A stretch of 40,271 nt of DNA from positions 1 to 40,271 of the forward strand of contig QNCW01000001.1 of NCBI GenBank assembly GCA_003645885.1, in the 5' to 3' direction. The stretch is from Candidatus Latescibacterota bacterium. GTDB taxonomy: Bacteria > Latescibacterota > 4484-107 > B68-G9. Below are positions 1-40,271 of the stretch, one piece after another. The notes under the pieces are model-generated. The model was not told the origin of the DNA, did no database searches, and saw nothing but the letters and a program-made list of their open reading frames with translations. The position numbers were made by a program, and so were the translations under genes. The number at the start of each line of letters is the position of its first letter. The stretch's first letter is position 1.

Positions 1-579
1 GAAAGCCCCAGGGGCAGGCTTTACAACTACGTCAAGCCCGGAGCCTCGGATGTATTCGTATTCTACTCCGGCCACGGCGCTCCGGACCCCGAGACAAGGA
101 CAGCATACCTCGTGCCCTACGATGCTGACCCCAACTACATAAGGATAAACGGATATCCCCTCTCCCTCCTCTACGACAACCTCTCCCACATCCCCGCCAG
201 GAGGAAGTTCGTGTTCTTGGACGCATGTTTCTCGGGCACCACAGAGAGGGGTATGCTACTCAGGGATATATCCGGGATAATGGTGGAGCCTGTGGAAGTG
301 GGGAGGATAGACGAGAGGACGGTCGTTTTCACCGCCGCAAGCGGTGACGAGGTCGCCACGTGGTACGAAGAAAAGAGGCACGGGCTTTTTACATACTTTT
401 TCCTCAAGGGGCTCAAGGGAGAGGCGGACTCGAACGGAGACGGAAGGTTGACAGCAGGGGAACTTGCTGGATACCTGAAGGACGAGGTCCCCTACATGGC
501 CCGCAGGCTCAAGGGCAGGGAGCAGCACCCTGAGGTCAAGGGAAACCTTGGGATGGTCCTCTTGGAAAGGAAGAGGTGA
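1..579 (+). CDS. Caspase-family (peptidase C14) domain protein, 5'-truncated by the window edge
   Basis: Frame 1 is open from nt 1 to TGA 577-579; the ORF track starts only at the internal Met at 112. Translation from nt 1 gives ..VFVFYSGHGAP.. (caspase catalytic His motif), followed by ..KFVFLDACFSG.. (catalytic Cys motif). Order and spacing fit a C14 His/Cys dyad. Confidence 0.8.
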   Translation, partial: ESPRGRLYNYVKPGASDVFVFYSGHGAPDPETRTAYLVPYDADPNYIRINGYPLSLLYDNLSHIPARRKFVFLDACFSGTTERGMLLRDISGIMVEPVEVGRIDERTVVFTAASGDEVATWYEEKRHGLFTYFFLKGLKGEADSNGDGRLTAGELAGYLKDEVPYMARRLKGREQHPEVKGNLGMVLLERKR

Positions 580-819
580 GGAGACCCACGGACACAGAGG
601 AGGACGGGATGACATAGAAAAAGCGGTGGAGAGGGTTCTAACCCGGTACATAAGCTGTTTGAGCTTTTGGAAGACTATTTTTTGGGCAAGGCGATGCAGG
701 AGGTGCAAGGAGAAGAGAACATATCTCCGGCAGAAGCCCGGCGGCTCGTGGCTCTGGGACGGTTTTCGTGTTGTCCTGCCCGTCTGATGGATTTGTTTTC
801 TGAACGAGGTTGGTCGGAC

Positions 820-848
820 TTGCCCTGAAGGAAATATTGGTGTATATT
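820..848 (+). promoter_or_regulatory. Candidate sigma70-type promoter for cobB and the downstream array
   Basis: TTGCCC (820-825), 17-nt spacer, TATATT (843-848). It lies in an AT-rich patch about 28 nt upstream of ATG 876. The same -10 hexamer recurs at three other candidate promoters in the window. Confidence 0.35.
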
Positions 849-875
849 TTGTTTTGCCCTAAACGGAGGACCGAT

Positions 876-1610
876 ATGAAGGTCCCTGAGGAGGTGGTCG
901 CTGCCCTCAGGTCCGCAGGCTCGGTGACCGTGCTGACAGGTGCGGGAATATCCGCCGAGAGCGGTATCCCGACCTTCAGGGGGCCGGACGGGGTCTGGAG
1001 GGAGGTCGACCCCGAGGATGTGGCAACCCCCGAGGCCTTCCTGAGGGACCCCCTGGGCGTCTGGAGGTGGCACAAGAAGATGCGAAAGCTCGTGCTCTCG
1101 GCCGAGCCCAACCCCGCACACAGGGCCCTGGCCAGGATGGAGGGGATGTACGAGAACTTCACGTTGGTTACGCAGAACGTCGACGGCCTCCACCGTAGGG
1201 CGGGGAGCAGGAACGTGGTCGAGGTCCACGGGAACATACTGAGGGATAGGTGCCAGGACTGTGGGAAGGTCGTGGAGGAGCCAGAGTTCTGGGAGATGGA
1301 CTCGCCGCCCAGATGCTCGTGCGGTGGGCTCTTCCGTCCGGACGTCGTCTGGTTCGGCGAGCCGCTTCCCAAGGAAGCGTGGGAGGAGGCGGAGGGGGCC
1401 TCTAAGAGGTGCGACCTCTTCCTGCTCGTGGGAACTTCCGCCTCGGTGTACCCTGCGGCCCTCCTTCCGCAGGTGGCCAAAAGCTCAGGAGCGTACCTTA
1501 TAGAGGTGAACGTAGGTCCGTCCGAGGCATCCCCGCTCGTGGACAGTTCCATCTTCGGAAGGGCGGGCGAGGTTCTGCCCTCGCTCCTTAGGGCGTTGGA
1601 GGGGGGATGA
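876..1610 (+). CDS. cobB: NAD-dependent protein deacylase, Sir2/CobB family
   Basis: Motifs seen: GAGISAESGIPTFRG, QNVDGLH, VEVHGN (catalytic His), a Zn ribbon CQDCG..CSCGG, and RPDVVWFGE. I place the start at ATG 876 (GGAGGA at 865-870 as SD) rather than the track's 810. The TGA overlaps the next gene's ATG (ATGA). Confidence 0.9.
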   Translation: MKVPEEVVAALRSAGSVTVLTGAGISAESGIPTFRGPDGVWREVDPEDVATPEAFLRDPLGVWRWHKKMRKLVLSAEPNPAHRALARMEGMYENFTLVTQNVDGLHRRAGSRNVVEVHGNILRDRCQDCGKVVEEPEFWEMDSPPRCSCGGLFRPDVVWFGEPLPKEAWEEAEGASKRCDLFLLVGTSASVYPAALLPQVAKSSGAYLIEVNVGPSEASPLVDSSIFGRAGEVLPSLLRALEGG

Positions 1611-2761
1611 AGGCGGCCGTGCTCGTGGGCGACGGGATGGCGGACTATCCCCTTCCCGAACTTGGGGGAAGGACGCCCCTCGAGGTGGCGAGGACCCCGA
1701 ACATGGACCTTATAGCGAGGGAGGGGACCGGAGGGCTCGTCCGCACGATCCCCGACGGGATGCATCCAGGTTCGGATGTGGCCAACCTCTCGGTCCTGGG
1801 CTACGACCCCAAGAAGTACTACACCGGCAGGGCACCCCTCGAGGCTGCGAGCATGGGCGTGGAACTCTCCGAGGACGAGGTTGCCTTCAGGTGCAACTTG
1901 GTCACCGTGGAGGACGGCATAATGGCCGACTACAGCGCGGGCCATATATCCACGGAGGAGGCAAGGGAGCTGATATCCCTCCTCCAAAGGAGCCTGGGCT
2001 CCGGGGACCTGAGGTTCCACCCCGGGGTCTCGTACAGGCACCTCCTTGTACTAAGGGGCGGATACGAGGACCTGATCACTACTCCACCCCACGACATAAC
2101 AGGAAGGCCCGTCGAGGATTACCTGCCCGAGGGCGAAGGGGCGGATTTCCTCGTAGAACTTATGAGGGCTTCCGAGGAGGTCCTCACGAACTCCGAGCTG
2201 AACCGGAGGAGACTCGCAGAAGGCAGAAAGCCGGCGAACATGATATGGCCGTGGGGAGGGGGAAGGACCCCGAAGTTGCCCCCCTTCCCCCTCGAGGGAG
2301 GGGTCATATCCGCAGTGGACCTCGTAAAGGGCATAGGGACCTTGGCAGGGCTTGAAGTATTCGACGTCCCGGGTGCTACGGGGTACCTGGACACCAACTA
2401 CGAGGGGAAGGCCTCCTGCGCGTTGGAGATACTGAAGGATATGGACTTCGTCTTCCTCCATGTGGAGGCCCCGGACGAGGCGGGGCACTCAGGGAGCCTG
2501 GAGGACAAGATAAGGGCGATAGAGGACTTCGACGAAAAGGTCGTTGGGCCCCTCCTCGAGGGCATAAGGAAGCTCGGAGGAAGGGTCCTGGTGCTTCCTG
2601 ACCATCGCACCCCGATCCCGGTCCGTACTCACACCCCCGAACCCGTTCCCTTCGCCTTCTGGCCAGGGGAAGTCCATATAGGAGCTTTTTCCGAGGGGGA
2701 GGCCGAGTCCGGGCTCAGGGTTCGTGAGGGGTACAAGTTGATAGAAATCTTCCTGAGATGA
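1607..2761 (+). CDS. Cofactor-independent phosphoglycerate mutase family protein (archaeal ApgM-like / 'proposed homoserine kinase' clade)
   Basis: Motifs seen: LVGDGMADYP, HPGSDVANLSVLGYDP, HVEAPDEAGH, LPDHRTP. These are the alkaline-phosphatase-superfamily metal and Ser motifs of ApgM-type enzymes. The gene sits directly upstream of aspartate kinase. Confidence 0.85.
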   Translation: MKAAVLVGDGMADYPLPELGGRTPLEVARTPNMDLIAREGTGGLVRTIPDGMHPGSDVANLSVLGYDPKKYYTGRAPLEAASMGVELSEDEVAFRCNLVTVEDGIMADYSAGHISTEEARELISLLQRSLGSGDLRFHPGVSYRHLLVLRGGYEDLITTPPHDITGRPVEDYLPEGEGADFLVELMRASEEVLTNSELNRRRLAEGRKPANMIWPWGGGRTPKLPPFPLEGGVISAVDLVKGIGTLAGLEVFDVPGATGYLDTNYEGKASCALEILKDMDFVFLHVEAPDEAGHSGSLEDKIRAIEDFDEKVVGPLLEGIRKLGGRVLVLPDHRTPIPVRTHTPEPVPFAFWPGEVHIGAFSEGEAESGLRVREGYKLIEIFLR

Positions 2762-2770
2762 GGGGGATAT

Positions 2771-3994
2771 ATGGCTCTCGTGGTGCAGAAGTACGGGGGA
2801 AGTTCCCTGGCTACCCCTGAACTAATCCGCAAGGTGGCCGAGAGGGTCATAAGGAAGAAGGAAGAAGGTCACGACCTCGTCGTGGTCGTGAGCGCCATGG
2901 GTAAGACCACCGACGACCTCATACGCTTGGCCGAGGAGGTGGCGGAGGAGCCCCCTCCCAGGGAGATGGACATGCTGCTCTCGTCTGGGGAACAGATATC
3001 CATGGCGCTCTTAGCGATGGCCATACAGGACATGGGGTACCCCGCTATATCCCTCACGGGCCCGCAGGCCGGAATAATGACCGACACGAGCCATAGGAAG
3101 GCCAGGATACTGGAGGTGGACACGTCCAGGGTAAGGAAGGAGCTTTCCGAGGGAAAGATAGTGATAGTCGCAGGCTTCCAGGGCCTGAGCACGGAAGGGG
3201 AGATAACGACGTTGGGCAGGGGAGGTTCCGACAGGACCGCCGTGGCCTTGGCCTACGCCTTAGGGGCCGAGGGGTGTGAGATATACACGGATGTAGAGGG
3301 CGTCTTCACCGCCGACCCCAGGATAGTCCCCGAGGCTAAGAAGATCCCCGTGATCTCGGGGGACGAGATGTTGGAGCTGGCAAGTTCGGGTGCCAAGGTT
3401 ATGGAGGCGAGGTCGGTGGAGTTCGCCACGAAGTACGGGGTCGAGGTCCACGTGCGCTCCACGTTCAGCGACGAACCAGGGACCGTAATAAAGAGGGAGG
3501 ACCCTGCCATGGAGAAGGTCTTAGTGAGGGGGATAGCCTTGGACACCAAGGAGGCCAAAGTCACGATAAGGAGAGTTCCGGACAGGCCCGGCGTGGCCGC
3601 TGCAATATTCTCACCCTTGGCGGACGCCAACATAAACGTCGACATGATAGTCCAAAACGTGAGCCAGGACGGCTTCACGGACCTATCCTTCACCGTGAGC
3701 ACGTCCGACCTCAAGACGGCCTTGGCCATCTGCGAGGGGACCAAGGCCAGGGTGGGGGCCGAGGAGGTCACAGCCGACGAGGATGTGGCAAAGGTCTCCG
3801 TCGTCGGGGTGGGTATGCGCTCCCATGCGGGCGTGGCGGCCAAGATGTTCAAGGCCTTGGCCGACGAGGGGATAAATATAGAAATGATAACAACATCTGA
3901 GATAAGGATATCGTGCGTAGTGAGGAAGGAACAGGGCGAGAGGGCCGTGAGGGCGCTCCATAGGGCCTTCGAGCTCGACAAGGAGCCGACATGA
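2771..3994 (+). CDS. lysC: Aspartate kinase with C-terminal ACT domains
   Basis: N-terminus [13 protein letters not shown], plus [27 protein letters not shown] and [15 protein letters not shown]. The C-terminal tandem ACT-like region includes [10 protein letters not shown]. Confidence 0.93.
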
Positions 3995-4797
3995 GGGTGG
4001 CTCTGCTGGGTGCTGGGAACATGGGCACGAGCCTCCTCAGGGGTTGGATGAGGAGGGGGGGGATCGAGGTCTCGGTCTGGGACCCCCTGCCCAGAAGGAG
4101 GGAGGAGGCCGGAAGGCTCGGAGCGAAGGTTGCACCCTCGAACCCCGAGGCGGTGCAAGGTGCGGATGTAGTGGTCTTAGCCGTAAAACCCGGGAAGGTG
4201 GGGGAGGTCCTGGACGAGGTAGGAAGTTCGCTTCCCGATGGGGGTATGCTCCTTTCGGTGGCTGCCGGCGTGCCCACGGCCTTTTTGGAGGGAAGGCTCG
4301 GAAGGAGGTACCCCGTCGTGAGGGCCATGCCCAACTCCCCTGCCCTCGTAGGGGTCGGAATCTCGGCGGTATGCCCCGGAAGGTGGGCCTCCGATGAGCA
4401 TCTCGAAAGGGCCGAGGCCCTGCTTGGAGCGGTGGGCGAGGTGGTGAGGACGGAAGAGAAGCTTATGGACGCTGTAACGGGGCTTTCGGGAAGCGGCCCT
4501 GCTTACGTGTACACCTTCTTAGAGGCCCTCGTGGACGGAGGGGTGCTCGTGGGCCTTCCGAGGGACCTCGCCCTCAAGCTCGCCCTGGGCACGGTGCTGG
4601 GCGCGGCCAAGATGGCGAAGGAGACGGGGGAGGACCTATCTTCCCTTAGAGGAAAGGTGACTTCCCCGGGTGGGACCACCATAGCAGGTCTTTATGCCCT
4701 GGAGAAGATGAGGTTCAGGGCCGCAGTTATGGGGGCCGTGGAGGCTGCCACGAAACGCTCCGAGGAACTTAGGGATGAGCTTTATAGTGATAGTTGA
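3991..4797 (+). CDS. proC: Pyrroline-5-carboxylate reductase
   Basis: Motifs seen: LLGAGNMG Rossmann motif, [40 protein letters not shown] overlap with the lysC stop. Confidence 0.9.
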
Positions 4798-5386
4798 CTA
4801 CGGGATGGGGAACCTCAGGAGCGTCCAGAAGGGTTTCCAGAGGATGGGCTTCCGTGCGGAGGTCTCCTCGGATCCGGACGCCGTGGCCCGGGCCGGGAAG
4901 CTGGTCCTTCCGGGCGTCGGGGCCTTCGGGGACGCCATGGAGGAGCTGAAAAGGAGGGGGCTTGCGGAGGCCTTAGTTGAGGCCGTGGGGAGGGGGACCC
5001 CCCTCTTAGGGATATGCCTGGGGCTCCAGCTCCTTTTCCAGGAGAGCGAGGAAGGGGGAAGGTACGAGGGCCTCGGGCTCCTCGAGGGAAGGGTGAGGAA
5101 GTTCCCGGACGGCCTCCCCGTCCCCCAGATAGGATGGAACCAGGTACACATCAGGAAGCCGAGTCCCCTCTTCTCCGGAATCCCGGACGGGTCCTTCTTC
5201 TACTTCGTCCACTCGTACTACGTCGAGCCCGAGGACCCTGAAGATATCGTAGCCGAGACCGAGTACGGGATATCCTACGCATCCGCCGTGGGAAGGGGGA
5301 ACGCCTTCGGAGTGCAGTTCCATCCCGAGAAGAGCCAGAGGATGGGTCTGAAACTCCTGGAGAACTTTGGAAGGCTCCCATGCTAG
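4775..5386 (+). CDS. hisH: Imidazole glycerol phosphate synthase, glutamine amidotransferase subunit
   Basis: Motifs seen: [31 protein letters not shown] (catalytic Cys), HSYY, QFHPEKS. Confidence 0.93.
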   Translation: MSFIVIVDYGMGNLRSVQKGFQRMGFRAEVSSDPDAVARAGKLVLPGVGAFGDAMEELKRRGLAEALVEAVGRGTPLLGICLGLQLLFQESEEGGRYEGLGLLEGRVRKFPDGLPVPQIGWNQVHIRKPSPLFSGIPDGSFFYFVHSYYVEPEDPEDIVAETEYGISYASAVGRGNAFGVQFHPEKSQRMGLKLLENFGRLPC

Positions 5387-6111
5387 TCCTCCCGGCAGTG
5401 GACATAAAGGGAGGAAGGTGCGTGAGGCTCCTCCGTGGGGAGAGGGGGAGCGAGAAGGTGTACTTCGACGACCCCGTGCATGCGGCGCTCGTGTGGCAGG
5501 ACGAAGGTGCGAGGCTCATCCACGTGGTGGACCTGGACGGGGCGTGGGAGGGGATGCCCAAGAACTGGAAGGTAGTATCCCGAATCCTGAAGGCGGTGGA
5601 GGTCCCGATCCAGCTCGGGGGAGGGCTCAGGTCCCTGGAGGCCATAGGTAGGGTCCTGGATGCCGGGGTGGAGAGGGCTGTGTTGGGAACGGCAGCCGTG
5701 GAGGAGCCCGGGCTCGTGGCGGAGGCGGTGCGCCGGTTCGGACCGGAGAGGATAGTCGTGGGCCTGGACGTTAAGGACGGGGAGGTGGCCGTGAAGGGGT
5801 GGACCGAGGGCTCAGGCCTTTCCCCCTCCGTGCTCGGGCTCAGGATGAGGGACCTTGGGGTCACAAGGGCGCTTTACACCGACATCTCGAGGGACGGAGC
5901 GCTCTCAGGGCCGAACATCGAGGCTATAAGGAAATTTGCCGAATCCACAGGACTTAAGCTCATAGCCTCCGGTGGCATATCCTCCTTGGAAGATGTCGTT
6001 AAGATAAGGGAACTCGAGCCCTTCGGCGTCGAGGGGATGATGGTGGGGAGGGCCCTCTACGAGGGGAGGTTCTCGCTGAGGGAGGCCATCGAGGTTGCGG
6101 AGGGGAGATGA
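5380..6111 (+). CDS. hisA: ProFAR isomerase (HisA)
   Basis: Motifs seen: LPAVDIKGGRCVRL, HVVDLDGA, QLGGGLRS, ASGGISS, VGRALYEG. Confidence 0.92.
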   Translation: MLVLPAVDIKGGRCVRLLRGERGSEKVYFDDPVHAALVWQDEGARLIHVVDLDGAWEGMPKNWKVVSRILKAVEVPIQLGGGLRSLEAIGRVLDAGVERAVLGTAAVEEPGLVAEAVRRFGPERIVVGLDVKDGEVAVKGWTEGSGLSPSVLGLRMRDLGVTRALYTDISRDGALSGPNIEAIRKFAESTGLKLIASGGISSLEDVVKIRELEPFGVEGMMVGRALYEGRFSLREAIEVAEGR

Positions 6112-7106
6112 GGGCAGCGGTCATAGAGGGGCCGGGGAAGGTAACGGTGAGGGAAGTCCCCGAGCCCGAGCCAGCCCCGGACGAAGTGGTGATCGAGGTG
6201 GACTCCGCAGGGGTCTGCGGCACCGACCTCCACCTCCTGAGGGGGGAGCTTCCCTACCCGTACCCGATAACGCCCGGACACGAGGTCGTGGGCACTGTGG
6301 TGAAGGTTGGAAGGGATGTCTCGAGCATAGAGCCGGGCAGTAGGGTCACCTTCGACCCCAACATCCCATGCGGAAAGTGCTACTTCTGCAGGAGGATGCG
6401 CTTCAACCACTGCCTGGACTGGCAGGGGATAGGTATAACCAGGGAAGGTGGCTTTGCGGAGAGGGTGGCGGTTCCAGGGAAGGTGGTCTATCCTGTGGGG
6501 GACATGCCCTTCGAAAGGGCGGTATTTGCGGAGCCTTTGGCCTGCGTCGTCTACGGGGTGCTGAGGGCCGACCCCAAGCCCGGCGACAGGGTCCTCCTCT
6601 TCGGGGCCGGTCCCATAGGCCTGCTCCTCCTCCAGGTCCTCAAGGTTGCAGGCGCCACCTCGGTCACGGTCGTAGAGGTGAGGGAGGAGAGGCTGAGGCT
6701 GGCGGAGGAGCTCGGAGCCGAAAGGACAGTACGGGCCGGCCACGAGGAAGCTCTCAGGGAGGCTCCCTTTGGGTACGACATCGTGGTGGACGCGACCGGG
6801 GTCCCGGAGGTCGTCTCCAGGTGCGCCGATTTTGTGACCCCGGGAGGCAAGGTGCTGCTCTTCGGGGTATGCCCCGAGGGCGCCACCGTGCGGTTGAGCC
6901 CTTTCCAGATCTACCGCAGGGACATAACCATCCTCGGCTCCTTCGCCCTGAACTACACCATGGACCGAGCGTTGGAGCTACTGTCGTCGGGTTCCGTCAG
7001 GGTCGAACCTCTGATCTCCCACAGGTTCCCCTTGGAGAGGTTTCCCGAGGCTTTGGAACTTGTAGGAAGCGATGAGCCGAGCCTCAAGGTGCTCGTAAGA
7101 CCGTGA
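6108..7106 (+). CDS. Zn-dependent medium-chain alcohol / threonine-sorbitol-type dehydrogenase
   Basis: Motifs seen: GVCGTDLH, GHEVVG, structural-Zn motif CGKCYFCRRMRFNHC, and NAD motif GAGPIGLL. ATGA overlap with the hisA stop. Confidence 0.85.
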   Translation: MRAAVIEGPGKVTVREVPEPEPAPDEVVIEVDSAGVCGTDLHLLRGELPYPYPITPGHEVVGTVVKVGRDVSSIEPGSRVTFDPNIPCGKCYFCRRMRFNHCLDWQGIGITREGGFAERVAVPGKVVYPVGDMPFERAVFAEPLACVVYGVLRADPKPGDRVLLFGAGPIGLLLLQVLKVAGATSVTVVEVREERLRLAEELGAERTVRAGHEEALREAPFGYDIVVDATGVPEVVSRCADFVTPGGKVLLFGVCPEGATVRLSPFQIYRRDITILGSFALNYTMDRALELLSSGSVRVEPLISHRFPLERFPEALELVGSDEPSLKVLVRP

Positions 7107-8053
7107 GGAAGAAGCTCTGGAGGTGGACGAGGCATACCTCCGCCTACCTTGCGGTGCTCGGGCTTCGCCTCGTATTGGAGCGCATCCCCAGGAGGGCGGC
7201 CCTCAAGCTCGGGGACCTGGGAGGAAGGTTGGCCTACAGGCTCCTGAGCACGGCCAGGAGGAGGACCCAGGAACACATAAAGATGGTCCTGGGGCTCGGA
7301 GGTGAAGAGCTTAAAGAACTCTCCGAGAGGGTGTTCAGGGAGTTCGGAGCTAACGTCGCAGAATTTTTGAGGTTGAGGGTGCTCCTCGAGGAAGGGTTGG
7401 ACGGCTTGGTCCGTGCGGAGGGCCTGGAGAACTTGGACCGGGCCCTCTCGGAGGGGAGGGGTGCGATAGCGATAACGGGGCATCTCGGGAACTGGGAGCT
7501 TTTGGGAGCGTATTTGGCCGGCAAGGGATATCCCGTATATGTGGTGGGCAGGAAGCTCTTCGACGAGAGGATAGATAGGTTCGTAGTGGGGTACAGGGAG
7601 ATGGCCGGGGTGCACAACGTTCCGAGGGGGGAGGATGCGAGGACCCTGTTCAGGGTCCTGAGGAGGGGGAAGGTCCTCGGCCTCCTGATGGACCAGGACA
7701 CCAAGGTCCAGGGGGCCTTCGTGCCCTTCTTAGGGAAGGTCGCTTACACCCCCTCCGGACCGGTGAAGTTGGCCATGCGCACGGGTTCTCCTATAGTGCC
7801 CATGGCGCTCTACCGTGAAGGGGAGGGCTACAGGCTGGTGGTCCTACCCCCCATCCAGCCCCCCGATGTAGAGGAGGGCCTGAGGATGTGTAACGAAGCC
7901 TTGGAGCATCTCATCCTTACGCACCCTGAGCAGTGGGCTTGGATGCACAGGAGGTGGAAGACCAGACCGGGAGGGGAAGATGCGATGGTCCGTTCTGGCG
8001 ACGATATGTCTTCTGGCCTGTTCCAGGGAACCCCAAGATGTCCCGTCGGGTGA
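7103..8053 (+). CDS. Lipid A biosynthesis (Kdo)2-lipid IVA acyltransferase family protein (LpxL/HtrB-like)
   Basis: Motifs seen: ITGHLGNWELLG (HX4D/E acyltransferase motif), MDQD, PSGPVKLA, EQWAWMHRRWKTRP (LpxL-type C-terminus). The GTG start overlaps the upstream TGA (GTGA). Confidence 0.8.
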   Translation: MRKKLWRWTRHTSAYLAVLGLRLVLERIPRRAALKLGDLGGRLAYRLLSTARRRTQEHIKMVLGLGGEELKELSERVFREFGANVAEFLRLRVLLEEGLDGLVRAEGLENLDRALSEGRGAIAITGHLGNWELLGAYLAGKGYPVYVVGRKLFDERIDRFVVGYREMAGVHNVPRGEDARTLFRVLRRGKVLGLLMDQDTKVQGAFVPFLGKVAYTPSGPVKLAMRTGSPIVPMALYREGEGYRLVVLPPIQPPDVEEGLRMCNEALEHLILTHPEQWAWMHRRWKTRPGGEDAMVRSGDDMSSGLFQGTPRCPVG

Positions 8054-8480
8054 GGGGGGGCCCGTCCAGGAGTCCTGGGAAGCTGAGATAAGGATAACCG
8101 AGGAGGGCAGGCCGAAGTGCACGATACTGGCCGAACACCTGCTCCGTTACGAGAACCCGGACCGCTCCGAGCTCGAGGGGGTGAGGGCCACCTTCTACGA
8201 TAGGAAGGGGCAGGCTTCGATAAAGCTCACCGCCGAAAGGGGGGTCGTCTACGAGGACAGGGTTGAGGTGAAGGGGAACGTGGTCCTCACATACGGGGAC
8301 AGCCTGAAGGTGGAGACCCAGAGGGCCAGATGGGACAGGAAGGGGGGGAGGATAACCTCCGAGGGGCCCGTCAGGATAGAGACCCCCGAAGGAGAGGAGG
8401 TCGGGGAGGGGTTCGTGTGCGAGGCACACTCCGGAAGGTGGTGGATGCGCTCCGTAAGGGGGCAGGTGCTTGCACCTTAG
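7980..8480 (+). CDS. lptC: LptC-like LPS export lipoprotein
   Basis: The N-terminus MRWSVLATICLLAC carries a lipobox-like LLAC. GGGAGG SD lies upstream of ATG 7980. The body is beta-rich and OstA/LptC-like (VRATFYDRKG.., VEVKGNVVL..). The gene sits between lpxL-family and lptA-like/lptB genes. Confidence 0.62.
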   Translation: MRWSVLATICLLACSREPQDVPSGEGGPVQESWEAEIRITEEGRPKCTILAEHLLRYENPDRSELEGVRATFYDRKGQASIKLTAERGVVYEDRVEVKGNVVLTYGDSLKVETQRARWDRKGGRITSEGPVRIETPEGEEVGEGFVCEAHSGRWWMRSVRGQVLAP

Positions 8481-9463
8481 CCCTTCTGTGCGGTGCATCT
8501 GGGAGGGTCTTCAACTTCTCGGCCGGCCGCACCGAGGTCCGGAGGGAGGAGGGGGGATGGGTGAAGGTCTTCGAGGACGGCTTTTGCGCCACCGATGGGA
8601 CGGTCCTCCTCTCGGCAAAGAGGGGAGCCTACAGGGAGGGGCAGGCCGAGGTCGTGTTGGAGGGCGAGGTCGTGGTGGAGGACACGGCGGGCTCCCTTAG
8701 GGCCGGGAAGGTGGTCTACCGGATGGACGAAGAGGTCGTGGAAGCATCCGGAAGGGTGAGCGGCTTATATCGTGGATGGAAGTTCAGGGCCGAAAAGGCC
8801 AAATACTTCCGGAGGGAAGGTTACGTAGTGGCCGGCGGTGGGGTCGTCCTCGAGGACACCTCAGGGGAGGTATCGGCCCGGGCCCTCAGGGGGAGGTACG
8901 AGCTTGAGGGGAGGGGATATATAGAGGGAGAGGCCGTACTTACGAGGACGGGGGCCATGCTATCCGCCGACAGGATATCCTCCGACGGGAGGAGTATGGT
9001 GGCGGAGGGGGAAGTCCTGATAAAGAAGGGGAACATGGAGGCGACCTGTGGACGGGCCGAGTACAGGGAGGGCAAAATGCTCCTTGTGGCGGGTCCCTCG
9101 GGCTCCATATCCGAGGGGGAGATCGAGAGCACCCTGAAGGGGGACACCATAGAGGTCTTCCTGAGGGACTCTGAGGTGGAAAGGCTCGTCCTGTTCGGCG
9201 GAGCAAAGCTCATTTCGCAAGGACCTAAGGGAAGCAACTTTCTTTCCGGAAGGAAGATAGAAGTGTTCATAGAAGGAAACGAGCCGAAGAGGGTGTTGGT
9301 CTTGGGAAACGCTGTGGGGGTCTACGAGGCCAAGGGGAAGAATCCATCGCTCAACACCGTGACCGGCGACAGGATGGAGGTGGTGCTGAGCGAGGGGGAG
9401 GTCGTGAGGGTGGGCGTAGCAGGGGGGGTGGAGGGAACTTACAGATGGAGGGGGAAGCTTTGA
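8438..9463 (+). CDS. LptA/OstA-like periplasmic protein, about twice the usual LptA length
   Basis: Repetitive beta-strand pattern typical of OstA_N folds (A.R..Y......v.L.G.V.v.d). It lies immediately upstream of lptB and overlaps it. The start is uncertain. GTG 8438 gives a signal-like N-terminus (..RKGAGACTLALLCGASG) and a smaller overlap with lptC than the track's ATG 8330. Confidence 0.58.
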   Translation: MVDALRKGAGACTLALLCGASGRVFNFSAGRTEVRREEGGWVKVFEDGFCATDGTVLLSAKRGAYREGQAEVVLEGEVVVEDTAGSLRAGKVVYRMDEEVVEASGRVSGLYRGWKFRAEKAKYFRREGYVVAGGGVVLEDTSGEVSARALRGRYELEGRGYIEGEAVLTRTGAMLSADRISSDGRSMVAEGEVLIKKGNMEATCGRAEYREGKMLLVAGPSGSISEGEIESTLKGDTIEVFLRDSEVERLVLFGGAKLISQGPKGSNFLSGRKIEVFIEGNEPKRVLVLGNAVGVYEAKGKNPSLNTVTGDRMEVVLSEGEVVRVGVAGGVEGTYRWRGKL

Positions 9464-10182
9464 GGCTGAGGGCCGAGGGGCTGGTGAAGGAGTACAGGGG
9501 CAGGAGGGTGGTGGACGGGGTGACGTTGGAGGTGGGACAGGGGGAGATAGTGGGCCTTTTGGGTCCCAACGGCGCCGGTAAGACGACAACCTTCTACATC
9601 ATAGTGGGCCTTATAAAGCCCCAGGCGGGTAGGGTGCTTTTGGACGGAGCCGACCTTTCCGGCATGCCCATGTACAGGAGGGCCCGCCTCGGCATAGGCT
9701 ACCTCTCCCAGGAGCCTTCGGTCTTCAGGGGCCTCACAGTCCTCCAGAACTTGACCTCTGTCTTGGAGGTCCACAAGGTTCCGAAGGGGGAGAGGGAGAG
9801 GACCGCCATGGACATGCTCGAAAGGCTCGGAATAGCTCACCTTGCAGGACAAAGGGCGGACACCCTCTCGGGGGGGGAGAGGAGGAGGTTGGAGATAGCC
9901 AGGGCCCTCGTGCTCCAGCCGAAGTTTATGCTTTTGGACGAGCCGTTCGTGGGGGTGGACCCCATAGCGGTGGAGGATGTCCAGAGGATAGTTGTACAGC
10001 TCAGGGATTGGGGGATAGGGGTGTTGATAACCGACCACAACGTGCGGGAGACTTTGAGCATAACTGACAGAGCTTACATAATGGCGGACGGGAAGATACT
10101 TGTGGAAGGCTCGGCAGAGTTTTTGGCCGGCGACCCCGAGGCGAGGAAGATATACTTAGGGGAGAAGTTCAGGCTCGACTAA
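9445..10182 (+). CDS. lptB: LPS export ABC transporter ATP-binding protein
   Basis: Motifs seen: Walker A GPNGAGKTTTFY, YLSQEPSVF, signature LSGGERRRLEIARAL, Walker B LLDEPF, and the LptB-type C-terminus ..ARKIYLGEKF. Confidence 0.92.
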   Translation: MEGEALRLRAEGLVKEYRGRRVVDGVTLEVGQGEIVGLLGPNGAGKTTTFYIIVGLIKPQAGRVLLDGADLSGMPMYRRARLGIGYLSQEPSVFRGLTVLQNLTSVLEVHKVPKGERERTAMDMLERLGIAHLAGQRADTLSGGERRRLEIARALVLQPKFMLLDEPFVGVDPIAVEDVQRIVVQLRDWGIGVLITDHNVRETLSITDRAYIMADGKILVEGSAEFLAGDPEARKIYLGEKFRLD

Positions 10183-10991
10183 ACCTCCACCCTCATCCCA
10201 TCGTAGGCGACCTCTATCCCGAAACCCGAAAGGGCATCCACAAGCTCATCGTACAGAAGCCCGCCGTTGTGCGAAAAGTGGGTGGCCACGACCTTGGAGC
10301 TCGGCTTCAAAGCCCCTATCTCCTCCATCCTCGCCTTGGCCTCGACCACGGCCTCTATCCCCATGTGTCCCCTCCTCCCTTCGAGCCTCCCGTTGGTGCA
10401 GTCCAGGACCGCCAGATCTATCTCCGCCCCCTCCAAAGCCCTCCAGGTTTCCTCCGGGAACCACCCCGTGTCGAACCCTACGAACAGCTTCTTCCCGTGC
10501 CTTTCGAGCAAGTAGAGGAGGGCCTCCTGGTTCTTGGTGTCGTGGTCCGCCAGGAGCGCCTTCCCCTTCATATCCCCTGCCGCGAACTCGTCCCAGGGCC
10601 TCAAGGGATGGTACTGTGCACCTGCCTTCTCCACCTCCACCCCCGAGAGCCACTCCCCCACCTTCCTGTTCCCGTATATGTGCAAAGTTTTCCTTCGATT
10701 TATGTGGGCGAAGGGTTCCGCCCTCATAGCTATGTCCTCGGGGTAGAAGTGGTCCTGGTGGGCGTGGGTCACGAATATGTGCTCCACCTTGGAGAGGACC
10801 AGGTCCCCCCTCAGCACGTGGATGTAGTTGTCGGGAGGGAAGTCCACCATGTAGATCCCGTCCACAAGGAGCGAGGTCCTGGTGCGGATGTTCCTACCTC
10901 CGGCCTCCCTCGCCCTGCGGCAGTTCTCGCACTCGCAGAAGAGCCCGGGCCATCCTTCGGCGGCCGCTGTTCCGAGGAACGTAACCTCCAT
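10179..10991 (-). CDS. MBL-fold metallo-hydrolase (PhnP/GPMB-like)
   Basis: VTHAHQDH (HxHxDH) motif and N-terminal FLGTAAAEGWPGLFCECENC. It is the last gene of the hup-purA-folC string. Confidence 0.8.
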   Translation of the reverse strand: MEVTFLGTAAAEGWPGLFCECENCRRAREAGGRNIRTRTSLLVDGIYMVDFPPDNYIHVLRGDLVLSKVEHIFVTHAHQDHFYPEDIAMRAEPFAHINRRKTLHIYGNRKVGEWLSGVEVEKAGAQYHPLRPWDEFAAGDMKGKALLADHDTKNQEALLYLLERHGKKLFVGFDTGWFPEETWRALEGAEIDLAVLDCTNGRLEGRRGHMGIEAVVEAKARMEEIGALKPSSKVVATHFSHNGGLLYDELVDALSGFGIEVAYDGMRVEV

Positions 10992-10999
10992 GTTCCCTC

Positions 11000-12316
11000 C
11001 TAAGGCACATCGAGTCCGAAGTAGTAGATCGCCTGTTCGGCCAACATGAAAGACCCGACGACCGCCACCACGTCCCTCCTCCCCGCCCCCTCGAGAGCTT
11101 CGGATATGGCGTCGTGCACGCTATCGTACACCTCGCACGGAACGTATCCCGAAAGGACGTCCTTTACCTCCTCGGGGGGCATGGCCCTGGGTGTGTCCAG
11201 ACGGGGGAGGAATGCCCTGTGAGCTACGGGTCCCAGGACCTCGGCCATCCTCGGGAGGTCCTTGTCCCTGAGGAGGGCAAAGACCAAAAACAGCCTCCCA
11301 CTTCCGAGGAACCTCTCCTCCAAGACCTTCCTGAGCCTCTCCGCTGAGGCGGCGTTGTGGGCCACGTCCACCACGACCCACGGTTCCCTCCCGACCACGG
11401 ATATCCTTCCCAAGAGCCGCAGGGAGGAGAGCCCCTCTGGGACCGCCTCCCTCGGGACCTCCAGGCCCCGGGACCTCAGCAGGTCCACGGCCGCCACGGC
11501 GACTGCGGCGTTGAGCCCCTGATGCTCCCCCAGGAGGGGTACGAAGACCTCGTACTTCCCCCACGGGCCCTCTATGAGGAACTCCTCCCCGTCGTCCCTC
11601 ATCGCCGTCCGCTCCCACCTGTACTCCCTTCCCACATCTACGAGAGGGACCCCGCGCTCCGAGGCCACCTCCCTTATAACCTCCATGGCCTCCCCATCCT
11701 GAGGGGCCACCACTGCCGGCACGTCGGGTTTGAGGACCCCCGCCTTTTCGTAAGCGATCTCTGAAAGGGTGCTTCCGAGGAACTTCATGTGGTCGTAGCT
11801 TATCGGGGTTAAGATGCAGATTTCGGGGGAGAGCACGTTCGTCGCATCCAACCTCCCCCCCATCCCGACCTCCACCACGGCCCAGTCGACCCCCTCCCTG
11901 CGGAAATGGAGGAAGGCCACGGCGGTGAGCACATCGAAGAAGGAGTGGCTGCTCCGTCCCTCCGGGGAGAAGGTCACGAGGGGGGAGACCTCGGCTATAA
12001 GGCGGGAGAACTCCTCCTCGGAGATCTTCCTGCCGTCCGTGCGGATCCTTTCCTTGAACGAAACCAGATGCGGCGAGGTGTAAAGTCCTACCTTGTAACC
12101 CGCCCTCCCGAGCACAGAGGCCACCATGGCCGCAGTGGAACCCTTTCCCTTGGTCCCGGCCACGTGCACCGAGGGGAAGCTCTTATGAGGGTCCCCTAAG
12201 GCCCTCAACATGTAGTGCACCCGGTCCAGCTTGAAAGCGTTCTCGTACTTGTAATTTAGGGTCCTCTCATGGTTGACGAGCCTGTAGAGGAACCGGACCG
12301 CTTCCGGGTAGGTCAT
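11000..12316 (-). CDS. folC: Bifunctional folylpolyglutamate synthase / dihydrofolate synthase
   Basis: Mur-ligase P-loop HVAGTKGKGST, followed by TSPHLVSF, EVGMGGRLDATNV and DVAHNAASA. Confidence 0.9.
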   Translation of the reverse strand: MTYPEAVRFLYRLVNHERTLNYKYENAFKLDRVHYMLRALGDPHKSFPSVHVAGTKGKGSTAAMVASVLGRAGYKVGLYTSPHLVSFKERIRTDGRKISEEEFSRLIAEVSPLVTFSPEGRSSHSFFDVLTAVAFLHFRREGVDWAVVEVGMGGRLDATNVLSPEICILTPISYDHMKFLGSTLSEIAYEKAGVLKPDVPAVVAPQDGEAMEVIREVASERGVPLVDVGREYRWERTAMRDDGEEFLIEGPWGKYEVFVPLLGEHQGLNAAVAVAAVDLLRSRGLEVPREAVPEGLSSLRLLGRISVVGREPWVVVDVAHNAASAERLRKVLEERFLGSGRLFLVFALLRDKDLPRMAEVLGPVAHRAFLPRLDTPRAMPPEEVKDVLSGYVPCEVYDSVHDAISEALEGAGRRDVVAVVGSFMLAEQAIYYFGLDVP

Positions 12317-13596
12317 CGCCAGGGTTCCCCGAGCACTATAGTCTGCTCCCTCTCCCTACCCACGGATATCAGCACGACCTCCGCCCCTACCAGTTCCCCT
12401 ATCCTCCTTACGTATGCCCTGGCTCCCTCGGGAAGCTCCTCCCAGGAGCGGGCAGAGGATGTAGGCCCATCCCAGCCCGGAAGTTCCTCGTACACCGGCC
12501 TACACCTTCCCAGGACCTCAGCGGAGTTCGGAAATTCCTCGGTGATGCGGCCGTCGTATTCGTACGCCACACAGATTTTGACCGGGTCCATCCCCTCCAA
12601 GGAATCCAACCTTGTGAGGGCTAAGGATGTGAACCCGTTCACCCTTGCGGCGTAGCGCACGGCCACGGCGTCGAACCATCCGCACCTCCTCCCCCTCCCC
12701 GTCGTCGCCCCGTACTCCCCCCACCTCCTCCTCATTTCCTCCTCCATTTCCCCCTCAAATTCCGTGGGGAGTGGGCCCTCGCCCACCCTCGTGGTGTAGG
12801 CCTTGGCCACCCCGACGACCTCATCTATCCTTGTGGGACCCACACCTGTCCCGGTACACGCCCCCCCTGCGGTCGTGTTGGACGAGGTCACGAAGGGATA
12901 CGTCCCGTGGTCCAGGTCCAGGAGGGTCCCCTGCGCCCCCTCGAAGAGCACCCTCTTACCCTCGTCCAGTGCCCTGTTGAGGATCAGGGAGGTGTCGGCC
13001 ACGAGGGACGCCATCCTCTCCGCAAATCTTCTATATTGCGATAATATCTCCCCTTCGTCCAAAGGAGGCTCTCCGTAGGAGGACAGGATGCGGTTGTGGA
13101 CGTCCAGTGCGGCATGCAACTTCGCCCTGAAGACGTCCGGGTCCATAAGGTCCCCGACCCTTATCCCTACCCTGCCCGCCTTGTCCCTGTAACATGGACC
13201 TATCCCCTTGCCCGTGGTACCTATCCTCTTACCCCTGTGTTCCTCCATGACCCTGTCAAGTACCTTGTGGTAGGGCATGACCAAGTGCGCGTCCCTGCTC
13301 ACGAAGAGCCTCCCATCCACTTTCACCCCGATCCCTTCCAACCTATCCATCTCCTCCAACAGAGCCTCAGGGTCCACCACGACCCCGTTCCCTATGACCC
13401 CGACCTTCCCCGGGTGGAGGACGCCGGCCGGCACGAGGTGGAAGATGAACTCCTTCCCCCCTGCGACCACCGTATGCCCTGCGTTTGCCCCTCCCTGGAA
13501 CCTCACGACCAGGTCCGCCGACTCGCTCAGGAAGTCCACGACCTTGGCCTTACCTTCGTCCCCCCACTGCGCTCCTACCACGACCTTAGCTGGCAT
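12313..13596 (-). CDS. purA: Adenylosuccinate synthase
   Basis: Motifs seen: VVVGAQWGDEGKAKVVD, GGANAGHTV, TTGKGIGPCY, GTTGRGRRCGW. I place the start at ATG 13596 (MPAKVVVG.., GGAGAGGG SD). The track's 13653 start would translate through a GC hairpin. Confidence 0.93.
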   Translation of the reverse strand: MPAKVVVGAQWGDEGKAKVVDFLSESADLVVRFQGGANAGHTVVAGGKEFIFHLVPAGVLHPGKVGVIGNGVVVDPEALLEEMDRLEGIGVKVDGRLFVSRDAHLVMPYHKVLDRVMEEHRGKRIGTTGKGIGPCYRDKAGRVGIRVGDLMDPDVFRAKLHAALDVHNRILSSYGEPPLDEGEILSQYRRFAERMASLVADTSLILNRALDEGKRVLFEGAQGTLLDLDHGTYPFVTSSNTTAGGACTGTGVGPTRIDEVVGVAKAYTTRVGEGPLPTEFEGEMEEEMRRRWGEYGATTGRGRRCGWFDAVAVRYAARVNGFTSLALTRLDSLEGMDPVKICVAYEYDGRITEEFPNSAEVLGRCRPVYEELPGWDGPTSSARSWEELPEGARAYVRRIGELVGAEVVLISVGREREQTIVLGEPWR

Positions 13597-13615
13597 ATCC
13601 CTCTCCACATACTTA

Positions 13616-13639
13616 GGGGCAGGGGTTGTTCCCTGCCCC
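13616..13639 (-). terminator. GC-rich hairpin between hup and purA (possible attenuator or mRNA-stabilising stem)
   Basis: Perfect 9-bp stem GGGGCAGGG (13616-13624) / CCCTGCCCC (13631-13639) with a 6-nt loop. No clear U-tract follows on the minus strand, so it is not a classical intrinsic terminator. Confidence 0.3.
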
Positions 13640-13667
13640 GTAGGTGGATTCAACGTCCTTCACCACT

Positions 13668-13943
13668 TCACTTACGCACGGCCTCCACGAGCCTCTTGCC
13701 GGGCCTGAACTTGGGGACCTTGGTGGCCGGAATGTTTATCCTCTCCCCGGTCCTGGGGTTGCGGCCCGTCCTCGCCTTGCGGGTGGCAACCTGGAAAGTG
13801 CCGAACCCTACCAGGGTCACCTTGTCCCCCTTGCCCAGCGCCTCGACTATGGCGTCCAGGGTGGCGCCGAGCACCTCGTTGGCCTTGGCCTTGGAGATGC
13901 CGGCCGCCGCAGCCACCTTCCCTACTAGCTCTTCGCGGGTCAT
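13668..13943 (-). CDS. hup: HU family DNA-binding protein
   Basis: 91 aa with GFGTFQVATRKARTGRNPRTGERINIPATKVPKFRPGK, the canonical HU beta-arm. SD is AAGGAGGTG. Confidence 0.94.
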   Translation of the reverse strand: MTREELVGKVAAAAGISKAKANEVLGATLDAIVEALGKGDKVTLVGFGTFQVATRKARTGRNPRTGERINIPATKVPKFRPGKRLVEAVRK

Positions 13944-13994
13944 CCTTTCACCTCCTTTCTCAGAGCGTACTTACGGGTTTCTTTACAGGGCTTT

Positions 13995-14023
13995 AATATA
14001 TAACACTTCCACTCCAAAAGCAA
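13995..14023 (-). promoter_or_regulatory. Candidate promoter for hup
   Basis: On the minus strand: TTGCTT (14023-14018), 17 nt, TATATT (14000-13995). It lies about 50 nt upstream of the hup ATG in an AT-rich stretch. Confidence 0.3.
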
Positions 14024-14170
14024 GACCATAGTGATTTCGGACGAGGTTTAACAGGAAGATTCTGTAAAATTTTAACTTAGTTCTATCTCTTTGACATGCA
14101 GTGCTCCCCTCTGGTATTCAAGAGGCCTTGCTTTTTTGTCGTCGTTTTGTATTTTATGGGAGGGATCGGG

Positions 14171-14344
14171 CGAAGCTCGCCGAGCGTGCGGGCATGAGGT
14201 ACATGGAGTCGCCCCCAAGGTCTGCCGTAGCTGAGTCCGTCGAGGCTGCGAGGGCAGAACAGGGGCGGCTTCCACTGCTCCCTCATGGACTGGCACCATC
14301 CCGACGGGAACCTCCGACCAGCCCATCTCGGCGTTGGAGCTTCG
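14171..14344 (+). ncRNA. Candidate structured RNA / cis-regulatory leader of unknown class
   Basis: Nested helices read directly from the sequence. 14171-14178/14337-14344 is 8 bp. 14179-14184/14327-14332 is 6 bp. 14190-14193/14321-14324 is 4 bp. 14193-14199/14281-14287 is 7 bp. 14205-14215/14262-14273 is 11 bp with one bulge. 14221-14226/14253-14258 is 6 bp. 14227-14231/14245-14249 is 5 bp. Three G-U pairs exist only on the + strand. I could not match it to a riboswitch or RNA family by eye. Confidence 0.35.
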
Positions 14345-14388
14345 GTGCTCCTCGGTCCATGACCTTCGTGAAGAACAGGAGGTAAGGT

Positions 14389-15186
14389 ATGAAATACTCC
14401 TTCATGAGCTTTTCCTGCCCGGACCTCGACCTCGACGGGATGCTCTCCCTGGCCGAGAGGTTCGGGTACGACGGGATAGAACCGAGGATAGACAGCGGAC
14501 ACCGCCATGGAGTTGAGGTGGATTCGGACAGCGCCTTCAGGAGGGAGGCGAGGAAGAGGGCGGAGGAGAAAGGGGTAGCAATATGCTGCGTGGCCACGTC
14601 CTGTAGGATGGTCCTCGGGGAGACGGAGAGGACCCTGAAGGCGATAGACCTCGCAGGGGACGTGGGGGCCGGCCGCGTAAGGGTCTTCGGGGGGAGGATA
14701 CCGGAGGGGATGGGCCGCGACGAGGCGATAGAGGTGGTGGCCGAATCTTTGAGGTCCGTTGCCGACCACGCAGCCGAAAGGGGCGTCGTGGTCTGCCTGG
14801 AGACCCACGACGACTGGTGCGACCCTGAACATGTGGCCGAGGTCATGAGGAGGGCCGACCATCCCTCTGTCGGGGTCAACTGGGACGTCATGCATCCCGT
14901 GAGGAAGGGGTTCGCAACTATGGACTCGGCCTTCCGTGCGCTCGAGCCCTGGATAAGGCACCTACATGTCCACGACGGGTCCAGGAAGACAGGAAAGCTC
15001 GTCCCGATAGGCCATGGGGACTACGACCACAGGAGGGTGATAGAGCTTTTGCTTTCGATATCCTACGACGGATACATAAGCGGGGAGTGGATAAACTGGG
15101 AGGACCCTTACGAGGTCCACCTTCCCAGGGAGCTCGCCACGCTCAAGCGGTACGAGAGCGAGGTGAAGGTTCGCAACGTGCGATAA
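14389..15186 (+). CDS. Sugar phosphate isomerase/epimerase (xylose-isomerase-like TIM barrel)
   Basis: Features seen: FGYDGIEPR, VRVFGG, VCLETHDD, the H..HVHD metal-ligand pattern, and GHGDYD. AGGAGG SD lies 6 nt upstream of the ATG. Confidence 0.85.
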   Translation: MKYSFMSFSCPDLDLDGMLSLAERFGYDGIEPRIDSGHRHGVEVDSDSAFRREARKRAEEKGVAICCVATSCRMVLGETERTLKAIDLAGDVGAGRVRVFGGRIPEGMGRDEAIEVVAESLRSVADHAAERGVVVCLETHDDWCDPEHVAEVMRRADHPSVGVNWDVMHPVRKGFATMDSAFRALEPWIRHLHVHDGSRKTGKLVPIGHGDYDHRRVIELLLSISYDGYISGEWINWEDPYEVHLPRELATLKRYESEVKVRNVR

Positions 15187-15213
15187 CGGGAGCGATCACA
15201 TCCTCAGAGGTGG

Positions 15214-16704
15214 TCAAAGTTCCCCCTCCGAGAAGACCTCGGCCGAGAAGGCCCAGATCTCCGCGTCCGGGCCCTTCCATGCGTCCCTCGGAAGTCCTGC
15301 CTTCAGACAGGTGTGCTCCAGGAACGTCTTGACGTCCCACCCGTATTCGGTGGCGACCTGGGGGAGGAGGAGCCCCTGCCTCCATCCCTTCCTTATTATG
15401 AGCCCGTCCCTTCCTATGACTATGTCCTTTATATCCTTGACCCTCCAGAGGGGGGTGAGGACGGATATCTCTATCTCCAACTCCGGGACCTCCTCGGGCC
15501 TGACAGGTGGGAAACGGGGGTCCTCCAGGGCGGCGGCCCTCGCCATGTCCCTCACAGCCTCCCATAGGGGTTTTATCCCCTCTATGTAACCTATACATCC
15601 CCTCAGCTCCCCGTGCTTCTTCAAGGTTACGAACGCCCCCCTCCTTTCCAGGAGCTTACCGGACTTCACTTGGAACTCGGGGGGAGGTTCGCCCCTCGTC
15701 ACCCTCTCGACCGTCCTGCGGGCTATGGTGAGCAGTGTCCTCTTGTCCTCCTCGCTCAGGCCGAGCTCCACGCCGACCCTCTTCTTCCCCTCCTCACCTC
15801 CGGCCCCGGACCTATACACCGCTATCGCTGAATACCCTACCACATATCCCCCCCTCTCCCCCACCACATCGTTAGAGTTCGTGTGGGTCAAAATCTTGAC
15901 CTTATCGGCCCCAAGTTCCCTCGCCGCCATAAGCATAGCAGCTATAGGACCTCCGCCGCAGGCCTGGTACTCCCCGCTCAGGAGCCCCTGGACGAACCCT
16001 TCCGGATCGAACCTGAGGATGGCCTTGAGCGTCTTCTCGTCCGTCCTGTTACACTCCTCGTAGCTGTACCCGTGGTAGAGGTCCGAGCTTGCCACTATGA
16101 GCACCTTCTTGCCCTTACATGCCCTCACGATGGCATCCGCAAGGTTCCTGCAGGCCCTGAGGTTCTGTTCCCCCATCACGACGGGCACGACCTTGAGGTC
16201 CGGTATGGCGACCTGAAGGAAGGGGAGTTCCACCTCCACGGAATGTTCGTACCTGTGGCCGGCATCCGAGAAAACTATATCGTCCTCGGGGGAGAGCATC
16301 TTCTTGGCTACATCCTCCGCTATGGGCACCACCCCTAAGGGCGTCTCGTACCCCCCCTCAGCCCAGATCGAGCTTCCCCTTAAAAATTCCCTGTGGCTCG
16401 GTCCTATGACCACCACAGCGTCGTAGCGTTTCCCCATGACCTCTTTGTACGCCACGGCGGCCGTGGGACCTGAATAGGGGTATCCTGCGTGGGGACAGAC
16501 GAGGCCTACTATCTCCCCTTCCACAGGGACCTTCCTTGCGTTCTCCAACATTTCCTCTACCATCCTCCTGAGGGTGGTGGGGTCGGCCGGATAGAACTGG
16601 CCAGCTACCGCCGGCTTGCGGACCTTGGCGGAGGCTTCGACGCTCACGCCGAGGAGCAACGCAGATAGGATGACGAAGCTAACCAACGAACACTCTATCC
16701 ACAT
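15214..16704 (-). CDS. Fusion protein: Memo-like (AmmeMemoRadiSam protein B) N-terminal domain plus AMMECR1 (protein A) C-terminal domain, with a predicted N-terminal signal peptide
   Basis: Memo motifs: AGQFYP, CPHAGYPYSGP, IGPSH, SSDLYHG, ACGGGPI. After a Gly/Glu/Lys linker (about nt 15760-15810) come AMMECR1 motifs GAFVTLKK.GELRGCIGY and EDPRFPPV. The N-terminus MWIECSLVSFVILSALLLGVSVEASA-KV looks like a Sec signal. AAGGAGG SD. Confidence 0.88.
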   Translation of the reverse strand: MWIECSLVSFVILSALLLGVSVEASAKVRKPAVAGQFYPADPTTLRRMVEEMLENARKVPVEGEIVGLVCPHAGYPYSGPTAAVAYKEVMGKRYDAVVVIGPSHREFLRGSSIWAEGGYETPLGVVPIAEDVAKKMLSPEDDIVFSDAGHRYEHSVEVELPFLQVAIPDLKVVPVVMGEQNLRACRNLADAIVRACKGKKVLIVASSDLYHGYSYEECNRTDEKTLKAILRFDPEGFVQGLLSGEYQACGGGPIAAMLMAARELGADKVKILTHTNSNDVVGERGGYVVGYSAIAVYRSGAGGEEGKKRVGVELGLSEEDKRTLLTIARRTVERVTRGEPPPEFQVKSGKLLERRGAFVTLKKHGELRGCIGYIEGIKPLWEAVRDMARAAALEDPRFPPVRPEEVPELEIEISVLTPLWRVKDIKDIVIGRDGLIIRKGWRQGLLLPQVATEYGWDVKTFLEHTCLKAGLPRDAWKGPDAEIWAFSAEVFSEGEL

Positions 16705-16725
16705 ATCGCCCTCCTTGTAAAGTTC

Positions 16726-17859
16726 CTACTTCCAAACTCCCGGTATCTCCCTGCCGCAGTGTACACAACGTCCGTCCCTCAGGCCCTCGAGCTCGGTCAT
16801 GTACCCTATCCTGTATATAAGCCTCCTTCCACAGGAAGGACAATATGTGCTCTCGGCTTTGTGCCCCGGGACGTTCCCTATGTACACGAAGTTGAGCCCT
16901 TCACCCTTGGCTATCTTCCACGCCCTCTCCAAAGTCTTAACGGGGGTGGGGGGTAGGTTACGAAGTTTGTACTGGGGGAAGAACCTCGTAAAGTGCAGGG
17001 GGACGTCCGGCCCGAGGTTCCCCATTATCCACCTGCACATATCTCTTATCTCGTCCGGGGAGTCGTTGAGCGTAGGGACCACGAGGTAGACCATCTCGAA
17101 CCATATGCCTATCTCCTTGAGGAGGACCAAGGTGTCCAGAACAGGTTTGAGGTGACCGTGGCAGACGTTCCTATAGAACCGCTCGGTGTAGGCCTTGAAA
17201 TCTATCTTCACCGCGTCCAGGACATCGCAGAGCTGCCTCATGGGCTCAGGGTTTATGTAACCGTTGGATATCATCACGCTGCGTACGCCCCTTTTGTGGC
17301 CCTCCACGGCGCAGTCGTACATGTACTCGTAGAAGATCACGGGCTCTGCATACGTGTAAGCTATGCTTTCGCATCCCGTGTAATAGGCGGCCCGGGCTAT
17401 CTCCACAGGGGAGGCTATGTAGTCGGTGCTCTGCTCCGGGCGGATCTGAGATATCTGCCAGTTCTGGCAGAACTCGCACTCCATGTTACATCCGACCGTG
17501 GATATGGAGAAGGCCTTGGTGCCGGGAAGGAAGTGGAACAGGGGCTTCTTCTCTATGGGGTCCACGTGCCATGTGCAGGGCTTGCCGTAGACGAGGGTGT
17601 AGTACGTGCCTCCCCTGTTCTCCCTGACGCCGCAGTATCCCCTCTCCTGGTCGTCTATGACGCACTCCCTCGGGCAGAGCACGCAGCGGATCTTCTTGTG
17701 GGGAAGCTTTTCGTAATGTCTGGCCTCGGTCAAGGACTCATCTGCGGGGTCGTCCTCCCTGGGGAAGCGGGGGAAGTACGAACGAACGAAACCGGGAAGG
17801 AGCGTGGCAGCGGACGCTGACAGTGTGGCCTTGACGAAGCTGCGCCTGGTCCAGAGCAT
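16726..17859 (-). CDS. AmmeMemoRadiSam-system radical SAM enzyme (PFL-activase-like) with a twin-arginine-type N-terminus
   Basis: Radical SAM CNMECEFCQN (CX3CX2C). The N-terminal Cys cluster is CVLCPRECV..GYCGVR. The C-terminal zinc-ribbon-like motif is CPSCG..CVHCG. The N-terminus MLWTRRSFVKATLSASAATLLPGFV matches T-R-R-x-F-x-K plus an h-region. I prefer ATG 17859 over the track's GTG 17868. Both keep the RR motif. Confidence 0.9.
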   Translation of the reverse strand: MLWTRRSFVKATLSASAATLLPGFVRSYFPRFPREDDPADESLTEARHYEKLPHKKIRCVLCPRECVIDDQERGYCGVRENRGGTYYTLVYGKPCTWHVDPIEKKPLFHFLPGTKAFSISTVGCNMECEFCQNWQISQIRPEQSTDYIASPVEIARAAYYTGCESIAYTYAEPVIFYEYMYDCAVEGHKRGVRSVMISNGYINPEPMRQLCDVLDAVKIDFKAYTERFYRNVCHGHLKPVLDTLVLLKEIGIWFEMVYLVVPTLNDSPDEIRDMCRWIMGNLGPDVPLHFTRFFPQYKLRNLPPTPVKTLERAWKIAKGEGLNFVYIGNVPGHKAESTYCPSCGRRLIYRIGYMTELEGLRDGRCVHCGREIPGVWK

Positions 17860-17871
17860 ATACCTCACCCC

Positions 17872-18279
17872 CTAAAACTTTATCTGCATCGCCCTAGGGG
17901 GACAAGCCCTTATGCACGCCTCACAAGCTATGCACTTGGAGCTGTCGAAGGAGACGAGCATGGTCTCCCTGTCCAAACTCAAAGCCCCAGTGGGACACAT
18001 CACAACGCACACACCACAATGGGTACACTTACCCTCGTCCCTATACACATCCTCTCCGAAGGCCTGTATGTGAACCCCCAAACCCTTGAGGTAGGATATG
18101 CCGGACTCGAGCGCCCGAGGCTCGCCGGAAAGTTCGAAGACCAATACTCCCTCCTCCTGTGGGCTTATCTGTGCCTTCAGGATGTTGAAGGCCAGGTCGT
18201 AGTCCTTGACCAGCCTGTAGATTATGGGCTTGTCCACAAGGTGGGCGGGAAACCGAAGCACGAGCTTTCGTGAGGTCAC
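17872..18279 (-). CDS. NIL-domain / 2x[4Fe-4S] ferredoxin-domain protein
   Basis: An N-terminal NIL-like domain (KPIIYRLVKDYDLAFNILKAQI..VLVFEL.G) is followed by CTHCGVCVVMCP and CIACEACIRACP. I place the start at GTG 18279 (GGAGG SD, GTGA overlap with the upstream stop) rather than the track's 18381, which overlaps the upstream gene by 106 nt. Confidence 0.85.
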   Translation of the reverse strand: MTSRKLVLRFPAHLVDKPIIYRLVKDYDLAFNILKAQISPQEEGVLVFELSGEPRALESGISYLKGLGVHIQAFGEDVYRDEGKCTHCGVCVVMCPTGALSLDRETMLVSFDSSKCIACEACIRACPPRAMQIKF

Positions 18280-19010
18280 CTTACCTCCTTCGCCCTTGTG
18301 AGCCTGAGGTCTCCCAGGACTCCTAACTTGTCCCCTAAGACCACCATCGCTCCCCTCACGCCATCTATCCTTAAGGCCCACTTTATGGCCTCGGATATTT
18401 CTTCCGGTTCCCGGACCCTGTTTCCTAATGCGGTGGCCACAGCGTCCGCCAAGGCTCCACCTTCGGCCACCACCACTGCAGCGTCGGCCCTGCCGAAGCT
18501 CAGGGAATGTCCCACGGTGCCCGAGGAGGTGCAGACCGAGCAGGGGGTCTCCTCTGGCTTTATTTCTAAGGCCAGCTTTCCCGAAAGAGGGGAACCTCCT
18601 GCAAGTATCCCTACCCTCCGTGGACGGGAAAGCGAGAGGAATATGTCCCCACCGTTCTCCACTATGACCTCGCCCGAAAGCTCACAGAGCCTCCTTCCCA
18701 CGTGTTCGGCTATCGCCCCGGCCACGGCCGCCATAGGCCCCACCTCGGCCTTCTTCCCAGCCTCCGCCATCTCCTTGACCAGCTGAGGGGCATCTTCGCC
18801 GACGGGATAAGGGGTCAGGGCCCGGAGGAAGCCCGGGTCCCTTCGTATGTACCTCGCCAACTGCCTCCTCGCCTCCCTCAGGGTCCTGAGGGCTTCCTCT
18901 GAGAGGTCTTCTGAGGCCCTTATCCAGAGGTCGCTCTCCCCCAGGACGACCCTGAAGGTGCGGAGACCGTCGTCCGGGACCTTCTCCCTGTAGCCCCTCG
19001 GCTCATACAT
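18276..19010 (-). CDS. UPF0280 / COG2122 ApbE-like family protein
   Basis: Features seen: GPMAAVAGAIAE, IVENGGDIFL, and S.GTVGHSLSFG.ADA, as I remember them from archaeal UPF0280 proteins. 8-nt overlap (ATGTATGA) with the DUF362 stop. Confidence 0.78.
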   Translation of the reverse strand: MYEPRGYREKVPDDGLRTFRVVLGESDLWIRASEDLSEEALRTLREARRQLARYIRRDPGFLRALTPYPVGEDAPQLVKEMAEAGKKAEVGPMAAVAGAIAEHVGRRLCELSGEVIVENGGDIFLSLSRPRRVGILAGGSPLSGKLALEIKPEETPCSVCTSSGTVGHSLSFGRADAAVVVAEGGALADAVATALGNRVREPEEISEAIKWALRIDGVRGAMVVLGDKLGVLGDLRLTRAKEVR

Positions 19011-19959
19011 ATATCACCTCTATGAGGCTCGGATCGGCGTTTCCCAAACGATGTTGAGGGTCGGAAGCTGTAAGGATGTAGTGCGGTTCCCTGCCCGCCT
19101 CCTTGAGGGAAGGAAGGCCCTTCTCCGCCCTCTTCTTCTCTATGATCTGCCAGCCCGTGTAATCCAAAGCTACCACGTCCCTCGAAAGTATCAAAGCCCC
19201 GAAGGGCCACGTCCATTGGGGCATGTAGGGAGGGCCGCCCTCGTACTGGGCGAGAAGACCGTCCAGGATGGTCAGGACTGTCTTCTGCCTTATGAAGGGT
19301 AGGGTGTTGAGGTCCGCTATGTACGGGTCCCCGGCGTTGTCGTGGTATTTGTTAGGGTTGTGGATGGCACCGAAGAAGTTCTTCATACCCAAGGTGACCC
19401 CACATATCCCGTGGTCCTTGAGCACGGGGAGGTTTATGACCTTGGTGCACCGCTCTATCAGGATCCTGCTGAACAGGCTCCCCACCGACATATGCTGTAT
19501 GAGGGCAGGATAATATCCCACCTCGTCGGTGCCGTAGCACTGGATGTCGTTCCCCCCCCTGTTCGTCCTGTACCCCGCCTTCCTGAGGTCGGCGTCCGCC
19601 CTGTCCCATATCACGATGTCCTTGGGCCTCACCCCGGCGGAGATGAGCCTCTTAGCGACGGCGCCCACAAGCTCCTTTCGGGTGGACATCCCCCTCCCTG
19701 CGAGGCAGTTTACCTTGAGCCCCACGACGTCCCCGGGTCCGACCAGCTCGGGCCACACGTCCTTCGCCTTCGCCCCGAAGAGCGCCTCGATCCCTCGGTC
19801 CAGGAGGACCCCGACCGCCTCCTCGTCCAACCTCCCCTTCCCGACGGATACCACCACGCGGGACCTCGTGCCTGCGAGGGCGGGAGGCAGCAACCCCGGA
19901 CCCAGAGCTGCCCCGACCCCTAAGGATATGGCCCGTTTCAGGAACTCCCTTCGGTCCAT
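19003..19959 (-). CDS. DUF362 domain protein with twin-arginine (Tat) signal
   Basis: The N-terminus MDRREFLKRAISLGVGAALGPGLLPPALA is a textbook Tat signal. DUF362-like core: GLKVNC, VINLPVLKDHGICGVTLGMKNFFGA, ILDGLLAQYEGGP, RDVVALD. I place the start at ATG 19959. The track's 20049 start would read through the promoter. Confidence 0.85.
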   Translation of the reverse strand: MDRREFLKRAISLGVGAALGPGLLPPALAGTRSRVVVSVGKGRLDEEAVGVLLDRGIEALFGAKAKDVWPELVGPGDVVGLKVNCLAGRGMSTRKELVGAVAKRLISAGVRPKDIVIWDRADADLRKAGYRTNRGGNDIQCYGTDEVGYYPALIQHMSVGSLFSRILIERCTKVINLPVLKDHGICGVTLGMKNFFGAIHNPNKYHDNAGDPYIADLNTLPFIRQKTVLTILDGLLAQYEGGPPYMPQWTWPFGALILSRDVVALDYTGWQIIEKKRAEKGLPSLKEAGREPHYILTASDPQHRLGNADPSLIEVIYV

Positions 19960-19971
19960 CGTTTCGAATGT

Positions 19972-20001
19972 AATATACAAGGAAAGGACAGGAATTGTCA
20001 A
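19972..20001 (-). promoter_or_regulatory. Near-consensus sigma70-type promoter of the DUF362-to-Memo/AMMECR1 operon
   Basis: On the minus strand: TTGACA (20001-19996), 18-nt spacer, TATATT (19977-19972). Only 12 nt separate the -10 from ATG 19959, and they contain no SD. The transcript would therefore be leaderless or nearly so. Confidence 0.5.
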
Positions 20002-20032
20002 GCCGATCGAAGTCGATGTCCTTAATAAATGT

Positions 20033-20058
20033 GAGGCCGGGGCGTACACCCCGGCCTC
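20033..20058 (-). terminator. Probable intrinsic terminator ending the M16 / FG-GAP / protease / small-ORF transcript
   Basis: Perfect 10-bp GC stem GAGGCCGGGG / CCCCGGCCTC with a 6-nt loop, 6 nt after the small-ORF stop. On the minus strand it is followed by ACAUUUAUUAAGG (U-rich). Confidence 0.5.
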
Positions 20059-20064
20059 GAGGAG

Positions 20065-20238
20065 CTAAGGGTTGACCCTATTTCTCCACCACTCCCAGAG
20101 CTCTTCGTCGCTCCCGTAGGCCGCGAAACCCCTCACCACCTTCACGAGGATGCGGGTCAGCTCCGCCACGGTGGTCTCTAAGACTTTCACCCTCTCCTCC
20201 AACTCCCGGGCCGTACAAGGTTCCTTAACCTCCCCCAT
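20065..20238 (-). CDS. Tentative 57-aa helical protein (not in the ORF track)
   Basis: Minus-strand ATG 20238 is preceded by GGAAGGAGAG. The translation is MGEVKEPCTARELEERVKVLETTVAELTRILVKVVRGFAAYGSDEELWEWWRNRVNP, ending at TAG 20067-20065. Codon usage (AGG, GAG, GTG) matches neighbouring genes and a terminator hairpin follows. I recognise no homolog. Confidence 0.4.
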   Translation of the reverse strand: MGEVKEPCTARELEERVKVLETTVAELTRILVKVVRGFAAYGSDEELWEWWRNRVNP

Positions 20239-20318
20239 CTCTCCTTCCTTTCTGCTGCTCCTCGGTTCGACTTGACCTTACCTTTAAGTCCGGAAGATAG
20301 CAGTCTCCCTTCCTCATG

Positions 20319-20771
20319 TCAAGGAATTTGTGATGACCTCAGCATCTCCTCCAGATCAGATATCGCCTCCTGCACCTTCGGGCTCAGTCCCGTCCCGAAC
20401 CTTATGTCCTCGGGCTGGACACCTAAGATTACGGTCCTTATGCCCTCCCTTTCCAAAAAATCCACAAGGGGCAGGATGGAGGGCCCATGCGTCGAGAACC
20501 CGAGGCCCTCCACCTCCTCCCTTTCTATCTTCCTTATCTCGCCGGGCCTTCCCCCGAAGTCCACGGCGTCCACGATCACGACGACGTTCGGTCCGAGGTC
20601 CAAGATCTCCCCTAAAAGGTTTTCGGGCGCGCTTCCCCCTTCCAGGACGGGGAGCTCGTCCTTCAACCTCCTGGCTAAGACGACGCCGAGGCCGTCGTCC
20701 CTCCTAAGCTCGTTCCCTATCCCCAATATCACGGCCCTCTCGCCGGGCCTCAAACCTATTCCCCCTTCCAT
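20319..20771 (-). CDS. Hydrogenase maturation endopeptidase family protein (HybD/HycI-like)
   Basis: Motifs seen: ILGIGNELRRDDGLG, VVIVDAVDFG, GFSTHGPS. ATG 20771 overlaps the upstream gene's end by 16 nt. GTG 20732 (giving M-ILGIGN) is an alternative start. The track's 20963 start lies deep inside the upstream gene. Confidence 0.8.
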   Translation of the reverse strand: MEGGIGLRPGERAVILGIGNELRRDDGLGVVLARRLKDELPVLEGGSAPENLLGEILDLGPNVVVIVDAVDFGGRPGEIRKIEREEVEGLGFSTHGPSILPLVDFLEREGIRTVILGVQPEDIRFGTGLSPKVQEAISDLEEMLRSSQIP

Positions 20772-23700
20772 ACTATGAGGCGTGTGTTGTAGCGCTCTAA
20801 GTAGTCCCTGTGTTCCGGGTCGTCGGGGTAGGATTCCCCCTCGGGATAAGGGTAGGTGCTCATCCCATGGAAGGGGAGGGGGTCCACCGTCCAGGTGTAG
20901 GCGGACCAGAGGTCGGTGCTCTTTCCGAAGCCGTTCGCGTAGAATACGAAGCTCCTTTCCCATCCCTCGGGGACCGGGAGGACCCCGAACTTCAGGGCCA
21001 CCTCGTCGCCGTGTCTCATTATCACGAACCTGTCGTCCACGTCCTTCAGGAGCTCCTTCACATCCCCGTATCTGGTGTAGTACCCTGTTATGTCCCTCCA
21101 GTTATACCTCGGAGTTAAGAGGGCCCTCCGGTAGTCGTAAACCTTCGGCTTCCTTCCGTCCGGGGAATAGTCGTACGGGTACCCGAGCCACCTCAGCACT
21201 GCCTCCTCGAGGGGGAGTTCCCGAACTCGGTGGGGGGGTTCGGAGGAGGTGGTGTCCACAAGAATTTGGTCCCAATAGATTTGATAGTTCGTCGTTATGC
21301 GGAGGCGGCAGTCGTGGGGAGGAAGCTTTCCCGTAAGGTCAAATACCATGGGCTTCGGCTCCCCCGCAGGGGCTCCCATGTCCTCCGTCACGACCTTCCA
21401 TCCTCCCCTTCCGTCGGGGACCTCGAGCCTCGGAGGCATGGGACTTATTCCGGCCTGCCACGCCGCCAGGTTAGCTGTGGAGGACATGTACTCCAGCCAT
21501 CCGTAGGCCACAAGGAGCATCCTTCCAGCGCCCGAGAGGTCCCCGAAGTCCAGGGTCAGGGTGTGAACCTTTGCGTAGCCCTGGAACCTTTCCAGGGGTA
21601 CATCCGGGTAGAGCCTGTCCCTGTGCATCACGAGGTCGGTGACGTCCCTCCCCCTGTAGTCCACTGCGTTCCTGGGATGTACAGGGTTGCGTACGAAGTA
21701 AAGCCGGAACTCGGGGTACGGAGGAACGCTCACGAACCTCTCGTTGGGATAGACCTCCCATCCCGGAGGATGGTCCACGGCCAGAAGCTTCACCTGGTCC
21801 AAGAGTATGACCTCCTCAAGCTGGCTTGCTACCCTCAGGTCGTAGATTCCTCCGATGGGCCTCAGAAGTTTCCTGGGGATCGGGACATATTCGTCCGGAT
21901 CCGGTAGGGCGTACACTCCAGGTCTTATCAGGTATCCCGAGTCACCTGCGCCGTTGAAGTCCGTAACATAGTGTATTTCCCTCCCGTCGTTTACGTAGAG
22001 TATGGGACAGGACGTACCCTTCCTATCTATCTCCACGAGGTTCGTATCCCTCCGGGCTGGAACCTCCATTTCGGTCTGCCTCACGCCGTCCGGCCAGAGG
22101 GCCCTGAGAAGGTCCACCTTCGAGTTCCTACCGAGCCCGAAGCTCAGCACCCCTCCGGGGCTCCAGGAGTCCCCCCTCGCCTCCTTCTTCTGCCAGAGCG
22201 AGCCGGTCTTGACCTCGAGCTTAGTGCCTATGCCCTGGCGGTTGCATCCCCTGCCCACGAGGCGCACCACGAGCCAAGAGTTCTCGTTCCCCCCTTCGTT
22301 CCTGAAGAGCCTCACCCCTCCTCCGTAGGAGACGAGCGCCACGTCCTGGTCCCCGTCCAGGTCGTAGTCCCCTACGAGGGCCTTCTTAACGCCGGGAACG
22401 GAGACCTTCGGGAAGGCCTCCTCGTCCACCTCGAAGTTCTTCCCCATCCTGTTCCTGAGGAGCAGGGGCCTTCCGTCACGGGATACGGCCAAGATGTCCA
22501 TGTCGCCGTCGTTGTCGTAGTCCAAGGACGATACAACTTCGGCGGAGAAGCCTTCCGGCCAGGGGAGGGAGACGGGGATGTACCTTCCGTCCCTCAGGTA
22601 GCGGTATAGGACAGGAGGTTCCCCCGTACTACCTACGACCAGGTCCATGAACCTGTCCCTGTCGTAGTCGGAGATCGCCGCAGAGAAGCTCCTTCCTGGG
22701 GAGGCGATGCCGGCCTCCTCGGCCATGTCGGTGAACGTCCCGTCCCTGTTGTTGCTGAAGAGCTGGTCCGGTTCCCCGTCGTTCAGGACGAAGAAGTCTA
22801 CATCCCTGTCGTTGTCGTAATCCGTGAAGACGACCCCCCTGCTACGGCGTGCCCCTCCGATCCCTGCCTCCTGGGTCACGTCGGTGAATGTCCCGTTGAA
22901 GTTGTTTCTGTACAATGTGTTCCTGTCTCCGTAGTTGACCACGAATATGTCCAAGTCCCCGTCGTGGTCGACGTCGGCAAATGCGCAGGCCACGCTCCAG
23001 CGTGGGTCCCCCACCCCTGCCTCCTGGGTCATGTTGGTGAAAGTCCCGTCCCCTTCGTTGCGGTAGAGCAAGTTGGGTCCGAAGTTGGCCACATAGAGGT
23101 CCAGGTCACCGTCGTTGTCGTAGTCACCCCACACGGCGTCCATCCCCAGCCCTTCGTCCCCCACTCCTGCCTTCGGGGTGACGTCCACGAACCTACCTTC
23201 CTCGTTCCTGAGCAGGACGTTGGCACCACATCGGACGATGTACATGTCCAGGTCACCGTCGCCGTCGTAGTCGCCCCAGCATGCGTTCCCTCCGAGCGGC
23301 TCGACTACATGCTCCCTTAGCCATTCCTCCGAGGCATCCTTCGGGACCTCCTCCGGGACCCTGCCGGGAAGCGGGAAGGAGGGCACTCCGGCCTCTTCGG
23401 TCGCATCCACGAACTTCACGGGGTACCTCTCGTCCGGGGGAGGCTTCAGGAGCGATGGGTCGGGGAGGGCCTCGGCGTACTTGCCCTGCTCTAAATACCT
23501 CACCCCAGCGGTGGGCTTGAGCCCGAGGGCCCTGAGCCTCCTGAACTTCTTCATGTGCCTTTCGGCCTCCTCGTACCTTCCGAGCCTCCTGAGTTCAGTT
23601 GCGAGGTTGTAATGGGCGGATATGTTGTTGGGGTCGAGCCTCAGGACCTGTTCGTAGGCCTTCACCGCTGCCTCGTGGTCCTTGAGCTTGGAGAGCACTA

Positions 23701-24082
23701 TCCCCAAGTTGTGCCACACGTAAGGGTCCTCGGGGTCCTTCTTGAGCACCGTTTCGAACTCCATCTTGGCTTCTGGATACTGGCCCCTGATCTTATATAT
23801 AAGACCCAAGTTATAGTGGGCGTAGGGGTTGTCGGGGTCCAGGGAGAGGGCCTCCTTGAGTTCCCTCACGGCGTCATCGTACCTGCTCATCTGCACGTAC
23901 GCTATGCCCAGGTTGATGTGACCTATGACGTAGTTCGGATGTAGCTTCAGCACCTCCTCGAACTCCCGGGCGGCTGCTGCGAAGTTGTTCTGCTCCATGT
24001 ATACCACCCCGAGGTCGTTGTGGCGGGTGACCTCCGCCATGTCCCCTCCGAACAGGACCGAGGCGATGACGAGGTACAACAT
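20756..24082 (-). CDS. Large TPR / FG-GAP (VCBS) repeat / ASPIC-UnbV protein (CRTAC1-like), 1108 aa
   Basis: N-terminal TPR repeats (..LHPNYVIGHINLGIAY.., ..DPDNPYAHYNLGLIY..). Multiple FG-GAP/VCBS repeats follow (GDYDGDGDLDMYIV, GDYDNDGDLDLYVANFGPNLLYRNEGDGTFTN, DVDHDGDLDIFVVN, ...). An ASPIC/UnbV-like segment follows (NSWLVVRLVGRGCNRQGIGTKLEV). The remaining ~450 aa form a C-terminal region. I place the start at ATG 24082 (AAGGAGGAG SD), not 24178. Confidence 0.88.
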   Translation of the reverse strand: MLYLVIASVLFGGDMAEVTRHNDLGVVYMEQNNFAAAAREFEEVLKLHPNYVIGHINLGIAYVQMSRYDDAVRELKEALSLDPDNPYAHYNLGLIYKIRGQYPEAKMEFETVLKKDPEDPYVWHNLGIVLSKLKDHEAAVKAYEQVLRLDPNNISAHYNLATELRRLGRYEEAERHMKKFRRLRALGLKPTAGVRYLEQGKYAEALPDPSLLKPPPDERYPVKFVDATEEAGVPSFPLPGRVPEEVPKDASEEWLREHVVEPLGGNACWGDYDGDGDLDMYIVRCGANVLLRNEEGRFVDVTPKAGVGDEGLGMDAVWGDYDNDGDLDLYVANFGPNLLYRNEGDGTFTNMTQEAGVGDPRWSVACAFADVDHDGDLDIFVVNYGDRNTLYRNNFNGTFTDVTQEAGIGGARRSRGVVFTDYDNDRDVDFFVLNDGEPDQLFSNNRDGTFTDMAEEAGIASPGRSFSAAISDYDRDRFMDLVVGSTGEPPVLYRYLRDGRYIPVSLPWPEGFSAEVVSSLDYDNDGDMDILAVSRDGRPLLLRNRMGKNFEVDEEAFPKVSVPGVKKALVGDYDLDGDQDVALVSYGGGVRLFRNEGGNENSWLVVRLVGRGCNRQGIGTKLEVKTGSLWQKKEARGDSWSPGGVLSFGLGRNSKVDLLRALWPDGVRQTEMEVPARRDTNLVEIDRKGTSCPILYVNDGREIHYVTDFNGAGDSGYLIRPGVYALPDPDEYVPIPRKLLRPIGGIYDLRVASQLEEVILLDQVKLLAVDHPPGWEVYPNERFVSVPPYPEFRLYFVRNPVHPRNAVDYRGRDVTDLVMHRDRLYPDVPLERFQGYAKVHTLTLDFGDLSGAGRMLLVAYGWLEYMSSTANLAAWQAGISPMPPRLEVPDGRGGWKVVTEDMGAPAGEPKPMVFDLTGKLPPHDCRLRITTNYQIYWDQILVDTTSSEPPHRVRELPLEEAVLRWLGYPYDYSPDGRKPKVYDYRRALLTPRYNWRDITGYYTRYGDVKELLKDVDDRFVIMRHGDEVALKFGVLPVPEGWERSFVFYANGFGKSTDLWSAYTWTVDPLPFHGMSTYPYPEGESYPDDPEHRDYLERYNTRLIVWKGE

Positions 24083-24092
24083 ATCTCCTCCT

Positions 24093-25379
24093 TCACTCCG
24101 GCACGACAGCTCCCAGGACGTAGGGCCCCGAGAGGTACCTCCGGGCGGCCCTGAGCACATCCTCGGCGGTGACCGCATCTATAAGTTCGGGATATATCTC
24201 CACGAACCTGTACCCTAACCCCGTAAGCTCGTACTTGGCCAGGAGGGACGCCTGGTCCATGTTCCTCTCCTGGGACATCAGGAAGGTCCCTTTAATGTAG
24301 GTCTTGGCAGCCTCGAGCTCTTCCTCCGGGACCTGCTCCTCGACCATCCTTTCCACCTCTCCAAGCACAACTTCCTTGGCCTCCTCGAAACGCTCCGGCC
24401 TCGTGCCCAGGTATATCAGAAATAGGCTCGGCCCCTCCATAGCTATGTAGCTCGAGCCTATCTGATAGGCGAGCCCCCTCTCGTCCCTGACGGATACGAA
24501 GAGCCTGGAGTCCATCGCTCCACCTAAGATGGCGTCCAGAACCTCCAGGGCTGCGAAATCCCGGTCCGAAACCGGCGGGGCTGGGTAACCAAAGGCGGCC
24601 CAAACTGCTCGGCTTTCCCTCTGCTCAAAGGTTTCGCTGGATTCCTCCCGGCCGGGAACCTGTCCGGGCGCAGGTTCGGGGAGCGGCCCCTCGGGCAGGT
24701 CCGCCAGGTTCTCCTCCACCTCCTTCAAAAACTCCCCCTCCGGGAAGTTCCCCACCGCAGCCAGGACCATGTTGTTCGGGACGTAGAACTTCCTGTACCA
24801 CCCCACGACCTCTTCCCTTGAGAACTTGGACACCGTCTCCGGATAACCCAATACGGGCTTGTGGTGAGGGTGCTGGCCGTAGAAGGCCTCCCTCATAAGG
24901 TCAACGGCCCTGGTAAGGAGTCGGTCCCTTCTTGCCTTTATCCTTTTGAGGGCCATCTGCTTTTCCTGTTCAACTTCGTCCTCCGGGAACTTGGGATGGA
25001 GCACGACGTCGAAGAGCAACTCCAAGGCCTCCTTCCACCGGTCCTTCGTGGCTAAAAGCGAGATGTATCCGTACTCCCGGAACGCCCCCGAGGAAAGCTT
25101 GGCGCCCAAGGACTCTATCTCCTCCGCAAGCTCCTCCGCAGTCCTGGATTCCGTTCCCTTCAGGAGAAGTCGTTGCGTTATATCGGAGAGTCCCGCCTCC
25201 TCGTCCCTCTCGTAGAGGGGCCCCATCCTCAGGAGCACCTCCACCGCAACTATGTCGTTGGCCCCTGATGGCTTGGTCAACACCACGAGGCCGTTTTCGA
25301 ATGTAACCTTTCTGACGGCAGGCTTTTCGGCCTTAGTTACGGCAAAGAGCAGCCCGAAGGCCAGCAGAAATTTGAGCAT
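24093..25379 (-). CDS. M16 (pitrilysin/insulinase) family protein, predicted secreted and non-catalytic
   Basis: Signal-like N-terminus MLKFLLAFGLLFAVTKA. The fold is M16 (FENGL.V, ..LLKGT.SR....L...IE.LGA). Where active M16 enzymes have HxxEH the sequence reads SDITQRL, so His, Glu and His are all replaced. GGAGGGGG SD. Confidence 0.83.
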   Translation of the reverse strand: MLKFLLAFGLLFAVTKAEKPAVRKVTFENGLVVLTKPSGANDIVAVEVLLRMGPLYERDEEAGLSDITQRLLLKGTESRTAEELAEEIESLGAKLSSGAFREYGYISLLATKDRWKEALELLFDVVLHPKFPEDEVEQEKQMALKRIKARRDRLLTRAVDLMREAFYGQHPHHKPVLGYPETVSKFSREEVVGWYRKFYVPNNMVLAAVGNFPEGEFLKEVEENLADLPEGPLPEPAPGQVPGREESSETFEQRESRAVWAAFGYPAPPVSDRDFAALEVLDAILGGAMDSRLFVSVRDERGLAYQIGSSYIAMEGPSLFLIYLGTRPERFEEAKEVVLGEVERMVEEQVPEEELEAAKTYIKGTFLMSQERNMDQASLLAKYELTGLGYRFVEIYPELIDAVTAEDVLRAARRYLSGPYVLGAVVPE

Positions 25380-25406
25380 GCCCCCTCCTGCGAACGTCCG
25401 CCCCTA

Positions 25407-25435
25407 AAGATACGGACTTTCGGGACCAAGCGCAA
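25407..25435 (-). promoter_or_regulatory. Weak candidate promoter for the M16 operon
   Basis: On the minus strand: TTGCGC (25435-25430), 17 nt, TATCTT (25412-25407), about 27 nt upstream of ATG 25379. The hexamers are imperfect. Confidence 0.22.
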
Positions 25436-25437
25436 GG

Positions 25438-25466
25438 TTGACATCGGAGGGGGGTTTTGTTATATT
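25438..25466 (+). promoter_or_regulatory. Near-consensus promoter for lysS and downstream genes
   Basis: TTGACA (25438-25443), 17-nt spacer, TATATT (25461-25466), 16 nt upstream of ATG 25483, with GGGAGGA as SD in between. Confidence 0.5.
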
Positions 25467-25482
25467 TTCTTGGGAGGACGAT

Positions 25483-26979
25483 ATGAGACCTGAAGATCAG
25501 CTCATAGAAAGGCGCAGGGAAAAGCTGGCTAAATTAAGGGAGATGGGCGTAGAGCCTTATCCCTACAAGTTCCAGGTCACCCACACCTCCCGGGAGGTAA
25601 AGGAAGAGTTCGATTCCCTAAGTTCCGCCCGGGACCCCGTCTCCGTGGCCGGTCGAATTATGTCGGTAAGGGAACATGGAAAGACCTGTTTCTCACACAT
25701 ACAGGACTGGGAAGGGAGGATACAGATATACATAAGGAGGGATGTGGTGGGTGACGAAGCGTTCTCCACGTTCAAGCTCTTGGACATCGGCGACATCATC
25801 GGGGTCAGGGGTACCGTCTTCCGCACCCGCACGGGGGAGATAACCGTAGAAGTAGGGTCCTTCCAGGTGCTCTGCAAGAGCCTGAGGCCGCTTCCCGTGG
25901 TGAAGGAGAAGGTGGAGGGCGACAGAAGGATAATCTACGACCCCTTCACCGACAAGGAGCAGAGGTACCGCCAGAGGTATGTGGACCTCATAGTGAACCC
26001 GGATGTGAGGGAGGTGTTCCGCAGACGCACCGAGACTATACGTGCTCTGAGGAACTTCCTGGACGAAAGAGGATTCTTGGAGGTGGAGACACCCGTGCTC
26101 CAGCCGGTGTACGGGGGAGCCTCCGCCAGGCCTTTCGTCACCCACCACAACGCCCTGGACGTGGACTTTTACCTGCGGATCTCCAACGAACTTTACCTTA
26201 AGCGACTGATAGTGGGAGGATTTGAGAAGGTGTACGAGTTCTCCAAGGACTTCCGTAACGAGGGTATGGACAGGCTCCACAATCCTGAGTTCACCCTCCT
26301 CGAGGCCTATCAGGCGTACGCCGACTATCACGACATAATGGACCTCACCGAGGATATGCTCTCGCATGCCGCCGAGGAGGTCCTGGGCACCACGAGGCTC
26401 GTCTACCAGGGCAAGGAGGTGGACCTGACCCCGCCCTGGAGGAGGATCAGGATGTTGGAGGCCCTGGAGGAGAAGGTGGGGGTGGACCCGAGGGAACTTT
26501 CGGACGAAGCCCTCAGAGAACTTTGCCTTTCGCAAGGGCTCGATGTGGACGGAGGCATGGGAAGAGGTAAGATGATGGAAAAGCTCTTCGACGAAGTTGT
26601 CAAGCCCCACCTCGTGCAGCCCACCTTCGTCATGGACTATCCCATAGAGACCTCCCCCTTAGCAAAGCGCCACAGGGACGATCCTGGGCTCGTGGAAAGG
26701 TTCGAACTCTTCGTCTCGGGGATGGAGATAGCCAATGCCTTCTCTGAGCTGAACGACCCCGAGGACCAGATGAGGAGGTTCCAGGAGCAGATGAGGCTTC
26801 GGGAGAAGGGGGACGAGGAGGCCCAGGTCTTGGATCGGGACTTCATAAGGGCCTTAGAGTACGGAATGCCACCCACAGGTGGCCTCGGCATAGGGGTGGA
26901 CAGGTTGGTGATGCTGTTTACGGATATGCCTTCGATAAGGGATGTCATCCTGTTCCCCCACATGAGGCCTGAAAGGTAG
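25483..26979 (+). CDS. lysS: Lysine--tRNA ligase, class II
   Basis: An OB-fold N-domain, then YRQRYVDL, motif 2 DFRNEG.D..HNPEFT.LE, and motif 3 [12 protein letters not shown]. The start is ATG 25483. The track's TTG 25438 is the -35 box. Confidence 0.93.
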
Positions 26980-26989
26980 ATGTGGGCCC

Positions 26990-28216
26990 ATGCCTTCCTA
27001 CGAGTTCTTCATAGCCAAGCGATACCTGCGCTCCAAGAGGAGGACGAAATTTATATCCCTCATAACCTACATCTCGGTCGGCGGCGTCGCCGTCGGGGTA
27101 GCTGCTTTGGTGATAGTGCTTTCCCTTATGAACGGCTTTGCGGGGGAGGTGCGCTCTAAACTTATAGGCATGGACGCCCACATAAGGGTCGGGAGGTTCC
27201 ACGGCCTTCCGATGTCTGAATGGCACAAGGCCATGGAGAAGGTGAAGGAGGTCCCCCATGTCGTCGGCGTCTCCCCCTTCGTATACGGAGAGGCGATGCT
27301 GGCCTCCAAGGGCGTCACGGCCGGGGTGGCGGTCAAGGGTGTGGACGAGGCGACGGTGGACCAGGTCTCCGACCTCGGAAGTTACGTGGTCTTCGGGGAG
27401 ATGCTTCTGGAACCTCCCGAGGGCCCCCCTGGGGTGGTCCTGGGGATCGTCCTGGCCGACAGGCTCAGGACGACGGTGGGGGACACAGTCTATATGGCCA
27501 CCCCACAGAGCCTGAGCCCGGCCCTCCTCTCGGTTCCGAGGTTACACAGGTTCAGGGTGGTGGGGATCTTCGAGAGCGGGTTCTACGAATTCGACGCCTC
27601 CTTAGCGGTCGTCTCCCTCCGCTCGGCACAGACGCTCTTCGGCGTAGGGGACGCGGTCACCGGGCTCGAGGTGAAGACGGACGATCCCTACAGGGCCGAG
27701 AGTGTGAAACGGGACATAATAGGAAAGCTCGGCTACCCTTACTACGTGAGGACATGGGCCGAGATGAGGAGGCACCTCTTCAGTTGGATGACCATAGAGA
27801 AGTGGAGCAGCTTCATAGTGCTCAGTCTGATAATTTTAGTGGCGGCCTTCAACATAGCCAGCACACTCATCATGATGGTCCTGGAGAAGACCAAGGAGAT
27901 AGGCATACTCAAGTCCATGGGGGCCACCGCAAGGAGCATAGGGAGGATATTCATGTTCGAGGGGCTGGTGGTGGGGACCGTGGGCACCGGTGTGGGCGCG
28001 GCCTTGGGAGCCCTGCTGTGCTTCCTGCAGGAGAAGTTTAAGCTCATATCCCTCCCTCCCGACATCTACATAATAAACGCCGTCCCGATAGATATGCGCA
28101 TATGGGACTTCATATGGGTCTCTGCGGCGAGCGTGGGGATATGTTTTTTGGCCTCGTTGTACCCTGCCAGGAGGGCAGCTGCCCTGGACCCTGTGGAGGC
28201 CATAAGGTATGAATGA
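26990..28216 (+). CDS. Lipoprotein-releasing system permease, LolC/LolE family (FtsX/MacB-type)
   Basis: Motifs seen: FIAKRYLRSKRR.KFIS, a periplasmic domain, then the FtsX domain (KEIGILKSMGA.., PARRAA.LDPVEA.RYE). Confidence 0.88.
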   Translation: MPSYEFFIAKRYLRSKRRTKFISLITYISVGGVAVGVAALVIVLSLMNGFAGEVRSKLIGMDAHIRVGRFHGLPMSEWHKAMEKVKEVPHVVGVSPFVYGEAMLASKGVTAGVAVKGVDEATVDQVSDLGSYVVFGEMLLEPPEGPPGVVLGIVLADRLRTTVGDTVYMATPQSLSPALLSVPRLHRFRVVGIFESGFYEFDASLAVVSLRSAQTLFGVGDAVTGLEVKTDDPYRAESVKRDIIGKLGYPYYVRTWAEMRRHLFSWMTIEKWSSFIVLSLIILVAAFNIASTLIMMVLEKTKEIGILKSMGATARSIGRIFMFEGLVVGTVGTGVGAALGALLCFLQEKFKLISLPPDIYIINAVPIDMRIWDFIWVSAASVGICFLASLYPARRAAALDPVEAIRYE

Positions 28217-28934
28217 CGATGTGGTCCTGGCGGTCCACGACCTTCACAAGACCTACATTATGGGGGATGAGAGGGTAGAGGTCCTCAGGGGAGTCGACAT
28301 GGAGGTAAAAAGCGGGGAGATAGTATCGGTCGTGGGACCTTCCGGGGTAGGGAAGACCACCCTGTTGCACATAATGGGAACTTTGGACAGGCCCACAAAG
28401 GGAAGGGTCCTGATAGACGGCACGGACGTCTTCGAACTTTCCGAGGAGGAAAGGGCCCGGTTCAGGAACCGTGCAGTGGGCTTCGTCTTCCAGTTCCACC
28501 ATCTGCTTCCTGAGTTCACGGCCTTGGAGAACGTCATGCTTCCGAGGATCATAGCCGGGGACGAACCCGAAAGGGCAAGGGAGGTGGCCGAAGCCCTCCT
28601 CAGGAGGGTCGGGCTCTGGGAGAGGAGGAACCACAGGCCGGGGGAGCTTTCGGGGGGTGAGCAACAGAGGGTGGCCGTGGCCAGGGCCTTGGCCAACGAA
28701 CCTAAGGTAGTTTTGGCGGACGAGCCTTCGGGGAACCTGGACCCCGAACATGGGGAGGCATTATACGGGCTTCTGAGGGAGCTATCCTGCTCCCTGGGCC
28801 AGACCTTCGTCATAGCTACCCACAACCCCAGACTCGCCGCTAAGGCCGACAGGGCCGTCAGGCTTTCGGGCGGTAAGGCTGTACCGGTTTCGGCACAGGA
28901 TTTGCTAAATCTCAGTTGGAAGATCGCAATTTAA
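28209..28934 (+). CDS. lolD: Lipoprotein-releasing system ATP-binding protein
   Basis: Walker A GPSGVGKTTLL, then FVFQFHHLLPEFTALENV, LSGGEQQRVAVARAL and LADEPSGNLD. It overlaps the permease stop. Confidence 0.9.
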   Translation: MNDDVVLAVHDLHKTYIMGDERVEVLRGVDMEVKSGEIVSVVGPSGVGKTTLLHIMGTLDRPTKGRVLIDGTDVFELSEEERARFRNRAVGFVFQFHHLLPEFTALENVMLPRIIAGDEPERAREVAEALLRRVGLWERRNHRPGELSGGEQQRVAVARALANEPKVVLADEPSGNLDPEHGEALYGLLRELSCSLGQTFVIATHNPRLAAKADRAVRLSGGKAVPVSAQDLLNLSWKIAI

Positions 28935-28947
28935 GGGGGGGTACACC

Positions 28948-31401
28948 ATGAACCAACCTCCGTATACCGATAACGTCAAACGCTTAGTGCAGTTAGCCCA
29001 AAAGGAAGCGGAACGCTTGGGCCACGATATGGTGGGTACGGAACATCTCCTCTTGGCTATACTGAGGCTCGGGGAGGGCGTTGCGGTCATGGCCTTGGTG
29101 AATTTGGGGCTGGACTTAGAGTCGGTCAGGCAGGCGGTGGAGAGCGCCGTGCCCCCTTCCAAGGACACCGTCGTAGGTGGCCAGAGGCCTTTCACCCCGA
29201 GGGCCCATCAGATATTGGAGCGGGCCGTGGACATAGCCAGGAGGATGAAATCGGAATATACCGGGACAGAACATGTGCTCCTGGCCCTTCTGAAGGACAG
29301 GGAGGGGATAGCCGCACAGATATTGGATGCCTTCGGCGTGACCTACAAGGCCGCTGAGGCCGAGATATTGGCCATCTTGAGCGGCAGGTCGGTCAGGAGG
29401 AGGGAAAAGGAGAAGAAGAAGAGCAAGACGCCCTTTTTGGACCACTTCGGGAGGGACCTCACCAAGCTCGCCCAGGAGGGGAAGCTGGACCCTACCATAG
29501 GGAGGGAGAAGGAGATAGAAAGGTTATCCCAGGTCCTCAGCCGTCGCAAGAAGAACAACCCCGTGCTCATAGGGGAGCCTGGCGTGGGAAAGACCGCCAT
29601 AGTCGAAGGCCTGGCTCAGAGGATAGTTCGCAGGGAGGTCCCTCAGATATTGGCGGACAAGAGGATAATCTCTTTGGACCTGGGTGCCATAGTGGCCGGG
29701 ACCAAGTACAGGGGACAGTTCGAGGAGAGGATGAAGGCCATTATGGCCGAACTTCAGCAGAACAAGGACATAATAGTCTTCATAGACGAGCTCCATACCC
29801 TCGTGGGGGCGGGGAGCGCCGAGGGCACCTTGGACGCCTCCAACATGTTCAAGCCCGCCCTCTCCAGGGGCGAGGTACAGTGCATAGGTGCTACTACCTT
29901 GAGCGAGTACCGCAAGTACATAGAGAAGGACGGCGCATTGGAGAGGCGGTTCCAACCTATACTCGTGGAACCTCCCACGGTCGAGGAGACGATAGAGATC
30001 CTCAAGGGCTTGAGGCCCAAGTACGAGGAACACCATAAGGTCAAGATAACCGACGAGGCCCTCAAGGCGGCCGCAGAGCTCTCCGACAGGTACATAAGCG
30101 GCAGGTACCTCCCCGACAAGGCGATAGATGTCGTAGACGAGGCGTGTTCGAAGGTGAGGCTGGCTCAGGCCACCCTCCCTCCCGAGATAAAGAGGATGGA
30201 GCAGCAGATAGAGGAGATAGAGCGGCTTAAGGCGGCGGCAGCGGAGGCCCAGGACTTCGAAAGGGCGGCGGAGCTCAGGGACAGGGCCAGGGTCCTCAGG
30301 GAGGAGTTGGAGTACCGTAAGAGACTCTGGAGCGAGGAGGTCGAATCCAAGGAGGTCCAGGTCACAGAGGAGGACGTGGCGGAGGTGGTTGCCCTCATAA
30401 CCGGAATCCCGGTGCACCGTCTGGCCAGGAACGAGACCGAGAAGCTCCTCAAGATGGAGGAGGAGCTCAAGAAGAGGGTGGTCGGCCAGGACGAGGCCAT
30501 AGAGGCCATAGCAAAGGCCATAAGGAGGACCAGGGCTGGGCTTAAGGACCCGAGACGCCCCATAGGCAGCTTCATATTCTTAGGGCCAACCGGAGTAGGT
30601 AAGACAGAACTTGCCAAGGCCTTGGCCGAATACCTCTTCAACGACGAGGATGCCCTGATAAGGGTGGATATGTCGGAATACATGGAGAGGTTCTCGACCT
30701 CCCGCCTCATAGGAGCCCCTCCGGGGTACGTTGGGTACGAGGAGGGGGGGCAGCTCACCGAGAAGGTCCGCAGGAAACCTTACTCTGTGGTGCTCTTCGA
30801 CGAGATAGAGAAGGCGCATCCCGACTTCTTCCACCTACTGCTCCAGGTCCTGGACGAGGGGCATCTCACCGATAACTTCGGAAGGAGGGTGGACTTTAAG
30901 AACACCATCCTGATAATGACCTCCAACATAGGAACCCGCCATGCGAGGAAGGGCAAGGGGCTTGGGTTCGTGCGGACCGAGGAGGAGGACTACGAAGGGA
31001 TGAAGGAGAGGATATTGGAGGAGGTAAAGCGAACCTTCAGCCCCGAGTTCCTCAACCGTGTCGACGAGATCATAGTCTTCAGGCCGCTTTCCGAGGAGGC
31101 GGTGCTCAAGATCGTGGACATCCTTCTCAGGGAGGTCATAGAAAGGATAGAGGCCCAGGGGATGCGCTTGGACGTGAGCGGAGGGGCGAGGAGCTTCCTG
31201 GCCGAGAAGGGCTACGATCCGGTGTTCGGTGCCAGACCTCTCAAGCGCACGATCCAGAAGTACATCTCCGACCCCCTCGCCGAGGAGATGCTCGAGGGGA
31301 AGTTCGGACCCGGGGATACCGTACGGGTCGTCCGTCGCGGGGATGGCCTCGCCTTCGTCCGGGTCAGGGGCAAGAGGTCGATGTCCCATGCGGCCTCCTG
31401 A
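28948..31401 (+). CDS. clpC: ATP-dependent Clp protease ATP-binding subunit ClpC
   Basis: Two Clp_N repeats ([20 protein letters not shown]). AAA-1 has [19 protein letters not shown]-like short middle domain follows ([18 protein letters not shown]). AAA-2 has [16 protein letters not shown] ClpP-docking-like GLGF loop is present. Length 817 aa. Confidence 0.92.
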
Positions 31402-31415
31402 GGGGGTGAGCATAT

Positions 31416-34400
31416 ATGCTCGTAGGGAGACCTTGGAAGGTGGCCCTGGTGGTGGGGGCCGCCGTGGGATGTTATTTAGGTGTGAGAGCGTTACAGGGTT
31501 TAACCCTGCGCTACCTTCAAGGATTGGCCTCCTCGAAGCTCGGAAGGCGGGTTTCGGTGGGTTCCCTCCACATAGGTCTGGGGACGTGGCACCTCAGTGA
31601 TGTGAGGATATCCGACCAGGTACAGATCCCCCTCCTCAGGTTGAAGTACCGCCTCCTTCCTTGGAAGGTCACGGAGATATCCCTTTACGGTCCGATCCTG
31701 AACCCCAAGGGTGGACCTCCAGTACTCAGGCTGCATCCCCCACCCGTCCCCCTGAACTTCCGGCGGGGAAGGCTTCCCCCGTGGGCGGAGGACCTATCCG
31801 GTCGGATCTACGCAGATGGGGACACCGTAAGGCTGGAGATGGAAGGTTCTTTGGGGGATGGGGCCTTTTCGCTTAAAGGGCACATGGATGGGAAGTCAGG
31901 GACGGGCAGGATGGAGCTTACTGCAAGGGAGGTAGATTTAAGGTCCCTCCCGAAGGAAATCTCATCCTGGGCCCCCTCCGGCCTCCTCTCCCTTAGGGCC
32001 GAGCTTTTCTTGAAGGATTTTTCGCCCTGCAGGGCGGCCTTCCGTATGCAGGGAGAGGACTTAACCCTTAAGGGCCTGAGCCCTCTTTCAAGGGTGTGGC
32101 TGGAGGGCGAGTGGGACGGAAGGTGCATGTTGATACGAAGGTTGAAGGGCATAAGCCAAGGGAGGTACTTCGAGGGGGAAGGGAGGATAACGGACGAGGG
32201 CCCGGACCTACATATCCTCATCCCCCAGTTCGAGCTGGCCTCGGCCACCGATGGCTTTCTGAATGGAAAGGGGGACATAAGGTTAAAGATAAAGGGGACT
32301 TGGGAAGGGATGAACATCACCGGACGAGGGAAGGTACCCATCGCCCTTCTGGGAAGGGTGCGGATGGAGGACGTCTCCTTCTCCTTCCAGCAGGAGCCCG
32401 GCCTCTTCAGGTTGAGCAGGGCATCAGGCTATATAGGAGGTGGAAGGGTTGAGGGATGGGGAAGGTTCCCCCGGAAGGGTCCTTCGAGGTCCAGCTGGAG
32501 GATCGAGGGGGTGGAGGGGGAGGCCCTGTGGGGGTTCCTTCTCCCGAAGGTGAGGTTGCCCAAGGGGAAGATATGGGGGACCTTGTACTGCAAGGGGGAA
32601 GAATGGAGGTTCGTCCTGGACCGGGCCGAGCTCGTATGGAGGGGGAGGGTCCTCCCCACGCTCAGGGGCGTCCTGAGGAGGGAAGGGGGGCAGGTGAAGT
32701 TTCGTATATCCGGCCCTGGGTTGGAGGCCGCAGGGCAGGCGACGAAAGGAGGCTTTAAGGTCTCCCTAAGGGTGGAGGGAAGCCATCACCTGGCCGGGAG
32801 GGACCTTCCCCTGACCGGCGAACTTACGGCCTCCAGTACCGACGACGGTCCTATCGTGGGACACTTACACATAAAGGGCCCCTTCTGGGAGGCGGCCGGG
32901 CCCTACGAACTACTTCCCCGAGGAGAGGAGCTCGTCCTCCTGCTCAAAAGGGGTTCCGTTTACATGTCCGGCAGAGCTATTCCCTATCGAGGTGCGGTCA
33001 GGGTGGGCCCCGGGGGGGTGGTTTGGGATTTGGAGGTCGCCGGTGGGAAGCTCTCCGGAAGGAAGGAGGAAGGCGAACTCCTCGCCTCTTTGGACGACTT
33101 CTCCTTGGCTTGGTTGGGCCTTGAGGGGAGTCTGTCCGGAAGGGTGAGGGCTTACGGGGGCTCGGGTGGAGGGAGCTTAACTTTGTCCAACTTCGGGCTT
33201 AAGGGAAGGGGAGGGATGGAAGGGAGCTTCCGGTTCGGGTGGGACGAAGAAGGTCCGTGGCTTGAGGGGACGGTTCAGGACCGATGGGGAACTTTGGGCG
33301 AGGTCTCCTACAGAGGGGGGGAATTCCGGGCCGTGGGGCTGGACGTAGAGATCTCCAGGATAGCCCAGCTCCTTCCTCTGCAAAGGAGGCTTAGGGGGAT
33401 GTTCTCCTACGATGTGGAGGTTTCGGGAAGGGACTACAAGGCCCACGTAGAGGCGGTGGGCGTCCGGTTCGGGGAGGTGGGGATAGGCTACGTGGGAGGG
33501 GAGGTCAGGGGAAAGTTGGACGGGAACGCCATGCTCAGGCTGAAGCTCTCCGGCGAAAGGATGAAAGGTAAGGCGGAGGGGACCTTAAAGGATGGAACCT
33601 TGGACCTCAAGATGAGCTTGGAGGGGGACCTCCTCTCCTCCCTCCTCGTGTTGGGAGGTGGCGTGAAGGCCTCCGGGTACGGCAAGTTGGAGCTTGCCCT
33701 TGGAGGACCCTACGACTCCCCGAAGTTGAAGGAGTTCAACCTCTCTTTAAAAGATGGGAAGATCTCCTGGGGTCCCACCGAAGTCCGTAACATCGTCGTA
33801 GAGGCCCGCATGGAGCCGGACGGCTTCCTGAAGGTGGGTAAGTTCGAAGCGAAGCTCGACGGCGGCAGGTTGGAGGTCTCAAACAGGAGGGGGGAGAGGC
33901 CCCTTAAGCTGGAGGTGCTGGGGGGCGTGAACCTCGGCGTCCTACAGTTGAACACCGGCCCATCGGGGATAGAACTCCACATCCCGGGCATCATGTCCCC
34001 CGGGAGGACGGGGACCTTCGTGTTGTACGGAAGGAGGCCGGACGAACCCTTCCTGATAGAGGGTCCTTCCTCCTTGCCGAGGATGGTCGGGACGGTCCTC
34101 CTGCGCAACGCCGAGATAACCTATCCCCCTACGGGAGGGAAGAGGCCCTCGATCTGGGATCGGACCGATTGGGACCTCACCCTCGTGGCCGGGGAGGAGG
34201 TATGGTACCTTAGGGACGCCATCTTCGGAGCGGGGGCCAGGCTCAGGATAGAGGAAGGGGACAGGTTAACCCTGCACGGTTGCCCTGCGAGGGGAGACTT
34301 CTGGGTGGAGGGCAGCTTAAGGGCTACCTCAGGCACTATCTTCTATTTGGACAAAGAGTTCTGGGTGGAGGAAGCCGGAATAGAGTTCAACACCAAATAT

Positions 34401-35039
34401 GGGGTGGAGCCCATAGTGTACGGGAGCGCTGAAACGAAGGTCAGGGACGAGAACACGGGAAGGGAACTTCCCGTATACCTCCGGCTTTACGCCTGGGACC
34501 CTAAGACCGGAGCGAAGCTGGAGCGGGCTCCCCTGAACGAATGTTTCTTGGATGTGGAAGTCCCCCCTTCCTGGGACATCTCTAAGGAAGAGGTGCTCAG
34601 GCTCTTAGGATATCCCTTGGAGGAGTACCCCAGGAAGGTGGCCGAAGCGCTGGGGATAGGCGTAGAGGACAGGGTCTTCCGCTCCCTCCTCTCGCCCATA
34701 GAGTACCGCCTCAGGAGGGCCATAGGCCTGGACGTGTTACAGATTCAGCCCTCCCTTATGAGGAACCTCCTCGCCCCTTCGGGCCCTTCCCTCACTTCCC
34801 TGCTTTACGGGACTAAATTTACCTTGGGCGAACGCATAGGTACGAGGGGTCTCCTGTTCTACAGGGGGGAGCTGGAACCTCCTAAGCCCCCCTACGGGGA
34901 GCTATGGAGCGTGCAGCACCTCTTAGGATTGGAGTACAGGCTGTGGACGGACACATGGCTGAAGCTCGAATACTCCTACGATCCCCTCTCCGGGCAAAGG
35001 GACAGGCGAGTGGGACTTCGGCACAGGATATGGTGGTGA
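31416..35039 (+). CDS. TamB-like translocation/assembly module protein (AsmA-like, DUF490-type C-terminus)
   Basis: 1207 aa. An N-terminal membrane anchor (WKVALVVGAAVGCYLGV) is followed by a long repetitive beta-rich body. The C-terminus is ..GTKFTLGERIG.R.LLFYRG...LGLEYRLW.D.WLKLEYSY. The gene sits immediately upstream of bamA. Confidence 0.78.
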   Translation: MLVGRPWKVALVVGAAVGCYLGVRALQGLTLRYLQGLASSKLGRRVSVGSLHIGLGTWHLSDVRISDQVQIPLLRLKYRLLPWKVTEISLYGPILNPKGGPPVLRLHPPPVPLNFRRGRLPPWAEDLSGRIYADGDTVRLEMEGSLGDGAFSLKGHMDGKSGTGRMELTAREVDLRSLPKEISSWAPSGLLSLRAELFLKDFSPCRAAFRMQGEDLTLKGLSPLSRVWLEGEWDGRCMLIRRLKGISQGRYFEGEGRITDEGPDLHILIPQFELASATDGFLNGKGDIRLKIKGTWEGMNITGRGKVPIALLGRVRMEDVSFSFQQEPGLFRLSRASGYIGGGRVEGWGRFPRKGPSRSSWRIEGVEGEALWGFLLPKVRLPKGKIWGTLYCKGEEWRFVLDRAELVWRGRVLPTLRGVLRREGGQVKFRISGPGLEAAGQATKGGFKVSLRVEGSHHLAGRDLPLTGELTASSTDDGPIVGHLHIKGPFWEAAGPYELLPRGEELVLLLKRGSVYMSGRAIPYRGAVRVGPGGVVWDLEVAGGKLSGRKEEGELLASLDDFSLAWLGLEGSLSGRVRAYGGSGGGSLTLSNFGLKGRGGMEGSFRFGWDEEGPWLEGTVQDRWGTLGEVSYRGGEFRAVGLDVEISRIAQLLPLQRRLRGMFSYDVEVSGRDYKAHVEAVGVRFGEVGIGYVGGEVRGKLDGNAMLRLKLSGERMKGKAEGTLKDGTLDLKMSLEGDLLSSLLVLGGGVKASGYGKLELALGGPYDSPKLKEFNLSLKDGKISWGPTEVRNIVVEARMEPDGFLKVGKFEAKLDGGRLEVSNRRGERPLKLEVLGGVNLGVLQLNTGPSGIELHIPGIMSPGRTGTFVLYGRRPDEPFLIEGPSSLPRMVGTVLLRNAEITYPPTGGKRPSIWDRTDWDLTLVAGEEVWYLRDAIFGAGARLRIEEGDRLTLHGCPARGDFWVEGSLRATSGTIFYLDKEFWVEEAGIEFNTKYGVEPIVYGSAETKVRDENTGRELPVYLRLYAWDPKTGAKLERAPLNECFLDVEVPPSWDISKEEVLRLLGYPLEEYPRKVAEALGIGVEDRVFRSLLSPIEYRLRRAIGLDVLQIQPSLMRNLLAPSGPSLTSLLYGTKFTLGERIGTRGLLFYRGELEPPKPPYGELWSVQHLLGLEYRLWTDTWLKLEYSYDPLSGQRDRRVGLRHRIWW

Positions 35040-35059
35040 TGTAACTTAGGAGGCAGACC

Positions 35060-37324
35060 ATGATGGTAGTCCTACTTTCCTTCGTCGTGGCATGGGGTTC
35101 GGATATGAACATAACGGAGATCGAAGTAAGAGGGGCCGCCAGGACGGACACGGCCTTGATATTGGAGGCGTCCGGACTTTCCCCGGGGCAGGAGGTCACG
35201 CTGGAAAAGGTCCAAAGCGCCATCCGCAGGCTTTACGCCCTCGGACTCTTCAAGGATGTACGCATATGGGCCGACGAGGACTCCGGGGGCGTTAGCTTGA
35301 CCGTAGAGGTCGAGGAGAACCCTGTCCTGACCGAAATATCCTTCGAGGGCAACAAGGCCCTCAAAGAGCGGGAGCTCAGGGATGCCCTCCACTTTACGGA
35401 AGGGCAGGTCGTAAGCTCCAAGGTGATACACGACGGCCGGAGGTCCATAAAGGAACTGTACGAGGACAAGGGATACCTCTCAGCGGAAGTCAGGGCCGTG
35501 GTGACCCCTGCAGGGAAGGGCAGGGTCCGTCTTACGTATCTGATAGACGAGGGGAAGAAGGTCAGGGTGAAGAGGATCAACTTTATAGGAAACCAGGCCT
35601 TCGAGGACGGGAAGTTGAAGAAGCTCATGAAGACCAAGGAAGCTCGGTGGTGGAGGAAGGGGGAATTCAAGGAGGAGGTCTACAGAACCGACTTGGATAA
35701 GGTCCTGCAATTCTATAGGAACCACGGGTACAGGGACGTTCAGGTGGTGAAGGACAGCATATATTACGACAGTTCGAAGCGCAACCTCTTCGTAGATATT
35801 TACCTCAAAGAAGGCCCTCGGTATCGCTTCGGCAAGGTGACATGGGAGGGCAACGAGGCCCTAACCGACGAGCAGTTGAAGGCCCTTCTGGATTTGAAGG
35901 AAGGGGAAGTGTACGACGAAGGAAAGTACGATCGTATCTATCAGAGCCTCCTTTCCGCGTACCAGGAGAAGGGGTACATATCGGCATCCGTCGACAGACG
36001 GGAGAGCATAAGGGGGGACACTCTGGACGTCCACTTCGTGATCCAGGAGGGCCGGCCGTCCAGGGTGCACAGGATAATGATAGCCGGTAACCGCAAGACC
36101 AAGGACAAGGTGATACTCAGGGAACTGGTCCTGGTTCCGGGGCAGGTCTTTCGAAGGTCGGACCTCGAAAGGAGCATAAGGAACCTATACATGCTCAACT
36201 ACTTCAGCAGCGTGACGCCGGAGCCCAAGTTCTTGGAGGACGGAGATGTCGACCTCCTCATAAGGGTGAAGGAGAAGCCCACGGGCCAGGCGTCCGTGGG
36301 CCTGGGATACAGCGAGCAATATAAGCTCATAGGTACGGTCGGCCTCATGATCCCGAACCTCTTCGGAAACGGCCAACAGTTGGACCTCACCTGCGATCTC
36401 GGAAGGCGTAGGGAGGTCCTGAGGTTCGATTTCACGGAACCCTGGCTACTGGACACCCCGACGAGCTTGAGCTTGGAAGTTTACCACATCCACGATAAAT
36501 CTTACACCGACTTCCACGAAAGGCGTACTGGCCTTTCGCTCAGGCTCGGGAGGAGGCTGAGCTGGCTGGACGAGTACTCCCGCCTCTACGGAAGGTACAG
36601 GCTCGAGGAGGTGGACTACCCCTACATAGCCCCGGATTCGGTCTACACCGACCCGTACGGCCTCAGGAAGAGAAGTTGGCCCGAGAGGGCCAGCAGTGCG
36701 GGAATTACCTTCCTCAGGGACAGCAGGGACCTCCCGGAGTTCCCCACGAAAGGTTCCATCCTTTCCCTCTCCGGTGAGTGGGCCGGCGGTCTCCTCGGGG
36801 GGGAGGAAGCGTATCAGAAGTACAAGCTCGACTGGGAGGTCTTCGTGCCAACGTTTTGGAAGTTCGTGCTCGTCCTGAGGGGAAGGGCGGGGTTGGTGGA
36901 CGAGCTGGGTGGGAAGGGATACATCCCGTTCGGGGAAAGGTTTATGCCGGGAGGGGTGAGTTGGGACGGGATGATAAGGGGATACGAAGACAGAAGCGTA
37001 GTGCCGTACGAGGACGGAAAGCCCATGGGTGGGAGGACGGCCTTGATCCTCAACCTGGAGTACCAGTTCCCCATCGTGGAGGGGCAGCTCTACGGGCTTT
37101 TGTTCGCCGATGCTGGGAACTCCTGGAGGGATTGGAAGGATGCGCATCCGCTTAAGCTTAAGCGTTCTATAGGATTAGGGGTAAGGCTTGTGATGCCCCC
37201 TATGGGCACCGTAGGGTTCGACTTCGGGTACAGGTTGGACGAAGTTAGGGACGATAGGGGAAAGGTTCTGCAGCCCAAGGGTAAGTGGAACACCCACTTC
37301 CAGCTCGGAAGGCAATTCTTCTGA
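35060..37324 (+). CDS. bamA: Outer membrane protein assembly factor BamA
   Basis: Five POTRA-like repeats (I.EI.V.G....D..IL, I.FEGN.A, INFIGN.AF, V.WEGN.AL, I.IAGN.KT). The C-terminal beta-barrel has VGLGYS, RGY and a terminal aromatic (..LGRQFF). Confidence 0.92.
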   Translation: MMVVLLSFVVAWGSDMNITEIEVRGAARTDTALILEASGLSPGQEVTLEKVQSAIRRLYALGLFKDVRIWADEDSGGVSLTVEVEENPVLTEISFEGNKALKERELRDALHFTEGQVVSSKVIHDGRRSIKELYEDKGYLSAEVRAVVTPAGKGRVRLTYLIDEGKKVRVKRINFIGNQAFEDGKLKKLMKTKEARWWRKGEFKEEVYRTDLDKVLQFYRNHGYRDVQVVKDSIYYDSSKRNLFVDIYLKEGPRYRFGKVTWEGNEALTDEQLKALLDLKEGEVYDEGKYDRIYQSLLSAYQEKGYISASVDRRESIRGDTLDVHFVIQEGRPSRVHRIMIAGNRKTKDKVILRELVLVPGQVFRRSDLERSIRNLYMLNYFSSVTPEPKFLEDGDVDLLIRVKEKPTGQASVGLGYSEQYKLIGTVGLMIPNLFGNGQQLDLTCDLGRRREVLRFDFTEPWLLDTPTSLSLEVYHIHDKSYTDFHERRTGLSLRLGRRLSWLDEYSRLYGRYRLEEVDYPYIAPDSVYTDPYGLRKRSWPERASSAGITFLRDSRDLPEFPTKGSILSLSGEWAGGLLGGEEAYQKYKLDWEVFVPTFWKFVLVLRGRAGLVDELGGKGYIPFGERFMPGGVSWDGMIRGYEDRSVVPYEDGKPMGGRTALILNLEYQFPIVEGQLYGLLFADAGNSWRDWKDAHPLKLKRSIGLGVRLVMPPMGTVGFDFGYRLDEVRDDRGKVLQPKGKWNTHFQLGRQFF

Positions 37325-37337
37325 AAAGGAGGAGAAC

Positions 37338-37853
37338 ATGAGGGTGGTCGTTCTGATGATAGTTTTGGGACTCTCGATCCAATCCGCTTGGGGCAAGGTC
37401 CTCAGGATAGGTTACATCAACTCGGATAGGATACTTTCCGAGTACAAGGAGTTTGCGGTCGTACAGGAGAAGATAAAGAGGATGGAGCAGCAGTGGGAAC
37501 AGGAGGCCAAGGCCAAAAGGGAGGAAATCCGCAGGCTCGAGGACACTTACGAAAGTCAAAGGCTGCTTTTAAGCGACGAGAAGAGGATGGAGATGGAAAG
37601 GGAGATCAACCGTAAGTATCAAGAATATCAGGAGTTTTTAAACGAAATCTTAGGGCCCGAGGGCAAGAGGGCCAGGAAGATCCAGGAACTATCCAAGCCT
37701 ATATACGACAAGATAAACTCGGTCCTCGCTAAGATAGCCGAGGAGGAGGGACTGGACTTCATCTTCGATGTCTCGGTTCCTGCCGTGGTCTTCGCCCGTC
37801 CAGAATACGACCTTACGGATAAGGTCTTAGAATATTTGAACAAAGAGAAGTGA
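37338..37853 (+). CDS. skp: OmpH/Skp family periplasmic chaperone
   Basis: A signal peptide is followed by [16 protein letters not shown], a long charged coiled-coil, and ..[12 protein letters not shown]. The gene sits between bamA and lpxD. Confidence 0.87.
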
Positions 37854-38923
37854 AGGGGTTGACCTTAGACCAGGTGGCGAAGCTTGTGGGCGGGGAATTG
37901 GTGGGGGACGGCTCGGTCCCCATCTTCGGCATCGCCCCCCTGGACGAGGCCGGGGAGGGGGACCTGAGCTTCGCCGATACCAGGCATGGGGAACTGGTCC
38001 GCACCACTAAGGCCTCCGCCCTCATACTTCCGGCCGAGCTGAAGGACGAATTCCCCGGCCCCAAGGTCATCTCTCCCAACCCATACTTGAGCTTCCAGAG
38101 GGCCATGCTCCTCTTCTACGGCCAACACACCGAGCTTCCCAGGGGGATACACCGGACTGCGGTCGTGGGGAAGGGCGTGGTCTTAGGGGAGAGGGTATCC
38201 ATAGGGCCGTACGCGGTGGTCGAGGAGGGTTGTGAGATAGGGGACGGGGTGTACATAGGTGCAGGATGTTACGTAGGCCCGAGGTGTAGGATAGGTCCGG
38301 GTTCGAGGCTCTACCCGCATGTGGTGCTCTATCCGGATGTGGAACTGGGAAGGGAGGTCGTCGTACACAGTGGGACGGTGATAGGGGCCGACGGGTTCGG
38401 GTTCGCATTCGACGGGAGGGAGTATCACAAGATACCGCAGGTGGGGAGGGTGGTGATAGAGGACGGCGTCGAGATAGGGGCGCAGGTCGCCATAGACAGG
38501 GCGACCTTAGGGTGCACGTTGGTAGGTAAGGGGACGAAGATAGACAACCTCGTACAGGTGGCCCATAACGTGAAGATAGGCCCCCACACCGTGATAGCTG
38601 GACAGGTCGGGATCTCCGGGAGCACTAAGGTAGGGGCGTACGTCCAGGTAGGGGGGCAGGCGGGGTTCAAGGACCACATAGAGGTGGGGGAAGGAGCCAA
38701 GGTGGCCGCACGGTCCGGCGTGACCAAGTCCGTGCCCCCAGGAACCCAGGTCTCGGGCTACCCTGCGAGGCCCCACAGGAGACAACTGAGGATAGAGGCC
38801 GTCCTCTCCAAGCTCCCGGAGCTTATGAGGCTCGTGATGGAACAGCAGGAGAGGATAGCCCGTTTGGAGGAAATCCTTGGGAAGGGAGAGCAAGATGTTG
38901 AAGAAGCAGAGGACGATAGGTAG
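37850..38923 (+). CDS. lpxD: UDP-3-O-acylglucosamine N-acyltransferase
   Basis: N-terminus [14 protein letters not shown], left-handed beta-helix hexapeptide repeats, active-site region GADGFGF, HNV.IG and a C-terminal helix. GTGA overlap with the skp stop. Confidence 0.93.
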
Positions 38924-40271
38924 GTCAATCTCTGTGGAAGGGATAGGTCTCCACACGGGGGAGCATACCAAGGTCACCTTCCATCCAGCTCCCATAAACT
39001 CGGGCATAACCTTCGTACGCTCGGACCTTCCGGACAGGCCCAAGATACCGGCGGACATAGACTACGTGGTGGACATATCCAGGGGGACCACCTTGGGGGT
39101 CGGGAAGATTCAGGTTCGCACGGTGGAACACCTCTTGGCAGCCCTGGTGGGGCTCGAGATCGACAACGTGGAAGTCGAGATGATGGGCGAGGAACCTCCG
39201 GTCGGGGACGGAAGCGCCCTTCCCTTCGTGGAGGCGCTTTTGGAAGCTGGGATAGTTGAGCAGGACTCCCCCAAGGATTACATAGATATAGAGGATGTGA
39301 TATCCTACGATCTGGAGAAGAGCAGGGGGGTGGAGCTCGTCGTGCTCCCGTCGGACGACCTCAAGGTGACCTTTATGAGCGACCCTAGAAACCCCGCGGT
39401 CGGGACCCAATACACGGTCATGTTCTCCTTGGACGAGTTCGTAAAGGAGTTCGCCCCGGCCCGTACCTTCGCCTTCTTAAGCGAGATCCGTTCCCTGAGG
39501 GAAGGGGGACTCATAAAGGGGGGAGGTCTGGACAACGCATTGGTCATAGTCGACAAGGAGATAACCTCGGACGAGCTGGAGTACCTTAAGGAGCTCTTCG
39601 GGATAGAGGAGGACGTCTTCGTCGGAAGGACCAACATTCTGAACGATATACCACTGCGTTTCCCGAACGAGTTCTGCAGGCATAAGGTCGTGGACCTCTT
39701 GGGCGACCTCGCCCTTTTGGGGGCTCCCCTCAAAGGACATGTCATGGCAGCAAGCTCAGGACATAAGGCCAACATAGAGCTGGTGAAGCGCATCCGACAG
39801 GTATACAGGAAGAGGAAGATGATAAGCAAGTATCAGCCCAAGGAGGGTAAGGGTTCCGTCTTAGATATAACGGCCATCCAGAAGATAATGCCCCACCGAT
39901 ATCCCTTCCTCCTTGTGGACAGGATATTGGACCTCGTCCCCGGCGAGAGGGTGGTGGGGCTTAAGAACGTGACCATGAACGAGCCTTTCTTCCCCGGACA
40001 CTTCCCAGGCCAGCCGGTCATGCCGGGGGTGCTCATAATAGAGGCTATGGCCCAGGTGGGAGGGGTGCTCCTCCTGAACGGGGAGGAAGATCCGGAGGAC
40101 AAACTCGTATACTTTATGGGAATAGATAACGCCAGGTTCAGAAAACCCGTGGTTCCCGGGGACCAGCTGCTCTTCGAACTTGAGATGGTGCACAGGAGGA
40201 GGAGGTCCTGCAAGATGCACGGAAGGGCCTACGTGGACGGGGACCTCGTGGCCGAGGCCGACCTCATGGCC
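38895..40271 (+). CDS. lpxC: Bifunctional UDP-3-O-acyl-GlcNAc deacetylase / 3-hydroxyacyl-ACP dehydratase (LpxC-FabZ fusion), 3'-truncated by the window edge
   Basis: Absent from the ORF track because it has no stop in the window. I translated it by hand from ATG 38895 and frame 3 stays open to 40271 (459 codons). LpxC motifs: [42 protein letters not shown]. After a basic linker (about nt 39810-39860) come FabZ motifs [28 protein letters not shown] and IEAMAQ. It overlaps lpxD by 29 nt. Confidence 0.9.

Follow-up and report, generated by a model that had tools for sequence, protein, structure and literature searches.

AmmeMemoRadiSam is a bioinformatically defined trio comprising an AMMECR1-like protein (TIGR04335), a Memo-like protein (TIGR04336) and a radical SAM enzyme (TIGR04337), and its function is unknown. 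In a 40,271-nt stretch of Candidatus Latescibacterota bacterium (contig QNCW01000001.1, positions 1 to 40,271, forward strand; hereafter the window), the trio shares an operon with genes for a DUF362 protein, a UPF0280/COG2122 protein and a NIL-domain ferredoxin, which raises the question of whether these three additional proteins belong to the system. The first-pass annotation had treated the trio as welded to all three, in a six-domain module possibly acting at the envelope; that interpretation holds in part only, since the extra genes differ in status. No account of this gene combination turned up in literature searches, in agreement with the same annotation, and the operon variant offers new handles on an AMMECR1/Memo/radical-SAM system of mysterious function.

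According to ORF calls and translations, five minus-strand genes occupy positions 19959 to 15214 behind one promoter, and their junctions, in the order DUF362, UPF0280, NIL-ferredoxin, radical SAM and Memo-AMMECR1, are -8, -4, +12 and +21 nt, exactly as first annotated. Also borne out was a near-consensus promoter at 19972..20001 (minus strand), a sigma-70-type element (TTGACA-18 nt-TATATT) matching at 11 of 12 positions, both hexamers of which are invariant in four diverged relatives (including L081, L085 and L089), unlike the sequence around them; a scan found 6 promoter-like sites, compared to 1.7 +/- 1.3 in shuffles. With 12 nt between the end of the -10 hexamer and the DUF362 ATG, the operon transcript would be nearly leaderless; Shine-Dalgarno sequences precede genes 2 to 5. 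Upstream, a G+C-rich hairpin (20033..20058, minus strand) with an 11-bp stem containing 9 G-C pairs is predicted to terminate the preceding transcription unit and insulate the operon, although terminator-like sites as a class are not enriched over chance in this part of the sequence (6 versus 5.7 expected). At the 3' end, the convergent gene that had been noted is a xylose-isomerase-like TIM-barrel gene (AP_endonuc_2, PF01261, 126 bits; 14389..15186, plus strand), which forms the boundary of the operon and lies outside the system; this neighbor is also found in L085/L086 and is absent beside the operon in L081 and L089. Judged from these sequence features, the operon is predicted to be a single-promoter, translationally coupled unit, and every family assigned to its products passed the curated cut-offs when checked with profiles.

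The trio itself is intact. The 377-aa radical SAM enzyme (16726..17859, minus strand) scored 401 bits with TIGR04337, for which the cut-off is 220, and carries a CNMECEFC cluster motif along with an N-terminal and a C-terminal 4-Cys site, its cysteines being invariant in alignment A1. It starts with a predicted twin-arginine signal peptide (MLWTRRSFVKATLSASAATLLPGFVRS; 17779..17859, minus strand) detected by TIGR01409 (18.5 bits versus a cut-off of 16.7) and PF10518 (20.4 bits). NCBI gene models miss this signal because their starts fall 42 aa later. A Tat-like N-terminus was present in 107 of 116 close homologues, and archaeal enzymes of the family were without the extension. The last gene encodes a 496-aa Memo-AMMECR1 fusion (15214..16704, minus strand; TIGR04336, 278 bits with a cut-off of 26; TIGR04335, 190 bits with a cut-off of 99), in which the active-site motifs CPHAGY, GPSH, RGCIG and DPRF are intact, the AMMECR1 motifs being defined as in PMC2034487. 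Its translation begins with a hydrophobic segment read as a Sec-type signal peptide (MWIECSLVSFVILSALLLGVSVEASA/KV; 16627..16704, minus strand), and almost all bacterial homologues possess a hydrophobic or lipoprotein-type N-terminal extension; the archaeal loci of the set gave no Memo match.

The first gene encodes a 318-aa DUF362 protein (19003..19959, minus strand; PF04015, 72 bits). A longer GTG ORF from 20049 was unneeded, and the ATG start at 19959 was taken. From this start, a predicted twin-arginine signal peptide (MDRREFLKRAISLGVGAALGPGLLPPALA/GT; 19870..19959, minus strand) scored 21.0 bits with TIGR01409 (cut-off 16.7), with R3 and R4 nearly invariant in alignment A2 and the RR motif kept in 97 of 120 homologues. 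The earlier count of three export-type N-termini among five products therefore holds, with two Tat signals above the TIGR01409 cut-off and one Sec-type hydrophobic N-terminus. Among close homologues of the Tat proteins, about 90% combine an RR-x-F-L-K motif with a hydrophobic stretch, and they do so across phyla.

An AlphaFold2 model of the DUF362 protein (pLDDT 81) gave significant fold matches solely to LarA-type structures (9q3j, 9eia, 6d6z and 4nar; probability 0.99-1.0), with low TM-scores of 0.3-0.4. No sequence-level match to Lar_N or any PDB chain was detected, and none of larB, larC or larE was seen among the window ORFs scanned. As judged from the model, the likeness to LarA holds at the fold level only. 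Of 76 evaluable metagenomic DUF362 loci, 71 had the radical SAM gene immediately downstream, and of 80 species-level genome loci, 10 had DUF362 immediately upstream of the radical SAM gene. The putatively exported AmmeMemoRadiSam form is conserved in Acidobacteriota, KSB1, Eisenbacteria, delta-proteobacterial MAGs and Latescibacterota. Its commonest recurring neighbors are polytopic membrane proteins, DsbD-like proteins and FMN_bind fusions, and a membrane protein containing a spermidine-synthase-like domain adjoins about 45 of the 80 loci from genomes and at least 35 of the 80 from metagenomes. Across several phyla, the Tat-signal, LarA-fold DUF362 subfamily is thus conserved as the fourth core member of a bacterial AmmeMemoRadiSam variant that is widespread and in which the radical SAM enzyme likewise bears a Tat signal and the Memo-AMMECR1 fusion a Sec signal.

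The remaining two genes behave differently. The 244-aa UPF0280/COG2122 protein of the ApbE superfamily (18276..19010, minus strand; NF003323, 297 bits versus a cut-off of 271; PDB 2o34, E 5e-42) overlaps DUF362 by 8 nt, retains 59 of the 59 invariant columns of alignment A5, in which it is itself included, and evolves with a dN/dS of 0.09-0.20. The 135-aa NIL-ferredoxin, which starts with GTG (17872..18279, minus strand) and consists of a NIL domain (PF09383, 59 bits) and a 2x[4Fe-4S] ferredoxin with two Fer4 matches, overlaps UPF0280 by 4 nt and has a dN/dS of 0.02-0.05. Both proteins are devoid of signal peptides, so the operon would supply products to two compartments, contrary to the idea of a six-domain envelope module. 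When we surveyed 160 other module loci (80 genome and 80 metagenome), none carried either gene; hence, of the proposed union of the trio with three proteins, the recurrent link to DUF362 stands, whereas the pair is a lineage-specific insertion, confined in this operon to the Latescibacterota clade of the window. Within this clade, three sub-lineages (the window, L081-L084 and L089-L090) share the five-gene order in differing genomic contexts; among them synonymous divergence is saturated (dS > 1.3) and dN/dS values of 0.02-0.20 across all five genes reveal purifying selection.

To account for these observations, we propose, giving it about an even chance of being right, that the operon has two layers, an exported four-domain module and a recruited cytoplasmic pair that would serve the cofactors of the Tat substrates. 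The first layer would consist of the Tat-signal DUF362 protein, the Tat-signal radical SAM enzyme resembling pyruvate formate-lyase (PFL) activase and the Sec-signal Memo-AMMECR1 fusion, all of which would be exported. The second, COG2122 and NIL-ferredoxin, inserted between the genes of the two Tat substrates, would stay in the cytoplasm and supply low-potential electrons and/or activated sulfur there, so that DUF362 and the radical SAM enzyme would have their cofactors loaded or reduced ahead of export. These two clients would then leave folded via Tat and act together with Memo-AMMECR1 on an extracytoplasmic substrate. In its favor count the single conserved promoter, the export signals, the recurrent link to DUF362, the membrane-protein neighbors, the persistence of the five-gene order under purifying selection, the documented part of COG2122 and NIL/Fdx in sulfide incorporation and the LarA-like fold of DUF362. 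The survey weighs against this model, as in most organisms the module evidently operates with no dedicated copy of the pair; so do the restriction of the LarA likeness to the fold and the missing larB, larC and larE, and an extracytoplasmic radical SAM enzyme would have no obvious source of SAM or reductant.

Two further observations speak against the two-layer model. In the closest relative, which is 94% identical (L085-L088), NIL-ferredoxin is reduced to a relic of about 100 nt while the rest of the operon is kept, and in other lineages the same junctions have received unrelated insertions, namely a sensor kinase, an AAA ATPase, HepT with a hydrolase, and RraA with enolase-superfamily genes. 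These facts, together with the absence of the pair from all other loci surveyed, would be expected if the pair were a passenger, i.e., the lineage's homocysteine and sulfide-assimilation genes rearranged into the operon, working with a DUF39 protein encoded elsewhere and co-transcribed without functional meaning for the radical SAM module. Genetic work has shown that homocysteine synthesis and sulfide assimilation depend on COG2122, NIL/Fdx and DUF39, as exemplified by MA1821, MA1822 and MA1715 of Methanosarcina and DvMF_1464, DvMF_0262 and DvMF_0044 of Desulfovibrio (PMC5764234); this established role in methionine synthesis contradicts the earlier designation of the two proteins as function-unknown. 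The closest homologues of the pair outside the clade indeed sit in DUF39-NIL/Fdx-COG2122 clusters, and both proteins are full-length with all family-invariant features in place and share 55-62% identity with those of the canonical clusters, NIL-ferredoxin being aligned without gaps at 55-56%. However, no DUF39/HcyBio gene was found within the 40-kb window or on the relatives' contigs, the order of the two genes is inverted relative to the canonical clusters, their start and stop codons overlap those of neighboring genes, and the arrangement has survived saturated synonymous divergence and changed surroundings. In addition, the two metagenomes that contain the 94% relative also hold another UPF0280 gene, 62% identical, a hint of a further copy with a housekeeping role, its origin from the same organism being putative. 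On this evidence, we consider the passenger explanation possible but rather unlikely.

A wholly cytoplasmic system, in which the N-termini are unused for export or are mere membrane tethers, the radical SAM cluster is reduced by NIL-ferredoxin as its dedicated electron donor, whose NIL domain senses methionine or SAM, and a sulfur-inserting radical reaction draws its sulfur from COG2122, would fit the position of the ferredoxin gene directly before the radical SAM gene, the later NCBI starts and the unextended archaeal enzymes, but appears quite improbable given the two above-cut-off Tat signals with their widespread motif, the independent Sec or lipoprotein signals of Memo-AMMECR1 in most bacterial loci, the membrane, DsbD-like and FMN_bind-fusion neighbors, and the lack of NIL-ferredoxin from nearly all module loci. 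In its favor, radical SAM chemistry requires SAM and a low-potential electron donor, both of which are cytoplasmic.

Returning to the two-layer model, we compared the operon with known systems. It matches the AmmeMemoRadiSam system in that the trio's domains exceed the cut-offs of all three models by a wide margin, adjacent genes encode them and the catalytic motifs are intact, and the Memo-AMMECR1 fusion is shared and already noted in the literature. To the trio it adds the Tat signal of the radical SAM enzyme, the Sec signal of the fusion, the Tat-signal DUF362 protein and the two inserted cytoplasmic sulfur/electron genes. Balaji and Aravind predicted in 2007 that the system has a role in RNA-base modification (PMC2034487), a role that fits poorly with an exported location, at least in the bacterial variant described here.

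Relative to the DUF39 (HcyBio, PF01837) pathway, COG2122 and the NIL-2x[4Fe-4S] protein of the operon keep all invariant residues, yet they run in the order COG2122 then NIL/Fdx and adjoin DUF362 and the radical SAM gene, whereas the DUF39-NIL/Fdx-COG2122 clusters neighbor cysK, cysE, Thi4, NifU or a cysteine desulfurase. For the radical SAM enzyme, the nearest characterized relatives are the PFL activating enzyme (3c8f, the nearest solved structure, E 5e-11) and the glycyl-radical activases (TIGR02493 match); the operon enzyme differs from these in falling far under the activase cut-off (55 versus 232 bits) and in its extra N- and C-terminal 4-Cys sites and Tat signal, and no glycyl-radical enzyme gene was present in the operon neighborhood.

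LarA-type enzymes carry a sulfur-containing nickel-pincer cofactor. The DUF362 protein shares its fold matches with this LarA/DUF2088 superfamily of nickel-pincer-nucleotide racemases but is shorter (318 aa versus about 420 aa) and has predicted Tat export; Pfam groups DUF362 together with LarA in clan CL0471 (PMC11770544).

The division of labor proposed here may be likened to Tat maturation systems. DMSO and TMAO reductases are Tat-exported redox enzymes that mature in the cytoplasm with the help of operon-encoded chaperones of the DmsD, TorD or NapD type. The putative accessory proteins of our operon, COG2122 and NIL-ferredoxin, are unrelated to these chaperones and absent from most loci, but by analogy both arrangements would co-transcribe twin-arginine cofactor proteins with signal-less proteins acting before export.

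The best-supported reading of this operon is that it has two layers, a conserved exported module and a cytoplasmic pair of proteins specific to one clade. Its five genes, all on the minus strand, encode a DUF362 protein (19959..19003), a UPF0280/COG2122 protein (19010..18276), a NIL-ferredoxin (18279..17872), a radical SAM enzyme of 377 aa (17859..16726), and a Memo-AMMECR1 fusion (16704..15214), and re-reading of the ORFs gave the same junctions as the first-pass annotation, i.e., -8, -4, +12, and +21 nt. The family assignments made there were borne out by HMM searches, every one scoring above its curated threshold: TIGR04337 for the radical SAM enzyme (401.4 bits; cut-off, 220), TIGR04336 for Memo (278.1 bits; cut-off, 26; fusion residues 29-296), TIGR04335 for AMMECR1 (190.4 bits; cut-off, 99; fusion residues 323-491), PF04015 for DUF362 (72 bits; cut-off, 24), NF003323 for UPF0280 (297 bits; cut-off, 271), and PF09383 for the NIL domain (58.8 bits; cut-off, 24), which is accompanied by two Fer4 domains in the same protein; the Pfam Memo score of the fusion protein was 206 bits. 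The CX3CX2C motif of the radical SAM enzyme reads CNMECEFC, with C124, C128, and C131 invariant in the alignment of its homologues (A1). The Memo motifs CPHAGY and GPSH, which we take to be metal-site residues, are intact in the fusion. So are the AMMECR1 catalytic motifs RGCIG and DPRF, the RGChG and DxR-aromatic motifs being those defined for AMMECR1 previously (PMC2034487).

The window also carries the housekeeping genes bamA, lpxD, lptA, purA, hisF/hisH, and those for HU and aspartokinase, as found in a diderm bacterium, and the deposited proteins identical to those of the window bear DRP94_ locus tags. Directly 5' of bamA is a 1207-aa ORF (31416-35039, plus strand) without a Pfam match at E <= 1e-3. 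Upstream of the operon are genes for a HycI-type hydrogenase maturation protease (20319-20963, minus) and for a 1140-aa TPR/FG-GAP/ASPIC protein (20756-24178, minus); because the longest ORFs of the two share about 200 nt, the protease gene probably starts further downstream than its first start codon.

We surveyed gene neighbourhoods from two sides. From the radical SAM side, an alignment of that enzyme was scanned against one genome per species; the 80 loci obtained, 43-59% identical, represent many phyla and include some archaea, and their neighbourhoods were read by tblastn with the window proteins. From the other side, a metagenome scan with a DUF362 alignment as query yielded 80 loci at 49-60% identity. 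The radical SAM and Memo-AMMECR1 genes, which are on the same strand and separated by 21 nt in the window, are likewise together in most of these 160 loci. In 10 of the species-level loci (Acidobacteriota, KSB1, Eisenbacteria, and delta-proteobacterial MAGs), DUF362 is the gene immediately 5' of the radical SAM gene. Among the metagenome loci, 76 extend far enough downstream of DUF362 to be evaluated, and 71 of them have a radical SAM gene no more than 400 nt away, usually with Memo-AMMECR1 next. On these counts, DUF362 is a fourth core gene, and a near-obligate partner, of a branch with predicted export. UPF0280 was found in none of the 80 species-level loci and a NIL domain in one, 4 kb off and beside a two-component system; neither occurred among the DUF362-type metagenome loci. 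Thus, of the three partners that the first-pass annotation had joined to the trio, DUF362 proved recurrent and the UPF0280/NIL-ferredoxin pair was absent from the 160 other loci.

The commonest other neighbour is a 700- to 800-aa polytopic membrane protein with a spermidine-synthase-like domain (PF01564), encoded in about 45 of the 80 genome loci (L002, L007, L008 at 12682-15015, L051, and others) and just beyond the module in at least 35 of the 80 DUF362-type metagenome loci (within L100-L172). Some Planctomycetota have it as a fusion with FMN_bind and Fer4_5 modules, and in L041 a DsbD-like membrane protein is encoded alongside; the window has no homologue of it. Several loci depart from the common layout. 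Metagenome loci L110 and L111 have DUF362 followed directly by Memo-AMMECR1, without an intervening radical SAM gene, and L097 and L169 carry the same DUF362 subfamily with no trio member within 7-8 kb. KSB1-type loci (L003:12057-13171, L094:5095-6197, and L104:9576-10711) have, after the Memo gene, a tandem pair of AMMECR1-like domains instead of a single one, with identities to the window domain of 38-44% and 50-55%.

The DUF362 protein itself is matched at E <= 1e-30 by about 315 representatives (clustered at 50% identity); the best-scoring ones, P0418 (1384 aa) and P0419 (1071 aa), carry the domain three or four times in tandem. NCBIfam has no model specific to the subfamily (best match, 36 bits; cut-off, 500). 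Its invariant residues are K181, H183, K193, K204, and H206, and it has no cysteine cluster motif. A profile search of PDB sequences gave nothing meaningful. An AlphaFold2 model was obtained with a pLDDT of 81 and a pTM of 0.83, loop 186-210 being of low confidence, and Foldseek matched this model to 9q3j, 9eia, 6d6z, and 4nar with probabilities of 0.99-1.0, at TM-scores of only 0.3-0.4 and high rmsd. LarA-type nickel-pincer-nucleotide enzymes were the sole significant fold matches, and these matches of a predicted model agree with the placement of the DUF362 and LarA families in a common Pfam clan (PMC11770544).

The first-pass annotation had also counted UPF0280 and NIL-ferredoxin among proteins without a known function, a description that does not hold for these families. 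In Desulfovibrio, homocysteine synthesis depends on all three of DUF39, NIL/ferredoxin, and COG2122, the genetic criterion being that mutants need methionine or homocysteine (Price et al. 2018, PMC5764234), and work on methanogen MA1821, MA1822, and MA1715, summarised in the same paper, includes a part played in sulfide assimilation and a proposed one in persulfide formation. The window proteins resemble members of these families closely. UPF0280 has all 59 columns that are invariant in its family alignment (A5, which includes the window protein) and matches PDB 2o34 at E 5e-42, and its relatives from outside the clade, at 57-59% identity, lie in a DUF39-NIL/Fdx-COG2122 cluster in three of four cases examined. 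The NIL-ferredoxin aligns without gaps, at 55-56% identity, with NIL/Fdx proteins encoded in DUF39 clusters, which often hold cysK, cysE, Thi4, NifU, or cysteine desulfurase as well. DUF39/HcyBio (PF01837) had no match among the ORFs scanned in the 40-kb window, and none was called in the loci of the window's own clade (L081-L090). A separate UPF0280 gene, 62% identical, is present (L091/L092) in the two metagenomes that also contain the 94% relative, on contigs that begin, upstream of the gene, in a short tandem repeat. By tblastx these contigs have no other similarity to the clade contigs, so this gene is not assignable to the same organism as the 94% relative.

Within the operon, the pair is confined to the window's own clade. 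Loci with a radical SAM enzyme 85% identical to that of the window (L081-L084) have all five genes in other genomic surroundings, and those at 83% identity (L089-L090) also have all five, with a gene for a sensor hybrid kinase separating radical SAM from Memo. The relatives at 94% identity (L085-L088, four independent assemblies) have the order DUF362-UPF0280-radical SAM-fusion, with 98 nt at the position of the NIL-ferredoxin gene. These 98 nt (L085:7709-7806, and likewise in L086-L088), equivalent to window 17872-18279, are a patchwork relic of that gene, in which short stretches from its start, middle, and 3' end are joined via several internal deletions, and the other four genes are intact. 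Purifying selection acts on each of the five genes: dN/dS ranges from 0.02 to 0.20 (highest for UPF0280, lowest for NIL-ferredoxin) at a dS between sub-lineages of >1.3.

These data bear on the main rival explanation, in which the inserted pair is a passenger that keeps its usual housekeeping role. Because the pair is missing from the 160 other loci surveyed and the nearest relative has lost NIL-ferredoxin, this explanation stays well alive, and we rate it as unlikely rather than remote. Insertions do occur elsewhere in the module. The 1054-aa gene between the radical SAM and Memo genes of L089 (4417-7581) was considered as an extra component and rejected, as it encodes a PAS sensor hybrid histidine kinase and does not recur at that position. 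Unrelated insertions at the same junctions in other lineages encode an AAA ATPase (L105:6839-8128), a HepT-like protein fused to an alpha/beta hydrolase (L102:6972-8456), and RraA with two enolase-superfamily proteins (L167:7755-11661). Since unrelated genes stand between the components in different lineages, module junctions tolerate insertions.

The two-layer reading places the pair under the same control as the module, and the transcription signals proposed by the first-pass annotation (a single promoter, an upstream hairpin, and a convergent 3' neighbour) were all present. The promoter, TTGACA-18-TATATT at 20001..19972, matches at 11 of 12 positions; promoter-like sites exceeded the shuffle expectation, with 6 found against 1.7 +/- 1.3. 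Both hexamers are invariant in the window and three relatives with coding regions 80-94% identical (L081, L085, and L089), and the surrounding non-coding sequence has diverged. Over window 19945-20001, the relatives retain a leader of about 15-20 nt and its Shine-Dalgarno sequence, both missing from the window. Because of this deletion the first gene is nearly leaderless, with its first ATG 12 nt past the -10 hexamer. A strong Shine-Dalgarno sequence precedes each of genes 2-5, and no internal terminator above chance was detected within the operon. The hairpin at 20058..20033 ends the upstream unit, and a convergent TIM-barrel gene forms the 3' boundary. Rfam searches with gathering thresholds matched no riboswitch or other RNA element, and the window was found to contain no tRNA. 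Just 5' of the operon is a 57-aa ORF (20238..20065, minus) with a promoter-like site of its own (20322-20294) and the terminator hairpin adjoining it. It has no Pfam match, and it was rejected as a peptide substrate of the radical SAM enzyme, as it is conserved in no relative and in none of 173 loci.

Assignment of the module to the far side of the membrane rests on its N-termini, and the earlier claim that three of the five products carry export-type N-termini was upheld. The twin-arginine signal model TIGR01409 (cut-off, 16.7) scored 21.0 bits for DUF362 and 18.5 bits for the radical SAM enzyme, and RR-x-F-L-K with a hydrophobic stretch behind it occurs in 107 of the 116 close homologues of the radical SAM enzyme and in 97 of the 120 homologues of DUF362. 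At the N-terminus of the fusion protein is a hydrophobic peptide of the Sec type with ASA at its end, and a Sec or lipoprotein-type extension is found on almost all bacterial Memo-AMMECR1 homologues. Archaeal radical SAM enzymes of the comparison set are without the Tat extension, and the archaeal loci of this set gave no Memo match. UPF0280 and NIL-ferredoxin have no signal peptide. NCBI models of the radical SAM enzyme (RKY60576.1 and relatives) are 335 aa long and start 42 codons past the ATG used here; the models from JGI, ENA, and Logan run to the full 377 aa. Because these public models start late, the Tat signal is missing from the deposited radical SAM proteins and is easily overlooked. 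A third explanation, in which all five products are cytoplasmic, conflicts with conserved signals on three independent proteins and appears quite improbable.

In the two-layer reading, the first layer, comprising the Tat-signal DUF362 and radical SAM proteins and the Sec-signal Memo-AMMECR1 fusion, would be exported, often with the membrane partner encoded alongside. The second layer, the COG2122/NIL-ferredoxin pair, would be cytoplasmic, with the sulfide-assimilation pathway as its source. The Tat route carries its substrates across the membrane already folded and with their cofactors in place. Because of this, and because the pair lies between the two Tat proteins with overlapping codons, we infer that it may service DUF362 and the radical SAM enzyme before export, delivering electrons and/or sulfur. 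A further-reaching proposal, which we regard as rather doubtful, is that bacterial AmmeMemoRadiSam is an extracytoplasmic radical SAM machine modifying an envelope component, with the pair captured, in this Latescibacterota clade, as a sulfur-and-electron relay; the Tat-signal radical SAM enzyme, the LarA-like DUF362, and the Sec-signal Memo-AMMECR1 would then act jointly on that component. If so, no earlier case of a radical SAM enzyme working extracytoplasmically would, to our knowledge, have been shown, and capture of the pair would suggest that the long-sought chemistry of AMMECR1/Memo involves either a cofactor containing sulfur or a step of sulfur insertion.

Conservation of AMMECR1 and Memo extends from archaea to humans, and one of the deletion regions linked to human disease includes AMMECR1. 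What these proteins do biochemically, and on which substrate their radical SAM partner acts, is a long-standing question, to which this locus and its relatives add three testable constraints. First, export signals on every core protein of a large bacterial branch argue against a purely RNA-directed role there and raise the problem of how a radical SAM reaction might proceed extracytoplasmically. Second, this branch has DUF362, with its LarA-like predicted fold, as a near-obligate fourth partner. Third, recruitment by one clade of the COG2122/NIL-ferredoxin pair, whose other known place is in reductive sulfide incorporation, suggests an input of sulfur or of low-potential electrons.

The trio has already been defined as a system by bioinformatics, and COG2122 and NIL-ferredoxin have been described together in another pathway. 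The exported branch, the DUF362 partner, and the joining of the module with a sulfur-transfer pair appear undescribed in the literature searched, which, as had been supposed, yielded no paper on the combined architecture and none on an exported radical SAM enzyme. The window radical SAM enzyme differs from PFL-AE-type activases in scoring below the glycyl-radical activase cut-offs (TIGR02493, 55 bits against 232; TIGR02494, 33 against 174) and in having no glycyl-radical enzyme gene as a partner in the window. Compared with the LarA superfamily, the window DUF362 protein has no Lar_N/DUF2088 sequence match even at E <= 10, and no larB, larC, or larE cofactor-synthesis gene was found among the window ORFs scanned; the likeness comes from the fold search of the predicted model. 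Compared with DUF39 clusters, the order is inverted (COG2122 and then NIL/Fdx) and the DUF39 gene is missing from the 40 kb, but the operon has, like that pathway, both COG2122 and a NIL-2x[4Fe-4S] ferredoxin.

Follow-up and report, generated by a model that had tools for sequence, protein, structure and literature searches.

The window analysed here is the whole stretch of 40,271 nucleotides from a Candidatus Latescibacterota bacterium (contig QNCW01000001.1), and on its minus strand lies a single gene that encodes a Memo domain and an AMMECR1 domain in one polypeptide, downstream of the gene of a radical SAM enzyme. Memo corresponds to protein B and AMMECR1 to protein A of the AmmeMemoRadiSam system, and the fused product is referred to below as the B/A protein. 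Both domains are conserved from archaea to humans, where AMMECR1 falls within a contiguous-gene deletion syndrome and MEMO1 has been implicated in cancer cell motility. We know of no reaction that has been assigned to either of them. The features of the locus are as follows.

15214..16704, minus strand: fused Memo-AMMECR1 ORF of 496 aa, uninterrupted (ORF list)
16710..16716, minus strand: Shine-Dalgarno sequence AAGGAGG, 5 nt upstream of the ATG (direct reading of the sequence)
16627..16704, minus strand: N-terminal leader, aa 1-26, MWIECSLVSFVILSALLLGVSVEASA (sequence, AlphaFold2 and orthologue comparison)
15814..16620, minus strand: Memo / AmmeMemoRadiSam protein B domain, aa 29-297 (PF01875, TIGR04336, MEMO1 alignment, Foldseek)
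15760..15813, minus strand: inter-domain linker, aa 298-315, SGAGGEEGKKRVGVELGL (low pLDDT; DNA and translation of the junction checked)
15217..15759, minus strand: AMMECR1 / AmmeMemoRadiSam protein A domain, aa 316-496 (PF01871, TIGR04335, PH0010 match, Foldseek)
16726..17868, minus strand: AmmeMemoRadiSam radical SAM enzyme with twin-arginine leader MLWTRRSFVKATLSASAATLLPGF (TIGR04337; likely start ATG at 17859)
19003..19959, minus strand: DUF362 protein with Tat-type leader MDRREFLKRAISLG... (PF04015, E=1e-19)

The B/A gene starts with the ATG at 16704, and a scan of the sequence between this codon and the stop of the upstream gene found no other in-frame start. Because of the strong Shine-Dalgarno sequence and the lack of an alternative upstream start, the hydrophobic N-terminus, MWIECSLVSFVILSALLLGVSVEASA followed by KVRKP, falls within the best-supported reading frame. 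It is very improbable that the true start is internal, for example at the GTG of codon 20, and that the product is a soluble, leaderless cytoplasmic protein. In-frame TTG and GTG codons do occur within the leader, and leaderless fused homologues of similar length exist (e.g., P0005, 480 aa), but the internal codons lack a Shine-Dalgarno sequence of their own and the leader is open and hydrophobic in orthologues of 81-92% identity despite their diverged sequence.

Domain architecture and frequency of the fusion

The original prediction, made from the DNA alone, placed Memo motifs, a linker and AMMECR1 motifs behind a hydrophobic N-terminus in one 496-aa ORF, and all of these elements are found: VEASAKV at the end of the N-terminus (aa 22-28); AGQFYP (aa 34-39), CPHAGYPYSG (aa 70-79), IGPSH (aa 100-104), and ACGGGPI (aa 248-254) in the Memo part; and LRGCIGY (aa 367-373) and EDPRFPPV (aa 394-401) C-terminal to the linker. 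A Pfam search matched both domains in this ORF, PF01875 at aa 30-293 (E=8e-61) and PF01871 at aa 326-491 (E=2.5e-58). Among the NCBIfam models, TIGR04336 for protein B scores 278 bits against a cut-off of 26 and is covered over model positions 1-270 of 270, and TIGR04335 for protein A scores 190 bits against a cut-off of 99. Both domain matches are far beyond chance, and the ORF encodes a true B-A fusion of the AmmeMemoRadiSam system. Fused homologues are annotated by JGI as 'protein B/protein A'.

All known active-site residues of both domains are present. In the Memo domain, His72, His104, and Cys249 align with the metal triad of human MEMO1 (alignment to 3BCZ), which is H49/H81/C244 (PMC11081632), and like Asp208 and His211 of the same domain they are invariant in alignments A1 and A2, of 54 and 106 homologues. 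The AMMECR1 domain carries the RGChG and DxR-aromatic motifs defined by Balaji & Aravind 2007 (PMC2034487), as RGCIG with Cys370 and as DPRF with Asp395, Arg397, and Phe398; LRGCIGY and DPRF (aa 395-398) are invariant. AlphaFold2 predicts both domains with confidence (pLDDT 92), at a pTM of 0.63 (full protein) or 0.72 (mature form). The linker consists of about 10 disordered residues, of which aa 301-307 have a pLDDT below 50, followed by a conserved VGV.LGL segment, and Gly311, Gly315, and Leu316 at the junction are conserved in the homologue alignment.

Human MEMO1 (3BCZ, 7KQ8), an intracellular iron/copper-binding protein, shares with the B/A protein the fold (Foldseek TM-score of the Memo domain model 0.81) and the His/His/Cys triad, but it is 24% identical, stands alone, is cytosolic, and has neither an AMMECR1 fusion nor a leader. 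The archaeal AMMECR1 homologues PH0010 (1VAJ), MM0484 (1ZQ7), and ST0229 (1WSC) have 38-44% identity to the AMMECR1 domain and the same RGCxG and DPRF motifs, with a TM-score of up to 0.79 for the model; PH0010 matches by sequence at E=4e-37. Unlike the B/A protein, they are stand-alone cytoplasmic proteins.

The original prediction took the fusion as Rosetta-stone evidence that the two proteins act together, and gave as established that A and B are usually separate genes. This premise is inaccurate for the clade at hand: about 36 of the 64 B genes of Latescibacterota are fused, and the fusion is no unusual clue. A survey of B-A fusions found them to be very common: the B-then-A order occurs in at least 7,991 protein clusters (7,991 of the 8,000 candidates scored match), and all 120 of the matches listed contain both Pfam domains. 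As early as 2007, Balaji & Aravind described fusions of the Memo-type 'ring-opening dioxygenase' with AMMECR1 and linked them to a radical SAM enzyme (PMC2034487); these fusions have the same B-then-A order and led to the same inference of one pathway with the radical SAM enzyme. The fusion is thus real but has been known since 2007, and by itself adds nothing new.

The possibility that a sequencing or assembly frameshift artefact joined two separate genes is effectively refuted. The same uninterrupted architecture and conserved junction are present in thousands of homologues, which include orthologues of 92, 82, and 81% identity from independent assemblies; confident AlphaFold2 folds lie on either side of the junction; and no separate A or B gene was found in the genome. 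The claim that A and B form one polypeptide therefore stands.

Compared with the canonical AmmeMemoRadiSam system (TIGR04335/TIGR04336/TIGR04337), the locus has the same three models matched well above their cut-offs, adjacent genes, and intact catalytic motifs. Other Latescibacterota (L018-L026, L048-L050) contain the canonical form with separate leaderless A and B proteins and a leaderless radical SAM enzyme, whereas at this locus A and B are joined in one polypeptide behind an N-terminal leader and their radical SAM partner bears a Tat leader. Fused homologues that have no leader also exist (L003-L006, L041-L046), so the fusion alone need not mean export.

The N-terminal leader and the radical SAM partner

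The leader of the B/A protein (aa 1-26) comprises the n-region MWIE, a core of 18 uncharged residues, Gly19, and a final A-S-A (positions -3 to -1), and AlphaFold2 models aa 2-19 as a helix (pLDDT ~71). The hydrophobic core and the small residues at -3/-1 (A-S-A before Lys) are those expected of a Sec-type leader cleaved by signal peptidase I, while the n-region, with Glu4 and no Lys or Arg, lacks the positive charge of such signal peptides. No lipobox (L-x-x-C) for signal peptidase II is present at the end of the core, and the leader has no twin-arginine motif and no Arg at all; the RR motif is instead found on the radical SAM partner and the DUF362 protein. In the orthologues P0002-P0004, the leader sequence has diverged but its hydrophobicity and the small residues at -3/-1 are retained, the residues from -3 to -1 being T-S-A, A-V-A, and V-V-A.

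By E. coli rules this leader is atypical, and a strict positive-inside reading of its sequence favours an N-out/C-in orientation, in which it would be an uncleaved reverse signal-anchor that tethers Memo-AMMECR1 to the cytoplasmic face of the membrane. The short N-tail with Glu4 and without Lys or Arg, the three basic residues directly after the core (Lys27, Arg29, and Lys30 in KVRKP, just past the predicted cleavage site), and an uncharged core of 18-24 residues in the B/A protein and its three closest orthologues all fit such an anchor. It is nevertheless unlikely. The small -3/-1 residues are kept in 4/4 orthologues, the basic IRKP belongs to the beginning of the Memo domain proper and also occurs in lipobox-bearing members, and more distant homologues carry classic Sec leaders, or lipoboxes incompatible with an anchor. 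[quoted passage not shown] Moreover, exported proteins of this genome have leaders without Lys or Arg as well, among them the BamA/Omp85 of the window, for which an in-frame TAA stop and the Shine-Dalgarno sequence AGGAGG settle the start codon, and two proteins of the TolC family. According to a crude gene call, 36 of the 141 single-leader proteins of the genome have no Lys or Arg before the hydrophobic core. The uncharged n-region was initially counted against a Sec signal, and this argument was dropped since BamA, the TolC-like proteins, and other exported proteins here share the feature.

A heuristic classifier assigned a hydrophobic leader to 90 of the 120 nearest homologues of the B/A protein and to 110 of the 150 best-matching representatives of fused homologues clustered at 50% identity, these 110 leaders being of the Sec or lipoprotein type. 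A lipobox-like motif ending in C is found in 42 of these 150 representatives, and such a motif is specific for export.

The radical SAM gene lies on the same strand as the B/A gene with its end 21 nt upstream and matches TIGR04337 with 401 bits against a cut-off of 220 (NCBIfam), which brings the three components of the AmmeMemoRadiSam system together at this locus. An RR motif is present in 111 of its 120 closest homologues. Some radical SAM matches were labelled as having stops inside; recoding was considered for these and rejected, as their ORFs are uninterrupted and the stops a boundary effect. Fe-S proteins exported by the Tat pathway include the small subunits of hydrogenases and ferredoxins of the DmsB type. 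The radical SAM enzyme resembles these proteins in its Fe-S clusters, its leader of the S/T-R-R-x-F-L-K type, and the logic of folded export, whereas the B/A protein, which lacks an RR motif, would be exported by Sec.

The original prediction held that the leader of the B/A protein agrees with the Tat leader of its partner, and a near-perfect co-occurrence in adjacent pairs across genomes bears this out. Among the pairs with a leader-bearing B/A gene, about 42 of 48 have a twin-arginine or KR leader on the radical SAM protein, versus 0/8 of the pairs with a leaderless B gene. Within Latescibacterota, 10/10 leader-bearing B/A genes adjoin an RR radical SAM gene, as against none of the eight leaderless B genes that have a radical SAM neighbour. 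The 33 adjacent pairs from other phyla comprise about 27 with a clear RR motif, 3 with a TM-like leader and a weak or absent RR, 2 without a leader, and 1 ambiguous case, and five further pairs all fit the pairing rule, one of them by the KR variant. Exceptions to the rule are L109 and L130, where a leaderless radical SAM gene accompanies a leader-bearing B/A gene, and L149, where the radical SAM gene has a Sec-like leader without RR. Every leader-bearing B protein examined is fused (58/58 in the cross-phylum survey).

A DUF362a gene of the kind seen at 19003..19959 is present in 18 of the 39 exported-type loci surveyed by neighbourhood clustering, where it mostly lies immediately upstream of the gene for the radical SAM enzyme. 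A NIL-ferredoxin and UPF0280 were also considered as general partners and rejected because their association with the system is limited to this genus (L031) and does not extend to other families. A search of the window's own genome, whose assembly is 84% complete, found no TatC, but both same-genus genomes carry it, as do 15 of the 18 relatives tested, so a Tat route is available. The absence of TatC here, which had been taken as evidence against Tat export until TatC was found in the two same-genus genomes, is probably due to the incompleteness of the assembly.

Proposed site of action

The leader, its conservation, and its pairing with the Tat leader of the adjacent enzyme suggest, with a probability of about 70%, that the B/A protein is a precursor with a Sec-type leader and that it acts outside the cytoplasm with the Tat-routed radical SAM partner. 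The leader would most likely take both the Memo and the AMMECR1 domain across the cytoplasmic membrane, and would then be cleaved after Ala-Ser-Ala26 or kept as an N-in anchor. The radical SAM enzyme would reach the outer side already folded, with its Fe-S clusters in place, by means of its twin-arginine leader, and the B/A protein would work with it there. Given the B-A fusion in every case of the exported branch that was examined, a single leader would deliver both domains in fixed 1:1 proximity. B and A may act 1:1 on the same substrate, and the radical SAM enzyme may share it. The pair appears to belong to a large 'exported' AmmeMemoRadiSam branch, spread over many mostly anaerobic phyla, for which the N-terminal sequences predict export. 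Radical SAM chemistry requires SAM and a low-potential reductant; to our knowledge, neither is known outside the cytoplasm, and this counts against an exported enzyme.

In an alternative mechanism, the radical SAM enzyme would act as a maturase on the B/A protein, in the manner of the activase-type enzymes that it resembles. The B/A protein would acquire a radical or a cofactor-like modification, possibly within one turnover that uses SAM bound before Tat export, and the three activities would have no small-molecule or lipid substrate in common. The next-best family matches of the radical SAM enzyme (PFL, NrdG, and glycyl-radical activases; NCBIfam) point in this direction, its co-occurrence with a fused B/A protein fits a 1:1 relation of enzyme and target, and a single turnover would avoid the lack of SAM outside the cytoplasm. 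We consider this mechanism, which is pure inference, improbable: no glycyl-radical-type or other target motif was identified, and the B/A protein retains a full metal site and an AMMECR1 Cys cleft of catalytic appearance. With its Sec-type leader it would also cross the membrane unfolded, so that any modification could take place only after export.

With the B/A protein as an exported precursor, a broader pathway can be put forward tentatively, at odds well below even. In such an extracytoplasmic radical SAM pathway the B/A fusion would be the substrate-handling half, exported by Sec or as a lipoprotein, next to the Tat-exported radical SAM enzyme; many genomes would add a Tat-DUF362 protein and a spermidine-synthase-fold protein embedded in the membrane. 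Together they might modify a component of the envelope, for example an isoprenoid lipid, a quinone, or a polyamine-type group. No earlier description of radical SAM chemistry would then place it beyond the cytoplasm. Comparative work on Memo systems by Burroughs and co-workers in 2019 reportedly links them to the modification of nucleotide bases and isoprenoids.

Excerpts of Balaji & Aravind 2007 (PMC2034487) contain no mention of export signals, and a literature search found nothing on signal peptides of B/A fusions or Tat leaders of the partner enzyme and no radical SAM enzyme described as a Tat substrate. The interest of the locus may lie in the export branch and not in the fusion: a large bacterial branch with export signals on every component. 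If the exported branch is real, candidate substrates would be restricted to molecules of the cell envelope. The radical SAM enzyme would then sit where SAM and reductant are not known to exist, which would imply that export signals serve a new use or that the envelope hosts biochemistry not seen before. The exported branch offers many gene sets for biochemistry, some of them from cultured lineages.

Architecture of the fused B/A protein

In the AmmeMemoRadiSam locus studied here, protein B (Memo) and protein A (AMMECR1) are encoded by one open reading frame, referred to as B/A. The original prediction had placed both domains on a single ORF, and annotation with Pfam and NCBIfam confirms this; the Memo, AMMECR1 and leader motifs that it quoted are each found where it had placed them.

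Features of the B/A locus and domains of its product
15214-16704, minus strand: B/A, 496 aa (ORF listing)
aa 30-293 of B/A: Memo, PF01875 (Pfam, E=8e-61)
aa 326-491 of B/A: AMMECR1, PF01871 (Pfam, E=2.5e-58)
B/A: AmmeMemoRadiSam protein B, TIGR04336 (NCBIfam, 278 bits, cut-off 26)
B/A: AmmeMemoRadiSam protein A, TIGR04335 (NCBIfam, 190 bits, cut-off 99)
16726-17868, minus strand: radical SAM enzyme, TIGR04337 (401 bits), Tat leader, 21 nt upstream of B/A
17872-19010, minus strand: NIL-domain 2x[4Fe-4S] ferredoxin and UPF0280 (PRK04334), between DUF362 and radical SAM
19003-19959, minus strand: DUF362 protein, Tat-type leader

The ATG at 16704 is well supported as the start of B/A, with AAGGAGG 5 nt upstream and no alternative start among the seven codons that separate it from the TAG ending the upstream gene. 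The hydrophobic N-terminus MWIECSLVSFVILSALLLGVSVEASA/KVRKP (slash, predicted cleavage) therefore belongs to the best-supported protein, and a wrong start codon is very improbable. The radical SAM and B/A genes share a reading frame at 16702-16731, where a TAG and seven sense codons separate them; no significance is attached to this.

At least 7,991 homologues of B/A were found (8,000 candidates scored; 5.8 billion proteins searched), and both Pfam domains are present in 120/120 homologues among the matches listed. The domain junction contains a conserved VGV.LGL segment, AlphaFold2 predicts confident folds on either side of it (mean pLDDT 92), and the window's own genome contains no second A or B gene. 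The matches also include orthologues at 92, 82 and 81% identity from Logan, ENA and JGI assemblies, and 'protein B/protein A' is an existing JGI label on many fused homologues. On these grounds an assembly artefact is rejected as the origin of the fusion, and its probability is practically negligible. The Memo-AMMECR1 fusion is already known and is not unusual: Balaji & Aravind 2007 (PMC2034487) associate AMMECR1 with a radical SAM enzyme and a 'ring-opening dioxygenase', which corresponds to Memo, and also describe its fusion to the latter. The B gene is found in 88/168 Latescibacterota species genomes, and open-frame length indicates fusion in about 36 of the 64 B genes that are full-length and score highly, so the earlier claim that A and B are usually separate genes fails in this phylum.

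Judged by their conserved residues, both domains look functional. H72, H104 and C249 of B/A align (to 3BCZ) with the MEMO1 iron/copper ligands H49, H81 and C244 (PMC11081632), and D208/H211 align with MEMO1 D189/H192. The AMMECR1 motifs RGChG and DxR-aromatic, as given in PMC2034487, appear as LRGCIGY (Cys370) and DPRF (aa 395-398). Across alignments of 54 and 106 homologues, none of these Memo and AMMECR1 residues varies. Foldseek matches B/A to MEMO1 (TM-score 0.81) and to the AMMECR1 homologue PH0010 (0.79). The full-length AlphaFold2 model (mean pLDDT 92.4, pTM 0.63) shows the leader as a helix (pLDDT ~71) and residues 301-307 as disordered, and a model of the mature protein built from a deeper alignment has pTM 0.72. 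Because the linker is short, with about 10 flexible residues, the two domains would be held close.

Leaders of B/A and the radical SAM enzyme

N-termini were classed by a simple hydropathy/lipobox heuristic, which assigns a hydrophobic leader to 90/120 nearest B/A homologues and, among representatives of 50%-identity clusters of the fused protein, to 110 of the 150 that match best. By the same heuristic, 102 of these 150 representatives carry Lys/Arg in the n-region and 42 a lipobox-like ...C motif, which is hard to read as anything but an export signal. Typical homologue leaders are MRRYIYLTFLISFFLLMGSTAMA/Q and MKPLRLAAVCFIFILISSLQC. The Tat motif of the window's radical SAM enzyme, T-R-R-S-F-V-K, is near-consensus; an RR motif is present in 111/120 of its nearest homologues, and several of the other nine are visibly truncated gene calls.

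The two leaders occur together. In Latescibacterota, an RR-bearing radical SAM gene lies directly upstream on the same strand in 10/10 leader-bearing fused B/A loci, and in 8/8 loci where a leaderless separate B adjoins a radical SAM gene, the radical SAM protein lacks an N-terminal extension. A survey of 80 loci in other phyla (KSB1, WOR-3, Thermodesulfobacteriota, Ignavibacteria, Zixibacteria, Acidobacteriota, Omnitrophota, Marinimicrobia, Nitrospirota and others) contains 58 B proteins with leaders, all 58 fused. A radical SAM gene is adjacent at 33 of these 58 loci, about 27 of the 33 having a clear RR leader. Three others (loci L084, L086 and L100; Eisenbacteria and unclassified) have a strongly hydrophobic TM-like leader with RR weak or absent, two (L109, L130) are leaderless beside a leader-bearing B/A, and one (L101) is ambiguous. 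For the 22 leaderless B genes in this survey, no radical SAM gene lies within 6 kb. Genome-wide search of 28 of the surveyed genomes, many with 2-6 radical SAM paralogues, yields five more adjacent pairs, all obeying the leader rule, one with a KR variant. At loci L143 and L164, KR replaces RR in the radical SAM leader. The radical SAM enzyme of L149 (WOR-3) is an exception to the rule; its Sec-like leader MCKILRLAVFILLIIMLAQAQ lacks RR and would be difficult to square with an Fe-S protein being exported in folded form. The case that both leaders are functional and lead to the same compartment rests most strongly on this co-occurrence, which bears out the predicted agreement between the B/A leader and the Tat leader of its partner. 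TatC was not found in the window's own assembly, which is 84% complete; both same-genus genomes have it, as do 15/18 relatives tested.

The leader of the window's B/A is atypical by textbook rules. It has Glu4 and no Lys/Arg before its uncharged core, which is long, at 18 residues here and 22-24 in the orthologues of 82% and 81% identity, and Lys27/Arg29/Lys30 directly follow the A-S-A site. Read strictly, the positive-inside rule would take this uncharged n-region and these basic residues to favor an N-out/C-in anchor, with the catalytic part of B/A facing the cytoplasm. However, the radical SAM and DUF362 partners in the same operon retain canonical Tat motifs, the small residues at -3/-1 are kept in 4/4 close orthologues while the rest of the leader drifts, and the basic IRKP segment is the conserved start of the Memo domain, found in lipobox-bearing members too. 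A long hydrophobic core can also compensate for missing N-terminal charge, as Hikita & Mizushima reportedly found in 1992. Moreover, this genome commonly uses leaders without Lys/Arg, which are found on 36/141 single-leader proteins, about a quarter, in a crude gene call. They include two TolC-family proteins, a cytochrome c peroxidase-like protein and the window's BamA/Omp85 (35060-37324, plus strand; five POTRA + Omp85; leader MMVVLLSFVVAWG), for which an in-frame TAA and an AGGAGG Shine-Dalgarno pin down the start. The uncharged n-region looks like an organism-wide habit. For these reasons the cytoplasm-facing anchor is unlikely.

Gene neighbourhood

The window order, DUF362 (Tat), UPF0280, NIL-ferredoxin, radical SAM (Tat) and B/A, is shared with the same-genus locus L031 and is not found in other families; the NIL-ferredoxin and UPF0280 genes between DUF362 and radical SAM are absent from the other exported-type (leader-bearing B/A) loci examined. 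Neighbours were clustered across 40 exported-type loci. A DUF362a of the window's Tat type occurs in 18/39 (window left out), with the radical SAM gene mostly following it directly, and a ~780-aa membrane protein matching 'fused MFS/spermidine synthase' (NF037959) in 29/40. The recurrent cluster runs DUF362a (Tat), radical SAM (Tat), B/A (leader), convergent fused MFS/spermidine synthase (~780 aa) and DUF362b, as seen at L090, L093, L097, L102, L103, L112, L121, L127, L129 (Acidobacteriota) and others. It is suggestive that a putatively membrane-embedded SAM-type binding fold should lie beside a radical SAM enzyme predicted to be exported. In the window's genome, MFS/spermidine synthase genes lie on contigs other than that of B/A.

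On contig C9 of this genome, outside the window (C9:42-3433 for the gene pair), a second radical SAM paralogue (49% identical; Tat leader MRSKILTRRSFLQRS...) overlaps the beginning of a membrane protein of the 'fused MFS/spermidine synthase' type (759 aa, C9:42-2321), with no B/A gene beside it; further copies of the latter type lie on contigs C20 and C2. At L161:1-2325, a Latescibacterota radical SAM gene is apparently split by a ~170-aa insert with a LAGLIDADG-like motif, FLDGYLSGDGH, which may be an intein or homing endonuclease.

Proposed site of action

We infer, with a probability of about 0.7, that B/A is Sec-exported or outward-anchored and works together with its radical SAM partner, itself exported by Tat. 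The Sec leader would carry B/A across the membrane, or anchor it outward, and B/A would work beside its partner either in the periplasm or on the outward-facing side of the membrane. Fusion would allow one leader to deliver the Memo and AMMECR1 domains in fixed stoichiometry. The main objection to this exported reading is the source of SAM and reducing power outside the cytoplasm. That the neighboring radical SAM enzyme is instead a maturase of B/A itself is, in our estimate, quite unlikely. No description of an export-signal branch of AmmeMemoRadiSam was found in the literature searched. The B/A finding is not a discovery on its own; it serves as the corroborating half of the case for an exported radical SAM enzyme.

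What the first reader, a model, noticed from the sequence alone, without database searches (positions are those of the whole stretch)
16726..17859. Radical SAM enzyme with a twin-arginine export-type N-terminus
Seen:
- The N-terminus is MLWTRRSFVKATLSASAATLLPGFV: T-R-R-x-F-x-K followed by a hydrophobic stretch.
- About 35 residues then precede the first Cys cluster.
- There is no alternative downstream ATG before the catalytic domain.

Established: Tat exports folded, cofactor-loaded proteins. Radical SAM chemistry needs SAM and a low-potential reductant, neither of which is known to be available outside the cytoplasm.

Inference: there are three readings. The enzyme might work extracytoplasmically, which would be mechanistically surprising. 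The RR peptide might be an uncleaved membrane anchor. Or it might be a chaperone or proof-reading handle. Each would be informative for the unknown function of the whole family.
Basis: partly seen in the sequence, partly recalled or inferred. Interest (0 to 1): 0.7.

Follow-up and report, generated by a model that had tools for sequence, protein, structure and literature searches.

The report
Radical SAM enzyme with Tat export signal
An iron-sulfur "radical SAM" enzyme of unknown function, normally thought of as strictly cytoplasmic, carries a conserved signal for export in the folded state, and its two operon partners carry export signals too, so this three-gene system is predicted to work outside the cytoplasm.

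Summary
The minus-strand gene 16726..17859 encodes a 377-aa AmmeMemoRadiSam radical SAM enzyme (TIGR04337, 401 bits). Its first 25 residues, MLWTRRSFVKATLSASAATLLPGFV, form a textbook twin-arginine leader.

Chance and a mis-called start are both unlikely:
- RR is invariant in 62 aligned homologs.
- 112 of 121 close relatives show the [S/T]-R-R-x-F-[L/I]-K logo, while the rest of the leader varies freely.
- TIGR01409 accepts the leader.
- The ATG and its Shine-Dalgarno site are conserved.

The wider picture is new. Across several phyla there is a cassette of DUF362 (also RR-led, LarA-like fold), then the RR-led radical SAM gene, then a Memo-AMMECR1 fusion with a Sec or lipoprotein signal. DUF362 sits next to RR-led enzymes in 45 of 60 loci and next to others in 0 of 51. 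Other relatives are fused to CcdA-like or NapH/FMN-type transmembrane electron conduits, some with an internal RR motif before the last helix.

Genuine Tat export to the periplasmic face is the best reading (about 0.55). A vestigial chaperone handle is disfavoured.

Two things remain unexplained: the source of SAM, and loci where a leaderless enzyme sits beside an exported Memo-AMMECR1. I found no publication on this. I rate it a new variant of a known system.

The parts
16726..17859 (-). AmmeMemoRadiSam-system radical SAM enzyme, 377 aa (stop codon included in the coordinates)
   Evidence: TIGR04337 scores 401.4 bits against a cutoff of 220, matching residues 47-376 to model positions 2-333. 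PF04055 also matches. The AF2 model has pLDDT 90.4 and its core matches PFL-AE 3cb8 at E 1e-13, TM 0.82.
17785..17859 (-). Tat-type leader, residues 1-25. The n-region is MLWTRRSFVK and the h-region is ATLSASAATLLPGFV.
   Evidence: TIGR01409 scores 18.0 bits against a cutoff of 16.7. PF10518 scores 20.0 against a gathering threshold of 22.7. The h-region has a Kyte-Doolittle mean of 1.37 over 15 uncharged residues. AF2 places a helix at residues 5-17, followed by a disordered stretch.
17830..17850 (-). Twin-arginine consensus T-R-R-S-F-V-K (residues 4-10)
   Evidence: R5 and R6 are invariant in 62 aligned homologs. The logo across 112 relatives is S/T/N at -1, then RR, x, F (106 of 112), L/I/V, K (73 of 112).
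17722..17784 (-). Variable c-region and linker, residues 26-46 (RSYFPRFPREDDPADESLTEA). It includes a basic residue straight after the h-region and has no canonical AxA site.
   Evidence: pLDDT is below 55. The leader evolves faster than the mature part but stays in frame: synonymous/nonsynonymous counts are 8/18 against 122/40 versus L021.
17863..17872 (-). Shine-Dalgarno sequence GGGGGTGAGG for the ATG at 17859. It overlaps the TAG stop of the upstream gene.
   Evidence: It is conserved as AGGAGGTGAGG in L001 and AGGAGGTGA in L021.
17632..17685 (-). N-terminal Cys motif C59-x2-C62-x3-C66...C76 (candidate auxiliary metal or cluster site)
   Evidence: Invariant in alignments A3 and A1.
17467..17490 (-). 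Radical SAM cluster motif C124-x3-C128-x2-C131 (CNMECEFC)
16756..16842 (-). C-terminal CX2C...CX2C motif (C340, C343, C365, C368)
   Evidence: Invariant in A3.
15214..16704 (-). Memo (residues 29-297) fused to AMMECR1 (residues 316-496), 496 aa
   Evidence: TIGR04336 scores 278 bits and TIGR04335 scores 190 bits. PF01875 and PF01871 also match. The Shine-Dalgarno sequence AAGGAGGG precedes the ATG at 16704.
16627..16704 (-). Sec-type signal peptide or anchor of the Memo-AMMECR1 fusion (MWIECSLVSFVILSALLLGVSVEASA|KV)
   Evidence: The h-region has a Kyte-Doolittle mean of 2.43, and an ASA site lies just before the start of the Memo domain. Orthologs in other phyla carry lipobox-type signals. The n-region here has no basic residue, so the orientation is not certain.
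19003..19959 (-). DUF362 protein, 318 aa, with its own RR leader (MDRREFLKRAISLGVGAALGPGLLPPALAG)
   Evidence: PF04015 matches. TIGR01409 scores 20.5 bits against 16.7. A 100%-identical 318-aa cluster representative exists, P0387. The AF2 model has pLDDT 90.3 and a LarA-like fold (9q3j, E 3e-6).
18276..19010 (-). UPF0280 / ApbE-like protein without a signal peptide (lineage-specific insert)
   Evidence: NF003323 scores 297 bits. PF27030 AbpE_bact is recorded for the identical gene. Found only in the window, L001 and L021.
17872..18279 (-). NIL domain plus 2x[4Fe-4S] ferredoxin, 135 aa, without a signal peptide (lineage-specific insert)
   Evidence: PF09383 and PF00037 match. The GTG start overlaps the upstream TGA as GTGA, with SD GAAGGAGG. 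Independent gene calls also give 135 aa.
19972..20001 (-). Promoter-like site TTGACA-18-TATATT for the five-gene operon. It lies 12 nt upstream of the DUF362 ATG.
   Evidence: This is a consensus match only.

Best explanation
The N-terminal 25 residues are a functional twin-arginine (Tat) signal peptide.

Proposed mechanism:
1. The enzyme folds in the cytoplasm and receives its [4Fe-4S] cluster or clusters there, and probably binds SAM there.
2. The Tat translocase then moves it to the periplasmic face of the inner membrane of this diderm bacterium.
3. There it works with two other exported products of the same operon: a Tat-exported DUF362 protein with a LarA-like fold, and a Sec-exported or lipoprotein Memo-AMMECR1 fusion.

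The window therefore holds an 'envelope version' of the AmmeMemoRadiSam system.

Shown:
- the family assignment;
- a conserved, consensus-quality RR leader;
- independent export signals on both partners;
- the strict DUF362 to RR-leader association;
- relatives of the enzyme fused to transmembrane electron conduits and to extracytoplasmic domains.

Inferred:
- that export actually happens;
- that DUF362 (here) or the fused CcdA-like or NapH/FMN modules (elsewhere) supply reducing power;
- that SAM is carried out bound to the enzyme, and used once or regenerated;
- that the substrate is an envelope or membrane molecule.

Whether the leader is cleaved in this particular protein is open.
For: 1. 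Family and leader position. TIGR04337 scores 401 bits and the model starts at residue 47, so the leader is an add-on to a normally leaderless family. In a sample of 150 representatives at 50% identity, most are 330-360 aa without a leader.

2. Leader quality. RR sits at residues 5-6 within TRRSFVK. The h-region is 15 uncharged residues with low hydrophobicity (Kyte-Doolittle mean 1.37, against 2.43 for the Sec-type signal next door). A basic residue follows the h-region. TIGR01409 is passed, 18.0 against 16.7.

3. Conservation. 109 of the 120 closest homologs (59-94% identity; Latescibacterota, KSB1, Calditrichota) have an RR leader. R5 and R6 are invariant in 62 aligned sequences. The logo equals the Tat consensus while the rest of the leader is hypervariable. 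56 of 60 genome loci from at least six phyla have it.

4. Translated and correctly started. ATG and SD are conserved, the leader evolves fast but stays in frame, and the alternative TTG is not conserved. The same 377-aa product is called on 20 contigs.

5. Partners. DUF362 has an RR leader in 42 loci. The Memo-AMMECR1 fusion has a Sec or lipobox N-terminus. All three have leaders in 37 of 60 loci.

6. DUF362 link. DUF362 lies next to an RR-led enzyme in 45 of 60 loci and next to a non-RR enzyme in 0 of 51 (Fisher 2e-18, not corrected for phylogeny).

7. Fusions in relatives. These include a single TM plus FMN_bind plus rSAM with no TM between the last two domains. There are also DsbD_2 (CcdA-like) plus rSAM fusions, in which positive-inside loop charges place the rSAM domain outside. 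In those, an RR-type motif precedes the last, weakly hydrophobic TM. Further fusions are signal plus beta-propeller or CBM11 plus rSAM, and signal plus Memo plus AMMECR1 plus rSAM. The RR-before-last-TM pattern matches the dual Sec/Tat signature described in PMC5449189. FMN_bind domains of NapH-like systems are extracytosolic according to PMC8238504.

8. Host. The window encodes lipid A and LPS-transport proteins, so the organism has a periplasm.
Against: - No experiment or dedicated predictor (SignalP, TatP, TATFIND) could be run.
- Pfam TAT_signal is just below threshold, 20.0 against 22.7.
- The window protein lacks an AxA cleavage site.
- No tat genes lie in the window, and the genome could not be checked.
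- No source of SAM outside the cytoplasm is known (established knowledge).
- At least eight loci pair a leaderless radical SAM gene with a lipoprotein or anchored Memo-AMMECR1 fusion: L049, L052, L054, L076, L084, L097, L119 and L122. The enzyme can therefore evidently serve an exported partner from the cytoplasm, and the partners' signals do not strictly co-vary with its leader.
- A large Planctomycetota clade has a strongly hydrophobic non-RR N-terminal helix whose orientation is undetermined. If the domain faced outward, this would imply Sec insertion of an Fe-S domain, which is hard to reconcile. If it faced inward, it would suggest tethering to the cytoplasmic face as an alternative theme.
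- In NapH-like fusions the C-terminal radical SAM domain may be cytoplasmic.
Confidence: 0.55

Rival explanations
1. The enzyme is Tat-targeted but the leader is not cleaved. The RR peptide stays as an N-terminal anchor, in the manner of Rieske proteins, and holds the radical SAM domain at the outer face of the inner membrane next to the lipoprotein or anchored Memo-AMMECR1. This is a variant of the best explanation and differs from it only in the fate of the leader.
For: - The window protein has no small-x-small site at the end of the h-region (GFV|RSY) and has three Arg residues soon after it.
- About half of the relatives lack an AxA site.
- Many family members use true N-terminal TM anchors or polytopic fusions, so membrane attachment is a recurrent theme.
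Against: - The h-region is only 15 uncharged residues here (median 18 in the clade) with a Kyte-Doolittle mean near 1.1-1.4. That is short and weak for a stable TM helix. The anchored Planctomycetota clade has 22 residues at 2.54.
- The 84% ortholog P0002 has LASA|Y at the homologous position, and 61 of 112 relatives have an AxA.
Confidence: 0.2
2. The radical chemistry happens in the cytoplasm before export. The enzyme uses cytoplasmic SAM and reductant to build or bind a product or cofactor, or is pre-loaded for a single turnover. It is then exported by Tat as a carrier or one-shot activase for the Sec-exported Memo-AMMECR1, which cannot carry a cofactor through Sec.
For: - This removes both the SAM and the reductant problem.
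- The core fold is closest to PFL-activating enzyme, an activase that acts on a protein partner.
- Loci with a leaderless enzyme next to an exported Memo-AMMECR1 show that the cytoplasmic enzyme can serve an exported partner.
- Cytoplasmic radical SAM maturases of exported proteins are known: the HXS system, and anSME and QhpD (from memory).
Against: - Stoichiometric use of a 43-kDa Fe-S enzyme is costly.
- It does not explain why DUF362 is tied only to the exported form.
- It does not explain why relatives are fused to transmembrane electron conduits, which suggest continuing redox turnover outside.
- There is no direct evidence for a protein substrate.
Confidence: 0.15
3. The RR peptide does not drive translocation. 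It is a binding handle for a cytoplasmic chaperone or quality-control factor, or a weak tether to the cytoplasmic face of the membrane, and the enzyme works in the cytoplasm like canonical family members.
For: - Radical SAM chemistry needs SAM and a low-potential donor, both cytoplasmic (established knowledge).
- Vestigial Tat motifs retained as chaperone sites are known, for example NarG/NarJ (from memory).
- The operon here also encodes a signal-less ferredoxin (NIL-Fer4) and an ApbE-like protein, which could serve the enzyme in the cytoplasm.
- Leaderless enzymes coexist with exported Memo-AMMECR1.
- The orientation of the Planctomycetota anchors is ambiguous.
Against: - The motif is not degenerate. 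RR is invariant, and F at +3 and K at +5 are kept across phyla.
- The h-region and a variable linker are maintained.
- The co-encoded DUF362 has an equally good RR leader, and Memo-AMMECR1 has lipoprotein signals.
- No REMP-type chaperone gene is conserved in the cassette.
- The NIL-Fer and ApbE-like genes occur only in three closely related loci.
Confidence: 0.1
4. Annotation artefact: translation starts downstream (for example at the TTG at codon 43) and the RR peptide is never made.
For: An in-frame TTG lies four codons before the start of the family model.
Against: - The TTG is CTG in L021 and has no proper Shine-Dalgarno site.
- The ATG has a conserved SD and lies 12 nt after the upstream stop.
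- The frame and the RR motif are kept in more than 100 homologs, with a synonymous-rich pattern only in the mature part.
Confidence: 0.02

Closest known systems
Canonical AmmeMemoRadiSam system (NCBIfam TIGR04337 radical SAM enzyme, TIGR04336 Memo-like protein B, TIGR04335 AMMECR1-like protein A)
   Same: All three domains are present and score above the curated cutoffs. The genes are adjacent. The CX3CX2C motif and the N- and C-terminal Cys motifs are conserved.
   Different: - The family models and most representatives have no leader, and the radical SAM model starts at residue 47 here.
- In this window the radical SAM enzyme has a Tat leader, Memo and AMMECR1 are fused behind a Sec-type signal, and a fourth component, Tat-led DUF362, is added.
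- The function of the canonical system is itself unknown. The only comparative treatment I know is Burroughs et al. 2019, J Biol Chem, cited in PMC7159879. That paper is not held in the library. From memory, it proposes nucleotide-base or isoprenoid modification.
Tat-exported iron-sulfur proteins (for example hydrogenase small subunits, NrfC, DmsA/B, Rieske proteins)
   Same: They have an N-terminal S/T-R-R-x-F-L-K signal on a protein that must receive Fe-S clusters in the cytoplasm before transport. Rieske-type uncleaved anchors and dual Sec/Tat insertion offer precedents for the anchored and fused relatives (PMC5449189).
   Different: None of these is a radical SAM enzyme, and none needs a diffusible cytoplasmic co-substrate such as SAM. 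I found no described Tat-dependent radical SAM enzyme.
Cytoplasmic radical SAM maturases of exported proteins (anSME/AtsB and QhpD, from memory; the HXS system, PMC13128918)
   Same: In each case a radical SAM enzyme is genetically coupled to a partner that ends up in the periplasm. This is the pattern seen in the loci where a leaderless enzyme sits beside an exported Memo-AMMECR1.
   Different: In those systems only the substrate carries the export signal. Here the radical SAM enzyme itself does.
Pyruvate formate-lyase activating enzyme (PFL-AE; PDB 3cb8, 3c8f)
   Same: It is the best structural match for the core: E 1e-13, TM 0.82 normalised to the target, rmsd 2.4 A. It is also the best non-family HMM match.
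   Different: - TIGR02493 scores 55 bits against a cutoff of 232.
- There is no glycyl-radical enzyme nearby.
- The protein has an extra N-terminal Cys-rich beta domain and a C-terminal CX2C...CX2C domain.
NarG-type vestigial Tat motif (from memory)
   Same: An RR-like N-terminus on a cofactor-containing enzyme that might remain cytoplasmic.
   Different: The vestigial motif is degenerate and lacks a functional h-region and c-region. Here the consensus is complete and invariant.

Membership tests
Tat (twin-arginine) signal peptide | S/T-R-R-x-F-L-K-type motif within the first ~35 residues | tested here: met
   T-R-R-S-F-V-K lies at residues 4-10 and matches the TatP-type regex RR.[FGAVML][LITMVF].
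Tat (twin-arginine) signal peptide | Uncharged h-region of about 12-20 residues, less hydrophobic than Sec signals, often followed by a basic residue | tested here: met
   ATLSASAATLLPGFV is 15 residues with a Kyte-Doolittle mean of 1.37 and is followed by R26. The clade median is 18 residues with a mean of 1.06. The neighbouring Sec-type signal scores 2.43.
Tat (twin-arginine) signal peptide | Score above the curated threshold of a Tat-signal HMM | tested here: inconclusive
   TIGR01409 scores 18.0 bits against a cutoff of 16.7, a pass. PF10518 scores 20.0 against a gathering threshold of 22.7, just below.
Tat (twin-arginine) signal peptide | Signal peptidase I site (small-x-small) after the h-region | tested here: not met
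   The window protein has G-F-V|R. Ortholog P0002 has A-S-A|Y, and an AxA is present in 61 of 112 relatives. This feature defines cleavage, not Tat targeting.
Tat (twin-arginine) signal peptide | RR motif conserved among orthologs while the rest of the leader drifts | tested here: met
   R5 and R6 are invariant in 62 sequences, and 112 of 121 sequences carry the motif.
Tat (twin-arginine) signal peptide | Transport depends on TatABC and on the RR pair | not testable with these tools
   This needs reporter fusions or fractionation. The presence of tat genes in the source genome could not be checked.
AmmeMemoRadiSam radical SAM enzyme (TIGR04337) | HMM score above the curated cutoff | tested here: met
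   401.4 bits against 220.
AmmeMemoRadiSam radical SAM enzyme (TIGR04337) | CX3CX2C radical SAM motif and the family's extra Cys motifs | tested here: met
   C124/C128/C131, C59/C62/C66/C76 and C340/C343/C365/C368 are all present, and all are invariant in A3.
AmmeMemoRadiSam radical SAM enzyme (TIGR04337) | Genomic linkage to Memo-like and AMMECR1-like genes | tested here: met
   The fused Memo-AMMECR1 gene starts 21 nt downstream. The two are linked in 46 of 60 related loci.
Glycyl-radical enzyme activase (PFL-AE, TIGR02493 / TIGR02494) | HMM score above the cutoff, and a glycyl-radical enzyme partner | tested here: not met
   The scores are 55 bits against 232 and 34 bits against 174. No glycyl-radical enzyme lies in the window. 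Only the fold resembles PFL-AE.
Vestigial / remnant Tat motif (NarG type) | Degenerate RR motif kept only as a chaperone site, with the cargo and its partners cytoplasmic | tested here: not met
   The motif is complete and invariant. Both partners have their own export signals.

The most novel reading that the evidence does not exclude
Radical SAM chemistry is carried out outside the cytoplasm. A multi-phylum clade of AmmeMemoRadiSam enzymes would be exported folded by Tat and would turn over in the periplasm.

Reducing power would come from one of two sources:
- a co-exported, cofactor-bearing LarA-like DUF362 protein, which is found only with the exported form;
- in other lineages, covalently fused CcdA-like or NapH/FMN transmembrane conduits. 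Some of these would form a previously unlisted family of dual Sec/Tat-inserted membrane proteins.

This would be the first extracytoplasmic radical SAM system. It would point to a cell-envelope or membrane-lipid substrate for the Memo/AMMECR1 proteins.
Probability: 0.35. Interest if true: 0.9.

Novelty: new variant of a known kind. Interest (0 to 1): 0.72.

Why it matters
- **Compartment.** Radical SAM enzymes are treated as strictly cytoplasmic because they need SAM, a low-potential electron donor and protection of an oxygen-labile cluster. A conserved, consensus-quality Tat leader on a whole clade, with exported partners and with relatives wired to transmembrane electron conduits, challenges that assumption. 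It also gives a directly testable case, through reporter fusions, fractionation and EPR of periplasm.

- **Function of the system.** Memo and AMMECR1 are conserved from archaea to humans, are linked to human disease, and have no agreed biochemical function. The finding supplies a localisation clue for them. In many bacteria they are lipoproteins or secreted proteins, which points to an envelope or membrane substrate.

- **DUF362.** It singles out DUF362, a LarA-like protein of unknown function, as a specific partner of the exported enzyme.

- **Membrane insertion.** It flags CcdA-like radical SAM fusions as candidate new dual Sec/Tat substrates.

Tried and rejected
1. **Literature.** Searches for AmmeMemoRadiSam, for radical SAM with twin-arginine, periplasm or Tat signal, for AMMECR1 with Memo and radical SAM, and for DUF362 found nothing on Tat-led radical SAM enzymes. 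The key comparative paper, Burroughs et al. 2019, is not held.

2. **Expected co-variation.** I expected that a leaderless enzyme would go with leaderless Memo-AMMECR1. This was rejected. Adjacent Memo-AMMECR1 fusions carry signals or anchors whether or not the enzyme has a leader. Most leaderless-enzyme loci showed no BLAST-detectable partner within 5 kb, so that control was weak.

3. **Other conserved neighbours.** Clustering the ORFs of the 60 loci gave only the three cassette genes, shadow ORFs and one lineage-restricted membrane protein. No conserved SAM transporter, cytochrome or chaperone emerged.

4. **NIL-ferredoxin and ApbE-like genes as general parts of the system.** Rejected, because they occur only in the window, L001 and L021. 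No ApbE flavinylation motif is present in any cassette protein.

5. **PDB sequence searches.** There is no solved member of the radical SAM family beyond distant PFL-AE, and none for DUF362.

6. **Orientation of the Planctomycetota N-terminal anchors by the positive-inside rule.** The result is ambiguous.

7. **TM counts for the NapH-like fusions from a crude hydropathy scan.** These are too uncertain to place the radical SAM domain.

8. **Tat genes.** No tat genes are in the window.
Full report
**1. The observation**

The finding's coordinates hold a minus-strand ORF, 16726..17859. It starts with ATG, and an alternative GTG lies three codons upstream.

- The motif T-R-R-S-F-V-K occupies residues 4-10.
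- A 15-residue uncharged stretch follows it.
- The first cysteine motif (C59, C62, C66, C76) begins 34 residues after that stretch.
- The radical SAM CX3CX2C motif lies at C124-C131.
- There is no in-frame ATG before codon 126. There is, however, a TTG at codon 43 and a GTG at codons 60 and 99.

The ATG is the credible start for four reasons.
- It has the Shine-Dalgarno sequence GGGGGTGAGG.
- It lies 12 nt after the stop of the upstream gene.
- ATG and SD are both conserved in the two closest genomic orthologs, while the TTG is CTG in one of them.
- Independent gene calls on 20 metagenome contigs give the same 377-aa product.

A crude Tat filter was applied to all 1044 candidate starts in the window. 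It picks only four places, and two of them are this gene and the DUF362 gene of the same operon.

**2. What the protein is**

It is an AmmeMemoRadiSam-system radical SAM enzyme. TIGR04337 scores 401 bits against a cutoff of 220, and Pfam Radical_SAM also matches. The family model starts at residue 47, so the first 46 residues are an extension of a family whose models are leaderless.

An AlphaFold2 model built on 62 homologs has pLDDT 90.4.
- It shows a short helix at residues 5-17.
- Residues 18-39 form a disordered linker.
- The domain that follows is confident.
- The domain core is closest to pyruvate formate-lyase activating enzyme (3cb8, E 1e-13, TM 0.82).

No member of the family has a solved structure.

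**3. The leader is conserved as a Tat signal**

- Of the 120 closest homologs (59-94% identity), 109 have RR.[FLIVMA][LIVMFA] in the first 45 residues. Those that carry a source name are labelled Latescibacteria, KSB1, Calditrichaeota or Caldithrix. Most exceptions look N-terminally truncated.
- The logo around RR in 112 sequences is S/T/N at -1, then R, R, x, F (106 of 112), L/I/V, K (73 of 112). This is the textbook Tat consensus. The surrounding leader is hypervariable.
- In a 62-sequence alignment, R5 and R6 are invariant columns.
- The h-region is short and weakly hydrophobic: 15 residues with Kyte-Doolittle mean 1.37 here, against a clade median of 18 residues and mean of 1.06. The Sec-type signal of the next gene scores 2.43.
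- The curated NCBIfam Tat-signal model TIGR01409 accepts the leader (18.0 bits against 16.7). Pfam TAT_signal is just below its threshold (20.0 against 22.7).
- The leader evolves faster than the mature part but stays in frame.
- The window protein has no AxA site. Its 84% ortholog has LASA|Y at the same place, and 61 of 112 relatives have an AxA. Cleavage of this particular leader is therefore undecided.

**4. The operon**

Five genes are tightly packed on the minus strand. A promoter-like site lies at 20001..19972.

| Gene | Coordinates | Notes |
|---|---|---|
| DUF362 | 19959..19003 | N-terminus MDRREFLKRAISLGVGAALGPGLLPPALAG; passes TIGR01409 at 20.5 bits |
| ApbE-like UPF0280 | 19010..18276 | |
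| NIL + 2x[4Fe-4S] ferredoxin | 18279..17872 | |
| Radical SAM enzyme | 17859..16726 | |
| Memo-AMMECR1 fusion | 16704..15214 | N-terminus MWIECSLVSFVILSALLLGVSVEASA\|KV looks like a Sec signal ending just before the Memo domain |

The rest of the window is ordinary chromosome. It includes lipid A acyltransferase, LptA-like and LptB-like genes, so the organism is diderm and has a periplasm. The nearest genomes are Latescibacterota MAGs.

**5. Related loci**

I examined 60 genome loci from Latescibacterota, KSB1, Calditrichota, Acidobacteriota/Terriglobia, Planctomycetota, Bacteroidales and others.
- 56 radical SAM genes have an RR leader.
- 44 loci have DUF362 immediately upstream, 42 of them with an RR leader.
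- 46 loci have a Memo-AMMECR1 gene, usually fused, whose N-terminus is hydrophobic and often ends in a lipobox-like Cys (for example LIGC, LLNC, LTSC).
- All three carry leaders in 37 loci.
- The ApbE-like and NIL-ferredoxin genes occur only in the window and its two closest relatives.
- No other neighbour is conserved.

**6. A control set and an exception**

I ran a metagenome scan with an alignment of 32 leaderless family members. Most of the loci it returned carry leaderless enzymes, and DUF362 was never found next to one.

Over all 140 loci with at least 1.5 kb upstream, DUF362 accompanies 45 of 60 RR-led enzymes and 0 of 51 others (Fisher 2e-18, not phylogeny-corrected).

My expectation that Memo-AMMECR1 signals would co-vary with the enzyme's leader failed. 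At least eight loci pair a leaderless enzyme with a lipoprotein or anchored Memo-AMMECR1 fusion: L049, L052, L054, L076, L084, L097, L119 and L122. The enzyme can therefore apparently serve an exported partner from the cytoplasm. This keeps open a model in which the radical step precedes export.

**7. The wider family**

A profile-free scan of 1.84 billion representatives gave 1696 hits at E < 1e-30. The best 150 break down as follows.
- Most are leaderless proteins of 330-360 aa.
- About 28 are RR-led.
- Some have non-RR anchors or a lipobox (P0144, LLSGC).
- Many are fusions.

Pfam analysis of the fusions shows these architectures.
- CcdA-like DsbD_2 + radical SAM
- DsbD_2 + FMN_bind + NapH-like Fer4_5 + radical SAM
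- TM + FMN_bind + Fer4_5 + radical SAM
- A single TM + FMN_bind + radical SAM with no TM between the last two domains
- Signal + beta-propeller + radical SAM, and signal + CBM11 + radical SAM
- Signal + Memo + AMMECR1 + radical SAM

The FMN_bind and DsbD_2 fusions are recurrent: at least 5 and at least 9 clusters at 90% identity, respectively.

FMN_bind domains of NapH-like systems are extracytosolic electron-transfer modules according to PMC8238504. That paper does not mention radical SAM, Memo, AMMECR1 or DUF362.

In the DsbD_2 fusions, the loop charges follow a positive-inside pattern that places the radical SAM domain outside. The loop before the last helix often carries an RR-type motif (LRRHLQRVSR, MRRRLRTFSR, WRRRSARAAR). 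That helix is Ala-rich and weakly hydrophobic, and it is followed by Arg. This is the signature of dual Sec/Tat insertion defined experimentally in PMC5449189, which lists other families but not this one.

A large Planctomycetota and Spirochaetia clade has instead a strongly hydrophobic 22-residue non-RR helix. Its orientation cannot be inferred from flank charges.

**8. DUF362**

- A 100%-identical 318-aa cluster representative confirms the MDRREF start.
- In 59 homologs the RR pair is at least 90% conserved.
- The AF2 model (pLDDT 90.3) is remotely similar to LarA-type nickel-pincer-nucleotide enzymes: 9q3j at E 3e-6, and also malate and lactate racemases. This agrees with the shared Pfam clan reported in PMC11770544.
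- A Tat leader on such a protein fits a cofactor loaded in the cytoplasm.
- Its strict association with the exported enzyme makes it the best candidate for the periplasmic helper. That role is inference only.

**9. Interpretation**

The most economical reading is that this is a working Tat signal. On this reading the window encodes an envelope-located version of the AmmeMemoRadiSam system. I put this at about 0.55.

| Reading | Confidence |
|---|---|
| Exported by Tat to the periplasmic face | about 0.55 |
| Exported, but the leader stays uncleaved as an anchor | 0.2 |
| Radical chemistry finished before export, with the enzyme acting as a pre-loaded one-shot activase or carrier | 0.15 |
| Leader is a non-translocating handle or cytoplasmic-face tether | 0.1 |
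| Mis-called start | 0.02 |

The SAM problem does not. One possibility is that SAM is co-exported bound to the cluster and is used once or regenerated, as in lysine 2,3-aminomutase. That is my inference from general knowledge and was not tested.

**10. Novelty**

The protein family, the Tat pathway and DUF362 are all known, and databases hold many of these sequences. I found no paper that describes any of the following:
- a Tat-led radical SAM enzyme;
- the DUF362 / radical SAM / Memo-AMMECR1 cassette;
- the conduit fusions.

The one comparative paper on Memo-AMMECR1 systems could not be read, so prior mention there cannot be excluded. I classify the finding as a new variant of a known kind, with high interest if export is confirmed.

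Noticed in passing
window 19003-19959 (-): The DUF362 protein has its own consensus RR leader and a LarA-like (nickel-pincer nucleotide enzyme) predicted fold. In related loci it is found only next to RR-led radical SAM genes: 45 of 60 against 0 of 51. Its function is unknown.
   Followed up: partly
proteins P0130, P0147, P0289, P0303, P0332, P0341, P0383 (relatives, not in the window): These CcdA-like DsbD_2 + radical SAM fusions have an RR-type motif before the last TM, which is Ala-rich and followed by Arg. This is the signature of dual Sec/Tat-inserted membrane proteins. The family is not among those listed in PMC5449189.
   Followed up: partly
proteins P0133, P0134, P0138, P0139, P0145, P0271-P0273: The radical SAM domain is fused to FMN_bind and/or NapH-like Fer4_5 modules, which are extracytosolic electron-transfer architectures. 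In P0139-type proteins no TM separates FMN_bind from the radical SAM domain.
   Followed up: partly
loci L049, L052, L054, L076, L084, L097, L119, L122: A leaderless radical SAM gene lies directly beside a Memo-AMMECR1 fusion that has a lipoprotein signal or an N-terminal anchor. Enzyme and partner are therefore predicted to sit on opposite sides of the membrane.
   Followed up: partly
proteins P0274-P0386 (Planctomycetota, Spirochaetia, Lentisphaeria): About 100 of 116 relatives have a strongly hydrophobic non-RR N-terminal helix (22 aa, Kyte-Doolittle mean 2.5) and a long Pro/Ala/charged linker before the radical SAM domain. The orientation is undetermined. If the domain faces outward, it is unclear how the Fe-S cluster would be acquired.
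   Followed up: partly
window 17872-19010 (-): An ApbE-like UPF0280 gene and a NIL + 2x[4Fe-4S] ferredoxin gene are inserted between DUF362 and the radical SAM gene. They overlap as GTGA, suggesting translational coupling. The insert occurs only in this lineage (window, L001, L021). Neither protein has a signal peptide. From memory, this gene pair is linked to sulfide-dependent Cys and homocysteine biosynthesis in methanogens.
   Followed up: partly
window 19959-20058 (-): The DUF362 ATG lies only 12 nt after a near-consensus -10 box (TTGACA-18-TATATT) and has no Shine-Dalgarno site, which suggests a nearly leaderless mRNA. A strong hairpin (11 bp, 9 GC) lies just upstream, after a 57-aa ORF. 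Gene callers disagree on the DUF362 start (318 aa against 296 aa).
   Followed up: no
loci L050, L051, L056 (Bacteroidales): Two or three tandem RR-led radical SAM paralogs, with no Memo, AMMECR1 or DUF362 gene nearby.
   Followed up: no
proteins P0123, P0128, P0144, P0157: The radical SAM domain lies behind a signal peptide plus a beta-propeller (PorZ/Reg_prop-like) or a CBM11 domain. There is also a lipobox-bearing radical SAM enzyme (LLSGC), and a single polypeptide of signal + Memo + AMMECR1 + radical SAM.
   Followed up: no
proteins P0168, P0171, P0177, P0179, P0182 and others (about 1000-1100 aa): Family members with an N-terminal radical SAM domain and a C-terminal extension of about 700 aa. 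The extension was not examined.
   Followed up: no
window 20319-24178 (-): A HycI-like hydrogenase maturation protease, with no hydrogenase gene in the window, overlaps the end of a 1140-aa TPR + FG-GAP + ASPIC/UnbV protein.
   Followed up: no
window 7103-10182 (+): A lipid A acyltransferase, an LptA/LptD_N-like protein and an LptB-like ABC ATPase. Together they indicate a diderm envelope.
   Followed up: no
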